A DNA stretch of 64,000 nt from Tubulanus polymorphus (lineage: Eukaryota > Animalia > Nemertea): the NCBI RefSeq assembly GCF_964204645.1, contig NC_134026.1, positions 21,548,150 through 21,612,149 of the forward strand, in the 5' to 3' direction. The notes under the pieces were generated by a model, which saw only the letters and a program-made list of their open reading frames with translations, had not been told where the DNA came from and made no database searches. The position numbers were made by a program, and so were the translations under genes. This document shows, in pieces, positions 1-64,000 of the stretch (within the stretch, counting starts at the first letter, position 1; every line of letters starts with the position of its first letter).

Positions 1-1193
1 TCTTTTGGTCCACAAGATAGGTTTGTCATTTTAAGGCCTGGTCTTAGTTTCATTGCCAAGAATCAAAAGGCTTCCGTAGCAGCCAGATCTTGGAAGATCG
101 AGGCTTTGACGCATAGGGTATCTCACGATCTTCCTGATACGTCACTCTGTCCAGTAAGAGCTTTAAAGGAGTACCTAGAGAGGACACTTCCCCACAGACA
201 AGATAGGGAGAGGCTCTTTATTCCTCTCCGACAAGGGGATAAGAGAGATATCTAAAGGGACACAATCGCTAGATGGATTGTATCTTTAATTAAAGAAACT
301 CTGCATTCTCAGGGGGCCCAGGCTCCGCTCGGGATACATTCTCATCAGGTGAGGGCATTAGCCACATCCTGGTCATTATTCACGGGGGCTTCCTTGGAAC
401 AGGTTTGTCGTTCAGCCTTCTGGACGTCTCCGTCTACCTTCTCGTCATTTTATTTGAAGGACGTTTCTGGACAGTTAGGCTCACTGTCCACGTTGGGTCC
501 AATTGTTACTGCACAACGAATAAGCGTACAAAAACCCAAAAAACATTGGGCCCAGTTAGACCTTTTTAAACCAGGTCCTGGGGATTAAAGGGTTTCTTCT
601 GTATTCAGCTATAAGAAAGTTGATGTATATAAGTTGTGGGCATCTGTTACAGGGCCTAGGTTACCTTAAGACAGTTAGTGGTAAGGGTCCCTTTTGTTAT
701 AGGTATTAAGTTTAGACATGAATCATGATTTCATTTATATAGCCTGGGCAAGGCTGCGTCTAGAGTTTAAGTTTTTTATCTACTGGTTTAGGTTAATATC
801 GAGGTAATGGCAGTCAGTGCCTTACTAAGGTATCCGGGAGTCAGTTGACACCGGGTTGTTTGATTTCCTTTTTTCGACTCAAACGTAACAGGGTCATAAT
901 AGGCATGTTATTATCTACCAGTACAGTTAGGAACTGAAAAGGAAGCAGCACGGTAGCTCCCTGATTTTTGGTTTTCCACTGGCTCACCTGGGGTTTGTTG
1001 CGGTTTTCTGCAGAGAGTTTTAGGGTGAGTGTAAGTGTAGAGAATTTAAATCGACTTTTGGTCGCCTCCCTCCTCCATTCTTTGGGATTCTGGCTATAGT
1101 GTATTTTCCCAGGGAATGTATTCGAAGTAAATATTACAATTTTGTTCAAAAATTGGTATTTACGAGGAATACTTACCTGGGAAAATTACACTA
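1..1193 (+). mobile_element. 3' end of DIRS-type tyrosine-recombinase retrotransposon (within a GGNBP2 intron)
   Basis: Frame ending at 588 reads LCPVRALKEYLERT...IHSHQVRALATSWS...WTSPSTFSSFYLKDV: YR C-terminus with HxxR and catalytic Tyr. Terminal inverted repeat arms at ~1097-1135 and ~1155-1193. Confidence 0.8.
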
Positions 1194-1774
1194 CATTAAA
1201 TTTTGACAAATAACCAATTACAAATTTTTGTCTAGTTTGTACTGTGTATAGTGTAAAGGATAAACGTTTGCTTACAAAACCACCAAATTAACGGTTTACC
1301 GAGATAAACAGTACCAATTTAGGAGCCTATAGTATTTGGGATATTTGGTATATGAACGTGATGCAGGAGCTTCCTAGAAATTTGAAACTTTTTCGTTAAA
1401 ATTCCTTATATCCAAGAACTGATCTGTAGCGACCCAGTCAGTGTTATTAAGTACAGATCAGGTCTTTTATCTACCAGCATACAATATTGTTAACCTTCCT
1501 GCATTATGTTACTGATTTTCCATTATTGTAGACTATTTTGGTCTGATAAAGATTACCAGGGCGCCTTAAAATATTGCAATTTGAAAATTGTCATTCATAT
1601 TTCAAAAGCTTATCCCTGAAAATGTTTAAGCTTGTTACTCGAGACATTTTACCAAGGTTGGAAGCCCTAAGTGCAGTTAGTTGTAAATTTCTTGGTACCA
1701 GAAACAATTTTCTACCATTATTCATTTCATTGACTAATTCAAGTTTTGTACCGGGTACTCGATCTTTTTCGCAG

Positions 1775-3955
1775 ATAACTTTGGAGAAAAAACAAGGTAT
1801 ATCGAACCTCGAACTCGTCTGCGAAGAGTTGCTAGAAGAGGAACGCGTCAAGGAGCAAAAACGCGAACAGAAAAGACAAAAGCGACGCAAGAAAAGAAAT
1901 CGAAATAACAACAATTCTGAAGAAGTGGAGGGCGATAATTGTGAGGTAAATTGATCGCAAATGAAAATTGGTTATACATTATATACATTTCTGCGGAAAG
2001 GTCCAGTTTGTTAAGGATTTTTTTGCAGACAGCCATATTTAGTGGAAGTAACTCTGGAATTGGTATTTCGCTGTAAAATTGATTTAGATATTACTGGTAC
2101 TTGGTATTTGTTTACCACTGACAATTATAAATGTTTTATGCCGAACTTCATTTACATATGTATATTTCTTTTGCTAAATTATCTGCATTCTCTCTACCAA
2201 TGATATTTATTACCAGCAGCCATATTCGCGAAGGTTGTCCAACTTAGTTGGTTGCTAACTGTGTAGTTAAACTATAGGAAGTAACAAAGTCTTTATGAAT
2301 TTTTGGTAGTAAGGAACTTAACAAGAAACTAGGCTTAGTAAAGTTTTATGAATATGGAGTTTGATTTCGATGTTCGAAGTAACCGATTGTCGGTATCAGG
2401 ACAATTGCCCCCAAATTAAATCTTGTTGTTATGTCTATGTATTTCAGTGCGGTGTCAATGACAATGCAACGAACACTAGCTGCGCGTCATGCGAAAGTGA
2501 TTACGCCGCGTACACCGTGGCGTATAGCAGTAGTACTGGTAAAACAGCGAATGGCTCCGGAAAACCTACTTGCAACGGTACGACGCAGCGGAGTAAATGC
2601 GAACCGGTGACGTTGAATTGTAGCGGCAGTAAATCTTCCAGTTGCCGTAGCGATGCCGGCTATTCATCTGGACACGACGGCTGTGAGAGTTGTAGCTTGC
2701 CGAGTTCGAACGATGGTTCGGATATCTTATGTTCCGAAGATCATTGCATTCACGATGGTAAGTGCGGATGAATTCTGAAATATTTAAGGTGGTCAAATTT
2801 TGGAGTGCCGGTTTTAAAATTTCATTTTCTAATTGTTCGATAACTCTGGAGTCGTAAACAACCCACACATTTTAGCTTCTTATGTAGATAATGGAGTCAT
2901 AACTCCTCTTCATTGTCCATGTTTGGATTACATCTGTTATTGCTCTGTATGTTACAGGAGAATCTAGTCCTTGTTCTTCCGTTGAGCTATCTGACAGTTG
3001 TTCGGATTGTTCGAGAAATTCCAAACACTGCAAGAATGAAAAATCTCAATGGGTAAGTGAGGAGATTCTTGTGAAGGTATCCATTATTAATAGTTGTCAG
3101 TCCCAGGAGATAAAAATACTCCTTATAATTTTCTTTTGTTCCCATTCTAGTGCAAGGATAGACCCAATGGTGATGTATTTTGTGCTCACGGAAACAGTTT
3201 CCCCCGACAATTATTTGGTGGTGGTATGGCGACTAGTTTGCAAGAGATGCTTCTAGAGGTATGTATAATACTATAAAATATAAATGTAAATCTACAAAAT
3301 GTAAAATAAAGATAAATTTGAGATTGCTTACATGGCAGTGATGTTGTGTGGTTCAGTTTTATAAATATATTTTTTGGGGAGTTGCTCTAACAGGCTATTG
3401 AGTTCACTTATCTATCCATCTATAGGCCTAAGTAAAATCAAAGTTTTTAGCACAATTGTGCTCCAATTTGTAACTAATGACATGTTTATTGATTGTTGTG
3501 AGCTTCAAAGGTTTGTGTATAAGTTGGCCACCAGGAGAGCATTGAATATTGAAATTATTAGATGGTCTTGCATTTCAGCAAGTTGGCGTGTTGTTCCCTG
3601 GGCTCTTAGTTTCCTAGTTTTAGTGAATGACTGACACATGTTCAGGATTTGTGAAACACCTGGGCGCTGATTTAGGGGGAAATTCTCGGTTTAAATAAAA
3701 GTTATTTTTTTGTTCTAGGCGCAGTGTTCGTCCGACGAAGACATCGGCGAGTCGATATCTGAAGAAGAGATACGCCAGTTCAAAGCCAATCAAACGATAT
3801 TAGATTCCAAACGACAAGAGCTGAGAGAAACGCTTCGTAAACGTTTCGACCGGCTGTGTTTGAAAGGCTGTTCGTGTCGACATAAGAATTGTTGCGCGGA
3901 GACGATGTGCTGCGTAAATGTCGTTCTGAAAGACACTGATGTCGATTTGGAGTAA
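1775..3955 (+). CDS. GGNBP2: Gametogenetin-binding protein 2, 3' exons (5' part outside window)
   Basis: Exons ~1775-1945 (ITLEKKQGISNLELVCEELLEEERVKEQKREQKRQKRRKK), ~2448-2757 (Cys/Ser-rich, DAGYSSGHDGC), ~2958-3052, ~3151-3258, 3719-3955 (ISEEEIRQFKANQ...RQELRETLRKRFDRLC, TAA). GT-AG borders. Confidence 0.85.
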
Positions 3956-6900
3956 AAACTATCTTTCGGCATTTTTCTTCTTTTTTTCATGTGATAAATG
4001 CGAGTTTCAAGCGGGTGTTATTTGCTGTGCATTGAATTGTGTTTTGTGTGTGTATGTCGTTAGTTCATTGTTAAGTTATGATGAAATTGTGAAATGTTTG
4101 GGCAGCAGGAGTATAGTTCAGAATGGATAATGTCGAGTTTTCCTTTTTCATGAAGGGTTATCCATTTTCATATTTGCATACTTCAATGTTGTTGATGTGC
4201 TCCTGGCACACTGGGCAATTTTCAAATTATTCATACACGTGGCTCAATGCACGGACGGTCTTAATACAACTGGCACAATAGACAGACTAAAATTGACTTA
4301 AAACTGCTTCACACACATAGATATGGTACTTAACTTGAAAAGTCTTTGAATTTCTATCCTGAGTCTTAGGAGGTCCAAGCCCTGTCTACACTAGAGTGCG
4401 AATGTGGATTTTAGTCTACTCTAAAGAGGATCCAATGAATGCATTTTTAGTCATTCCATCAACTTCTGGATTTGTTGAAACCGTTTTCTTTCGAGAATAC
4501 AATATAGTAATCTGGTCTCGTGTAACTTTAAGATCTAAATTCGAATTGTTTGAAAATACGTTCAAAGGGTTCTTGTGTCACACGGCTTCTTCCATGTTTC
4601 TGTTGATATCTTTACATGAAATAAGTACTATGTAGTAAAGTTCTGAGAGAGTACAATACAAAAAACACAAAGCACAAGTCATTGTATAGTTAGTTGATTA
4701 TACATCATTGGTCCTTAACTTTTGTTGATGATTATTATTATTAAAGCTAACGTTTTGTATTTGTTAATAATTTTATGGTATTAGGAAGAATTATATTGTG
4801 ATAAAATCGAATTAACTTTAGATCAATCTGATGGTGAAGGCCTTTCCTGATCAAGTCGTATCTCTTGGCTAGATTTTTAATTCTAGAATTTCTGCTAGAA
4901 ACTGCCGTATCTAATGAGACCTGGTTTACATTTTAATGATCAGTCTTGCTCCCATTCGTTAGTAGTGATAAGGTTGGCTTATTTCAGTAAACAGTTTTCG
5001 ATATTATTTTATTACATCTTCAGATAAGGGTTCAACTGTCAAGGGGTAGAAAAAGGTTTCTGGCCGTTAAAAGTTTGGTCTACTGATTTATCATGGATAT
5101 TAATTTGAAGTCTCTTGGCTTGGTCAGGAAATATTATTGAATTGATATACCGATAAGCTGTCCAGTGATATTCATATATATATGTGATATGATTTTATTT
5201 GCAAACAGTGTCTGTATCACTGGATTCGATCTTATAGACAGGATTCTGTGAATATTACTTGTGATTTTCAAGATCCAAATATATTAAATACGCATAACTG
5301 GCTCAATTTATCGTAATTGTATCTCTTTGGCAGTAAATCAGATCTCTGTATGCACCAGTGCAATTTATGCAAAAAGGCCTGTTGCAAAGTAGTAAAAGTG
5401 ACAGAATTTTGACTTCATGACCCAGTAGCACAGACCATCAGTCTTACCTGTAAATCTAACAGTTCATGACCTGATTAAGTGACCGCAACTGAATCCAGTG
5501 TTTATTTAGAACTGTAACTCCTATTGTTCGATAACGACACATGTATGTTAAAGCCATTGACTGGTGAATTGTGGTCATTCATTGATTACATACACATGAA
5601 GGGGTCCGCAATAAAATCAAAGAAAAAAATATGACATATATTGAAATGTGGCAAACAGATGACTCTTGCCACTTAGGATGATGAAGTCATGATTTTGTTG
5701 GAATTAAATCTTTCATGACTTCCTACATAGTAGAATATTCAGTCAACTGGTAAAATGCAGTTGCTTACCTTTTTTTCTAGTTGTGTGTTTGTGTGTATGT
5801 GCATATGGAAAGTTATTTGAATAGCAGAATATTTAATTTGCGGCTTACTTTGCACACATATTTTTTGCACGTGTATTCAGCAGGACCATCCGAAAATTGA
5901 TGATTTGGACTAAGTGATATACTTACAATTAGGACCTTTTTCCATTAATATAGGTTAAAATTCAACTTAAATTTGGAGGCATGGTGATAAAAGTGTCAGA
6001 CATCTGCGGAGTGGGTACACCTGACTACCTGACTAGGACTACTATTTACTACCATTTGGGAGTAGTTTCTGCTCTTAAGAGCTCAATTACTCCAAGAAAT
6101 ATATTTTTTTTAAACTCATAATCAATGGTAATGGTAAAAAATCATAATAAAATCTAGTTCACTTTCAGTGAAAGTATATTTTTATGCCAAATAACTCTCA
6201 TCTTTGGTACAACTTCTACGAAATTAGATATTGGTGGTCAGTCTAGTATGGGTGAGTTCACGCTGCATTTAGATACTGGCGATACTGGCAGTAAAGTATT
6301 AGCTCCAATCATAGTGTATCAAAGTGAACCAATGAACTCGTTGAAAAAATGAATGAATTTTTATCTCAAATTAAAAAATGGAACTCTGGGTCTTTCAATT
6401 TAATGCGAGTGCGTAAGACATATTATGAAGTGACTAGTAGCACTAATTTGAATTATAGGTCTAATGATTATTATGAAACTTGGTTCCAGCCCTATAAATC
6501 GATATCATTTTGGTTATTGAAGCGAAATATGTATGAACTGTTTGATAAATTTTTGAAATTGTGGAACTGAGCTTCTGCATGCATGAGGTAATAGAAGAAA
6601 GTAAGCCTACTATCTTGATATAAATGTACAAACAACACTACGTTTTAAAAATGACAAGATGTTGAAGATTATTAATGATTAAAAATGCATACTTTTATGT
6701 TGCCTACTGGATGGGTAATTTCAAAGCCTGGTGTACTCTTGGGATGCAATTTCTGTAATAAACGACTCATGTGCCGGAATATGTAATTATCTTCTTTGTC
6801 TTTTCGTAGATTATTCTTACAGAGAGAGGTTATATTTGTGTTCTCTTTTGGTTTTTCGAGTTAATCCCATCTCAAAACACTTGAAAAGTATCCAGGCAGC

Positions 6901-7449
6901 TCCCCTCGCAAAAATATTCGAACCTGATGGTGGGTTTACTGCATAGACTCTAAAACAAGTCCATGGTTCGTGAAAGATCAAATAAAAGCTATAGAGATCA
7001 AAGTAGACCCGACAGAAATTAACCCATATACCACAAGAGGAATTGAATATGTTCATTATACCAAAGGTTAATTCACTATCAATTGTAAAATGTACATAAT
7101 AATGTACTTATTATTAGCAACCCTGAAAACCTGAGTTTTCAAGGGTTTAAGTCGGGATTCGAACCCCCCGGGTTCTAAACGTTAACGTCGCTGCTAGGAG
7201 ACTGGTCGCCTGTCACGTGCTGCTGTCAAAATAAAGACCCGACAACCAGTCAATGTCATTGCTTAACATTTCGGGTTCGATTCCGAACATTTTTGGAACC
7301 AAATTCAGATTGCAGACCTTTGATAATTGTATAACAAGCCTCCTATCCCATATATAAAAATATGACAAACATGAAAAAAGCAAATTTGAAAATATAGACT
7401 ACAACTTACGTCTTAGCGGAAGGATATGTAAAACATGAAGCGCAGCGAG

Positions 7450-7545
7450 CTACTTTCAGTACGAGAGCGGCCATCTTGCTTGACTGACGACGCTTATCCT
7501 TGAAAAAATCCCTGCGAAATCGTCCTTTGATTCATACCATCCGCT
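7450..7545 (+). promoter_or_regulatory. Core promoter/5'UTR of 14-3-3 gene 1 with YY1-like GGCCATCTT
   Basis: CTACTTTCA...GCGGCCATCTTG...AAAAAATC...AAATCGTC...ACCATCCGC-ATG is conserved with 15063-15161 upstream of gene 2. Confidence 0.6.
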
Positions 7546-10500
7546 ATGGAGAGCGAAGGCAGAGCAGATTACGTTTATGTTGCTAGATTAGCCGAACAGG
7601 CTGAGCGATATGATGGTGAGCTGCCCTGGAAATCGACAATTTGTTTACCTTCATTCACACTTGTATTGACGAAGTATTTATTTGACAGGCCTACACACAT
7701 TTCAATTCATTGACATTGCAAAAGAAGCCTACCTGTCCCTTTTATACGAACTTATCAGAGGCGGGTCTCATTGATTACCTTTTAACAACAATAGAACACA
7801 ACTATTACTTGTGTACTATCGATAATTTGACAGACTGAGACGGCAGTGTCACTGTCACTAACTGTCAATCTCCCGAGGGCGCGTGGTCTGCTGCACCCCG
7901 GTCTTAGGAAAAATACGTTCTCTCTGATAAAAGGATATATATATTTGGGAGCAACTGCAGTTAAGGTGTCCCTTATCTACCTAACCTAGTCAAATAGCAC
8001 TATTCTCTAATAACACAGCCATTGAATTGGATGGTGCCTACTAATTACCTAAACTTAAGTTAGACCGCAAAGCCTAGTTTAGCAATATCAATTCCGGATA
8101 AATGACGAGAGAAATCCCACCATGATTCAGTCTGAGATTAAATATGGGAAGTGGATATTTTGCCAATGCAGCATTATTTTAGTAAACGCTAGTTTGCCAA
8201 TGGCTATATATATATTAAGATATAGTAATAAAATATGATAATAGAATCATTATATTGGGTTTAGGATTAGGGTTTCGATAGGGTTAAGGTCTAGAGGGTC
8301 CAGAGGGTTAGGGTAAGGGTGAGGTTTAGGGTCTGTTTTTTACCCCTAGGGATAGGGTTAGGGTAAGGTGAGGCTTTATGTAGTGAAAACTTACGGATGG
8401 GTTTGAATGAGCTCGGTGGTCTAGTGGAAAGACGTTGGGCTAGCAATCTGCTGGTCCGGGTTCGAATCCCGTTCTATGCTGCTATTTTCACTAACTCTGT
8501 TCTCTACACTTTCCTTGAATTTTCTAAGTCGCGCACGTCGGTGCGCATGCGTAGCGTCAATTAGCCAATCAGAACGCGCCATTGGCAAAATAGCGTTGAC
8601 AGGAATAATGCCGCATTGGCAAAATATCACCTGCCATAGAAATACTTGAATAGAAGAGAATTTATTAAGAGCAATGTTTGGGCTAAACAGCCATCATCTG
8701 TTGTACTGATCGTACGTTGAGTACGTCTGATGATGGCTAATAGTGTTTAGCTGAAACGTTGCTCTTGATAATTTCTCCTCTGTTCTAGTATTTTTAATCT
8801 CGGACTGATCATTGTGGGATTTGTCTGGTCATCCATCATACACGGATAGTGTGTACCCTCTCGACAAATTCGGATAAAGCCTTTTTGGTGGCTTCAAATG
8901 CACAAGCCTTGTTTAATGTTTGTGGATTTCGCTATTGTGGACGACGGTAGAATGTATTCTAAAAATTTTAAGGGAATCTAAAAAAATTTAGGGGGTACTT
9001 GTCCCCCTTGAACTGCCCTTGAATGATGCAGTTACATTGTTCTACTATGGCTCTGAACTAGGTTCTACAGTTTTCGGTTGGTGTTCACTCTGTTGGAGTT
9101 AAGGTACCATAAGTTCATTTCAATGTTTTAATTTTTCAATTGAACCCAAATCAGTGGAACTCAACCGGGTCCTGGATATCAGAATCATGTCCATCCATCG
9201 TGGTAGTGGATACTTTGTTTGTTTGTTTACATATGGGTCACTTGAATTCTCGCAGAAATGGTCGACGCGATGAAAAATGTAGCCAAGCTGAACGTGGAAC
9301 TGTCGGTCGAAGAGCGAAACCTCCTGTCGGTAGCGTACAAGAACGTGATAGGTGCGAGAAGAGCATCGTGGAGAGTTATAAGCAGCCTCGAACAAAAAGA
9401 CGACGGCAAGGGCGCCGAAAAGAAAGAGCGAATTGCAACTTATAAGAGAGTGGTGAGTCTTTAATACGTGAAATGAAATGAGCTGGATATTTTTTCTTCT
9501 TTTGACGAGAATTGTGAGCGAATGTCAGCGTTTGGCAGTCCAGCGGTGATTTAATCTGATGATATCGGTCGTCGTCAGAATATTGTTCCACCTCTTGAAA
9601 AGTTGACTAACCCTCCTGACTAATAATGTTTTGAAGGGATGTTCATTTCTGTAACATCTCCGCACTCCTAATCGGTGTCGGTATTTTTTCGGGTATCCTC
9701 CCTTGTGTGTGTGCGTGTGAATGCTCCTGCCGAGAAAGGACTTTTTACACTAATTGCGTTGGTTTTCGTCTACGTTTTATTTTTTCGAATCGGTTAAAGT
9801 CATGATTCGTATTAATCGTGTGGTTATAATTCGTGGACCGAGTCACGAGGTTCCTGCCTTCACAATACCAGGTAAGACGTCGAAGTTGCTTGGCTTTAAT
9901 TAATTAAACAAGTTTTTAATGAAAATGAGAGAATGTGTTTATACATCATTCGCTTTTTGTTTTGTTTTGTTTGTTTTTCTTTTAACAATAAGAGCACTTA
10001 ACGATAATATCAATACTTGTTAACGGGAATGTTGCTGTGAAGTGGGTAAATTTTCTCGTTGGAAGGACAAATTTTAGACCTTAGCCAAAGCCACATTGCT
10101 GGTAAACTGAAGGCAGGAACGTTGATTCTAATCCTAAGATTCATGTGTAAATGATTCATCTTTTTCAGTTCAGTGCCTGTGACTTTGGCAAAGGTTCATG
10201 CCCGTGTGCGACGAATGGGCTAGGCCTGTTTGTAATATTTAAAAAAAGATATCGAAAAATTTACTCGTTGAAGTGTGTATCTTTGAATATTTTTCATCAT
10301 CATTTCAGATCGAGCAAGAACTGTTGGTAAAATGTAAGGAAGTCATATCGTTGATAGATACGTGCACACGAGATCCGTCGAACGCTGAATCTGAAGTATT
10401 CTATAATAAAATGTAAGCAGTTTATCTTGAAAATTGTATCGACGGCGTGGAACACCTCTTTTTAAACTCATCCAAACCAAAAAAATGCTGTTTGCCTGGT

Positions 10501-12516
10501 CGTCATCGTCAAAAGTCATTGCATTACTCGAGTAGCTTGCATGACTCAATTTCTTCGAAGTGTTAGTCATTTGGATATTCGTCAAGAAAATGATAGTCCC
10601 AACTAAGGCAACTTGAGCTAGATTGATAGGGGGTCGTCCATTTATTACGTACTCATCGTAGGGGTGGAGGGGGTCTTACTAAATTGCATGCATGTGTACG
10701 GAAGCGATGAAGGGCCTCGAGTTGTCGCGTTCCAACTCGACAAGTTGTCATATTTATGTCGACATATCGCGTCAAGTCGACATCATATCGTGACGTTTTG
10801 ACGATATATTTCGTTTTCACTGCCATTTTCCTCGCGACAAGACTTGAAACTCAGTCGTCATTTCACTGGCATCCTCATCTTACATTTAGACATGTCTTCA
10901 AATGACGGCTTGTCCCGTGAAAAATGGGCGAATTTGTCGTGAAAACGTCACAATATGTCGACATAAGTATGGCGACTTGTCGAGTTGGAATGCGACAACT
11001 CGAGGGGCTTTATCGCTTCCGTACATGTGCCTACAGGGGGGAGGGGGGCTAATTCTGATGCGTTTGGTATGCACAATTAACAAATCGTGAGCATGCCCTG
11101 TATACGTCGTTCAATGTCTACTACCCCTATTGTACACCGTGGGCTCATCCTTGTTCAAGAACTCGCGACTTTTTAGTACAAACGTAATGAAAGTAGGCCT
11201 AGGTCTAATCAATAAAAACAATAGTCTTTCCTTGAGTCTTCCCTTTTGTGTTAGACACTTTGGGGAGAGGGGTAACTTTGAAGGTCAGTATGTACGCAAA
11301 GGGGAGGGGGTAAATGATTTGCGTACAAGGGGGGAGGGGGTCTGATTTTACCGAAAATAATGCGTACGTAATAAATGGACGACCTCTAGTGAAAATATTA
11401 ATGAATGATTATTTTTAACAAGCCTTTACTATAGAACTTGAATGTTCGTTTAGATTTGGTTGCTGTGTCATTTTCCAGTATTAAAAAAAAAACGTCATAG
11501 GGTTCATTGATTTATTATGTATGCATTACGGGGAGGAGTGAGTGGAATTGCGTACTGTAATGCTTCATTTTGAAAAATTCAGATTTTATGCGTACGTAAT
11601 AAATGAATGATCCCATACATAATTCATGTTTTCATCCTTCTACTGCTCATTGTAACGATATTCCTTATTATGCAGGAAAGGTGATTACTATCGTTATATG
11701 GCGGAATTCACAACCGGAGAAGAACGAAAAGAGGCAATTCAAGAGAGTTCCGATGCATATAAAGCGGCGAAGGCTATTGCCGACAAACATCTGAAAGCTA
11801 CGAATCCGATTTGTCTTGGCCTGGCGCTGAATTTCTCTGTGTTTTACTACGAAATTCTCAACTCGAACGAAAGCGCGTGTCAATTGGCAAAGGATGCATT
11901 TGAAAAGGCAGTCGCTGAGTTGGATTCGTTGCCCGAAGATAGCTATAAAGATTCGACCTTAATCATGCAGTTGCTGCGAGATAACCTGACCCTATGGACC
12001 AGCACAGGTGAGTTATGTTCATAGTTGTTAAAGTGGAACCTCGTGGAAGGACCAATTGGGGGCATCTAGTTTTAGGTAAAATCTTGATCAAACATGTTTT
12101 ATGTAAACCATAAGTGATCAGCATTGGGTCAAAATCCAGATTTCATTGATCAGTGTGTTCTTCTCGTGGAATCTAATCTTATTTCAACGAAAATGGTTAA
12201 TAGTTAATTCTCAAATTTGTTGTACATCTGTGATGGAATTCCACACTGCTGCGCTTGTTGGTTCAGTTGCTATTTAGTGGTTTCATCTCAATTGGTGAAC
12301 TCATAGTCTTAAAAATCAGCTATATTTTACATCAAATTTTGATCATTATAGATAAGAGGGTTGTCATTTAATTTATCTTAATTTTGAAAATACATAACTG
12401 GTGTTTCAAAAAATGTAAGTCGTAGATGTTTTTAAATTCCTAACGGGAGATTCATTAAATTTTCAGAAGCTGAAAACCAGTCTGCAGATGATGATGTTGA
12501 TCAGGACGAAGCCTGA
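7546..12516 (+). CDS. YWHAE: 14-3-3 epsilon-like protein, gene 1 (5 exons, divergent paralog)
   Basis: Exons 7546-7615 ([23 protein letters not shown]), 9256-9452 ([22 protein letters not shown]), 10309-10412, 11676-12007 (KGDYYRY...[19 protein letters not shown]), 12467-12516 (acidic tail, TGA). Phases consistent; AATAAA at 13276. Confidence 0.93.
8151..8631. mobile_element. Non-autonomous TIR element with degenerate TTAGGG-like tract and tRNA-like A/B boxes
   Basis: TIRs GATATTTTGCCAATGCAGCATTATT / AATAATGCCGCATTGGCAAAATATC. GGGTTAGGGTAAGG repeats ~8257-8372. TGGTCTAGTGG (~8417) and GGTTCGAATCCC (~8459). Confidence 0.6.
8644..8865. repeat. Inverted pair of a dispersed repeat with hammerhead-like core (Penelope-like)
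   Basis: 8644-8697 is the reverse complement of ~8729-8790. The inverted arm resumes at ~8102-8145, beyond the 8151-8631 insertion. Another copy lies on - at ~59250-59385. Core CTGATGA-T-GGCTAA...TTAGCT-GAAACG at 8727-8758. Confidence 0.5.
9850..10196 (+). promoter_or_regulatory. Conserved intronic RNA-pairing module A/B/C with cryptic splice sites, 14-3-3 gene 1 intron 2
   Basis: A 9850-9876 (GTTCCTGCCTTCACAATACCAG|GTAAG), B 10077-10120, C 10178-10196 after TTTTTCAG. A:B gives 13+6 bp; B:C gives 17/19 bp. Homologous to 16954-17385. Confidence 0.75.
10629..11386. mobile_element. MITE flanked by TA, with nested palindromic element (~10689-11029)
   Basis: TIRs GGGGGTCGTCCATTTATTACGTAC / GTACGTAATAAATGGACGACCTC. 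Internal long inverted repeat CGGAAGCGAT...CTCGACAAGT...GTCGACATAT mirrored at ~10940-11027. Related short copies at ~11498-11614, ~22569-22830 and ~25373-25503. Confidence 0.8.
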
Positions 12517-15062
12517 ATGAAATGATGTCGGCATCAGTTCAGAAAATATTTATAATGGGGAGGGTGGTCATCGGATGAGTAGTATAAAGTGTTTCCGAGG
12601 TTGGAGTTTCATGGCCCTATTGAGGGCTTGTAGCAACGTGTTACTTGTCAAAAAAAAAAAGTTTATTTTTGTTTGTCAGTCGTACAGATTGAATGACCCA
12701 GCAATGAATCTGCAGCAACGGCCGATCCCAAATACATTCGATGCTGAAGGTTTAAACAGTCAGTGGTGTCAGCGCTTGGTGGTAGGCCCTGGATATACAT
12801 GTATATCGTTTGATGAAAAAAAAAATAGAAAAACTTCAGCCTTACTTTAAACAACAGTTTTGAATTGTGTGGATATACTGAACCATCGTATATGTATCCA
12901 TAGTGGACCTGGAACGGTTCATGAATATTCTGTAGAATACATTTATAAACTAGTTATATCCATCAAACCTGATCGGAAGAAGTAACATTTAAAATTCCAA
13001 GTTCTACAGATGGCGACAGGCGATAGGAAAAAATGTCTGTTGCCTATTTCTATGTAAGCAGGGTTAGGACACGGAAGTAGAACGCTCTTGCCACTCACTG
13101 AAGTTTTGTACTAAACATTCTATTTTTTTGTAACGCGTCAACTTGATTTATTCAGTATTTATATATTCTTGGATATACATGCCTTAATTATCATACATAA
13201 TAGTAGTACTTGATTTTAATACATGTAGTCTAATTTATTTGCTGTGTGTGAACTATAATTGTGATATTAATCGGAAATAAAAATTTCACTAAAAATTCTC
13301 GTGTTTGTGTTAGCATTGGACTTTCATTTCTATTGTTAAACCTGATTAATGTGGATCGGATCCAATTGACTTCCAGCTCTGGTTCACCTATTCATAAATG
13401 TATGGAGATTAGGGAAATCTAATAGATTTCTCGCATAAACTGGGCTTAATTCTGTTAGTTCCAGATGATCTGCATTAAGCAGGGTGTACTGTGCAAGGGT
13501 TAGCGTACTTGCCTAGAAAATTCAGCGAATCTGAGAAATCTAGAAAAAATTAGGGAAGTTTGACAATTTTCGCAAAAATCTTCGGGAATTTGGGTATGCT
13601 ATGGCCATGTGCTTCTTGATCAATACCAGCTAGTTTGTGAAAAAATTATTAAATTGTAACATTGCATACTCCAATGAATTTCTCCATTCGCCTTCCGATT
13701 CGCTTTGGAATTTTGTGCTACGACATGGATAATACACAAGACTTGAAGTTCGGAAAGTTGCCACCCAGATGTTGCAAATTTCTCATTGCATGATTTTATT
13801 TTGATCGATTTGTTTGTGTTACTCTTGTGGCGCTTGGCTTATGATTGGCCAGTAGCTAAAATTTATGAGTTTCTGTAACCATGAATTCCAATTGTTACCA
13901 ATCGGTATGCGTTTTAAGTAGAAACTAGCCCACAAATTATCGACCAAATCAGAGATAAGATAATTAGAAATAGTGCATTAGTCTTAGACCGATTATTAGA
14001 AGACCTTTTGTTCTTGCAGTGTATACATATTTTAGTAGTGGACGAAATTTAATGATCGTTGTTATTTGTGACGAGAATTCTGGTTCATTTCTTATTTTCT
14101 TTGTGCTTGTTAATGATAAACGGAAGAAACGGTTTATTCGAAATTCTAATCTAGCTTAATAATACTATTACACTTGTTGCCAAATGAATCGATATCTGAG
14201 TCAGCACGGTGAACACGGGTGTGGGTGGTTTCTGGATGCGCGACTTCGAGGTGCGCGCACAGTCATAGACAGTACTGGGCAGTGCTGTGACGTACGACAC
14301 GACGAGCGTCCGCCACGCGCCTGCTGGTCTATTATTGGACCGTGCTGTATATAAATTTCTTAATATCGCGCCCGCACCGGTTTTGACTGGAACTGGTATA
14401 GAATCGAACTTGCTCGATACGCTCGAGCGCTGACCGTTGTTGTCTCTGCAAGTTACTTCGCGTTTCGGTATGTAGCAATGCGGTACTGATTCATTCAACA
14501 CACCGAAACGCGGAAGTGACACTGCCCATTGTAGCCATGGTAACGACGTGCGTCACAACCGCCTCGCGCACTTATTCCCCGCCGTGTACAACCGCGTGAG
14601 GAAAAAGATCGTGGGTGGTCGTGCGCGTAATCTCCATATTGAATAAGCGCCCATCTTTTTGAGTGCAAAATATCCCTCAACAACTGACCCAAAAATCATA
14701 AGATAATTTACGTTCGGAAGACCATTTAAGAAATAATAAGATCGTGTCGCCATTTTAAGGAGAGGAGTGCGATATTTTCTTTGAAATGAAGATTAAGAAA
14801 GACCCGAAAATCTCATTATGTTTATTTACTGATTAAGACTCTGCTTTTATAAATTTTTAGCGAATAAATCTGTCAAAATAGACGTGTTTCTGATTGTTTT
14901 CGTTTGTCTTTGATTTTATTACGATGCGTTGAAAACGCGAATTGTTGCGATCAAACTGGTAGGATTTGCGCAGCGTGCATTGATAATCATTATTCACCTA
15001 GCGTAAAAGTAGGCTAACTCCGCCGCGCGCGCATTGATATAACTAAGCTGTCTCTACGAGTA

Positions 15063-15161
15063 CTACTTTCACTGGCGGGCGCGGCCATCTTGTAAATTTC
15101 ACAGGAGATCATTCCGTCAAAAAATCTGCGTTAAATCGTCGCATATTCACAACCATCCGCC
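15063..15161 (+). promoter_or_regulatory. Core promoter/5'UTR of 14-3-3 gene 2 with YY1-like GGCCATCTT
   Basis: Homologous to 7450-7545; CpG-rich context. Confidence 0.6.
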
Positions 15162-16015
15162 ATGGACACTATAAACAGAGAAGATCATGTGTACACAGCT
15201 AAATTAGCTGAACAAGCCGAACGTTATGACGGTAAGTCCTTTACATTATATCTAGTTTTAGACGATACGTATTTTCCGCTGAGAAATCTTCCTCGGCTTG
15301 ATGATCGACGCCCTGTCTCAATAAATGCACTGGTTTATGGGCTCATTTTTATCGCGGCTTAGCTATAGATAGAAATTTCGTTTCAAATCTTTGATGTTGT
15401 TAGCGTTAGTTTTTTGTCAATCGTAAATAACTAGCAAATCAATCGCGTACGATTTTGATGTATCGTCATTGTATTTGTACGACCTTTTTATTTGCCCTGC
15501 CCCCTTTTTTTATTGCCTGAGAAAAGGGTCCTTATGATTTTGCTTGTCTTGTTGCAAGAGGGCGAGGTGAATGCGAAAATATCATCAATGCATTGACAAT
15601 GAAGTAAACTTGAGCCCCAGCGAGCATTTGTAATTGTTCGTGAAGACCAAATATATTGATATTGATCACATGATAGTGGCCTGAATTTCTGATGAAATGC
15701 TTAATGTACCAGACCGTTCTACTCCTGTCTTATCGAAGTCATTTATATGAAGAATGGTGCATGCATAGGAGGAGGAGGCTATGTCTTGGATGAAACGGAA
15801 ATGCTATTTATCTTACAGAAATGGTGGATGCCATGAAAAAAGTAGCCAATCTAAATGTAGAATTGTCGATAGAAGAACGAAATTTGTTGTCGGTAGCGTA
15901 TAAGAATGTGATAGGAGCTCGAAGATCATCTTGGCGAATAGTTTGCAGCTTAGAATTGAAAGAAGATTCTAAGTCAGCTGAAAAGAGAGCTAAGATCGCA
16001 GAGTACAAGGCAGTG
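15162..16015 (+). CDS. YWHAE: 14-3-3 epsilon gene 2, exons 1-2 (putative constant exons)
   Basis: 15162-15231 ([23 protein letters not shown]|GTAAG) and 15819-16015 (MVDAMKKVA...[10 protein letters not shown]...IAEYKAV|GTGAG), ending in phase 0. Confidence 0.93.
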
Positions 16016-16953
16016 GTGAGTTTGGAATAAATTTTTGATGGGTGTTTTCTTGTGATGTAGAAGTCGAGAATTCGGCGAGATATTTCCACCATTTTTCGGG
16101 GGTTTTCTTGCCTCGTAATTGAGGTCATCAATTAAGTTGGTCAATAGAAGGCTCTGATAGTAGGCGTCAGTGCATTTCATGTCATACGTAATCTGCTGCC
16201 TTTGATCATAATGAATCATGTAGTGGCTGGTTTGTTCAAGATTTAGATGCTGGATGGTATAAACTGAATGTTTTTTATGCAGGACTTCAGCCGTCAAGGT
16301 TCATTTCATATCTTAGAGCATACAATGCGTTAATGAATCCTTAATGATGATGATGCTGCCCTGTTTAGGGCCAATCCTTATATGCATACTGTTAATATTC
16401 CATATTAAACTTTCGACAATGTTCCTTATTTGAATTTTGATTAGTTGCATGTTAGCTTGATAATTAGGTGGAATTGAATGATATTTTTGACGATTTTCCT
16501 TGTCGCCACTGTAATCGATTGACTTCAGTGATTATCAAAGTAGCTTTTTTATTCTACTTTAAGGTATTTCACTATTGGATGTATTAATGTTAGGCATTGT
16601 TATACTTTCCGAAGTAATCTTTGACATGGATCTCGAAGTAATCTATGACTTCCGAGATTGTGATTTGGTATTAGGCTGGGTAACAGTGACACTATCCTAT
16701 TCCTGTTTATCACATATATCTAACCATACAACATTGCAATAGTATGAACCATGATTTCTGTAACATTTCTGCGCTGTCTTTTTCAAACGTGTTAACTGAA
16801 ATACGGGTTGATTGTAATGGAAAGGTTGCTTACTGTCAATTGCGTTCACGTAAGACTAGGATTTCCATATGTATAATATGGCTTGAATTCGAAGGTGAAA
16901 TTATATTTTTTGCGATATGTCGATGGCTTTAATAGTTGAGGAGAAGTAACAGG

Positions 16954-17385
16954 ATTCCTGCCTTCAGACTACCAGGTAAGCTAAAACCTGATTTTGCTTG
17001 GCTATTGTCTTTAACCAATTTCGTATTTTGTATCTAACACCTCGAGAATCTTCTCTTGTATCATCTCATCATCAGTTAAACCGATGGAACCCTCTTTTTG
17101 AAATGATCCATTTATTTGAATAATAACCTTGGCTAATATTGATTAAAATTTGAGCCTGCATGGTGTGCTTTTATCTCGGGAGTACCTCAGTGAGACTACT
17201 CTTAGTAGTCAAAAGTGCTTCTAATGTGCCTTATCCTGGGATACTTAATTATATATAACCTTAGCCAAAGCCATAGCTGAGCTAACCTGAAGGCAGGAAT
17301 ACAGAGTTATGACAAGCGTCGTTATTGTTTGGCAAATTATTTGTCTTTTTCAGTAAAGGGTATCTGTGGCTTTGGCTTAAAGGTT
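16954..17385 (+). promoter_or_regulatory. Conserved intronic RNA-pairing module A/B/C with cryptic splice sites, 14-3-3 gene 2 intron 2
   Basis: A 16954-16980 (ATTCCTGCCTTCAGACTACCAG|GTAAG), B 17257-17300, C 17364-17385 after TTTTTCAG. A:B is a perfect 14 bp; B:C gives 6+14 bp. Confidence 0.75.
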
Positions 17386-17488
17386 TAGATAGATATTTCT
17401 GAATAATGAATGCGTCTGACTGGCCGCCTTAATCACTTAGTGTGACTTCCTTGAAGAATAATCTTCTTTTTTTTTTTTGTTAATTCAG

Positions 17489-18698
17489 GTGGAGAAAGAA
17501 TTGGAAGAGAAGTGTAATGATATCATCAGTGTGATAGATGACCACCTTGAGCCGGCTGCGAATAATGCAGAAGCGAAAGTATTCTACAATAAAATGTAAG
17601 TTTAACAATTTGTGGCGTTGTCACTGACTTCAAGGTTCATATTGATTTGATTGTTTGATAACAGCTAATCTCATTGTGTATTATAGGAAAGGTGACTACT
17701 ATCGTTATTTGGCCGAGTTCCGAAATGGTAATGGCCGCAAGACAGCAGCTGAAAATAGCCTGGAAGCGTACAAAGCGGCGTCAAAAATTGCCGAAAGTGA
17801 TTTACAGCCGACAAATCCGATTCGTCTTGGTCTGGCGCTAAATTTCTCGGTGTTTTATTTCGAAATCCTCAATTCATCCGAACGAGCGTGTCGGTTAGCG
17901 AAGTCTGCATTTGACGAGGCGATCGCCGAACTCGACACATTGAACGAGGATTCCTACAAAGATTCTACCTTAATCATGCAACTACTGAGGGATAATTTAA
18001 CTCTGTGGACAGGTAAGGAAAATTTTTAGCTCACTTCGGACTAGCAGCCCAGTAAGCTATCGCGTTCACTTGTTCTCTTTCTTACATGGAAACTTTGATG
18101 ACGCTTCAATGGATTGTCTTGGAGGATCAGAAGTTTGGTTATTATATATCTGCCCTAGATACTTCTGCCCAAAAACTGGCCTGATTAGGATGAAGAAGAT
18201 CCTAAGCTTAATGGCATGTTAGGACTGGTACCTGTGCATATTATGTAACCTCAATTAATAACTCAATTCTAGCTCACTAGTTTTATGTGTGGTGAGTTGC
18301 AAGCTCATCGAGACACTATTAATTTGGTCACTAGGGTATCAGATTGTCAAGCTTTTCACCAAGTGGTCATCTTGTCCTTGAGTTCAGTTGATCTTAGGAA
18401 TTAACTTCAGCCCGGATCCACCCTTTCAGACGCACCATTGAGTGATGTCTTGATGATCAATGAATGGTGATGTCCAATATCTGGTAATGATAGTTTTTGA
18501 TTGAAAATGTCTGGTGTTTTTTGATTCTGTAAATCCTGACAGATCAAAATTGTGGATGATTTCGGGCTGATCTCCTTTAGTTCTTGCATCATCAATGAGA
18601 ACCTCCCAAGTTCAAGGCTAGGTTATTCTTGAGAGTACTTGTTTTTATTTTCAGATGGACAGGGTCAAGCTGAGGAGGCTGAAGAGGAACGCACTTAA
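17489..18698 (+). CDS. YWHAE: 14-3-3 epsilon 3' cassette a (exons 3a-5a)
   Basis: 17489-17595 (VEKELEEKC...AKVFYNKM), 17687-18012, 18655-18698 ([14 protein letters not shown]). AATAAA at 20787. Confidence 0.92.
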
Positions 18699-21600
18699 AA
18701 ATTGTCGAATCTTTCCGAGTTAATTGAACTGGAAAATGTTATATTTGCTTGGATATATTATAAATAATTATAATTATTGTCATATTTTGTATGATTTCTC
18801 GTCGCGCAAGGAGTTACATCTGTACATTGATGGGGATCATATTTTTACCGGGATGATTGATAGTTTAAATCAGATGATTAGCAGCAGTTCAGTTACTAGT
18901 TGGCAAATCTTATTTTGGCGTCTACGGTGCTAAGTGTAATTGATCAGTTCAAAAGGGGGCGTGGGTTCAGGCTGTATTTTTTCTTCTTCCAAGTTCAGGT
19001 ATCCACAGAAATTGCTTGTTGTATTTCGTAGTCGCATCCTTCTGTTGTGTTTGTGATTCGTATTATAAGAGGTTTTGGTCTAGACGTCATGTTTACTTTT
19101 TGAAAGGCAGCATTTTGGCTCTAACGCAAACAGCAGATGTACCTCCTGTTTACTGTGTTCCTTACAATTCAGTCCCATTCCAAAATAACAACATTCAACT
19201 TGCTGTAGCATCCCCCAAATAGTTAAGGATCTTTCCAAAGTCCATTGTCTGGAGCAATCTGCACTTAATGAAAGTTCTCAAATCTTGAAATACCAAGCTT
19301 TGCTCATCTCAATTAAGTTATTTTTCAATTTGTTTTTTTATGATATGTATAATTCTTGCGGATCTTGGTTTTAAGTTCCCTTTAAACAATTGCATATCAG
19401 TAGAGGTGCACTCGCAATCACAGAACTCGCTTAAAACACATAATTTCCTTAGTGCAGGAAATTCTTAGCACCTTGCAGATTTTTAAGATAAACTGATTTC
19501 TTTTGTCGATGAGGTCATTTCTGGAGATTTTATTTGTTTTCTAAGTTAGATATGAAACCATTTTCAGAGTACGGAAGATTCCTCCTCGCTTGGTGCGGGT
19601 CAATTATGTTAACCGAGTGAAACGTATTCGGTAAAACCTTCTTCAGATTCTCTGATTTAACTACTTGTCTTGGTGATGAATCTGGCACGGCGGAGTCTGC
19701 TATGTGCATGCACTATGTTTCTATCGTTTATTCGTTTGTGTAAGATGATACAAAATTACTTGGATATTCAGTAAGGAGGCTTCTTTCGTGGATAGACATT
19801 AGATAAAGAGAATTGTGATAAGCCACAGTCTAAGATTGCGGAGAATCTTTTGGGTTTACGGGTCTTGGTATACGCGACATGCACCTTGGGATGGTCAATT
19901 ATTTGTACGTTGATTGGTGTCATGTTGGACGGGCACGCTGATGGCCCTAAGTGTCTTGAATCTGGTTTATTATAATACCGCCTGTAACTTCCAAGTACAT
20001 GGTCACAATGAGCTTGAAAAACTGCTGCGGTACTTGGAGGGTATCAATCTGTAGCTTCCCTTGTGACTTAATACCATTGATCATTGTCTGATCTTTGATG
20101 ATCAATTTTTGCGAACGTTAATGGCTTCTCCCAAGACGTCATACAGCAGCACACTTTTCAGAAGGTCGTTGTGTAGACACTTCACAATGCAATGGTAAAT
20201 GTCTTTTACATAAATCCCAGTTGCAGATTGATCTGCATATGATGCACAATGCTTAGAATTTCTTTTTAAGTTAGTCCGATACTAGTCCTTAAATTAAGTT
20301 CTGTGAGGTTGTCGATAAGGGTTCATTTTATCATCGGTCTAATTTTTTACGTGTCATCGTTTTCTGCTCATCTGTTCAATATCTTCTGACAATCACTCAA
20401 TATGTTTCACGAAAGCCTTGTGTAATTAGAGAGGAAAAATGTATACCCAACTGCTCCACTGATAATTGTTTGGATCGATGACAAATAGTAGTTAAGTTTT
20501 CTGTATGTGTTTTCACTTTGAATAGTAATCTAGTTGTCGCATTGTATTTTCATGTACATACAAACATATCTGTGAAGAAGCTATTGATATTCTAATGTCT
20601 CTGATAGGTTACACAGTCGGGTTTAGCGAGCGAAAAAAAATAAATGTCTCCGATATATTTCCCAGTTACTGCGGTCGTTTGTCGAATCGTCGAGTTCACT
20701 GTTCCCTATTATTAGTAGTATGATTTTTGATTATTGCTCTAATCAGTATCTGTCTTTGTGTGCATGTGTGAAGCTTTTGATACAATAATAAAAAGAACAC
20801 AGGTGAAATTAAAAAAAACAAAAAATGGCTTGATGAAGTTATTCAAACACATTTTCGGTCCGTGTCCCTCGTCGTTGTTTAGAGATAGTTTTCGTTCTGA
20901 TTTTCGGGATTGTATCAGCCAGTTGTCAGGTACGTGGAGATAGATGGCTGCTACTTTCGATCTCGACTCGAAAATTAAGGTAAGAATCATTCGTAGTAGA
21001 CGTCATTTGGTAGTTGTGATGTCGGAGTAGTGTAAGGAGCAGTCGCTTGTGTAAGGATGCCTCAAATAATTAAATGCGAGCTTGTCAATTCCGCTCGGAC
21101 TTGTAGTCGCGACCTCAAGGAAATGCTGCGCACGCGATTTTTTTCCCCATCTTCAGACGATTAGTATATTTTGCGCTATGAATTTGTCAAGTTTTACCCT
21201 GAAAAACAAGCAAATAAAGAGTGATGGATTATATTGTCGGCTTATCATGTCTGTAGTGTTGTTTTATGGAGTTGAGGGTTTTTTCATTTTAAGATATTTG
21301 CGGTGTTTCGAATACCGGAGGCGTGTAACTGTCCGGTGTATTTTGTACATTATTATTCTGGATTGAATCCTGGCTTTTTTGTCGAGGTGATTGAAGTTGA
21401 AACCAAAAGAAAAAAATGCTAATATCAGCGTTACTGCTTCTTACACATACGTGCTTTGTGTTCGATAATTGGACATTCTCAAATACACGCGCAGTTCCCC
21501 AAATTACGTCATGAATTCATTCCAAAATAATGATGTACTGAAAAAAAAAAACGTATTGAATTTCAACAATCGCAGAAATGTTTACAGAGATCGATGACTA

Positions 21601-21987
21601 TTTATAGGGATGAAATTATTTTCTATTTCGGCCAGAACTGTTGGATATTTGAGATTGTTTCTGTTTTGTTGTTCTTGTTTGTTTTTTCTCGGCTATTCGG
21701 TCTACCTAATCTATTGCAGTTAGTTATCATTGTTCCATCGGTTTTCTTTTCCAAAAGTATCTGGCTGGTATGTTAATGGAAAATGTTTAATTCCAAAAAA
21801 ATTTGCGTGTCCGTATATGGTTCATTATCTAGGCGCAACTAACAAAATTCTGATCAAATTTCTTCTTAGATTAGTCACTCCCTTGCCAATTGCCGTCTGA
21901 TATTTATGTTGATACATTGAATTGTGCGTAACCCGTATATTGTGTCGTCTTGTGTTTGTAATGTTATGTATTTTTTGTAATTTTCAG

Positions 21988-23013
21988 ATCGAAGGTGAGC
22001 TCGAACAAAGATGTAAAGATATACTGGATCTTCTCGATGATTATTTGATTCCAGCTTCGATAGATCCTGAGGCTAAAGTTTTCTATTTTAAAATGTAATT
22101 ATCATTATGAATTTGAAGATATTCGTATCTGCTGATTATCGATTTTGTTATGGTAATTAATGTCTCGTGTGACTGACAGTTCATTTCATTTTTTCGTTTA
22201 AAAGGAAGGGCGATTACTACAGATATTTAGCAGAAATCGCGGCCAAAGATAAATGCGAGGAAATAGCCAAAGAAAGTAACAATGCTTACGAGAAGGCAAC
22301 CGCGCTTGCCGAAGAACTAGCTTCGACCCACCCCATCCGACTTGGATTGGCATTAAATTATTCTGTCTTCTTCTATGAGATTTTGGCAAAGCCCGAGGAC
22401 GCGTGTAAAATGGCGAAGAAAGCCTTCGACAACGCGATCGCTGAATTAGAGTCTCTCAAGGAGGACAGCTACAAAGATTCCACACTGATCATGCAGTTGC
22501 TGCGAGATAATCTTACTTTATGGACGTCGGATATGGATGGTACGTATCTCTCTCCCAGTATCCGAGTTAGGGACTATACGTTCATTATGTACGCATAAGA
22601 ATTTCGACTTTTTTACCCCCCGCCCCTTGTATGTAGTGAAGAAAAAATGTTATCACAAAGCTAGGAAATACCTGTATTGATATTAGATTGGTAGCATTGT
22701 CTCGTGATTAGTTTTTGGCGTATTGGCTTGAGCCTTTCGTTGAATGGCTGTATATATATATAAATCATTAGTTTGTGTTCTCAGTCCCTCCCATGCACAG
22801 GCTAGTATGCACAAATGAATGGTCCTCTAATATCCAAGTTCTTGGAAGAGTGTGGATTGGAATATTTAGGGATCTGATTGTTGAATAAAATAATCTAATG
22901 AAGTGATTTTCGTCATGAAATGGTTTTCGTCAGATTTGATAATCCGTTCAGTATGTTTTAAAATATTTTCAGGCGATGAAGCGAAAGTTGAAGACGTCGA
23001 TGATGATAACTAA
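21988..23013 (+). CDS. YWHAE: 14-3-3 epsilon 3' cassette b (exons 3b-5b), no exons 1-2 of its own
   Basis: 21988-22094 (IEGELEQRC...AKVFYFKM), 22205-22539, 22973-23013 ([13 protein letters not shown]). Intact frame, phase-0 acceptor TTTTCAG. AATAAA at 23770 and 24263. Confidence 0.9.
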
Positions 23014-25924
23014 AACTAAGTGGTGTCATTCCTTTGACTCATCTAGTAATCCAATGTTTTTCTTGTTACGTTCACCCATTGGCGAGGATACCTACTATTA
23101 ATCCTGTGGATGGGAGAACTCCAAGAGAATTACTGGTTCAGATCTGGATATAAACAGAAAGGACTGATCACCATTTCATCATGTTACTTCGGAATAACTA
23201 TTGAGAAGACTTAACTATTTTGACTGGAATTCACTGTGTCCGCTTGTGATAATTTAACTATTAATTATTGATATCATATATTTTTTTTTGTTTTGACTTA
23301 ATGACGGAGGTAGTCATATAATGCTGATAAAGCAAGCGGGACTTGTGCCACCAAGGAAGATAATGTGGCGATATATTTATTCCCCCCAGAGAGACTTTGA
23401 TTAAAAAAAAAAATAGTGTTTACCTAAGTTAACCAGAGGAAATGGTAGTAATTATTAGAAATTTCATATTGCTTTTTAACTTAAAAATCATTAAAACATC
23501 TTTCACAAAATTAGATCAGTTTGGTTTTGTTTTGAACGTCATCGAGTTTGTAGTTTTAAAAAAGATGAAGTTGTTGTCATGGCATGCAACACTAACTAAG
23601 AGAGACTGATAATGGACTAAATGAAGGAATATTTGGAATCTGTTCACTCGTCGTCTATGCAGATTTATGTTTTAGAAGCGACAATTATATCCATGCGGCT
23701 ATAGTGAACTGGTGCTTTGGTGTCGATTACGGCGGCTAAAATTCAATTGAGTCTCGTACCTAATACGAAAATAAAAAATCATCTAGGCATGAGAGCTGTT
23801 AGTGTTGCCTGTATTCAAACATCTTAGGTTCCACATTAAAAAGCTTTGATGGTTCATAAATAACTATTCAATCAGTTTTCGTTGATTATTCAAGGTGTGC
23901 TGTTGTATTGTTTTATTTAGCGAATCTTAAAAAAAAACTGTATTGTTATGATGATAACTCTCTCAATTCTGATGTTGCTCGTTTTTGCGTTTATCTCTTC
24001 GAATGATGATGATGATTATCAAACCCCCTGTGTTATACTTGTCGCTCTTCGTCGCCAAAGAGAGCTATATTCAACTACTACTTGCGTACTCAGTTGGTTG
24101 AGGTTCAATTCTATCCGGCAAACAATGAATGAAATGAAGCCTTGGTTCGAAAATATGAATGTTCAATTGCAGGGAGTTCATCAGATGAAAAATTCAGATA
24201 TTTTCTGCCATATATTATATGCATATAGCGAACAAATTTTTAAGCATACACGTATTGAGTTGAATAAAATAAATGCAATCTTGGTGTCTTGATCCTTAAA
24301 CTCTTCTGAGTGCAGTGGATGTTGATTTGTTCAGTGTGCGTGTGTGTGTCCTTCCTTTATCCTTGATGACTTGCGCTTCGAAAAGAGAAAGATTTCTCCC
24401 AGTTGCTTGAAAGCTGAATTTAGTAAAGTTATTTCAAAGGAGTATTTGACGGGTTACTTAAGAGCCGATCGTCTTTAAGATTCGGTCTGAAGAACGCTTA
24501 GTCGCAATGCGAGGTGGGCGAGTTGCCTCTCTGACAGTCGTCAAAAATAGAATGTACCATTCTTCGATGATGCTAATGACTGGTCTGCGATCGGTATTAA
24601 TAATCTAGGGCTCATGTCACTGATTCTGCCATCGCCAATGCCACCTAACAGACAATGGGGTCAGTTCTTTCGTGACCTGAGTAAGGCCTAAATTCAATTT
24701 TCAAGGAACTGGTGCCTGTATAGATTATGGCTATTTCGTAATGTTTTTTAAGTGCAAGCAAAATGATAAGGGGAAGGTATGGTAGATCCATTAAATAGCT
24801 GATAGGAATAACTACTTTGTATCTGGCCTAGCAATTTCAATTATACCACTTCATGGGATAATGTCATTAAGAATTTTGAGTTTTTGAATAAAATTTGACA
24901 TTACAACGGAGGAAATCATCCTATCGAATTTTGTTTTCATGCATGTTTGATGAGCAAATTTCGTGCTGTGTTCGGCTTGCGGTGAATGCATCCTGTGCGC
25001 GAGGAATTTCGCCAGACCAGCTCGGACTATGATTTTTAAACTACAATCGGATCGTCCGTCCCATTCTAAGAGAAGCTCATGTTGATATGTTATTTCTCTA
25101 CGAGGGCTCATTTCTATTTCATCATAAATAATTATGTGCTTACACAATTATCCCCTTGATGCCACTGTCATACTTCTGCGTTCATATCTACCTGGTCCAG
25201 TAGTACGTCTTCAGGTGTGTGCATATCCTTTGTTGTGTTGGATGCCGGTAGTTATAAATTGCGATGTATGGGATCCTCTCCGTGCAGGTATTCACACTAA
25301 AAGAGTGGCTGAGCTGTTTTCACAGTTCGAATTCAGCGGTATCTGCTGGGCATCGAATGACAATTTCTGGCTTGGGGTCATTCATTTATTTCGCATTGGG
25401 GGAGGGGTCAATGTATATGAAAAAATGGCCGATTTTGTGTACAGAGGGGGAGGGGGTTGAAAAATTTGAATTTTATGCGTACGTAATAAATGAAAAATCC
25501 CCTTGTCAGGGAAATGAATATTTAAGTTCCCAGGATTAATATACATGTAACTGAATATCAAATTTTTCCTGGGACAAAAGGAAATATTTGGAACTCACAT
25601 TTTTTCCGAAGTGTCCTCAAAGGACGAATAGTCCTTGAATTCATTCATTCTCAACAAGCCCTGAATGCTGTTGAGATATACTTATTCCTATGAAATTCTT
25701 GTACGTAAATAACAATTGAGAAGTAACTACTGTCGACTGCCTTACAATTGAATCAGGAAATTTTACAAACACTCAATTTATACCCTATTCCCATACTTAA
25801 TTCAGTAGGTAATTAATTGGGGAAAATCTCAGAGTCATAAGTATGTCAAATCTTGATAGTAAGTTGTTTATAAATGATGAAAGAAAACATTCTTAACAGG
25901 GCGGTATTCCATCTATATTTTTAG

Positions 25925-27132
25925 ATAGAGAAAGAATTGGAAGATATTTGTAATGATATACTGCTAGTTCTGGATGAACATCTAATCAAGAATGCAGAAT
26001 TTGACGAAGCCAAGGTGTTCTACCATAAAATGTAAGTAAAAATGAAAATAATGTATCTGATTCCATAATGCCAGAGACCCTTGTGGCTCTGATCCTTCAT
26101 TCATCTTGTTCCATATGCCCTTTGAAGTGACAGTCCTCGAAGTTTTCGTAAATGTTCTCCCTCCAAGTAAGAATTTGAACAGCAGGCCATTTTGAGAGTT
26201 CCCGTGGTCGAATTTTACAACTCGTCACACTCTGGAACTAGCCCCGGAACAGTCAACCACCCTTCATTTTTATCCGCTATTCCCAGCTGCTACCAAGTAA
26301 AAGCTTAGTCGTGAATTTATTAATGCTTTTAGTTTCTGATTTTCCGATAGTGGTGGATAACCAGGAGTTGACTGCATATTGTGCTAAATGACTGTGAATA
26401 ACTCAACTGATGTAGAATATGATTTTCAGGAAGGGGGATTATCATCGTTATTTGGCCGAGTTCGCCATTGCACCCGGAAGAAAAGCGGCGGCTGACAAGA
26501 GTTTAGAATCTTACACGAAAGCTCAGGAGATCGCAGGTAGTCTGCCGACCACTCATCCAATTCGTTTAGGGCTAGCTCTGAACTTCTCGGTGTTCTACTA
26601 CGAAATTCTGAGTTCGCCGGAGAAAGCATGCGGTCTCGCGAAGAAAGCGTTCGATGACGCGATCGCCGAACTGGACACGTTGAGCGAGGAAAGCTACAAG
26701 GATTCGACGCTGATCATGCAGCTCTTAAGAGACAATCTCACACTGTGGACAACTGACATGAATACTGAAGGTTCGTTCAATATCTTTTATTTTAATCATT
26801 ACTTGATTCCTTAAAAACTCATTCTAAACGGAAATTGTTTTTGAAGGTGCTTGAAACGCCTTTAATTTGAGAAAAATGTCGGAAACTCTATTAAAACTAC
26901 AATAACTTTGAGAAATAGGCGATTAGGTACTTACGAAATTGTATATTAGACTAAAAATCAAACCAAAATCAGTACATTTTGAACCAGGATCTTTTTCCTC
27001 AATTTGATTGGCAGTAGCCAAATTAGAAACTAAGTTTGATAATGTCAATTGATAATGCCTTGCAATTTTTCAGAAGGCGACAGTGCCAAGGCTGAAGACG
27101 CCGAAGACCAAGCCCAGCAACCTCAATCATAA
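25925..27132 (+). CDS. YWHAE: 14-3-3 epsilon 3' cassette c (exons 3c-5c), most canonical epsilon sequence, no exons 1-2 of its own
   Basis: 25925-26031 (IEKELEDIC...AKVFYHKM), 26430-26770 ([12 protein letters not shown]...[20 protein letters not shown]...[32 protein letters not shown]), 27074-27132. Long AU-rich 3'UTR, AATAAA at 29982. Confidence 0.92.
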
Positions 27133-30100
27133 ACAACAGCATATCAACTTTAAAGATGAAGTATACATATATCTATCTATTCATGTCATTTCATTTGGTA
27201 GAGACGCCATCAAAGCTGTTTTTCTCTCGGACCAGTAAAACCGCTTTAGTAGGCCACGCGACATCACTCGACAACATCACTCGACAACTACAAATCAACA
27301 ACGAAAGCAGGAACAAAGAGATATTATTCTATATAACTGTGTATATTTGTATTATGCTGAAAGTATGGTATCAGCATTGTATTCGGCGTAGACTCGATAA
27401 TGTATTCACAAATTCGTTGTATAATTTCTGGTGGTGCTGTTGAAAACCACTCGTATGTCTCTCCTATTTAATGTTCTCATCATGGACATCTTAAGCGAAT
27501 TTAAAACATAGGTGACACCCGAGTATCTTTCTGCAGATTTGAACTGCTCCCCTTCAGATATTTACATTTGTTCGTGTAAAATTGTCACGCGCACCTTTTC
27601 GAAGCGGCGATATAATGACTTAAATCGGGATTTCGAGTATGTTGTCAGTTCATTTTCGAAGAGGAATGCTTTGAGGTGAGGTACTGAGGTCTGGCCAATT
27701 AAAAATCGGAAGAGTTGTGGTAAAGTTACCAGTTGAGGGGCCAGGCAGTAGTAGAATGATGCCTTTATTGACGAACGTGAATAAGTGGCGATTTGATTCG
27801 CTTAATCAATAACATAACGCAATGTTGATTTCTGTTGTCGACGGAGTGCGAGAAGGCATATATACTAAAGGGTATCTAGATACAGTAGATATTTTGCGAT
27901 ACGCCAGTCGTGTTTTCTATGTATTTGATGATGTGTCTGTTGTATGCTGTTTTGTCTTTTATATTATACAGTCAAACCCCGATAAAACGTTTTTACCACT
28001 TCGCACGGAATCCCCTGGGGTATATTGTCAGTTCATCATCTCGATGAAGAAAGTAGTAAGTCTTCAGGGTAAAAAAAAAGGGATACGCATTTTATCGGGG
28101 TTTTACCGTGTAGGACAAATTAGAGTGAAACTGTACGAATATGAATATTCAAGTGACCACGTTTTCGCGCCTCGAAAATGCTTAGAATACTATGATACTA
28201 TGCTTTATTTAGTGGACAGATTTTTAAAGTGAGTTTTTAAACAATAAATCAAGACCATCGATGGAATGAAAGTAGCGTAAAAAACCTCAAAATGATGCTT
28301 TATTTATGAGAATTATTTATTTCATTCTAAACTGTAGTATGAGCACGAGTATTCATGCGTTAAGATATATGACCGAAGTACTGTTTCATAGCGTAAAAAG
28401 TATCATGCCAGATTTGATAAGGACGATGCATTTTAAATTAAAAAAAAAACTCAAAAGTGAAATTTTTTCATAGGTACTTGTGATTTTTAAGTTTCGATTG
28501 ACACATTCGAAGATGTTTGGAATCGTGGTAATCGTCGATATAAATTCTCTTTTTGTATAAAATTCTTATCATCCGCGTTCACTTCCGCAAAAGCTGGTCT
28601 TGCAGCCTTCACGAAAACAACCGTTAAAGTACCGTAATTGAATATGGGAAAGCTTGAATATTGTCGTGGAATTTGTGAAACCTGTTAAGTAGCGCAAGTG
28701 TCGATGGAAAAATCTGTAGCATGCCATTTTAATGCTTTTATCCGATATTGAGTTATTATTCTGCTCTCAATTAGATGATATAGACTTCGTAATCACACTA
28801 TTTACTCTTTCTATCACTTATCAATTAATATTATTTACCACTTAACAGGTGGAAGTTTTTTTTTGTAACATTGTAGTATCATTCCTTTTATTCGATAAAT
28901 GTACTGTATTAATTATTATATAATAATGACTGGCCATTTATATATAAAACGATTATATTATGATCGATTGGTTCGTTCCCCATCGCTGTTTGTTTCGAAT
29001 GTTTTCACACTGTTGAATGATTGAAACGGTATATGAACTGCATGTTAGAACATTTCGAACGAAGGGTCAGTCAGTGGTTGGCCGCCGAAAGAATGGAAGA
29101 TTTAGTGCCCGGTCCGTCTTTGGTTGTCGGGCGATTGGTTTTTTGATTGTATTTCGGAATGAGTTTCTAGCGAGTTTTATAGACGCCCGAACGTAGGTAC
29201 GAATAAACGCTTTGTCGATGTTGCTATAGCTGTAATGATAATTACGTGCGCGGCATGTATTCTGTAGTTGATCTATCGATCATCCCGTTTTATCAAGGAT
29301 GGCAAAATATTTTCATTCGCGAAGCTGAATCATGGAAGAAATACTAGAAATGCCAATTTGCAAGTTTCTCTCCTCGAATAGTCGATATGTAAGTGGTAGA
29401 ATTGAAGTTATGTAGTATTGATGTTGTAATCGAGTGGTCCTTGTTTGCTACGTTAGTAGAATTGTGTCTGGTGTTTGATCATCTCTTTTAACTCGGCATT
29501 ATTATAATTATTTCAATTCAGGCTGCGAATGTTTCGATGTTCAAATACGACGTGGCTTAAATTTTGACATTCGATACTTTTAGATATAAACACGCGCTAC
29601 GTATACTACAACATTTATATTGGATGCACTTTTGTGTATTGTGGTTGATCTTAAAAAAAAAAAAAACTAAAATTAATTTAGAAAAACACAATCCGAAAAA
29701 AAAGTTTCTCTTTACTTCGTAGCTTGCTACGTATACTGTGTTGAATTAGATGTTGTATGATGTCTGTCTTCTCTAACAATATAGTGTCTTAAAATAATAT
29801 TGACGTATGCTGCATACTAAGAACATGGCAGAATTTTTATATGCCGACGTCCCAAATAAATAATAGCAGATTATGTTATTAGGTATAAAATGCATAGTAT
29901 GCCTTTAGTGTTGCGATATTACAATATGATTATTATAATAATGTGCATGTTTGTAATTTAACCCGATGTAAATTCTCAACGAATAAAACAGATGATGGGG
30001 AATATTCTGAAATTTGTTCTTTGAGTAATTCATTTTTCACAGAGGATGCTTTCTTGCCTTTCAAGATTCTATACTGCCTGAACAAGGGAGCAATAAACAA

Positions 30101-30660
30101 GCCAGGAATAATAGTGAATAGCTGCTTGATGGTGACGACAAGTCACCGGAGTCAGAGAGGAATTTTAGTTGCCATCAGAGTTGACAGATTTTCTTGCCGA
30201 TTTCTTCAGAACTGCTTCCAAAAAGACAGATTACTACACAACATCCACAGCCGATGTCACAATGAGGAGTTAAGTGTGTCTATTTCAACAGCAGCCAATC
30301 AGTTTTAGTAGTAATGTACATACCTGATAAAGGTACAGATGGGCAGTGTAGTGAAAGTGACTCCATAATTTGAATGTTTCCATGCCTATAGTAAAATTTT
30401 TAGAAAATGGTCTTTTCTCCGAGACTATCCTCTATACCTTTTTTGAGCCAAGAAAGTAGATTATATACTACAACAATTTCTAAACAGTGCTTTAAAGTAC
30501 CACAGAGACCCCACACTATTCTTGTTGTATTCATATCAATTTCATCCTGAAAGATGCTGTTTAGAAGATAATTTAAAAGTGATGGAGGAAAACTGATGCT
30601 TCAAAGACAAAACTTGACACACAGAATTCGTAATAAAAACCTTTATTATCCAAAGAGACA

Positions 30661-33600
30661 TCATTTCTTTTTTCGACTTTTTGCTTGCCTGCCCCCCTTT
30701 TTCTGATTCTTAACATTCACTTTGTGTTGTCGATCATCCTTTCTCATTCTGGGATCGACAACTTTGAAGCGACCTTTCACACCAGCTGGACGACTGACTC
30801 GCTTGCCCATTCCTCTTTTAGCAACCACGTACTGTACTTCCTCTTTCTTATTTTTCAGTAAGCCCGCTCGTTTATATATCCTAGGAGAGTTAATGCAAAT
30901 TACAGCGACATGTACTAGGTAATCCTCACTTGCCAGGGATTGAGTGCCTCCTACCGAAACTCACACTAAGACGTACACTGGCCACAAATCCTTTAGATCT
31001 ATTAATCTGCCCAAGTTTTCTTGGGCGGACATCTTGCTAGTCAGCAGCCACCAATTTATATATCTAGCCAATCAGATGTGTTGTGCTGATAGAGCGAATC
31101 TGCTAGTTAAAAACAACGCATCTGATTGGCTTAATACATAGACTGGTGGCGGATGTCCGCTAAAGATATCTTGAGCAGTGTATTAGACCCAATGAAGGTT
31201 CTGGGGCCAGGGTTTGTGTTGGCACGAGCTTCAGTGGGAGGCAATCACACCCTTGCAAGCGAAGATCGAACTGTGTATGACAGAAACCTTTTTTATCACG
31301 TACTGTTTAATTTGTTGCCACTTTTCACGATCGGTCACATCGACCGTTTCAGACACGACGTCCGCTTTCTTTCGCGCTTTTTCGATCCTTTTGACCATCT
31401 TGAAAAAGAACAACAAAAATCTCATTTTTTCTACCATCGAAATCAATCAAGCAGCTATCTACAAAGGATATATGGTTGCCTGAACAAACCTTTCTCTTTT
31501 TTCGGCCTTTTGCTTCCGCTATTTTCTTCATCGGTCTCGCATTGACTGCTTTCAGTCTTTCTTTATATTCGGCTACCTCTTCCTGAATTAAAAAACACGT
31601 TTCATCGATTAGTACATGCACGCAAGGAATTATCGAAAACCTCAAATAATAAAACTGACCTTCGTTACAGGCAGCCTTTTCTTCATATGCTTTCTTTCAT
31701 CTTGCACAAACCAGTCGGGCAAGTGTTCGTCATTGTTTGTGAACCTAGACAATTTACAAACATAAACCTGGTACATGCAAGCATACGTTATATGAGTGAA
31801 TTTTATAGATCCGGAAAAATTGTTGCAATGACTAAACCGACCATTTAAAATGATGATATTATTGGGTCCAATGTTTGATTTTCTATACAGGGTCCATACA
31901 GATCAGTCATTCCTGGATATAATGTTTAATTTTCTATACAGAGTGCATACAGACCAGTCATTCCTGGATATAAGGAGTTTTCAAGGATTTTTAAAGGAAA
32001 AAGATTCAAATTTTGAAGAAGGGCCCGCATCGCATTTATATCCCACAAAACTTTCTAATTGCCCATTTCTCAAAACTGAAGGAGTTTTAAAGGACTTTCT
32101 TGCTACATTGCTCGAATTAATGGAGCCTCAAGCCCCTTTAAAAATATTTTTGGTTTAGAAGCACTTTCAGGAATCGAGGAACTGTTATAACTATTCTTCC
32201 CGATTATGTGTCTCATCAAAACATCTGGATTGACCAGGTTGTACTTTTTATTTTTCACAATTGTTTCAAGTAATTAATCATTACCTGTTATACGCTCCCT
32301 CGATGATATCACGTCGTCGCTTTTGTGACTGTACCATCGCAGCACCGATAGCGAGACCTTCCGGATCCAACTTTCGAATTTTCGCCGCTTGCGTCTCGGC
32401 GGGCACCACTTCAAATCCGGCAGTATTCCCGCGTTTTAATGACGTCGTCTCTTTCGAATCTAGATTCTCGTTTATGTCGTAATCGCTGTCGTCATCATCA
32501 TCTTCCGAATCATCTGAAATATCATCATCGATGGATTTCAACTGAAACTCGTTATCGATACCGGACTCGTCCTCGGAATCGGATATTGCGTCGCCAACAT
32601 CTGATTCGCCATCAGAATTCTGCCTATCGTCTGATCTTTTATTTTTCTTCGCTTTATGTTCTTTCTTGTCCAGGTTTGTTGAAGATTTCCCTTTAATTAA
32701 ATAGAATGAATGGATGACCTTAATTTCAATTTACTTCAAGAAAAAATGTGTGTTAAATGCCTTTTGACCAAAATTACAGGATTCATCCAATCGCAAAGAT
32801 TGCCTTCAACCCAATTACCTAAGATTACGCCGCCCTTTTTCTTGTATTCCTCCGCCATTTTTTCAACTTCCAAATCCTCATCACGGTCGCCTTCGATTCC
32901 GCTGAAAATGTCCTATGAAACAAAAATACGGTACAGTAAGCTGTGCCCAAATCAGACATGGCCAACTCGGGCTTTGGACTATCTTGGCCAAAAACGACTT
33001 CAAAAAACACATTTTTCTGTTCTTTAACCTAAACCAATTTTGTCAGGCCCAATCTGAGTTAAGTGAAGTCGACTGTTTGCACCTTACTCGTGGCAAAAAC
33101 GTATCGAGTATGTCAAATGGTGAAAACTTACTCAAGACTCACCTTTTTAAACCACAGCGCTGCTTGGCGTTGAGATTTGTTGCTTTTTTCCTCTAGGTCA
33201 AGCATCAGTGGATTGGAATCGGGTTCCTCCTGCCTGGAATACAATATCATATATAGTATCACTCGCTTAATTCCGATAATTTTGGACCGATGAAACTAAT
33301 CTGGTTCATTAGAGAAATCCTAATCAAACGTCATATTTTACAGGATACATTCATATGTAGAAATGTTTTGTAAATATTGCAACAACATTTGAATTCATTC
33401 AATTAACCATATACAATATAATACATTAGGTAGTACTTGAGAGATGGCGCGAAAACCAACTTACTCATCTTTTTCATCATCATTATCACTTTCCTCTTCC
33501 TCTTCACCCTCTTCATTATATTCCTCCATTTCTAATTCCGCTTCCTCATCTTCCGAGTCGTCGTGTTCGCTTTCACTTTCGTCGCTGTAATCTTGAGTGG

Positions 33601-36600
33601 CGCCTCGATCGTAAGCCTGTCGAAGTTTACGATTCGACGTCATGTCATCGTCACTTTCATCTCCGTCGTCGTCCATGAAATCGATATCACCTTTTTCAAC
33701 AACTGACAAACCCTGGAATTATATTCAGTGAGAGAATATATTCAGAGGACCAGGAAAATTGATAACAACAGCAGCAATAGTTGTTACATGCAACATTACC
33801 TAAGCCACTGTTAAGCAGAGGCCAAGAATGAATGAATGAATGATAACATCTCATTCCTTACCTCTTTACTTTTGATTTTTCCTAATTTGAATAATGAAAT
33901 GTCATCTTGAAAGTCGTGTTTGTCACCGGGAATAACCATCTTTAAATCCATCTTCTGGCGTAATTTCGCCTTTTCTTTTCGCACTTTTTTCAATTTTCTG
34001 AAAATCAGAGAGAACGTCGGTTAATTTCAACATAATAAGTCAAAGATGATGGGAAATTCTTACTACTCTTTACTTCTCAACTTACTTCTTCTGTTCATGC
34101 TGTTCCGAAGCTTTCATTTCAGCTAATTTCTGATTAATCTGTTCATCCTCATCCACCTGATCTTCATTTTCCTCCTTTGTTTCTTCAATTTCTCTGAAAA
34201 ACAAAATTCCCGGTACCGTATAAATCCTGAAAAATCCCTCAATCCACCGAAACAACACTGGCGGGGACTTGATAGTTAGAATAGAATTCAATTCATCAAT
34301 AAGAAAATTACAAACCCTTCGTCTAGTTTTAGTTTCTCCGCGAATTCTTTGACAAGCTTTTTCCGCCAATTCAATAATGTTCTGTAAAAGATAAAATCAA
34401 TGAAATTACAATAATTGATTGACGAGAAAAATTCATAAATAAGGGGATTATATGCATCTTTTTGATAGAACACATTTACCTGATTTCTTTCTTTCCGAGA
34501 ACTTTGATATCCTTGCAACATTCCTTAATTTCAGTGGTGGTGGAAACATGACTGAGAACAGTTTTGAGGTCAATATCAATCTGAGAATTTCGATAACAGT
34601 GAATTTAGCGACCATAAATTTCAAGTTCATGCCTGCATTTAAATCCTAGAATGACTTACTGCACTTGCTGTGGAAAGAAGTTCTACATGATTTTCCGCTT
34701 GTAGAAACTTGCTCACTGGTAACGTATGGAAACACGTATAATCACCATCAGCATAACCTTCAACTTTCCTGGAAAATATTAACAACTTAGTCACTCAGGT
34801 ACTATAACTTAAATCTAATTTAGTAAGTGTTCAATCAACTTTTACACCACCAAATATTGGAAAACAATATACCAAAGCTTGTTGAATTCTTTTCTAAACA
34901 AACATGAGGAAACACAATAAATAGCCAAAAGCGGGATGAAAACAATGGTAGAAGTTGATACTAACTTATTCTTTTTCTCAGGATGAATCATATTTATTTC
35001 ATTAGTTGGGCCAGTGTCGACTTCTTTGAAGACGAATTTCGGATCGAGAAGTTTCGGATCGATTTTATCCGGCGCGAAGTAATGCTGACAGACGACGAAC
35101 ACCTCTGCCGATTCATTTCGTGAAGCTTGCGGTTTCGTAGCGAAAACCTTTCGGAAGAACTGCTTGAAAACCCACATCAACGCGTTGTAATCTTTCGAAC
35201 GGAAAACCTTCGTAACGAACCAACCGCCTTTTTTCAAAAAGTCTGTTCCAAGACGTAGCGCTTGAAGAGTCAACTCGGCTATAAAACAAGGATCATCACA
35301 TTTTAATTGACAATGAACCAAAGGTTAATGAACTAAATTCATAATTTTGGCATAAGTTGAGTATGGCCAATAGGCCTAATTGATTGAGTGGCATTTTGAG
35401 TTATTATTTGTTCATCCAAATTTTCTAACAATTTCAATTTCAATTTATTCATCATAAATCCAAAGTATAAGATTGTGAATGAAGAAAAACAACAATAACA
35501 ACAAACAGACAAAAAACAAAAATGTGTGACACAAAGATGTGCACTAACAGAAAAATAATAAAAGGAGAGAGAAGTAATACAATGTCTAACATATATATAT
35601 ACAATATTATTTAAGTGATATTTACAAGCCCATGATATATAAATTTCGCGATATTTAAGAAGATTGGTTTATTGGGATTAGTAAAGGCCGAAAGAAAAGT
35701 ATCTAGGTTTAGATTTACAATATCATATTTAGTTCTTAAGTTATCCTGCAGTTTACAATAAAAAAAGAACATGGGATTCGTCGCCGACAGCGTTACAGTG
35801 AGGGCAAATACGATTTGGTTGAGCGATGCCGAGTCTCCTTCCTTTTTCAATTATAAGGTTATGACATGACAATGGAAGTTTTGCTATTGCTGATTTTAGA
35901 GAATGGTCTTTTAAGAATAATAAATATGGTTCTAGCTGAAATTTAGATTTCATAGTTCTATAAAAGTTATACCGGCTGTGAGTTGGATCATTGATCTCTG
36001 AATTCCAAAAAATAAGAAAACCCTGCTGCATATATTTACATACAATTCTAGTTGATCTGGTTATATTTGGATGAAATATCCAAAATACGACATAATATAC
36101 AATAGAAATAGCATGGGCCTAAACAATTTCAAAAGGATTCATAATTATGGGTTGAAAGATAATTAATTACCTTGAGCAAATGCATCATGAACCCAGTTTT
36201 TACCCAAATTGGGTGCACCATCATTCAACACGCAATCAGCTTTCCATGTTTGAAGTTCTTTCTTCAAGGCCTAGAAAGAGATAACCAGAAAATGTAATCA
36301 CAAAATTTAAAAGAGACACCAAACTTCTTTTAAAACTGGTTCCTCAAATATTTGAATATTTTGGACTCAATTCACGCGTATTTCCAAATAATCATATTTT
36401 CTACCTGTCGACATTTATCTGTAGTAATATCTTCGGTGAGTGTGATACAATTTGGAACGGCCCGAATCGGCACCAAATCAACACCTGCAACATAAACAAG
36501 GAATAAACAAACCACTTCGCAGGACTGGATCAAAGAATCAAATCTCTATAAATGAATCGGCCGAAATGCTTACCGATAACATGACTAGAAACTGGAGTTT

Positions 36601-37126
36601 GATTGGCGGCTACTTGTAACCAACCACCAGGCGCGGCGCACAGATCTATAACCACTCTTGATGATTGTAAAAACTGATATTTTCGATTCAATTGCAACAA
36701 TTTAAATGCAGCTCTTGATCTGTAACCTGAAAGGATATACACATCGCATTCAATTCATTGACAATGAGTCAATAAGGTTTGAAAATATATAGTAAAAGAT
36801 TAGGCCAGGGCCGTGTGGGAAAAGTCATGTAAAAATAAAATGAATTTCAAAATGATCAATATCATTACAGGATCCAGTTCCACAGAGTCAAATCTTAACT
36901 CACAACTGTGGAACTGGGTCCAGTAGATTGATAAAGCCTCCTTTGGATGAAAAGAATGAAACGATACGAAAAATTCTAATTCAAAAGTAAATTATGATTG
37001 AAGAATCCGACCAGTTCAGTTTATTAATGAGTTCCACAGCGAATGACTCGAATATTTACCGGTTTCCTTGGCTAAATGGTAGAATTTATCCCGACGGGCT
37101 TTTCCAGTTTTTACTTTCTTGCCCAT
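30661..37126 (-). CDS. FTSJ3: pre-rRNA 2'-O-ribose methyltransferase FTSJ3/Spb1
   Basis: Start [23 protein letters not shown]; [13 protein letters not shown]; [11 protein letters not shown]; [11 protein letters not shown]; [11 protein letters not shown]; Spb1 C-terminus [17 protein letters not shown] and [19 protein letters not shown]. Multi-exon. Confidence 0.95.
30977..31211. mobile_element. Palindromic MITE in FTSJ3 last intron
   Basis: Nested inverted matches GCGGACATC/GATGTCCGC and AGCCAATCAGATG/CATCTGATTGGCT; ends CTGGCC/GGCCAG. Confidence 0.6.
31870..31971. repeat. 51-bp direct tandem duplication (intronic)
   Basis: AATGTTTRATTTTCTATACAG...CAGTCATTCCTGGATAT occurs twice in tandem. 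Confidence 0.85.
35430..36060 (-). mobile_element. 5'-truncated, degenerate non-LTR retrotransposon (CR1/L2-like 3' end) in FTSJ3 intron
   Basis: ORF 35753-36031 EPYL...[18 protein letters not shown]...[17 protein letters not shown] is a post-RT Cys/His motif. Ends AATAAA-TTGAAATTGAAA microsatellite tail. Confidence 0.75.
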
Positions 37127-38254
37127 GTTTATCCCGTTGTGGAGCTAGGGGTATTTATTTACTGGGAATTTAGGGATAAACATGCGATCTTCCACATGTG
37201 CGTGTGAACTACGTCACGGGTACTTGCGTTGATGGACTCGACTGCGGCAATCGAGGATTCCACTTGAATTCGAGGCAAGCGAGGACTCGGCGCGCTCTGG
37301 CGGCTGTACAACAATAAAAATCTTAAATTTTGAATCTAAAAACGAGAATATGCCTTGTAGACCTATATATTTGGAATACTCGTTAAGCTTATAATATATC
37401 TGGAATATCTTTTTAACGAATCGTTAAAAAAGTTTCGCGCAATAAAATTTACTTTAGACCCAGTCTGCCCGGTTTTTAAAATTTTGTAACTTGTGTTTTG
37501 TTTTTTGTTATTTCAAAATTTGTAACTTTATTGAATTTGGGAATCTTATATGTAGTGTTAACATAATGATCAATAAAGAATTGAATTTAATTTACTAGGC
37601 GAAGCCACTCATAAATTGATGACGTAGTGCACAACACACGTGAAATACGCCATTTGTTGCTGCTAAAAAAGCCGGGTGTTTGGGCGCAGGTAATTCATTT
37701 TTTGAGCCCCGATAGACTAAATATGACCGCAAAATACCCCAAATATATTCCTCTTAAATTAAAAGTAAAGGACTACGTGATTTTCCTCCGATCAGGGGGC
37801 CGTGAACCCCTTCAAAATGGCCTTTTAACGCGTCGTCGACTTTCCGTATGGTGTGTCACTGTACTGTGTGTCTGTGTGTGTCATTTATATCAAATCAATA
37901 TCCATCGTCCCGTCATGAAAAAGAACTCTGTGCATCTAATCCATCCATCTGTGTCGAATTTGATAAAGATATTACAGTTTCCCAATAGAATGCTCATTTC
38001 AGAATTTTGATTGATTTTAAATTTTGAAAATTAAAACTTATCTAATTAGGCCATCTCGTCTGTCGTACTGACTCATTGAATGATGTGAAAACTGGAGTTT
38101 CTTGGCTTTAGTCAAAAACACCCATCAATTATTTTTGGGTTGATTTATTGTTGATTGGTTTTGTGTCTGGCATCTCATCTGGTTTATTCATGCAGCCTAA
38201 TTACGAATTCTACAAATTTACTATCACTTTCAGTAAAGAAAACCGGCTGCCAAG

Positions 38255-41200
38255 ATGTCGCGTTTTTATAAAGGAGCGATGAGCTCCGAATCGGAGTCTG
38301 AATCTGAATCGAGTGGAGACGAGGCGTTGCCTGTAGTGCAGAAAGGACCGAGCAGATTCCAATTCAGCGATGATGAGGAAGATGTGAAACGTGTTGTAAG
38401 AAGCGAGAAGGAGAAAAGGTAGGCATCGGAGAAAACAAAGTTGTGATTCGGTCAAATAGTCCTGCAAAGAAATGGAATTTAACCTCCTCCAGAGTATTGC
38501 GAGAATTCAAATTGAGTCGATGTATCAGTGGAAACCTTGATCGGGATAAATATTTGTATATTCTAGGTTTGAAGGCATGAATGATGTCATCAAAGTCTTG
38601 AAGAACCATAAGAAAATTAAAGACATGTCCAATGTCCTTACAGGTGAGCAAATGAATAAATTGTTATTCAACATCGAAAGTTAAACTATAAGATCATTGA
38701 CTCTGTTTTGAATCTCAGTTCCACAGCTGCTACAAAGATTTCATTTTAGATTTATTTTGAATTATGTTGCTATTAATTCAATTATTCTATACTGAAATGA
38801 TTTTTTGCGGGTTAAAATTGTACCAAAATTTAAGAACTAGATGCAGGATATCTGTTGGTGCTTGGCATCTGGCTCTCGTATCAATTGGAATGAGTAATGT
38901 TTATTTAACTGGCGCCTCCAGTACGTGATAATGATATTTGTTTTCTTTGAAGATTTTGAGAATCTGACGAAGGCATACGATAAAGCCAAAAAAGTCGTTG
39001 TTCAAGAAGGAATTCCGCGATTCTATATTCGCACACTCGTCGAACTGGAAGATTTTGTCGCTGAGGTCAGTGTTTTTCGACAACCCTTCACTGTGCTGCA
39101 ATTAACGAAGTTCTGTGTATTTTTCTCATCACTTTATCGCCTCGGTTACTCCTATTTCAGTGCTGGGAAGATCGCGAAGCTCGAAAACTGATGAGTAAGA
39201 ACAACGCGAAGGGTTTGACGACTCTACGTCAGAAATTGAAGAAATATAACCGCGATTACGAGAAAGAGATTACTGATTATAGAGAGGTTAGTTTAGTCGA
39301 GTTCAGTTTGCAACTGGACCTCGGCCTATCTGGAATCACGTCTCGCTAAGCTGCCTGCACCTACCATCATAGACTTGGACATTCCACGCGTCATCTCCAG
39401 TCTTTGCATATGTTCACAACTTCACGCCAGTTATGTTTTTTCAAAAATACACATTAAAACGATATTGTATTATATCAAACTTTGAAAAAAAAAATGATCA
39501 AGACTTTGCAAAATAAGGATAAGTTCCTGAAGGGGCTGGATCGTGGTTGTGTGGACCTGCATTCGTTTCATCAAAATCGTTTTAGAAATATTGTTGTTTA
39601 TGTGCAACGGTACGATTTAACTTCAGAATCCTGACAAGGAAGAAATAAAAGGCAGTGCATCGGAATCAGATGATGATGACGATGATGATGATGATGACGA
39701 CGACGATGAAATTGACGGAGGCATTGAAGCCCCGATGAAAGTCGCTAATTTCCTGAAGAAAGAAAAACCTGTCGCAGTGGTCAAAGAGCAAGAGGTGAGA
39801 AAATCATTATCTTACTTTTGCCATCTCATTCTTAACTGTTGTGTTGAAATCAGTAAAATTTGAAGCATTCGGGTTGAAATTTGTCAAAATAGAAACGAGC
39901 CTGTACTTTATCTAAAAATAATTAATTGCAGCTTAATTTTAACTGCTTTTTCAGTTCAGCAAAATATTTCATAAAATGTATGCATGAAATTTTGATTTTT
40001 TAAAGGAGTCTGACTCTGATGACGATATGTGGGCGAGCTCCGGGGGTGATAGCTCGACTTCAAGTTCAGATGATGAAGATTACGGTGAAAACCTGGCAGC
40101 TAAATTCTTGAAAAAGTGCGTATTGTATCGATTTACTGGTTGAATATTCGTATCGTCGATAATTTACTGATTTTTTGATTGTCGCACCTTCGTCGTTTAG
40201 GACCGGGCCCGAAAAAGAGAAGGACCGGATCAAACGTGACAAGGCGAAAGAGGAGAAAATTCGCGAACGGAAGAAACGTCCCGAGAGCGATGAGGACGAC
40301 GGCGAGGGAGAATGGGAGGAAGTTGTGAAAAGCGGTGCTCCGATGAAAATGGTACGAATTGCGATTGACGCGCGTTTGAAGTTTGGAAAATTGTCTCTCC
40401 GTTATTGATCGGAAATTTGATGATATGATTAATCAGAAAAAAAGCCTCAAAATTTTAAGGAAATCGTAAATCAAACTTGAGTGTTTGAAAAAATTGCCTC
40501 TTGAAAAGATGTGTCTTTGCTATTTTAATTTCTTATAATGAACTATTGTCCGAATCTGTATGGATGAATATTTTGTTGATGGTTATGAATTACAGGAGAA
40601 GCCGAAAATGTTCGCGAAAGATGCCGAAATCAATCACGAATCGGTGTACAAAAAGTTGAATGAAATCGTGTCCGGACGTGGTAAGAAGGGAACCGATAGA
40701 ACCGAACAGATCGACCTGCTGCTCGAATTGAATTCGATCTCGTCGGCTCACAATCTCGGGCCGGGAATGTTCATCAAGATCATGTTTCACGTGATCGCCG
40801 CCATCTTCGATTACAACCCGAACATCGCAACGTGCATGAAAACCGACATGTGGGAGAAGTAAGTTCATAACGGCCCGGCCGTGCTTTATCTGGTCAGTGT
40901 TTTTCGTATGCTGTCATTTTTAAGGGGCTGTATTCAATGTCAAGTATATGACGTCGTGGCTGGGGAAGTAGCAAGGCTTTTGATACCCCCAAATAGAATA
41001 TTAAGCTAAATTTTGGTGTAATCTAGTTTTCACTGGCTCAATATATATTTAAGTAATTATCAGCATTGGTAGAATATTGACATCCACACTGGTAGGTGCA
41101 GCAGATATTTTATAAGGGGTGGATGTAAAAATGGAAAGGGTGACAGCCCCTCTAAAACCATTTGCGGAGAACAGTGCTGGTGTGTCAGAAAGAACAGATG

Positions 41201-44200
41201 GGCATTTCCCCCAATACAGCTTAGATTGTTAGTGTATTGCTATTATGCATATTCTCAGGAGAGACGGGATTGATAGATTGAGAAAAATATATCAAGCAGA
41301 TTTCAAAAACTTGCGTGTTCAAATGTATTACAGATGCCTGACATTTATCGCCGAGTTGTTGGAGCTTTTGAAAACGAGCGATAACATCACGGTCGGTGAG
41401 AACATCAGCGACGATAGCGAACAGTTAGAAGAAGCACCTTATCGTATACGCGGCTGTATACTCGCAATGGTCGAACGCATGGATGAAGAATTCACCAAAA
41501 TGCTGCAAGCCTGTGATGCCCACAGCACTGAATACGTTGATAGGTGAGTTTGTTATTTTGTAGTAATGTGTGAAAACCATTAACAATCTTTTTGAATAGG
41601 AGATTATTGAGTTAATAATCAATTGTTCCACCTGGACCAAGTTCGAAAGTTGTGAGTTAGATTTGGTTCATGGCCGCGTACGGGAAGTTTATTTGCAGTG
41701 ATTTGACTCGCTGACATTTTCAGGGATGAGAATTCCCCGCGGATTTCTGTATTGAAAAATATAAATTTTCCAAATAGTCGAAAAATGATGTAAAAGTATG
41801 AGGGGGGCTCACTCAATTGTTACGGCGCGATCGGTAATCAGGTGAACCGTAAAAGCGTTCAGTGCCTGTTTTACTTATCATTGCGTAAAAGTATCGCACT
41901 TCAATGTATATTCATTGCAACACTGATTTTGTATCTACATTTGTACTACGACGAGTGTGTATGTATTTTATCGATCGGTTGCAGACGCGCGCGCGGCAAC
42001 AGTAGTAATGTATATAGGCCTACTTACTGTTGCCGCGCGTGTGTGGCGAACGCCTTCAGATACTATACACTACTGGGTGATGATTTGTAGTGAGCATTCA
42101 TCGGCGCATTTTAACTGCATTAATTCAGGGCTCAACCAATAATGCATGAGATGCTGAATGTCATCGAATGAGGATGTACCACATTGGAACTAGCCATTAC
42201 CTTCCAAAGTAAAATAGTCGTTCATGGGTTCAAGATCGCTTTTAGTGCTCGGATAACACTTTTAATTTCTAACGCTTTTAATTTTCTTGGGGAAGGACCC
42301 CCCAAACCCCCCAAAATAGCTTCGCGCCTTCAGCTGGTTCGAGTATGTAACTGAAGAAAAAAAAACGCAGATTTTATAGGTCGGCGTTCTCATCTCTGCA
42401 TTTTGGCCTCATGACTGACTGTAGTGCTGGCTACTATGATCATAACATTGATTCTATTTCTGTTCATAGGTTAAAAGATGAGGAAAAAGTATGCAGTATA
42501 ATCTTGTGCCTGCAAGGCTTGATCGAGGAGAAAGCGCTCAGCGACGAGATCTGTAGAGTTTACTTCCTCAGAATCAAACATATTTACTACAAGGTAATGA
42601 ACGCTTAGTGGGAGGAATAGGGATATTATTGTTTTGCAGCATCGATTTGATTAAACCTGTATATTTTTTAGTTTGATCGTCGCGGTGCCATGATAAAACA
42701 ACAAAAGGACAATGGGGAAACGGTGAGTTCATATTTTAAAGTCCATATTGATAAAACAGTGTCATGACACGATCATTGGCACATAACCTCGAGACTAAGT
42801 ATATTTCATTGTGCTAATCATCTTTCCCTTGGGTAAAGTAACATCCGAGAATCATCTATCAGTCAAAGGGCCGAATGAGACAATGAGTACAAGCGTTTGA
42901 ATCTATTTTCTCAAATGTATAATACATGATAACATAGATATGATAATTAGTATACATGATTACTGAAATATACATTCAAGCTGGACAGTCCAAGCCCTAG
43001 GGGCTGTACCTAATTGGGGGGATATACCAGGTATTCCTGAGTTGAACGCTCAAATCACTCTAATCCACTCCATTATCAGAGCCGTCGGAAGGAATTTTTC
43101 AGTGGCGAGGCTTATTTCTGAAGGGGGTCTGGGGGCCCTCCCCTAGAAAAATTTTGAAAATTCCATCGCCGGAGATGCCTTTTGGGGCCATTTCACGGTC
43201 TCATTCACAGACGCATGAGATGCCGTGAGCCAACCACCTAGTACAGAGAACGACGAGCTGCTACGCGGTCAGCGTGCTTTTGAAAAAATTTTGTTAAGCA
43301 AAAAAATGGGGCAGCTTTGGCCGCCCCTGTTCCGACGGCCTTGATTATTTGTATTCGCCAAGATGCCCTTACATGAATGTATTTGTATCTTTTCAGCCTG
43401 AGATTCCCGAGGGATATATCGACACGTACGCGTTGATGGGTAAGCTGTGTCGTTATATTTATGGTATCGACAACACCGATCGCATCCGCACACGAGCGAT
43501 ACTGTGTCACATTTACCACCACGCGTTGCACGATCGTTGGTTCGAAGCTCGCGATCTGATGATGATGTCGCATCTACAGGACAATATTCAACACTCCGAC
43601 GTGCCCACCCAGGTACGTCCTCATGTTAGCGCTGTTTTTTCGATCGGCGACCTGTTTGAATCGCAGGAAATAGCGCGGATTAATTCGGAAATGATTATTG
43701 CGAGAGCAAAGAAACTTATATCTGCTGTTTGTCATTTTCAGATTTACTACAATCGTAGTATGGTTCAGTTAGGATTATGCGCATTCCGTCAAGGCATGGT
43801 GAAGGACGCGCATCATTGTTTAGTAGATATCCAAAGCGGAGGTCGAGCTAAGGAATTGTTGGCTCAGGTAAACTCTTGATCATCAAAAATTCTAGAAATG
43901 ACTTTCGTGGACAAAGAATATATACAAGATATACGTCCGTCTTGTGTGTAGATCTAATTATGTGATTAAAGAACTGTAGAAATGGTGTCATTTGAAATAA
44001 TCTATCCATTGTAGGGACTCTTGCTTCAAAGACAGCATGAGAGAACGGCCGAGCAGGAAAAGATTGAGAAACGTCGCCAGATGCCGTATCATATGCATAT
44101 TAATCTGGAACTGTTAGAATGCGTCTACCTAGTCTCGGCTATGCTTCTCGAAATTCCTTATATGGCTGGTGAGTTGCAAATTGAAATTGAATTGAGAATT

Positions 44201-47200
44201 GAAAACTTAAGAAATAATTGGTGAAAGTAGGTAGCTGCTTGAGTTTGTCGTGTAAATATCTTGAATCCAGTTCCACAGTTTTGAGTTTATTCATCGAAGA
44301 GTAAATCAAAATCAGTCGGTTTCAAATCGTACGAATTTTAACTACTCAAAGAAGTGTGCAATAGGTCCTTTCTTGGTGTTCGATATGTTCGGATGAATTT
44401 TTCTGAGGATATTATTTGTTATATTCCCGTAGCTCATGAACTGGACGCGCGCAGACGTATGATCAGTAAGAATTTCCATCATGTGTTGAAATTGAGCGAA
44501 CGTCAGACACTCGTCGGCCCACCTGAGAGTATGAGAGAACACGTCGTTGCCGCTTCGAAAGCGATGAAAACCGGTGATTGGAGAGCGTGTAAAAACTTCA
44601 TTATTAACGAAAAAATGAATGCAAAGGTAAGGCTCAGTTCGGTGAAGGCTTAAGGGAAAAGTCAGGGGATTTTCTTTTCTTTAAAAATTTCAGGGAATAG
44701 TCATGGAATTTTATGGATTGCTAGATCATGCGTAAAATCGAACAGTGTCTGTCTATGTCTAATGCATTTTATTGTGTTAATTGATTACAATGTACATGTC
44801 ACGGAATAGTCCGGGAAAAAACAAGGTCCCTTTTATTCAAGGGCTGTCTGGTGGCAATATTGGTAGTTATCTTGAAAGAAACAACCATTCTTGTCAGGTG
44901 ATTTCTGATGAATTTGAAAATGAGAATAACATCAAATTCTACGAAAAAGTGATTCCCCGGATATTTTTTCTACTTTGTTTATACAGTGGAACCTTGTTGC
45001 AACGTTCTTGGATTTAACGATTTATCGGTGATTACAAACCTAGAATTTTGTCCCAAATAGGAAAATATTGGTTATAATGAACATATTATCTGGTCCCCTG
45101 AAGTTCGTAATGAATTTCCACTGTACACACTATTATTTCTCATGTCTTGTACATGATTGCTATAAAAAGTGGACAGTTGAGACTTAACGCACACGCAGCT
45201 AATACAATTTATTCCCCATGACAGGTCTGGGATTTATTCTACAACGTCGATAAAGTACGCGATATGATCACGAATAAAATCCAAGAGGAGAGTTTACGCA
45301 CGTATCTGTTTACGTATAGCAGCGTTTACGATTCGATTAGTTTGCAAACCTTATCCGAGATGTTTGAACTGGAGAAAGGAATCGTGCATTCGATCATCAG
45401 CAAGATGATCATCAATGAAGAACTGATGGTAAGGAAAAATTAATTTTTTTTTATGAAGCTTGCCTGCGTGATGTTACGGCAGAAGTATCGGCCGTCAGGG
45501 CCCAGGATCTGATACCTCAGTTTTTAGTTAAGTTAAACTCTTATTAAATGACAAAGTTGAGAAAATATTATTTGCAGTGCGTTGTCCTTAACATAGAATT
45601 TTTATTTATAACTATGGAACTTGGCCAAGGCCAATAGAAAAACTCTCAATTTGCGAGTGAAATTTTAACTTAACCCGCGTGACTGGGTTCTTAGTAACCT
45701 AATCGTTGGTGGTTAGCTTTTATAATCAGATCAGCACTGATGAACATTCTATTGAAAATTGTCTTTCCCATTCCTGACTGGTTTGTGAAAATATCCAATT
45801 GTGAAACTTAACTCTAGACAGGTTATTGATTAGGTGCTGGCTATGCTATGCTCTTAGATTGAAGAGTTTACTAGTGAAAAAGATGAAGTTATTCTCGCTC
45901 CCTTTTTTATAGTCAAGACATGCAGTTAATTCAACATGCATTGTTTATTTCAGGCGTCACTAGACGAACCGACGCAAACGGTAATGATGCATCGCACGGA
46001 GCCGACACGTCTGCAGGCGCTCGCGCTGCAACTGTCCGAGAAAGTCGCGTCGCTCGTTGACAACAACGAACGTATACTCGAGATGAAATCGGGCAACTAC
46101 TTCAGCTATCAGAAAGATCGCGGCAACCAGTCGAACCAGTCGGGCTACCAGACTGGCAATCGATTCAACAAGGACTCGAATCGGTACAACCGCGGAGATC
46201 GCGGCGACAATCGTTACCAGCGGGGGAACCAAGGCGGTAATCAGTTCAATCAACAATCGGGATGGAAACAAAATCGTAAGTAACATGTTTTTAAATAGTT
46301 GTAGTCGTTTCAGATTCGTGTACTATGCCGCAGGACCTAGTTTCACTGAAAGAATTAGCTCTTAAAATTGGATTAATCTCTTCATGAATTCAGCTGGTGA
46401 CACCATGATATAAGTCACAGAATTTTAGTGATAGATATCTGCTATTTCATATCGAAATGTTCATGATATTATATACATCTTACTAAATGAAATACCTAAT
46501 AATGATGATAATAATACTGACATATATATACTGAAATATAATGAAAATATATGCGCCAATCATAATCAGTATGTCAGACTACTCAATAATAAATTCATTT
46601 AGTAAGATGTATAAGATATTATGAATATTTCGATATGAAATTGTAGATATCTATCATTGTTATTCACTTGTTGAATCGTTGAGGAGTCAGTCGTTTTTGT
46701 GAAACTGTGCCCAAGGTTTTCAGTTTTCACTGCGTAGATCCATTTGAAAAATACTTGCTAAACAGCATTAAATAAGGTTATATTTGTCTTGAATGTTGCG
46801 GTTCTACTCAAACTGCTGTATTCTTATGATCACTGAAAAGAATAACGATTAGAATATGAACAAAAAAGATAATTTCCAACTTTCACTTGAGTTAATGAGA
46901 TTGCAGTGTACGAACTCTTGATGTGGAGAATTCAAAACGAGAGAAAATTCTGGTGATTTATTTTGTTATTACCTGTACTCACATATTTGTCAGTTTTAGA
47001 ATCTAGCGATAAAAAACAAGGTAGTATGTTCGAAGCAAACCCAACCAAACAAAATGATTTCCATTAATTGCTGACGTTTCTATCGTCTCTCGTCATCGAA
47101 TCATCCCACTCCTTTCATTCCATTCCATTACATTCGTCTGACTAAAATGTAATTATTCTTGTTAATATAATAGGAACTGTAGCCAAAACTACAGCTAAAT

Positions 47201-47894
47201 AGATAAATCAGAAAATCAGGTACTAAGTGAAAAACTATTGAGTGTAAATTTACGGTTTGGATTCAGTTGAAAGTTTGTTTGTGAAAACTCTCGCAGGGAG
47301 ATATGTATTTCGATCACAATTAGGGAGTCGATCCAACAAACTTTTTACTGGTGTGTTTTAACGAGCTATGGGAGAGGTTTTTTACCGGCACGTAGGGCAC
47401 ATCCACCGCGTAGCGTCGTTGAAACCTGCTTATTCGTGATTGGTGAATTTCAATCTTAACGACATTTCACCTGTGTGTCATGATGGTGTGATTAATTTGG
47501 TTATGGGTGGAAAGAAATATTCTATTCATTTTCACCGCAAATAGAACCTGACCCTGGGTTTCGTTTGATTAACAAGTGATTGAAAATTTTCCTAATAATA
47601 ACATTGATAGATTAAACTTTAATTCAATGATTGAAAATCAAAACTTGAAATCCAACAGAACAGCCGCAATGGTTTTCGATTAACCGGTATGGAAAATTTG
47701 GATCAGGTTTATAGGTGATGGGTGTCCACCGTTTTTGGCTGGAGTTTCTCAAAATAGTATTAAAAGTAAAAACAGAAAATTAGATTCAACTGAATTAACA
47801 AAGAAATCATCAATTAGAAATTTAACTTAAGTTTCTTTTTCGTATTCGTTTTACAGAAAGAAGAGGCCGTGATAATCGGCAACGCAATTATTAG
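38255..47894 (+). CDS. EIF3C: Eukaryotic translation initiation factor 3 subunit C
   Basis: MSRFYKG-SESES; [17 protein letters not shown]; [16 protein letters not shown]; RGKKGTDR; [33 protein letters not shown]; [16 protein letters not shown]; PCI domain; last exon 47857-47894 ([11 protein letters not shown]). Confidence 0.96.
46336..46711. mobile_element. AT-rich palindromic MITE in EIF3C last intron
   Basis: Long inverted repeat TGATAGATATCTGCTATTTCATATCGAAAT...CATCTTACTAAATGA mirrored at ~46595-46659. Confidence 0.7.
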
Positions 47895-48779
47895 AGTCGG
47901 ACTTTCATTCAGCTAAACGTGTTTTTCAAAAGCAGCAGCAAATCGGCACATCATCTTCAACCGGAGAAATACACGCGAACAACTGAGTTACAATGATTAC
48001 TGATACGTTGTCGTTGAGTGAAGTGGATTTTATTTATTGCGTTGGCTGCGAAAGCCAGCGGACTCGGGACAATTTATTTCATTATCGTCGTATGGATTTT
48101 ATAATCGTGCTAAACGCGATAGAAGCGCCAGCCTGCGCTGACATCGTGGCTTATTTGTCCAGTTTAAAGTGGAATAAATATTGGTATTATTATAAATGGA
48201 AAACTGATTTTTTGTGTCATGATATACCGGGTATTTTATTTCTCAAGTCCATCCTTGTTCATCTTCGATGCAGGAAGGGTTTCTGTGCTTCGAGATAAGC
48301 CCAGGAAAAGACGGCACTAGAGAAGATTCAATCATTCTTCGGGTCCTTGCGTTCCTAAGAGGAAACGTACCAGGTATGCATCCATAGTAATACTCCCTTA
48401 GTTTCACCAGTTATTACTGGTAAGTGGTACTGGTATCAGGACTATCTTTGGATACAAGTAATGCACCCATTTCCAAAATTATAGGCAAAGGTAACTAGTG
48501 CACTAACTTAAGCTAATAAGTGTAGCTACAATTACTCATGGACATTTTAAGTTTAAGACATTTGGATTACTCTTGACATACTTAAGACGTTACTTAAACT
48601 TATTCCAATGAATATATCAAGGTTACCGGTAACTAGTACACTAACTTGAACTTATTAATTTTAAGTTGAACAAAATTATATTCTAAAAGATTAAGTTCAT
48701 GGTCGTACAAAACTCTGAAATCTTATGTGAAGGAAGAAGACGTTTCTATGTCATAATTGCTATTAGAAGCTGTGTTGTG

Positions 48780-49070
48780 ACAGACTCCCTTCAGAAGTAA
48801 CTGGACAATACCTTATATGCAGCAAGTATCAACAGCCTGGAACCTCTGCCCTAAGGATTCAAATATTTGGGGAATGGATGTCCAAGGGCTGCAGGGTGCA
48901 CGCAGCAGATTGATACTTGCATTATACACAACTGCTGACAAGCTGAAACTGATTGAGCTGACATGGGACGAGGTGCTGCAGGTAGCCAAAGCGAAGATAG
49001 AAGAAACTGGAGAGAACATATTGAAGCCTTGGCCCTGATGCTCTACTGTGGGATGAAGGGCCTTAAGTCC
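48780..49070 (+). mobile_element. Degenerate RTE-like LINE 3' remnant
   Basis: LKLIELTWDEVLQVAK followed by GCCCTGATGCTCTAC resembles the RTE ORF terminus (xTWxE...A...ALC). Frameshifted. Confidence 0.5.
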
Positions 49071-49136
49071 AATATTCATTCAAAACAAAATTTCACATTT
49101 TATATATGCTGATTTATTCACATTTTGTATCTAAAA

Positions 49137-52100
49137 TCAACAGCCACTAACATCTTTTCGGTTCTTTCTGAAAAATCTAGTTTCATTGGGATCGAAGCCT
49201 TTCTCCGAGGCCCCGAACACTGCCCAGGAGGGAGTTTTAGACATGTAGTCTTCCGCTTTGAATGTCTTTTCGCCATCGGATAAATTATATTCTTGAATAA
49301 GCTCGTGAAATTTGACGTAGTCTATCCATGTCCACCATTCACCATCAACTTTAAACTACAACACGAAGAGGATCACTTCATTTAGTAATGTGTAGATTAT
49401 TAAGTAATAAATTGCTTCGCTTTATTTCTCTTAAAATCGATCCTAACCTTTTTATGCGCGACGAGCACACAATTCGAATGCGCGTGTTCAGATGCTATTT
49501 CATAGTCGGGTAACATGTCGGCCAACTGTTGCACGAATGAAATCACTTCTTCGTGCCACGGCACGTTTTGCATCGTTAAACTACTGGCTTTAGAGTCGCC
49601 GCAGAATGTTACGCCCTAGTAGGAAAAAAAAATCAAAAAGGTCGAGTTAATTCAAGTTACTCAAAATAGCTCATTTTACCCCACAACTAAATGACATTTT
49701 CTGAATTTTCATTTCCCCCAAAATGTCTTTAGTTGTTCTATCCATCAGACTATCACTACAGTAGACAAATATATTTTCATCAAATTACTAACTACCTTTA
49801 TTTCTATGAGATCTGGATTTCCGATAGCTATAAGATCAGCATATGACTTCAACTCCTCCGTGTTCCAGGCTTTTACCAGTGTCAACCTGTATACTGTCCT
49901 CTGACCCTACAATATCAACACTTAAGCTCAATCCCTTAAACTATTACAAAATAACTTGTGTACTCAATGACAACAAGATTTGATTCACTGTACCTTTTCG
50001 GATAATGCTTTCAAACTATCAAGGAACCTCGGCCAGAAATCACGGAACAAAGGCCTGTCGATTTTTTTGAGGGCATCTTTAGTACTTGCATCAACGCTAA
50101 CGTACAACTGCGTTACAGGTAAGAGATTCCTAAAAACGGATTCATAGTTTCATTAAGACATCACTATATAATAACATCTGATTAGCGGTGGAGAGATTAG
50201 TTCGAAATTATCTTCTGGGATCATCTATGTTTATTTTGTTATAGGATGGGTAGGGAGTACAGGTAAACATAGCCATGTGTCCCATAATGGCTACCGTAGT
50301 TGTCTTGGTTTGGATATCATGAACCAACACGGATCTAATCTTTGTCCTATAGTAATTGTAATACGCCAAAAACCTGACCAAATCTAGTGATATACCTTAT
50401 AGCATCTGGAAACTGAGCATTCGTGACCAGAAACGATGATATGGATTTATCATGTAGCATTTTGACGAAATTGTTTATTTCTGGATACATAATCGGTTCG
50501 CCGACTAAAGATAAGGCACAATGCTTGATAGACATTCCTTCCGCTATACGTTCAGGTTTTACGCCAGGAACACCTGCCAAAATATGAACATTTCAATCAC
50601 TGTACTTTTACGCACTGTAGTAACTACCGGTAACTGCATTATCTTTACTGAAAGAATTAACACATTTTTCAACTACCTTTGAATTGATTGATGAGTTTAT
50701 AATGATTTTCCATTGCTCCGTTGATTATCAATTCTGGGTTATCCATTTTCCATCTCCATTCAGTCCCTACAGGGTTAGTATGATGTCTGTAAAAATTAAT
50801 CAAACGAAATGGTAGCAACGTAATCGTCGATATAAGCATATCTTGATCATTTTAGATATTTACCTCCAGCAGAAGACACATTTGTTCGCACAAGCCAAAC
50901 TCGGAGTCGTTTCCATACATCGGTGACTCTCGATTCCATAAAATGTGTGCTTATAACAGCCACCACGGCCTCGTAACATCGACTGAAATGATCCAACAGC
51001 ATAAAGCTTAGGAAAGTATGTCAATATCAATGAAATCGATTTCTCCTTTCAATACATATATTGCATGCTTTCAATTATCTTTTTTTCGATATTCTAAAGA
51101 AAGCCACTGTGAAAGGGTTCACTAGCAAATAGTAGTCACAGAATACATTTAGAAACAGACACAAAAATGTCTGCCGGTAGTTTCAATTAACAAGAAATTT
51201 ACACCACCTTGAGAGACAGATAGCTCACCTTAGTCCATCGACAAAGTTTGACACCTGAATGTGAACCTATGAGTTTATAACCCTGTTTCTCGAGGGCTTT
51301 TTTAAGTATGGGAGTGATCATCTCGCGTTCTCCTTTAGAACTCTCTTCGGCTTTTCGTTGTATCTGGAAAATGTAACAACCTTAGTCTGTCGAATAAATA
51401 GCTGGTAACGAGTCTTTGATGTCAAATACATGAACATATAACCCAATATTTTGAATTCATTCGATCTGGTAAGTCAAGGTAAGAAACCTCCCATGATACC
51501 TTAGCTTTCTCCATTTTTTGCATCATATTTCCAAGATCTTCCATATCCATCACACCATTTGACATATGTTCTTTGTTACCATCATCATTATCATTGTCAT
51601 CATCCTCTTCGCTGCTACTCTCATACAACTATAATGAATACCGGACTGCATAAACAAATAACTTCAACAATATTAACAATCTACCCATCTTATATTGTAT
51701 TGTTACCAACCACTTCATCTGTAGCCGTCTCCTTTTCTTGGCAACAAGTGTCACTTTGACCACAACAGGACGTTGATGAGGTACACAAATTGTTGTATGA
51801 AGTCCAGAAGCTTTTCATCCAGACATCAAAATCTGCTTCATTTCCTAAAACAAAAATTATCAGTTTGTACCAGTATTTATACCTTCCATTTATTTGTCTC
51901 GTTAATTAGGGAAATAAATCAGTCTTGATATCAACCAGGGCAAATAAAGTGGCCACATTGTGAACCACCATCACTAAGGCAAGATTGCCGCACTGTCTAT
52001 AGGTTAGTGGTAGGCTATAAGGAATACTAAATTGAGTACTGGGTACATATTAGTTTGGATATAGGCGGCTGAAATAATCTAAATGATCTGAATCAATGAA

Positions 52101-53714
52101 TTACCTCCATTTTTACTAAGTGATACATTCTCATCCATCATTCCAACCGGCAGCAAACGAACGGCAGAAAGTTGATGAAGCCACTTGTCAACATTTTTTC
52201 CAGGCTATCAAAACATTAAAGTAATTCGGAAGGTTCCGTAAGCACAGTGAAGTCATGATTATGTAAACTCAGAAGCGTTGCCGAAGACGAACTGAAATCA
52301 TTTGGTTTTTCCTATGAATCATACAGTCACTATTCTTCATTCATCAAATGTCCCCACTAAGGGGAGGAACCCAGATCAAATCTAATAACACCTATGTAAC
52401 TTAAAGCAGTGCAAATTTATCTCGTAATTTAGTAATTTTTGTTTGATTAAAGCCAGGTTACTCAACTAAATTTTCTTAAGACTTACAGTACAAAAATGAT
52501 CGCTATACAGTGAGTTTCCAAGTCCGACGACGGTGTATCGCATTTCTTTCAGCATTGACTTCTGCACTCGGAAATCCGAGGCAGCCTCCATAATCCATTT
52601 ATAAAACCATTTAATATCCTCCGGAGGAGCTCCTTCAACGTATGTTGATAAAATGAACACGCATACAGCACCACTCACTGCCTGTTAATACGAGAGTATA
52701 AATTCAGCATTAGTTAAAATGATGTATTAATCAAGCGGATATTTTTTTACATCTTTGCTTCATTTCATATCTGATTAGTTTAACTCACCTCTTCAGCTAA
52801 ACTCTCGTCTGGGTCATAAGTCTTTAGATCGACGATGCTGCAGGTTATTTCTCTCGATTCGGCTTGTTTCGACAACTTAGTTGCGAAATGCTTAAAAAAA
52901 GAACGAAAATACCTACAAACAAACCTATAGAGGTAATACATTATCACGTCTGAATTCGTGATTTTTACCTTTGCAGTTCCAGTCTGAGTTCCATAAAATA
53001 TTTTTATCGATTTTCCAGAGTCTGATACACATTTCTGACTTAGTTCATCGGGAACCTTCCTTTCAGGCTTCGGTCCGTTGTAAGCTTTCTAAAAGTTCAA
53101 AACATAAACTATGATATCATTAACAGAAAGGATATTTACAAGATTTTTGTTGCAGCTTTTTGGATAAGATACCTGCGGATTTATCCTCGAGCTTTGTTGG
53201 CCATTGAATAGAAGCCACACGAGAGCTGTTATGCCGATGAGTAATGTCGCAACCGTCACATTGAGATATGTCGACGGGTCAAGAAGCGCCTCTAGAAAAT
53301 CCCCTACAACATAAAATGAGGGTTCTTAAATCAATGTTACAATGCATGCATATTTTATTTACTATCAAAGCCAGGAATGATATATGATATCGAATTTCCC
53401 ACTACACAACTCATGGTCCAGCCTCACTTGCCAGGGTTTGAGGGTCTGTGGCAGGCGAGGATGAACAGGACTGATTGATGAGAATGAATGAATATTCGAT
53501 GATTGATTGAATTTGAAGCGAAAGTGCCTTTTTTCCGCAACAAATCCTACGTCACGACACTGAATAATTCATCGGTCCGGTGTCCGTCACTCACGATACA
53601 CGTCAATAAGGTATAAGGCAGTTGTAATTACAAAATACAGCCCACCTCTGAGCCTATATGATTGTGAAATCCAGTCTTCAACGTGTATTTCTTACCGTCC
53701 ATGGAGGCCGCCAT
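49137..53714 (-). CDS. TYW1: tRNA wybutosine-synthesizing radical SAM enzyme TYW1
   Basis: MAASMD start; N-terminal TM; flavodoxin domain ([19 protein letters not shown]); [15 protein letters not shown] CxxxCxxC; [14 protein letters not shown]; [10 protein letters not shown]; ends RKDVSGC*. Confidence 0.95.
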
Positions 53715-53813
53715 CTTGAAATCACGTGACACATGCATTGGAGTGCGCGTTTAGCTACTGAAGCGACGATGTAAAAAGTTCCAGTTCATTTTGTCCCTTG
53801 AATTAATCTTGAA
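53707..53813. promoter_or_regulatory. Compact bidirectional promoter TYW1/RAD1
   Basis: Start codons at 53714(-) and 53814(+) are 99 nt apart. GCCGCCATCTTG (YY1-like) overlaps the TYW1 ATG; E-box TCACGTGA at ~53721-53728. Confidence 0.7.
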
Positions 53814-55774
53814 ATGGCTTTATCAACTCAGGAAGCCGATGATGATACACAATTCATTCTTGTGTTGAAGATGGATAACGCTCGGAACATGTCAAATATT
53901 CTGAAAGCTATTCATTTTAAAGATGTAAGTTGTCATCTCTGTTTATTCTAGTATCACTGTATCTACAATTAATTTTTGATTTCATTTTTCATTATTGAAT
54001 TTAGTGTCTGATATTTAACATTCTAAGTTTCCCCCTGTCAGAAATATGTATGTTGCAGAATTTTCTTCACTACGACGTTTCATTATGATTTCTTAACTAA
54101 AAGACAGATCAATCGATATGAGGGCAGCACCGCCCGGTGTCGGATATAATGTCCTCTTATCTTCGGGCCGGATAATCGAAACTAATAATTTTATCTTTCA
54201 GACTGCTACCGTATTTGCTAGTAACAACGGTTTAAAAGTAACCGTCGAAGATGCAAAGTGTATTCAAGCCAACGCATTCCTGCAATCGACCATATTTCAA
54301 GATTATAAGATAAATGAAGAACAATCAACATTTAAGATTAATTTGACTGTACTGTTGGTAAGTAATCTATATGTAGCCAATTATTACATATTTATTGGCT
54401 TATTAGCCTATAATTAGGGATTCGATTTAATGGTTTGGTTTCATTTTTGTTCACATTTTAGGAATGTTTGAATATCTTCGGTACAAGTGCGGTCCCTGGT
54501 CAGACAACTGCCTTGAAAATGTGCTATGGGGGATATGGTTATCCTTTGATATTATTGTAAGTAATGATTAAATCTTTTCTTTTATTAGTTTTAAGTAAGA
54601 TAGCGATGAAATTACGTTTGTAATACTGTTCATGTAGATTGGAAGAAAATGGTGTGCTTACGGATTGTAGCATTAAAACACAAGAACCCGATGAAACATT
54701 AGATTTCAATTTCTGTAGTACGAATGTGATCAACAAAATTATCATGAAGGTAATCCATATCTACAAAGCATTTAAGATTTAACACATCATTTTGGACTGA
54801 ATTGGTGCTTTGGAAGAAATAGACAGTTTCTAGGGAATGTAATCTCTTCATTAATCTAGAATATCCAAGCCTAAGCTAAATACATGCATTTCATTGGATC
54901 TTACATTTCAGTCAGAATGTTTAAAGGAGGCGTTTAGTGAACTGGATATGACCAGTGAGGTGTTGGAGATATTGATGTCCCCTGATAAGCCTTACCTAAG
55001 ACTTTCAACTTTCGGCAATTCTGGTAGCACACATGTAAGTGAGCAACCTCTAATGGCATTCCTCTCGGTTTCAACTATGAAAATCCTTGAACTGTCTTTA
55101 TATCTTTCAGTCAGATTTCCCTAAAGACTCCGATATGGTTGAATCATTTCAATGCACCAGAACTCAGACGAATAGGTAATCTTCAGATTGATAAAACTTA
55201 TAAATTCAAATCAGCATCGGTTAATCTCTTGTTCTTGAATATCTAGTTCATTGGATTAAACAAAAAAAACATCATCTTTTTGAAGTGCGGAGGACCTATT
55301 TCCCAGATGGCTGACACTTATATGTTATGATCATGCGTTCGGTTATCAGTTCTGACCACTAATCAACTAACTATGAAAACCGAAATTCTCCCAACTAACA
55401 GTATTGAAATATCTAGTCGCATCATTTCATTCTTCCTTAAATGCAGGTATAAAGTATCTTTATTGAAACCGTCAGTAAAAGCGTTGACTCTTTCTTCGAG
55501 AATCTCACTTCGTACGGATGATAGAGGATTCTTATCACTGCAATACATGATACGAAACGACGATGGTCAGATTTGTTTCGTTGAATATTATGTAAGTATT
55601 TTTCAAAAATATGTATCGCCGAGTGTAAATCATTCGACTTGGGAAAGACAGACTGACTTATGGGAGATGTTTCAGGATTTTTAAGATTATAGAATATACT
55701 GAAATTGTTGTGAATGTTGCTACATGTTTTTTCAGTGTTCACCAGATGAAGAATTGGATGAAGAAGACATCTAA
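53814..55774 (+). CDS. RAD1: Cell-cycle checkpoint protein RAD1 (9-1-1 clamp)
   Basis: DNARNMSNILKAIHFKD; GLKVTVEDAKCIQANAFLQ; LECLNIFG; SECLKEAFSELDMTSEVL; RTDDRGFLSLQYMIRNDDGQICFVEYY; CSPDEE terminus. Confidence 0.95.
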
Positions 55775-56781
55775 TGGCTTGACTAAGTGTTTCATCAAAG
55801 TTTCAACTTTCTTGCATTTATCGTGGAGTATATGATTTTATAAAAAGAATATATATAAGTTTGTACGAATACAGAAAGATTTAGATTAAATCGGCTTGAA
55901 TTCTGGTCGGAGAGTATAGTACAAGGGTAAGATATTGGAATTAATCATTCCATTGTACATTTTATTAAAACAATTACGTTAAAATTACAATGCATTAACC
56001 TTCTTTTGTTAAAATTAAGATTCACAACAACCTGAGCTTTCATCTAAAAACAATGTGCATTTGAAAGACATTTAATAATCGAAATATTAGCAATAAAACA
56101 TCAGAATCTTTGTCCAATGTAGTTTCAACCACAGACAATGACTTTCCATAAGATAGATACCGGTGTACATCCTAAGTCAAGAGTGTCTAAAGATTGCTAA
56201 TAAAAATCGAATGATCAATTGTTGACGGACTGCAGCTTTAGTCAAAACAGATGTAGGAAGATGGACATTGTCTTGAAATATGATGGCATAACCATTAATG
56301 TCATCTCTGCCTTAAGTTTTAGGTACAAACACATGATGTACTAATCAACTTAAAAAAAGCTAATGCCAGTGACCATATCACATCTAAAATAATGATGCTT
56401 TAAATAAAAATTTCTATTTTATATTTTGAAATTAAAAACATTCACAAAATCAGCTAACTCAGCCACCTCATGGAGAGATTGTCACCTCATGATACTTGCA
56501 TCAATGGATTGGTATCTTAATTTAATACATTTCACAGATTTAAAATTAGATTACATACTATCACAATTGAGGGTGTCAGAAAATTAACTATGGTAATATT
56601 TCATTGAATCAAGGCAGATAAATAACACCTGGATGCCGTTGTTTTAGAGAACAGAGTTTAACTAATAAATTGATGTTATTTCTTCCATTAGTTCATGTGA
56701 AATCGAAATAAAAACAGCTTAAGATAAACCCACCTACAACTGATTTTAAATTGCTACAGAGCCTAATATACCTATTTATAA

Positions 56782-57525
56782 TTACCTAGCGTTCATGTAT
56801 AGAAAACTGCCTATTATCATGAAAAAAAGCGACAACGTAAAACCACGCACTCTATCTCTACGAGTTTCTAATTCGTCCTGTCTGAATCGTTCGGCCGACT
56901 CTTTATGATAGTGATTCCTTTTAATCGTGTCGCCATAGTGTTGCCTGTAGAATTCGTCGAAGTCGTATATACGCGATTTTCCGGTTGGGGGTGGCTGCGT
57001 ATGTTTTTTGAAACCGCCCGGGTGAAAGTTCGTACGCGGGTCGGCGTCGTCTTCTTCGACTTTCGACTCGCCCGGCGTATTCGTCGGATCCAGGAACCCG
57101 CGATCGTACATTTTTCGTCGACGTTTGTTGCCGAGCACCTCGTACGCGGCGGATATCTCGGCGAATTTCAAACCGCTATTTTTGTCCGTCGATATATCAG
57201 GGTGAAATATTTTCGAAAGTTTGTAATACGCGTCGCGGATCTGTTTGTGGGTCGCCTTGGGCGTAATGTGCAAGACGTCGTAATAGTACGTAGGGTTTTG
57301 ATGGCCCGTCAAAATGAGCCTCCTGAATTGCGGTAGAAAATGAAGTTCCTCGTCAAATTGTCGTCGCGGACGTTTCATAAATAACAAAGGAACGGCCGAT
57401 ATCGCTTTAGATAAATTTCTTTTTCCGACATTGTCAATATCAAGAAGCCGCCTCGAAAACCAAGTGATTCCGGTTGACATTCTCCTCGTTCGATGACAAG
57501 AATCGACAGCCTTCGAAGATATCAT
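56782..57525 (-). CDS. DNAJC30: DnaJ subfamily C member 30, mitochondrial-like (start codon uncertain)
   Basis: Basic N-terminal presequence; J-domain YYDVL...FHPD...AYEVLG; DFDEFYRQHYG motif; C-terminal TM. Acceptor at ~57570 upstream. Confidence 0.8.
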   Translation of the reverse strand: MISSKAVDSCHRTRRMSTGITWFSRRLLDIDNVGKRNLSKAISAVPLLFMKRPRRQFDEELHFLPQFRRLILTGHQNPTYYYDVLHITPKATHKQIRDAYYKLSKIFHPDISTDKNSGLKFAEISAAYEVLGNKRRRKMYDRGFLDPTNTPGESKVEEDDADPRTNFHPGGFKKHTQPPPTGKSRIYDFDEFYRQHYGDTIKRNHYHKESAERFRQDELETRRDRVRGFTLSLFFMIIGSFLYMNAR

Positions 57526-59757
57526 TTCTTTCTTAATGCTGCAATGCCGTAGTAAGCATCTTAACTGACCTGGAAAAAGAAGGATCACCGAGATAAGAAG
57601 TTAGCACTGAAAAAAGAAATGGTAAGAAAAGAAAAAGCTAAAAAGGAACGTATATTTCCTAATTTTTGCATTTATTCAGCTTAAAAATGTTCAACTCTCT
57701 ATCAGCTTAACCCTGAAATCCAATGACATGAATGAAGGACCGAAGAAGACCCGTGTCCACTGTCAGTCATGACGTAATCAATATATATATTCAATGAATG
57801 ACATCGATTATCGAAAATCTTGTATCCACCATGTCCACCGCCGAACTGTCCCAACTTGATACATACCTCAAGGTTCTTTGTGAGACCTTATCCATTCAAT
57901 CAATACGAATGTGCGAAATATGAGGATATTGAGAAGGAGACGCTAACTTACCTAAAATTACTTTAAAAACAAAAAGATTAACCAATTTCTGTTGTAGGGT
58001 TGTTCGACGGTGTACCAGGACACCAATTCAAGATGTCGGCAATGTAGAGGGCGGTATAGAACGAGTCAATTTAATTCAAAACTTTATTTATCCCATTATG
58101 TTACACACTATACATCCGGATTGTGTACAATATAGCCATTTAAGAAAAACAACATTAAATATAAACTTCAAAGAAAAAACAAGAATAAAAATGTGAAGTA
58201 TTAGGCCCATTCAACGTGGATTGCATTAGCAGAAAAAGTTCATTGTCAAAATTCTTTTCCCGAAAAGACAATTCTCCTCAGAATCGATTCTACTAGAGGC
58301 AGCTCTTTTCGTGCTGCTGACCAAAACACAACCGCAATGTCATTTTTTTGAGAAAAAAAGGTGTATTTTTCATTGCACTAATTGATTGCGTTAAATTCAA
58401 TGTTTCAATTTTGTCAGAATTACGACCGCGGCGGCCCGCGTTATGATCCCGGCCGAACGTTTATATAATGCAAGGCTGAGTGCTCCTCTAACCGATTACA
58501 CCAACATTTTTCAGTGAACAAGTTTGCTCAATCTAACTCAAATTCAATGAAAATGCCATTCTTTTATAACGCTAAATTCGATGTTCCATTGGCTTAATGG
58601 GGGTTACGCCGTCGCTGAGGGCTGCATTACAGACTCCAGCTGGGCAGCGCCCTCCTGTCCACAGAAGACAATAAATAGCTAGGGCAGTCCTGGTAGTCTA
58701 TCGGCGGTAGACAACATGGCACACCCACCCTTGACACAGGAACTACACACGGCCCAGAGCGCATAGCACACCCCGGGCATCACCGCTCCAGCCCGCACTA
58801 GCGCAAAACCCAGTCTACAACCGGCAACCAAAACCAAACCGCAAACAACCACCACAGAAGTACGCCCGACTATAAGGCAGTGGCATAAGGCAGGTGGGCA
58901 CATCCCATCTCCCTGATCAAGTTAACCCATCAAATTTTTTCCCATCAAAGTTTCATTTTTATCCGTCAAATTGTCATGTTGTCCTGATCTTATGGATTTA
59001 TACTATTAGAAGTCAATCCCAATCGTAGATAGGCCTCTGACAAAACTACAGTGAAAGCTATTATCTATTATTCTCATGGGCCGGTCTGCCGCTTAAAAAA
59101 AAGGAGAACACGAGTTCGAAAGAGAACACAAAAATATCAACTGATATTCACGAGAAATGATGTAACGCAACACTTTCAAGATATGGGTTTGAAACTTTTT
59201 TATTCTCGAAAAATAGGAAAAATAGAAACAAATTCTTCCGAAGAGACGAGAAGATACACAATATCCGTGTAAGATGATGACGAGAGAAATCCCACAATAA
59301 ATTCAGCCAAAACGAAAAACTTGAATAGATGAGTATATATATTTGCGCAACGTTTCGGTTAAAGACTATTAGCCATTCTTCTGAATTTTTCTTGCATAGC
59401 TCTGTACCACCATTACAGCGTCAAAATATTGTATATGATATGAATTGAAGTGAATTATTCTCATAATAACATATTTATATTTGATGTTTCCACACTTCCA
59501 TCCATTTAAGACTCAATTAAACGATGTAATTGAATATTCTTAATTCAGCATCATCATTGGCGGTTATCCCGGTGCTCCCCTGAAATAAATAATTCGTATG
59601 AAATATATTTGCTTTATGTAGATATTGCCATATTCGCCAAAAGAACCTTAGTGTTTGATGTACTACAGTAGGTACACTAGGATCGTAGAGCGATGAAGAT
59701 CTCTGGGGAGACAACCGCTGCCAGTGCTTTGTGAACACCATATACTGCATTTAAAGT

Positions 59758-59949
59758 TTAAAAAAACTCACAAGGTATGGTGTAGCAACATTTTAGTCCA
59801 CCACTGCATAGGCCCAATGCCGCGTGCTCTTCGGGCAAGCAATTCTCCTTGCAATCACCGTAAACCCCGTGATAGATGTAGCACGCATCGGTATCGGCCA
59901 ACATCGAAAGAGCCACGATAGCGAAGACGAGGACCAATTTGAACTTCAT
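59758..59949 (-). CDS. Secreted beta-defensin-like peptide 1
   Basis: Signal peptide MKFKLVLVFAIVALSMLA; C-x9-C-x3-C-x10-C-x5-CC plus a seventh Cys. Confidence 0.75.
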   Translation of the reverse strand: MKFKLVLVFAIVALSMLADTDACYIYHGVYGDCKENCLPEEHAALGLCSGGLKCCYTIPCEFF

Positions 59950-60464
59950 GTCTGTGATGGGTCAACGTAAAACAAAACAAAACAAAATTAGATATTGGGG
60001 ATTTATAAATATATGATGGGACTTCATTACTGAAACAGCCGTAGAGGTCACATGCATTTTAGAGATAATTTTCACATTTGTCTTGATATACTGCTAATGA
60101 ATCAATTTGTGATATGGTCTGGTGATAAAATGGACTATTCATGACAGCTTGCCACAGTCCCACACGAATTGTACATAAAGAAAACAAAATCAGTGAAAGT
60201 CGCATTTCATTCAGACCCTTCATTCCGTTTTTGGAAGGCATGATTCATATGCAAATTGTAGATTCTTGAAAACGATATTTTTGGGAGTTGTCGAGAACTG
60301 GAAAAAGAAAGAAAAGTATACAGAAATAATTTGAACGACGGTAAACTTTAGTAAGGTTAAAGGGGCGGGGCGAAAGATGACGAAAGAACAAGAGTCAGTC
60401 TGGTGACTTGAAAAGAAACTCACGTGTATGTATACATTCTAAAATCCACAACATTTTCCACAAT

Positions 60465-60647
60465 CTACCCAAGGCAGCAGATTTGGCCGTTACATTGAAA
60501 AACCCCGAAAACACCACTCTCATTTGATTGGCAACTTTTCCTGCATATTCCCGAAATTCCGTGATATATGGAGCAGTAGGTGGTCGCCTCTGCCATGATG
60601 CCGGTGATCATTGAAGCAGCCAGAAGAACGATAAAAAGATACTTCAT
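60465..60647 (-). CDS. Secreted beta-defensin-like peptide 2
   Basis: Signal peptide; C-x9-C-x3-C-x12-C-x4-CC-LG; TATA-like TATAAGTA ~60 nt upstream. Confidence 0.78.
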   Translation of the reverse strand: MKYLFIVLLAASMITGIMAEATTYCSIYHGISGICRKSCQSNESGVFGVFQCNGQICCLG

Positions 60648-61892
60648 TTTTCAACAGATGATAACGTACCAAAATGAAATGGCAGGTTACAAATATACAA
60701 TCGAATACTTATAGTTTGTGACCATTTCCTGAGACCCATCTGACAAATTTACACGATTATATATATATCTAATGACAAATCAGATAAACATTAAAAAACT
60801 GCAATGATGAAATACGTACAAGGATAATGTACGTACAAGGATATTTTTCCTGTCCAAGGTTTCCGCTGAAAAAAATAGATTTATATTTCAATATATATCT
60901 TGCAATTTTTTCTTTCATTCTGTTCATCATTCTTCTGCGTCAATTCGTCTTGAAGCAGCTTGCAGACAACAGGTTACTCTGAAGGTTCTCGATTCTCGAT
61001 TCATGAATTATACACATATCTACATATACTGTAAAGATTGAAATTTTGAGTGTTTGAATAAATAAGTATATACATGTATAAAATCTAATCACAGTCCCTC
61101 GTGGGAATATCACAGTTATTGACCTACGATGGCGCTGTGCGATAATTTTGCGTGAATATTGCAGTACGTGTGGGGATATACTAATGTTTTCGGGGTTTAT
61201 CGATACTCGCCAAAACGGATTTTTTGAATAGAAAACTCGTCTTTTCCGAATCCTTCATTCGTGTACCACAGCGAAGCACGCTATTCACATCAGATATAGA
61301 TAGAGATACCCATAGATATGTAATATTTTTTATGCTTGTCCAAGCGAAGTCCCTTTTCGATTGTGTTCTTCCGGAAGATTACTTTCTCTTTCGATAACCG
61401 GGTCTGGAGCCAATTCATCCTCTAAAATCCGAAATATCGAATCATCCGTCCGTCCGTTGACGGAATCCAGTTATTTTGGGAAGTTTTGAAGACGCTTCTG
61501 TGGATTGTCTTGATATTTGGTCTATACATGTAACTACCTTAGATACATCTGCTGCCAATAAATGAGTAATAATAGACTGGGTTCGAACCTGGGACACCCC
61601 TGTTTCAATCACGCAGAAGCCATCTATCCATCACTAATTCACAAAAAAACTCGACAAGAAATAATATTTATTACACATTTTTTATTAGAAGAGATGTATC
61701 GTAATTCCTAATTAATCATTGCAGTTGTCGAGAACTGGAAAATTAAAACAAAAACAGTATATATAATTAGAAAAACAAAACTTGACGAAAGATGACGAAA
61801 ATATGAAGAAAAGAGTCAGTTTGGTGCCTTGAAAAGAACACAGCAAGGACAACTCACGTGTTATACATTCTTCAATCCACGATTTCCGAAAT

Positions 61893-62084
61893 TTACCCAA
61901 CGCAGCAGATTTGGCCGTTACATTGAAAATGCCCGAAAACACTTCTTTCATTGGATTGACAACTTTTCCTGCATATTCCCGAAATTCCGTGGTATATGTA
62001 ACAGTAGGTCGTCGCCTCTGCTTCGATGCTGGGAATCAATGACAGAGCTACTGTAGCCAAAAGAACGATAAAAAAATACTTCAT
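61893..62084 (-). CDS. Secreted beta-defensin-like peptide 3
   Basis: Close paralog of peptide 2 (YCYIYHGISGICRKSCQSNERSVFGHFQCNGQICCVG). Confidence 0.78.
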   Translation of the reverse strand: MKYFFIVLLATVALSLIPSIEAEATTYCYIYHGISGICRKSCQSNERSVFGHFQCNGQICCVG

Positions 62085-64000
62085 TTTTCATCAGATGATG
62101 ACGTACCAAAAATGAAAATGGCAGGTTAATGTACAATCATATACTTATATAGTTTTTGAGACCATTTCCTGGAGATCCATCTGACAAATTTACACGATTA
62201 CATATATCTATATGGCAAATCAGATTAACATAAAAATCTTCGATGATGAAATACTTGCACGTACGATTGATATTTCAATGTGTATCCTGCAACTTTTTCT
62301 TTCAGATCGGTGTACATGTTATGATAGATACGCGTGCAAGCCAGTTTGGGATGGAAAATGTTTACAGTTTTGTTTTTATTTCGTGGTTTATGTAGACAGC
62401 TTATTGTAGACACCAAGTAACTACGAAGGTTCTCCATTCTCGATTTATGACACATCTATACTGTTAAAATTGAAATTTTGAGTATTTGAAGAAGTAAATA
62501 CATACATGAAATCACATTCCCTCGTGGGAATATCACAGTTATTGATCTACAGTGGCTCTGTGATGCAGTACGTGTGGGGACATACTTACTTAAATCAAGA
62601 AAATCTATGTTTTAACTCGCCAAATCGGATTTTCTTTTATACAGAAAATTCGTCTTGTATAAAATTAAGCTTAAGGCCCGAATCGACCATCATACAACGC
62701 ATAGCGAAACACATTAATCTCGTCAGATATGGATAGAGATATCCATAGATATGTTTCATGCTTTCAGAGCAGATTGTCCAAGCGAAGGCCCTTTTCGATT
62801 GTGCTCTTCCGGAAGATCTACTTTCTCTTTCGATTATCGCGTCTTGAGTTTCTGCCAATTCATCCTCCAAAATCTAAAAAATCATCTTAGCTTACTTCGG
62901 GTTCCACTTTTCATCCGTTGGCCTTATGTCCGTCCGTCGGTAGACGGAATCCAGTTATTTTGGGAAGTTTTGAAGACGCTCCTATGGATTTTCTTGATAT
63001 TTGGTTTATACATGTATCTACCTTAGATACATACCTCAGATGCCAATATGAGTAATAATAGACTAGGCTCGAACCTGGGACACCCCTGGTTATCCTCTAA
63101 TAACCACCCTCACGCAGAAGCCATCTATCCATCACTAATCATTCACAAATAAACTAGACAAGAAATAGTATTTATTACACATTTTTTATTAGAAGAGATG
63201 TATCGTAATTCCTAGTTAATCATTGCGCAAGGCAGCAATTTGAACAACTATACGATGTTTATAATATATATATATATATACACACAAGCACCTGATATTT
63301 TACTATATAATTAATCATTTATCATTAAGATTACTATAGATGATGTAATTTTGTACAACTGGAGTATTCGTAGGTAAACACACATTATTTTATTATACGA
63401 CGTACAATCCACAATTTGAATGAGAATCAATTGGACTTTTTAGTCAATTTATGCTTTTTCATCGTATCATCCAAACTTCAGGTTTTTCAATGATGATTCT
63501 TAACATACATTAGTAGAACGAAGAAACTTAGACAGATGCTCTTTTAGGTTATTTCAATTATTAGTTCAAGTAACATTATTCATTTATCGTCAATAACAAG
63601 CTACAGTTTTTTTTTTCTAAAATATACTAATATAACTTATGTACAATGTTTTTCACTTTTCATCTGCACCATTTTCAACAACAATTTATTCAGAAGCGAT
63701 TTGTTATTTTCGGTAGAAATTGAAAGTTGAAGTCAGTCAATCTCCGCAACCAGTTGCTTGGTTCATAAAGCAAACCAGATTATTTGGAGCTGATGAAATT
63801 AGTAGTTCAGTTTACTGGCAATCAAATCGGATTATGTATATATCATGTAGTACAATTCCATATCGAAGTGCAGAAGATCAAAATCCTTATCAAACGTTTT
63901 AACCATTGAATTCTATTGGTATTTTGAATTGCATTGAAATATCTCAACTTTTTTTCTTTAATTCTCAACTTCTCTCAAAAATTTCCACTCAAACGCTTTC

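Follow-up and report, generated by a model that had tools for sequence, protein, structure and literature searches.

How can a splice donor pass over a complete, polyadenylatable cassette lying directly behind it and join one farther downstream? Such skipping is a general problem in 3' variable genes, and it is raised here by a 14-3-3 locus of Tubulanus polymorphus. Within the window, i.e. the whole 64-kb stretch of DNA analysed, tblastn of 14-3-3 recovers exons 1-2 twice and exons 3-4 four times, giving the gene order N1, cassette 1a, N2, a, b, c, with all cassettes in order on the same strand (Table 1). Both genes are 14-3-3 epsilon-like, and cassettes b and c are without exons 1-2 of their own by the same search. 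Since 14-3-3 proteins dimerise via their N-terminal helices and bind clients largely by the rest of the protein, combining two N-terminal modules with four back halves would allow partners and dimers to be varied separately. The modules N1 and N2 differ at 12/23 four-fold sites, and cassettes 1a and a at 17/34; the latter are nevertheless the closest pair of cassettes at such sites, suggesting that gene 1 may have arisen by copying N2-a, intron 2 included. The same exon 2 followed by different back halves was found in two pairs among 345 proteins from the matches listed, both of them from this locus.

Table 1. Coordinates of the 14-3-3 modules, cassettes and intronic blocks in the window.
Feature	Position	Strand	Description or basis
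5' module N1	7546-9452	+	gene 1 exon 1 (7546-7615) and exon 2 (9256-9452); 14-3-3 epsilon type
Block D1	9645-9666	+	19/22 identical to D2; the three differences fall at D2:E_b pairs
Block A1	9850-9876	+	B-pairing arm, ending in the cryptic CAG/GTAAG donor (cut after 9871)
Block A'1	9886-9895	+	10/10 identical to A'2; weak partner of the 5' half of B, rival of C
Block B1	10077-10120	+	two-armed antisense guide, by complementarity
Cryptic tandem acceptor and C1	10159-10197	+	first bases 10169 and 10174; 140/135 nt ahead of exon 3
3' cassette 1a	10309-12517	+	gene 1 exons 3-5
5' module N2	15162-16015	+	gene 2 exon 1 (15162-15231) and exon 2 (15819-16015)
Block D2	16752-16777	+	predicted docking site for cassette b
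Block A2	16954-16980	+	cryptic donor, cut after 16975
Block A'2	16994-17003	+	sequence comparison, duplex energy
Block B2	17257-17300	+	duplex energies, alignment to B1
Cryptic tandem acceptor and C2	17344-17386	+	first bases 17354 and 17359; 135/130 nt ahead of exon 3a
3' cassette a (coding part)	17489-18699	+	joined to N2 in RNA contigs
E_b	21570-21593	+	predicted selector, by complementarity to D2; about 395 nt upstream of the cassette b acceptor
3' cassette b (coding part)	21988-23015	+	lacks own exons 1-2; N2 join in RNA contigs
3' cassette c (coding part)	25925-27130	+	lacks own exons 1-2; N1 join annotated in RefSeq XP_074643840.1

The joins between front and back halves were read from assembled contigs, which lose rare joins, of sequencing runs X2, X5 and X6, which are RNA-like with GT..AG joints; runs X1, X3 and X4 contain no splice joints. 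The N1-1a join occurs in contigs of three RNA runs from two studies, and N2-a and N2-b (joints 16014>17488 and 16014>21987) occur in contigs of X2, X5 and X6, again from two studies. RefSeq annotates four proteins from the locus, N1+1a, N2+a, N2+b and N1+c, the last requiring a join that passes over 16.5 kb, the whole of gene 2 included. No N-c joint is present among the 15/46 joints listed for the RNA contigs. The cassette c contig in X5, however, has 111 letters ahead of exon 4, where exon 3c accounts for 107 and the genome fits 108. In a k=31 de Bruijn simulation, such a 4-letter lead arises only if both exon 2s, whose last four bases are in common, enter c; the lead is 28 letters with one exon 2 into c and 1 letter with the intron plus one. 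We infer from this contig boundary that both N1 and N2 probably join c in X5. Given the joins to b and c, each front module must at times skip the cassette directly behind it.

Three further observations concern transcripts from the locus. An X2 contig spans 13350-15170, from the 3' end of gene 1 to exon 1 of gene 2, and X5 has none there; it is compatible with read-through but does not establish a single transcript. The X2 contig of c starts about 157 nt inside the intron (25768-25924) and that of X5 starts at the exon, so that a separate transcript start ahead of c is possible. Between cassettes a and b lies a 50-nt stretch (20930-20979) with AG/GT at one edge and a strong donor at the other, for which no joint is found among the 15/46 listed; the neighbouring 20998-21019 can pair over the A1 donor (-22.7, z -2.8).

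As to what could bring about the skipping, a sequence-only reading had proposed that intron 2, otherwise unalignable between the two genes, shares three blocks A, B and C. Local alignment of the two introns bears this out, with all three at the positions given there. The B-C region scores 62 and block A 48, whereas 300 dinucleotide shuffles average 25.3 and reach at most 35, and the remainder of intron 2 scores at the shuffle level. Block A is identical at 24/26 positions and ends in both genes with CAG/GTAAG, an 8-mer with four plus-strand occurrences in the 64 kb, two of which are A1 and A2. Block C directly follows TCTTTTTCAG, which occurs twice on the plus strand of the window, both times at C. 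Block B is 44 nt long in both genes; its two arms are identical (16/16 and 13/13), and its spacer is identical at 5/13 positions with its length of 13 nt retained. Considering the extent to which the paralogs differ at four-fold sites, the intact identities point to selection, in a comparison that rests on two copies. Among the rows listed, the polymorphisms in X2 include none in A-D or E_b and are too few to count. The module A-B-C is found only ahead of the first cassette after each N, with no copy before b or c and no further copy in the 64-kb window. To these blocks our analysis adds A', D (alignment score 29) and the two extra 3' cassettes.

The crossing helices that the sequence-only reading had drawn are reproduced by duplex predictions in both genes: the 3' half of B pairs with A at -30.7/-25.5 kcal/mol (gene 1/gene 2, here and below), and its 5' half pairs with C at -23.0/-29.7 kcal/mol. 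In addition, A' pairs with the 5' half of B (-12.0/-13.1), occupying the same bases that C binds, and the 3' half of B pairs weakly with the pyrimidine tract and AG of C as well. Taken as a whole, B forms a duplex of -41.9/-38.1 kcal/mol with A and A', and one of -34.6/-39.1 kcal/mol with C and its acceptor. By a rough estimate, the crossing state lies -8 to +6 kcal/mol from the uncrossed ensemble, the value varying with the gene and with the penalty assumed (7-15). Three near-equal states of B are thus predicted, namely B with A and A', B with C plus acceptor, and the crossing splint. Competing states had been mentioned as an alternative in the sequence-only reading, and the rivalry of A' and C for one arm and of A and the tract of C for the other gives this alternative more support than it had there.

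The strength of a single helix is not what supports the pairing. The B:A helix alone scores 31.5, and shuffle maxima are 33.5 and 35.0 (100 shuffles each), so that it is not beyond the best shuffle; the support comes from both arms having been retained in each paralog. The G-C to A-U swap at the terminal pair, which had been put forward as compensatory, is indeed present, but as a single event between two sequences it is weak. Together with two one-sided wobble changes, it makes a thin case, since one two-sided and two one-sided changes between two sequences cannot establish covariation. The TACCAG/CTGGTA helix was likewise recovered, in gene 1 only; gene 2 retains the motif without its B partner, so these six bases before the donor would have been kept as a signal. 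In the predicted fold of gene 1, most of the toehold on B is already paired by the time C emerges, and the first state leaves the donor largely unpaired, which makes the caging step unclean. Over both introns, the X2 contigs show no A>G difference between RNA and genome, a comparison in which only majority editing is detectable.

Our preferred reading, to which we assign a probability of roughly 0.45, is a switch in which A, A', B and C exchange strands during transcription. It would act on a cryptic donor and acceptor and slow splicing to the nearest cassette, with D:E_b looping to b. In the emerging RNA, B is predicted to pair first with A and A', whose helices would close around the strong donor. 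On emerging, C would displace the weak A' helix to give the crossing state, with the donor beside the cryptic acceptor; alternatively, C would take the whole of B into a hairpin that hides the acceptor. Exposed decoys would occupy U1 and U2AF, rivalling the exon-2 donor, which is weaker, and the acceptor of exon 3, 135-140 nt farther on, and this competition would delay the removal of intron 2 until the distant cassettes are transcribed. The architecture of the locus then gives the likeliest reason why the element was retained in both paralogs. It counts against a brake that cassette b is also passed over en route to c, and yet no module lies ahead of b.

For gene 2, the looping step would rely on D, located 205/200 nt upstream of A, which is predicted to pair with E_b, loop out A-C together with cassette a, and bring exon 2 near b. 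E_b is the best partner of D2 in the 64 kb (-30.9, the next being -22.1) and an outlier among 182 tiles (z -6.5). The duplex energy is reached in 0/60 query shuffles and 0/14 target shuffles, and the alignment score in 0/100 shuffles. It counts against the pairing that 1/66 unselected 22-mers equalled the energy of D2 against the downstream 10 kb. Taken alone, the similarity of D between the paralogs ranks at the 90th shuffle percentile. Between D1 and E_b the energy is no better than -17.2, the best partner of D1 elsewhere reaching -23.4, and no good D partner was found before a or c. Docking therefore leaves the N1-c join unexplained, and a dock and selector are supported for gene 2 and cassette b only; the window scan gave D a single selector rather than several. 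Among candidate pairings for c, that of 16344-16367 with 25894-25914 was matched or exceeded in 7/18 shuffles, 17232 did not exceed chance among gene 2 tiles, and 9461 and 9717 in gene 1 reached only z -3.3. Internally, D2 (16754-16775) is a tandem of two 11-mers that resemble each other. Of its first 13 bases, all shared with D1, 12 are complementary to the exon-2 acceptor of gene 2 (15810-15822); its second half is complementary to the exon-2 acceptor of gene 1 (9251-9260). E_b (21570-21593), which is similar to the latter acceptor, could derive from an exon-2 acceptor since lost; alternatively, D1 may hide exon 2 of gene 2 in read-through RNA.

The cryptic sites themselves resemble functional ones. 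The donor of block A matches the consensus CAG/GTAAGT, which may not mirror the U1 of this species, at 8/9 positions, compared with 6/9 at both exon-2 donors, and 2/12 real donors score 8. The first acceptor of C ends in TTTCAG, as do 7/14 real acceptors. The hypothetical A/C junction formed via the second AG measures 46 nt in gene 1 and 50 nt in gene 2 and pairs end to end with the 44-nt B at -56.0/-54.6 kcal/mol; the collinearity of B with this junction, claimed before for gene 1, thus extends to gene 2. Block A also has a recursive AG/GT layout, with a pyrimidine tract and AG directly before the donor. The tract has 12/17 pyrimidines with only 5 T, below every one of 14 real acceptors, and exon 2 is not joined to the base after this AG in any of the 5 joints listed for the X2 and X5 contigs. 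A branch-point-like motif lies 27 nt before the AG in both genes (9841-9846 and 16945-16950) and would fit the use of A as an acceptor.

This geometry raises the question of whether B guides the excision of an intron nested in intron 2, as the sequence-only reading had supposed. In that case B would splint the donor of A to the acceptor of C, and removal of the ~300-380 nt between them would change the partners of exon 2. The two sites are conserved and of consensus type, B is collinear with their junction in both paralogs with a spacer of fixed length, the crossing state is predicted to be energetically reachable, more so in gene 2, and such intermediates are described as short-lived in a preprint on intrasplicing (bioRxiv 10.1101/159350). 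The splint geometry thus stands, but the splicing does not follow from it: 0/4 nested junctions appear among the 5 joints listed on 9380-17620, all of them canonical and from contigs of X2 and X5, and the X2 contigs run unbroken through both intron 2s and all four cryptic sites. Because rare joins are lost from contigs, as seems to have happened to the N-c joins, these data neither show nor exclude the nested splice. A helix over donor bases should hinder U1 and U5, and in gene 1 the helix covers positions -6 to -1 of the donor, where such access should suffer; moreover, the exon-3 acceptor would remain after excision, which would then have no obvious purpose. We consider this possible but unlikely. 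A timed version, in which B is freed from A' once C is made and then splints the hidden donor and acceptor, so that the inner splice picks the back half, appears to us rather unlikely as well. If it held, the choice would cover four back halves with two front halves, including a join over an entire nested gene.

The same blocks could serve ends other than the choice of a cassette. In one such reading, the element would control the dose of 14-3-3 and would require no distal cassette: C would offer exon 2 a poison acceptor, masked while B and C form their hairpin and uncovered once B binds A and A' instead. All 4/4 paths from exon 2 to C run into a stop codon (after 0, 2, 9 or 53 codons) upstream of two remaining introns, the B:C state covers the pyrimidine tract and AG, and the distance from C to exon 3 is conserved (140/135 nt). 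An exon 2-to-C joint is absent among the 5 listed, where NMD would conceal it; dose control by itself accounts neither for the conservation of the donor nor for the fixed spacer length or block D, and we hold it to be improbable. A still slimmer prospect is trans-splicing after the manner of TSA/TSB in mod(mdg4), in which U1 would bind the A donor as a pseudo-5' site and the B:C structure would act as an enhancer, with N1 and N2 joining cassettes on other transcripts. Common exons followed by an intron with a conserved strong pseudo-donor and conserved structure are described for that system (PMC4387717). An N1-c join in cis must traverse three cassettes with poly(A) signals, the X2 contig of c begins within the intron, and the pairing of B1 with A2 and C2 equals or exceeds that of B2. 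All these points have to be set against the uniform strand and order of the cassettes, the lack, in the 5 listed joints, of any join running backward from N2 to 1a, and the X2 contig compatible with read-through. Nested excision, a poison acceptor and trans-splicing are not exclusive of our preferred switch, with which each is compatible. By far the least probable explanation is that the blocks are neutral, left over from an inverted duplication or from a dispersed repeat that was carried along when the gene was duplicated. Each helix singly is within the upper shuffle range, and one origin before the duplication would account for the common layout; identical arms of 16, 13 and 10 nt in paralogs so divergent at four-fold sites, a remaining intron that scores like shuffles, and the lack of a third copy in the window argue otherwise. 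Contigs of the DNA run X1, which may itself be the source of the window sequence, are unbroken over A-C, unlike at the repeats 10755-11029 and 11580-11854, a result that excludes only near-identical repeats.

The internal guide sequence of group I introns (P1/P10) is an intron-internal strand complementary to both splice-junction flanks, and B is similar in this respect. It differs in that the sites here are of the spliceosomal GT-AG type, the arms are 13-22 bp, and there is no ribozyme core, Rfam over 9400-26100 giving nothing at the gathering level and one chance match at E 0.6. If the splint is true, B would be an internal guide sequence within a spliceosomal intron, for which we found no precedent by title or abstract opening among papers available without subscription. 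A metagenome scan with the two arms of B returned five hits, all GC-rich and none with 14-3-3, A or C.

With regard to 3' variable genes, competing RNA pairings operate in Drosophila PGRP-LC, CG42235 and Pip, and the PGRP-LC pairing also masks a neighbouring 5' splice site (PMC6191721). As described there, the PGRP-LC type shares with the present locus common 5' exons, tandem multi-exon 3' cassettes, and an intronic dock pairing with a selector before a cassette. Here, on the other hand, one selector is supported (for b only) rather than several competing for one dock, two 5' modules are interleaved and have a cassette in common, and the main element would be a switch acting locally, with B at its centre, on a cryptic donor and acceptor. 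Like mod(mdg4) and lola with their TSA-TSB elements, the locus carries, in the intron behind its last common exon, a conserved structure and a pseudo-5' site that is both strong and conserved, with variable 3' exons following (PMC4387717); the pseudo-donor differs in lying inside the structure and being paired with a cryptic acceptor, and no backward join is found among the joints listed. Unannotated intronic sites steer or stall an outer splice in 4.1R intrasplicing and at decoy exons (10.1101/159350, PMC7373989), and the accessible portions of these two papers do not describe an antisense guide inside the nested intron that pairs with both flanks. In mite sDscam-beta, two neighbouring clusters swap variable and constant parts with the help of intronic pairing; it is the 5' cassettes that vary there, whereas the 3' two-thirds of 14-3-3 vary here (PMC9258826). 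We found no paper on 14-3-3 isoforms or splicing in nemerteans or Tubulanus in the literature open without subscription. Our verdict is that the element is real and unusual and would represent a new form of RNA-pairing control of alternative 3' cassettes. Being compact, present in two copies and bordered at the nucleotide level, it is a direct target for minigenes.

Some minor observations concern the distribution of the cassettes and the surroundings of the locus. At either end, the two transcript contigs P0062 and P0063 are similar to the N2+b isoform, and cassette b may accordingly be common to relatives of Tubulanus. Two bivalve gene models, P0001 from Mercenaria and P0002 from Pinctada, each consist of two fused tandem 14-3-3 units that start at exon 2, hinting at tandem 14-3-3 cassettes in other spiralians. 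The introns of the locus contain short dispersed repeats (10695-11025, 11318-11614, 25434-25501 and 22570-22598), one of which has inverted ends. Judging by motifs, we take the left end of the window (1-560) to be a tyrosine-recombinase-like fragment, followed by what is presumably a GGNBP2-like gene ending near 3950; the downstream part (27000-58000) presumably carries FTSJ3-, eIF3c-, TYW1-, RAD1- and DNAJC30-like genes on the same grounds. Farther downstream, at 60371-63226, lies a direct duplication of 1.4 kb with 72% identity.

Follow-up and report, generated by a model that had tools for sequence, protein, structure and literature searches.

Predicted intronic RNA helices and the choice of 3′ cassettes at a tandem 14-3-3 epsilon locus of the nemertean Tubulanus polymorphus

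Results

Two tandem genes and four three-exon cassettes

The 14-3-3 epsilon locus of Tubulanus polymorphus, which we analysed in a window of 64,000 nucleotides (positions count from its first letter), comprises two genes in tandem, A and B, and four 3′ cassettes of three exons each.

7547-7615 and 9256-9452, + strand: exons 1 and 2 of gene A, 14-3-3 epsilon (GT..AG joint 7614>9255 in runs X2 and X4)
10309-13290, + strand: cassette A, exons 10309-10412, 11676-12007 and 12467 on; AATAAA at 13276 (RNA contig joints)
15163-15231 and 15819-16015, + strand: exons 1 and 2 of gene B (joint 15230>15818; proteins P0013 and P0122)
17489-20800, + strand: cassette a, exons 17489-17595, 17687-18012 and 18655 on (joints in X2, X4 and X6; P0122)
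21988-24910, + strand: cassette b, exons 21988-22094, 22205-22539 and 22973 to about 24910; AATAAA at 24887 (joints; P0013)
25925-27135, + strand: cassette c, exons 25925-26031, 26430-26770 and 27074 on (RefSeq XP_074643840.1)

The RNA evidence consists of contigs from runs X2, X4 and X6, which show GT..AG joints; runs X3 and X5 had none among the joints listed. Gene B uses both cassettes a and b (exon 2>3a and 2>3b joints in X2, X4 and X6), and cassette a has its 3′ end at about 20.7-20.8 kb. The exons of gene A match protein P0127 at 98.5-100% (tblastn). RefSeq XP_074643840.1 has gene A exons 1-2 spliced to cassette c, so that genes A and B interleave, and RNA contig joints show that gene A is also joined to its own cassette. 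Thus, the locus carries tandemly duplicated, mutually exclusive cassettes joined to common exons, and the three 3′ cassettes described in a first-pass annotation of this DNA are real, based on joints in RNA contigs and RefSeq proteins. Absent from that annotation were gene A with the same intron elements, the splint and the 16750:21570 duplex (both described below), and the RefSeq assignment of cassette c to gene A.

Synonymous sites are saturated. A contig of run X2 covers 13350-15170, such that cis read-through from A into B is possible. In protein searches, the best 120 listed of about 8000 scored candidates included neither a B+c nor an A+A isoform and no set of orthologous isoforms, which is weak evidence since the candidates were cut. 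In Rfam, positions 7000-30000 gave seven matches at E<=5, none above its gathering score and none on the intron elements; one of these matches is a tRNA-like fragment near its gathering score.

Candidate nested splice sites and a conserved splint

In both genes, the intron leading to the proximal cassette contains a candidate donor and acceptor nested within it, together with a segment that we call the splint, whose two halves are predicted to form helices P1 and P2.

9850-9877, + strand: gene A element 'a', the 5′ arm of P1 with the nested donor CAG|GTAAG at its end (GT at 9872; A/B alignment, duplex and donor scoring)
10077-10120, + strand: gene A splint, its 5′ half the 5′ arm of P2 (-24.9 kcal) and its 3′ half the 3′ arm of P1 (-37.3 kcal)
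10160-10196, + strand: gene A nested acceptor (AG ending at 10168 or 10173), motif GTGCCTG at 10173-10179 and 3′ arm of P2 (alignment, scoring)
16954-16981, + strand: gene B element 'a', the 5′ arm of P1 with the nested donor (GT at 16976); it holds the dock proposed in the first-pass annotation (duplex and donor scoring)
17257-17300, + strand: gene B splint, 17257-17276 pairing with 17364-17385 (P2) and 17287-17300 with 16954-16967 (P1; duplex prediction)
17340-17385, + strand: gene B nested acceptor a (AG ending at 17353, second AG at 17358), GTATCTG at 17360-17366 and 3′ arm of P2 (scoring)

The nested donor at 16976, which had been proposed earlier, is indeed present and is conserved in gene A; among 1156 GT sites in non-coding sequence, a crude scoring matrix made from 13 local donors places it in the top 0.1%. 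The proposal also placed a cryptic acceptor before each cassette, which scores beyond chance only for cassette a (top 0.9% of 850 AGs); those of b (top 12-13%, with a third AG at 53%) and c (top 25-34%) score like background. The nested acceptor of gene A scores in the top 4%.

The 44-nt splint is conserved between A and B and is predicted to pair on one side with the sequence flanking the nested donor 5′ and on the other with that flanking the nested acceptor 3′. For their segments, P1 and P2 are the best pairings (-26.6 and -30.1 kcal in B; -37.3 and -24.9 kcal in A), and in local folds of gene B the splint portion 17287-17300 covers the nested acceptor unless P1 forms. The P1/P2 blocks, picked after alignment, are identical at 131 of 155 positions between A and B, compared to 278 of 588 elsewhere in the aligned intron and 10 of 18 at 4-fold sites. 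Among the P1 pairs, 12 are identical, one is compensatory and two are broken at the ends; among the P2 pairs, 14 are identical, two are changed on one side, two are broken and one is gapped. Covariation between A and B is slim, and all helices described here are predictions from one genome. Variants in the sequencing runs all lie outside the elements, which at a density of about 0.3% is uninformative. A metagenome scan for the splint pattern returned three loci, all GC-rich and lacking a 14-3-3 match, which we attribute to chance.

The GTATCTG motif and predicted local hairpins

The first-pass annotation had proposed a code in which 16959-16973 acts as a dock and a GTATCTG upstream of every cassette acts as its selector. 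We found both parts in place, TGCCTTCAGACTACC at 16959-16973 and GTATCTG upstream of exons 3a, 3b and 3c at 17360, 21757 and 25339, but their pairing with each other is unsupported. The dock duplexes with a, b and c (-13.0, -10.5 and -15.7 kcal) rank 9, 33 and 2 among 281 local minima, and all are unfavourable after opening costs (+5.2, +2.2 and +1.5 kcal). Energies beyond the shuffled background had been expected; they were matched in 122, 70 and 9 of 1000 shuffles. The best partner of the dock is 17287-17300, a perfect 14-bp helix, and both partners of the proposed pairing are predicted to be taken, by P1, P2 and the local hairpins described below. Moreover, the register is lost in gene A, where the motif reads GTGCCTG; what the two genes do retain is a register of only 6 bp on the donor core CAG|GTA. 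The weakest duplex is that of b, a cassette with clear RNA support. Nor did we find one selector per alternative with all of them complementary to one dock. It is improbable, then, that the dock pairs with each GTATCTG as written, invading the hairpin via a GGTA toehold, although pairing with the dock is stronger for each of the three upstream copies than for four additional copies of the motif (-5.6 to -7.5 kcal), c is seldom reached by shuffles, and the motif is identical ahead of a, b and c despite the saturation of synonymous sites.

As a three-copy code GTATCTG stands in part: the three copies exist, but the sense strand of gene B has seven. The additional copies, at 20746, 22125, 24819 and 26053, fall either shortly past an exon-3 donor (22 and 31 nt) or shortly before an AATAAA (41 and 68 nt). 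Seven copies compare to 0.8-1.3 expected and rank 2-4 of 6898 7-mers, which is not significant after Bonferroni correction.

In predicted folds, the TCTG or CTG of each motif sits paired in a local hairpin.

21617-21785, + strand: hairpin b (predicted fold), 5′ arm 21617-21645, GTATCTG 21757-21763, 3′ arm 21760-21785
25232-25364, + strand: hairpin c (predicted fold), 5′ arm 25232-25251, GTATCTG 25339-25345, 3′ arm 25343-25364

The motif forms the edge of such a predicted hairpin in A, a, b and c, but mostly not at the four additional copies. Across six window settings, chosen after the folds had been inspected, the background fraction for a hairpin at the motif was 0.004-0.009 for A, 0.001-0.004 for a, 0.014-0.126 for b and 0.004-0.038 for c, with a Fisher value for b and c of 0.001-0.023; at the additional copies the fraction was 0.08-0.75, and a mirror control was null. 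Whole-window folding z-scores of the four hairpins were just -0.7 to -1.4. Hairpins b and c were missed by a covariance model derived from the A and a modules, and neither it nor a four-way alignment revealed homology of the b and c modules. GTATCTG probably provides a sequence-specific contact where the hairpin ends, rather than serving as the selector; a protein might bind there, or the motif might form 6 bp with CAG|GTA of the donor core.

Long-range helices predicted in gene B intron 2

In addition to the splint, the intron common to the gene B cassettes contains two segments with strong predicted partners upstream of exon 3b.

9644-9664, + strand: gene A copy of block 1 (A/B alignment)
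16750-16774, + strand: block 1 of gene B, in intron 2, a proposed docking site (pairs with 21570-21597)
17078-17090, + strand: B-specific 13-nt segment, perfect complement of 21732-21744 (predicted helix X2)
21570-21597, + strand: proposed cassette b selector, pairing with block 1 (duplex prediction)

The duplex of block 1 with selector b has an energy of -31.2 to -32.6 kcal (net -17.4 kcal after opening costs), compared to -20.2 kcal for the next best partner within 22 kb. It is second among all intron 2 helices of gene B, exceeds six of six null chunks, and was reached in 0/60 local shuffles and in 1/30 against the whole 14 kb upstream. Thus, the common intron has a candidate docking site, conserved between A and B, with a strong predicted long-range partner. 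A weaker partner of block 1 ahead of cassette a (17288-17312, about -20 to -20.6 kcal) is not kept in gene A (-9.4 kcal). Block 1 of gene A pairs with selector b at only -17.5 kcal, which fits the use of b by gene B only. Helix X2 is the longest perfect helix between intron 2 of gene B and the 12 kb downstream (net -15.1 kcal), and its partner 21732-21744 lies in the loop of hairpin b. The two top helices hence converge on the 200 nt upstream of exon 3b. RNA pairing, as the first-pass annotation supposed, is probably involved in cassette choice.

For cassette c we found no strong helix: block 1 has no partner there, and pairing of gene A intron 2 with c gave no helix above null (15/60 shuffles). 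We set aside several other pairings. In gene B, 16815-16839 pairs with the exon-1 donor at -24 kcal, in a region at null (22/50), and 16352-16365 pairs with 25895-25908 (3/50 shuffles), where the run X2 allele at 25900 breaks a pair. Gene A intron 2 pairs with 15757 in a manner reached in 0/50 shuffles, yet through low-complexity purine/pyrimidine runs. Element 'a' pairs with loop c at -21 kcal (2.4% of background; net only -0.3), and the region upstream of c pairs with 14294-14321 at a level reached in 1/100 local shuffles but 4/40 overall. Pairing of block 1 with the exon-2 acceptors (10-11 bp) was left as marginal.

We also considered that poly(A) site strength and protein factors might set the choice, with GTATCTG bound by protein and the helices due to chance or relics of duplication. 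The additional GTATCTG copies are placed suggestively near exon-3 donors and AATAAA, and some shuffles do yield long-range helices of similar score. This account, however, leaves unexplained both the conservation of the P1 and P2 arms between A and B and the convergence upstream of exon 3b, and we regard it as very improbable.

Nested sites in the RNA contigs

The first-pass annotation had also predicted intermediate junctions at the nested sites, but none occurs in the three RNA contig sets. Neither 16975 nor a nested acceptor is used in any of the eight listed joints, though a minor joint with a depth of 12.6 is among those retained. Since contigs drop rare variants and cannot reveal lariats, this absence is weak evidence.

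These data bear on the possibility of structure-guided, two-step intrasplicing, which is the earlier mechanism with different helices. The nested donor would be spliced first, removing proximal cassettes, and exon 2 would then join the remaining exon 3; the splint would guide the donor to acceptor a or A, and helix X2 with weaker contacts would take it to the hairpin loop of b or c. In its geometry the splint resembles an internal guide, since in both genes it is complementary to the junction that such a splice would make; the donor and the acceptors of a and A score well, and in local folds the splint masks the acceptor unless P1 forms. A weak hint comes from run X4, in which the only two intronic contigs among nine records are 16764-16966 and 21617-21839 (depth about 3). 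In addition to the lack of nested joints, however, run X2 contigs are unbroken across 15989-17517 and 20730-22016, and the nested acceptors of b and c score like background. We consider intrasplicing unlikely. To the same limited degree we entertain its fuller form, in which the splint would guide from within the splicing of a spliceosomal intron nested in another, holding its two flanks end to end as the guide sequence of a group I intron holds exons, the elements would form an RNA address code, and two interleaved 14-3-3 genes would share four tails. Equally tentative is the joint claim that gene-specific helices bring the donor to hairpin-marked distal acceptors and that a hidden first splice commits the transcript.

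The nested donor might instead serve as a ratchet point or as a pseudo-site that binds U1, after the manner of recursive splicing or the TSA element of mod(mdg4), with access regulated by P1; recursive or trans-splicing, aided by pairing of the A splint with B elements, could in that case yield the long A-to-c junction. The recursive splice site consensus is (Y)nNCAG|GTAAGT (PMC5126111), and the core CAG|GTAAG is present in both genes. YAG|GTRAG occurs four times in 22.5 kb, at two real exon-4 donors and at the two nested sites, and the A splint pairs B elements at -34.5 and -34.2 kcal, better than does the splint of B itself. Both sites, however, are weak acceptors for this organism (top 24% and 33%), an exon 2>16976 joint is absent among the listed RNA joints, cross-pairing is expected from paralogy alone, and the run X2 contig over 13350-15170 permits cis read-through. 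Such a role is decidedly doubtful.

Discussion

We favour, with moderate confidence, a model in which intronic RNA helices steer cassette choice by looping and in which the nested sites are mostly held in structure and not spliced. In this model, the splint would form a pseudoknot in the intron that leads to the proximal cassette, in A as in B, with P1 at the donor and P2 at the acceptor. The pseudoknot would compact the intron, and P1 would unmask an acceptor otherwise covered by the splint, favouring the proximal exon 3. In a B transcript that passes the poly(A) site of cassette a, block 1 would pair with 21570-21597 and 17078-17090 with the loop of hairpin b, looping out cassette a and bringing exon 2 to exon 3b; cassette c would likely be taken as the last free acceptor. 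Against looping, a splint that holds a near-perfect donor beside a good acceptor exceeds what looping needs.

On the best reading, the locus would be a case of RNA-structure-guided 3′ cassette choice, similar to PGRP-LC in Drosophila, and an unusual pseudoknot would surround its nested splice sites. The comparisons that follow draw on excerpts of the cited papers. Competing RNA pairing acts in the 3′ variable regions of PGRP-LC, CG42235 and Pip in Drosophila (PMC6191721), which have in common with the present locus tandem multi-exon 3′ cassettes with their own poly(A) sites, duplexes that approximate a distal cassette, and a donor near the dock with access affected by structure. Unlike that type, as excerpted, the locus has no single dock with a good selector before every cassette, and it has a pseudoknot bridging an intronic donor and acceptor, a motif hairpin per cassette and interleaved genes. 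Docking site/selector systems are known from Dscam1, 14-3-3 zeta, Mhc, srp and MRP (PMC6071210), and the Dscam1/14-3-3 zeta type likewise has alternatives born by duplication with complementary intronic elements. Its alternatives are internal single exons, whereas those of T. polymorphus 14-3-3 epsilon are terminal three-exon units; since the gene is also an epsilon gene, the system is not homologous to that of insect 14-3-3 zeta.

As in protein 4.1R intrasplicing (10.1101/159350, PMC7373989), intronic sites that could be used first are present and the promoter is coupled to downstream splice choice, but no intermediate was seen here and those excerpts describe no RNA splint for 4.1R. Paralogous neighbours with cross-pairing intronic elements are shared with mite sDscam (PMC9258826), and with mod(mdg4) TSA (PMC4387717) a U1-type site that is conserved within the last intron held in common; unlike in the trans-splicing of these two, as excerpted, all parts here lie in order along a single strand. 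In the excerpts seen, Drosophila genes and mite sDscam are the examples of 3′ cassettes chosen under the control of RNA pairing (PMC6191721, PMC9258826), and the literature searched, mostly open-access main texts, contained nothing on nemertean 14-3-3 or on a splint bridging nested splice sites.

The T. polymorphus locus is a compact case from the lophotrochozoans, in which a paralog comparison comes built in and the predictions for mutants are exact. Should the nested splice prove real, RNA structure would guide a hidden first splice that decides which C-terminal two-thirds of 14-3-3 is made.

Tandem 14-3-3 epsilon genes and their cassettes

The window holds two 14-3-3 epsilon genes, A and B, in tandem on the + strand, with alternative three-exon 3' tails (cassettes):

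7547-9452, + strand: gene A, exons 1-2
from 10309, + strand: gene A, single cassette (exons 3-5)
15163-16015, + strand: gene B, exons 1-2
17489 (a), 21988 (b) and 25925 (c), + strand: gene B, downstream cassettes

Gene B uses cassettes a and b, while gene A uses its own and, by annotation, c. We found the joints of B exon 2 to 3a and to 3b in contigs from sequencing runs X2, X4 and X6 (kind unrecorded, GT..AG joints present; two samples, two studies) and, among the joints listed, those of A exon 2 to 3A and within cassette c in X2 and X4. Among RefSeq protein models, P0013 (Tubulanus polymorphus; 100% match to exon 4b) is B plus b, P0122 is B plus a, and P0127 (XP_074643840.1) is gene A exons 1-2 plus cassette c (25925-27135), a 16.5-kb span that skips the entire gene B. 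By this annotation, an intron of gene A encloses gene B together with a and b. The joint of B exon 2 to 3c was absent from the eight joints of 15900-26050, where the c exon had no coverage. The first 30 letters of the a and b contigs from X4 and X6 come from B exon 2, and the X4 contig of c starts exactly 4 letters 5' of exon 3c; the suffix common to the A and B exon-2 ends is 4 letters long. This start, an indirect hint, suggests that c is fed by both genes, B included.

A single X2 contig spans the whole gap from the gene A poly(A) site to gene B exon 1 (13350-15170), which is compatible with read-through; X4 had no cover there. X2 also showed a minor alternative donor of intron 4a joined to exon 5a (18483-18654). 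Small inverted-repeat (MITE-like) copies, high-copy in the runs, lie at 8147-8635, 10627-11035, 11330-11620 and 25372-25503, one of them between motif c (below) and exon 3c, and 60286-63226 is a tandem duplication (period about 1.43-1.5 kb, 74-95% identity).

The nested splice sites and GTATCTG

The first-pass annotation proposed that a dock (16959-16973) beside a nested donor (GT at 16976) pairs with GTATCTG selectors behind cryptic acceptors, directing two-step splicing. Its coordinates are correct, and the donor ranks among the best 0.1% of the 1156 GT sites outside coding sequence (crude local matrix). Among 850 AGs, the acceptor of a ranks in the top 0.9%, whereas those proposed for b (12-13%, one at 53%) and c (25%, 34%) do not stand out. 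GTATCTG does stand upstream of cassettes a, b and c, but gene B has 7 copies, with 2 elsewhere on the same strand, and its rank of 2-4 among 6898 7-mers is not significant after correction.

The dock duplexes of a, b and c (-13.0, -10.5 and -15.7 kcal; ranks 9, 33 and 2 of 281) are stronger than those formed by the remaining four copies (-5.6 to -7.5); shuffles matched that of c in 9/1000, but those of a and b in 122/1000 and 70/1000. Once the cost of opening local structure was added, the pairings became net unfavourable (+5.2, +2.2, +1.5), and the dock:motif register is broken in gene A. We conclude that the elements are real and conserved, but that the pairings were wrongly named; the code exactly as first written is very unlikely.

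Of the extra copies, 20746 and 24819 precede the AATAAA of a (by 41 nt) and of b (by 68 nt), and 22125 and 26053 follow the exon-3 donor of b (by 31 nt) and of c (by 22 nt), a placement that may mark a protein-binding motif. Control by protein and poly(A) sites alone would suit this placement, and we regard it as highly improbable.

None of the eight joints of 15900-26050 starts at 16975, ends at a nested acceptor or links exon 2 with 16976, although the set retains one minor joint (depth 12.6); X2 coverage is unbroken over 15989-17517 and 20730-22016. Since contigs drop rare variants, short-lived intermediates could escape this list. Two-step intrasplicing guided by RNA structure, which the donor and the splint described next would serve, is unlikely. 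A role of the nested donor as a ratchet, as a U1 decoy or in trans-splicing seems quite unlikely.

A predicted splint and hairpins

Intron 2 blocks common to A and B are identical at 131/155 positions vs. 278/588 elsewhere. The dock lies inside element 'a' (16954-16981), and its top partner is 17287-17300 (P1: 14 bp, -26.6); in gene A, P1 reaches -37.3 and extends to the donor's CAG. Immediately 5' of this partner, 17257-17276 pairs with 17364-17385, just beyond the nested acceptor (P2: -30.1; -24.9 in A). Because these partners are adjacent, a single contiguous 44-nt segment (17257-17300) complements each of the two sequences that flank the nested intron, across which it is predicted to form a pseudoknotted splint. 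In local folds of either gene lacking element 'a', the 3' half of the splint masks the nested acceptor, and thus P1 formation would be predicted to unmask the acceptor. A/B covariation is thin (P1, one compensatory pair; P2, two one-sided and two broken). The gene A splint (10070-10125) pairs with gene B elements 16950-16975 and 17355-17392 (-34.5, -34.2) more strongly than B's own splint does. The splint resembles a group I guide sequence; our literature searches, supplements aside, turned up no paper that describes this locus or a splint of this kind.

Local hairpins are predicted at the motif in A (where it reads GTGCCTG), a, b and c: it occupies the loop-side end of the 3' arm, and the 5' arm lies about 80-140 nt upstream. 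Background fractions are 0.007, 0.0003, 0.015 and 0.012, and 0.24-0.61 for the four other GTATCTG copies. The windows were chosen after the folds were seen; over six window settings, Fisher p was 0.001-0.023 for b and c and 0.08-0.75 for the other copies, and a mirror control was null. For the full folding windows, z-scores are only -0.7 to -1.4, and a covariance model built from A and a did not recover hairpins b and c. The donor core CAG|GTA could pair 6 bp with either motif variant (-5.3 to -8.2), which is suggestive only.

Predicted long-range pairing before cassette b

When B intron 2 was compared with the following 12 kb, the two perfect helices of greatest length both fell before cassette b: 17078-17090:21732-21744 (13 bp, within the hairpin b loop) and 16762-16773:21571-21582 (12 bp, a length tied with a weaker AU-rich helix). 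The second of these continues to about 23 bp (-31.2; next best in 22 kb, -20.2), using conserved block 1 (16750-16774) and a proposed selector b (21570-21597). Block 1:selector b is second of all B-intron-2 helices, exceeds 6/6 null chunks and was matched in 0/60 local shuffles but in 1/30 over the full 14 kb upstream. Its net energy is -17.4, and that of the 13-bp helix is -15.1. With the gene A block 1, selector b reached -17.5, vs. -32.6. The X4 records listed for this region include just two intronic contigs (16764-16966 and 21617-21839, depth about 3), which map onto or next to the two partner regions, a weak hint of the two-step route. A second partner of block 1, 17288-17312 (-20), overlaps the splint, so that this pairing would be predicted to compete with P1; it is not retained in gene A (-9.4). 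From A intron 2 to cassette c, no helix rose above the null (15/60 shuffles).

Separately, 24994-25023 is antisense to a 15-residue stretch of exon 4 (a, -32.8; A, -28.1; b and c, only -14 and -17); in read-through RNAs, this marginal pairing (3/60 shuffles) could act to silence the proximal cassettes.

Cassette choice and origin

From the predicted P1, P2, four hairpins and two long helices, we propose that the splint would favour the proximal cassette, that in read-through past the cassette a poly(A) site the two helices would loop out a and favour b, and that c would serve as the last free acceptor; we give this looping model an even chance. The locus would work like the Drosophila 3' variable regions under competing-pairing control (PMC6191721) and like the docking systems that PMC6071210 reviews. 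The locus lacks a single dock with a selector before each alternative, and we therefore do not assign it to the docking/selector class. It has one feature in common with each of 4.1R nested intrasplicing (10.1101/159350, PMC7373989), recursive splice sites (PMC5126111), sDscam (PMC9258826) and mod(mdg4) (PMC4387717).

Identity at four-fold sites is 10/18 for exon 2 of A vs. B and 16/31 for exon 4 of A vs. a, but 3/26 to 10/31 in all remaining cassette pairs. Gene A therefore probably arose later, by duplication of the 5' half of B with its first cassette. In two bivalve gene models (P0002 and P0004; Pinctada, Mercenaria), two 14-3-3 units are fused, the second apparently beginning at the exon-2 position, suggesting that molluscs too have tandem 14-3-3 epsilon cassettes.
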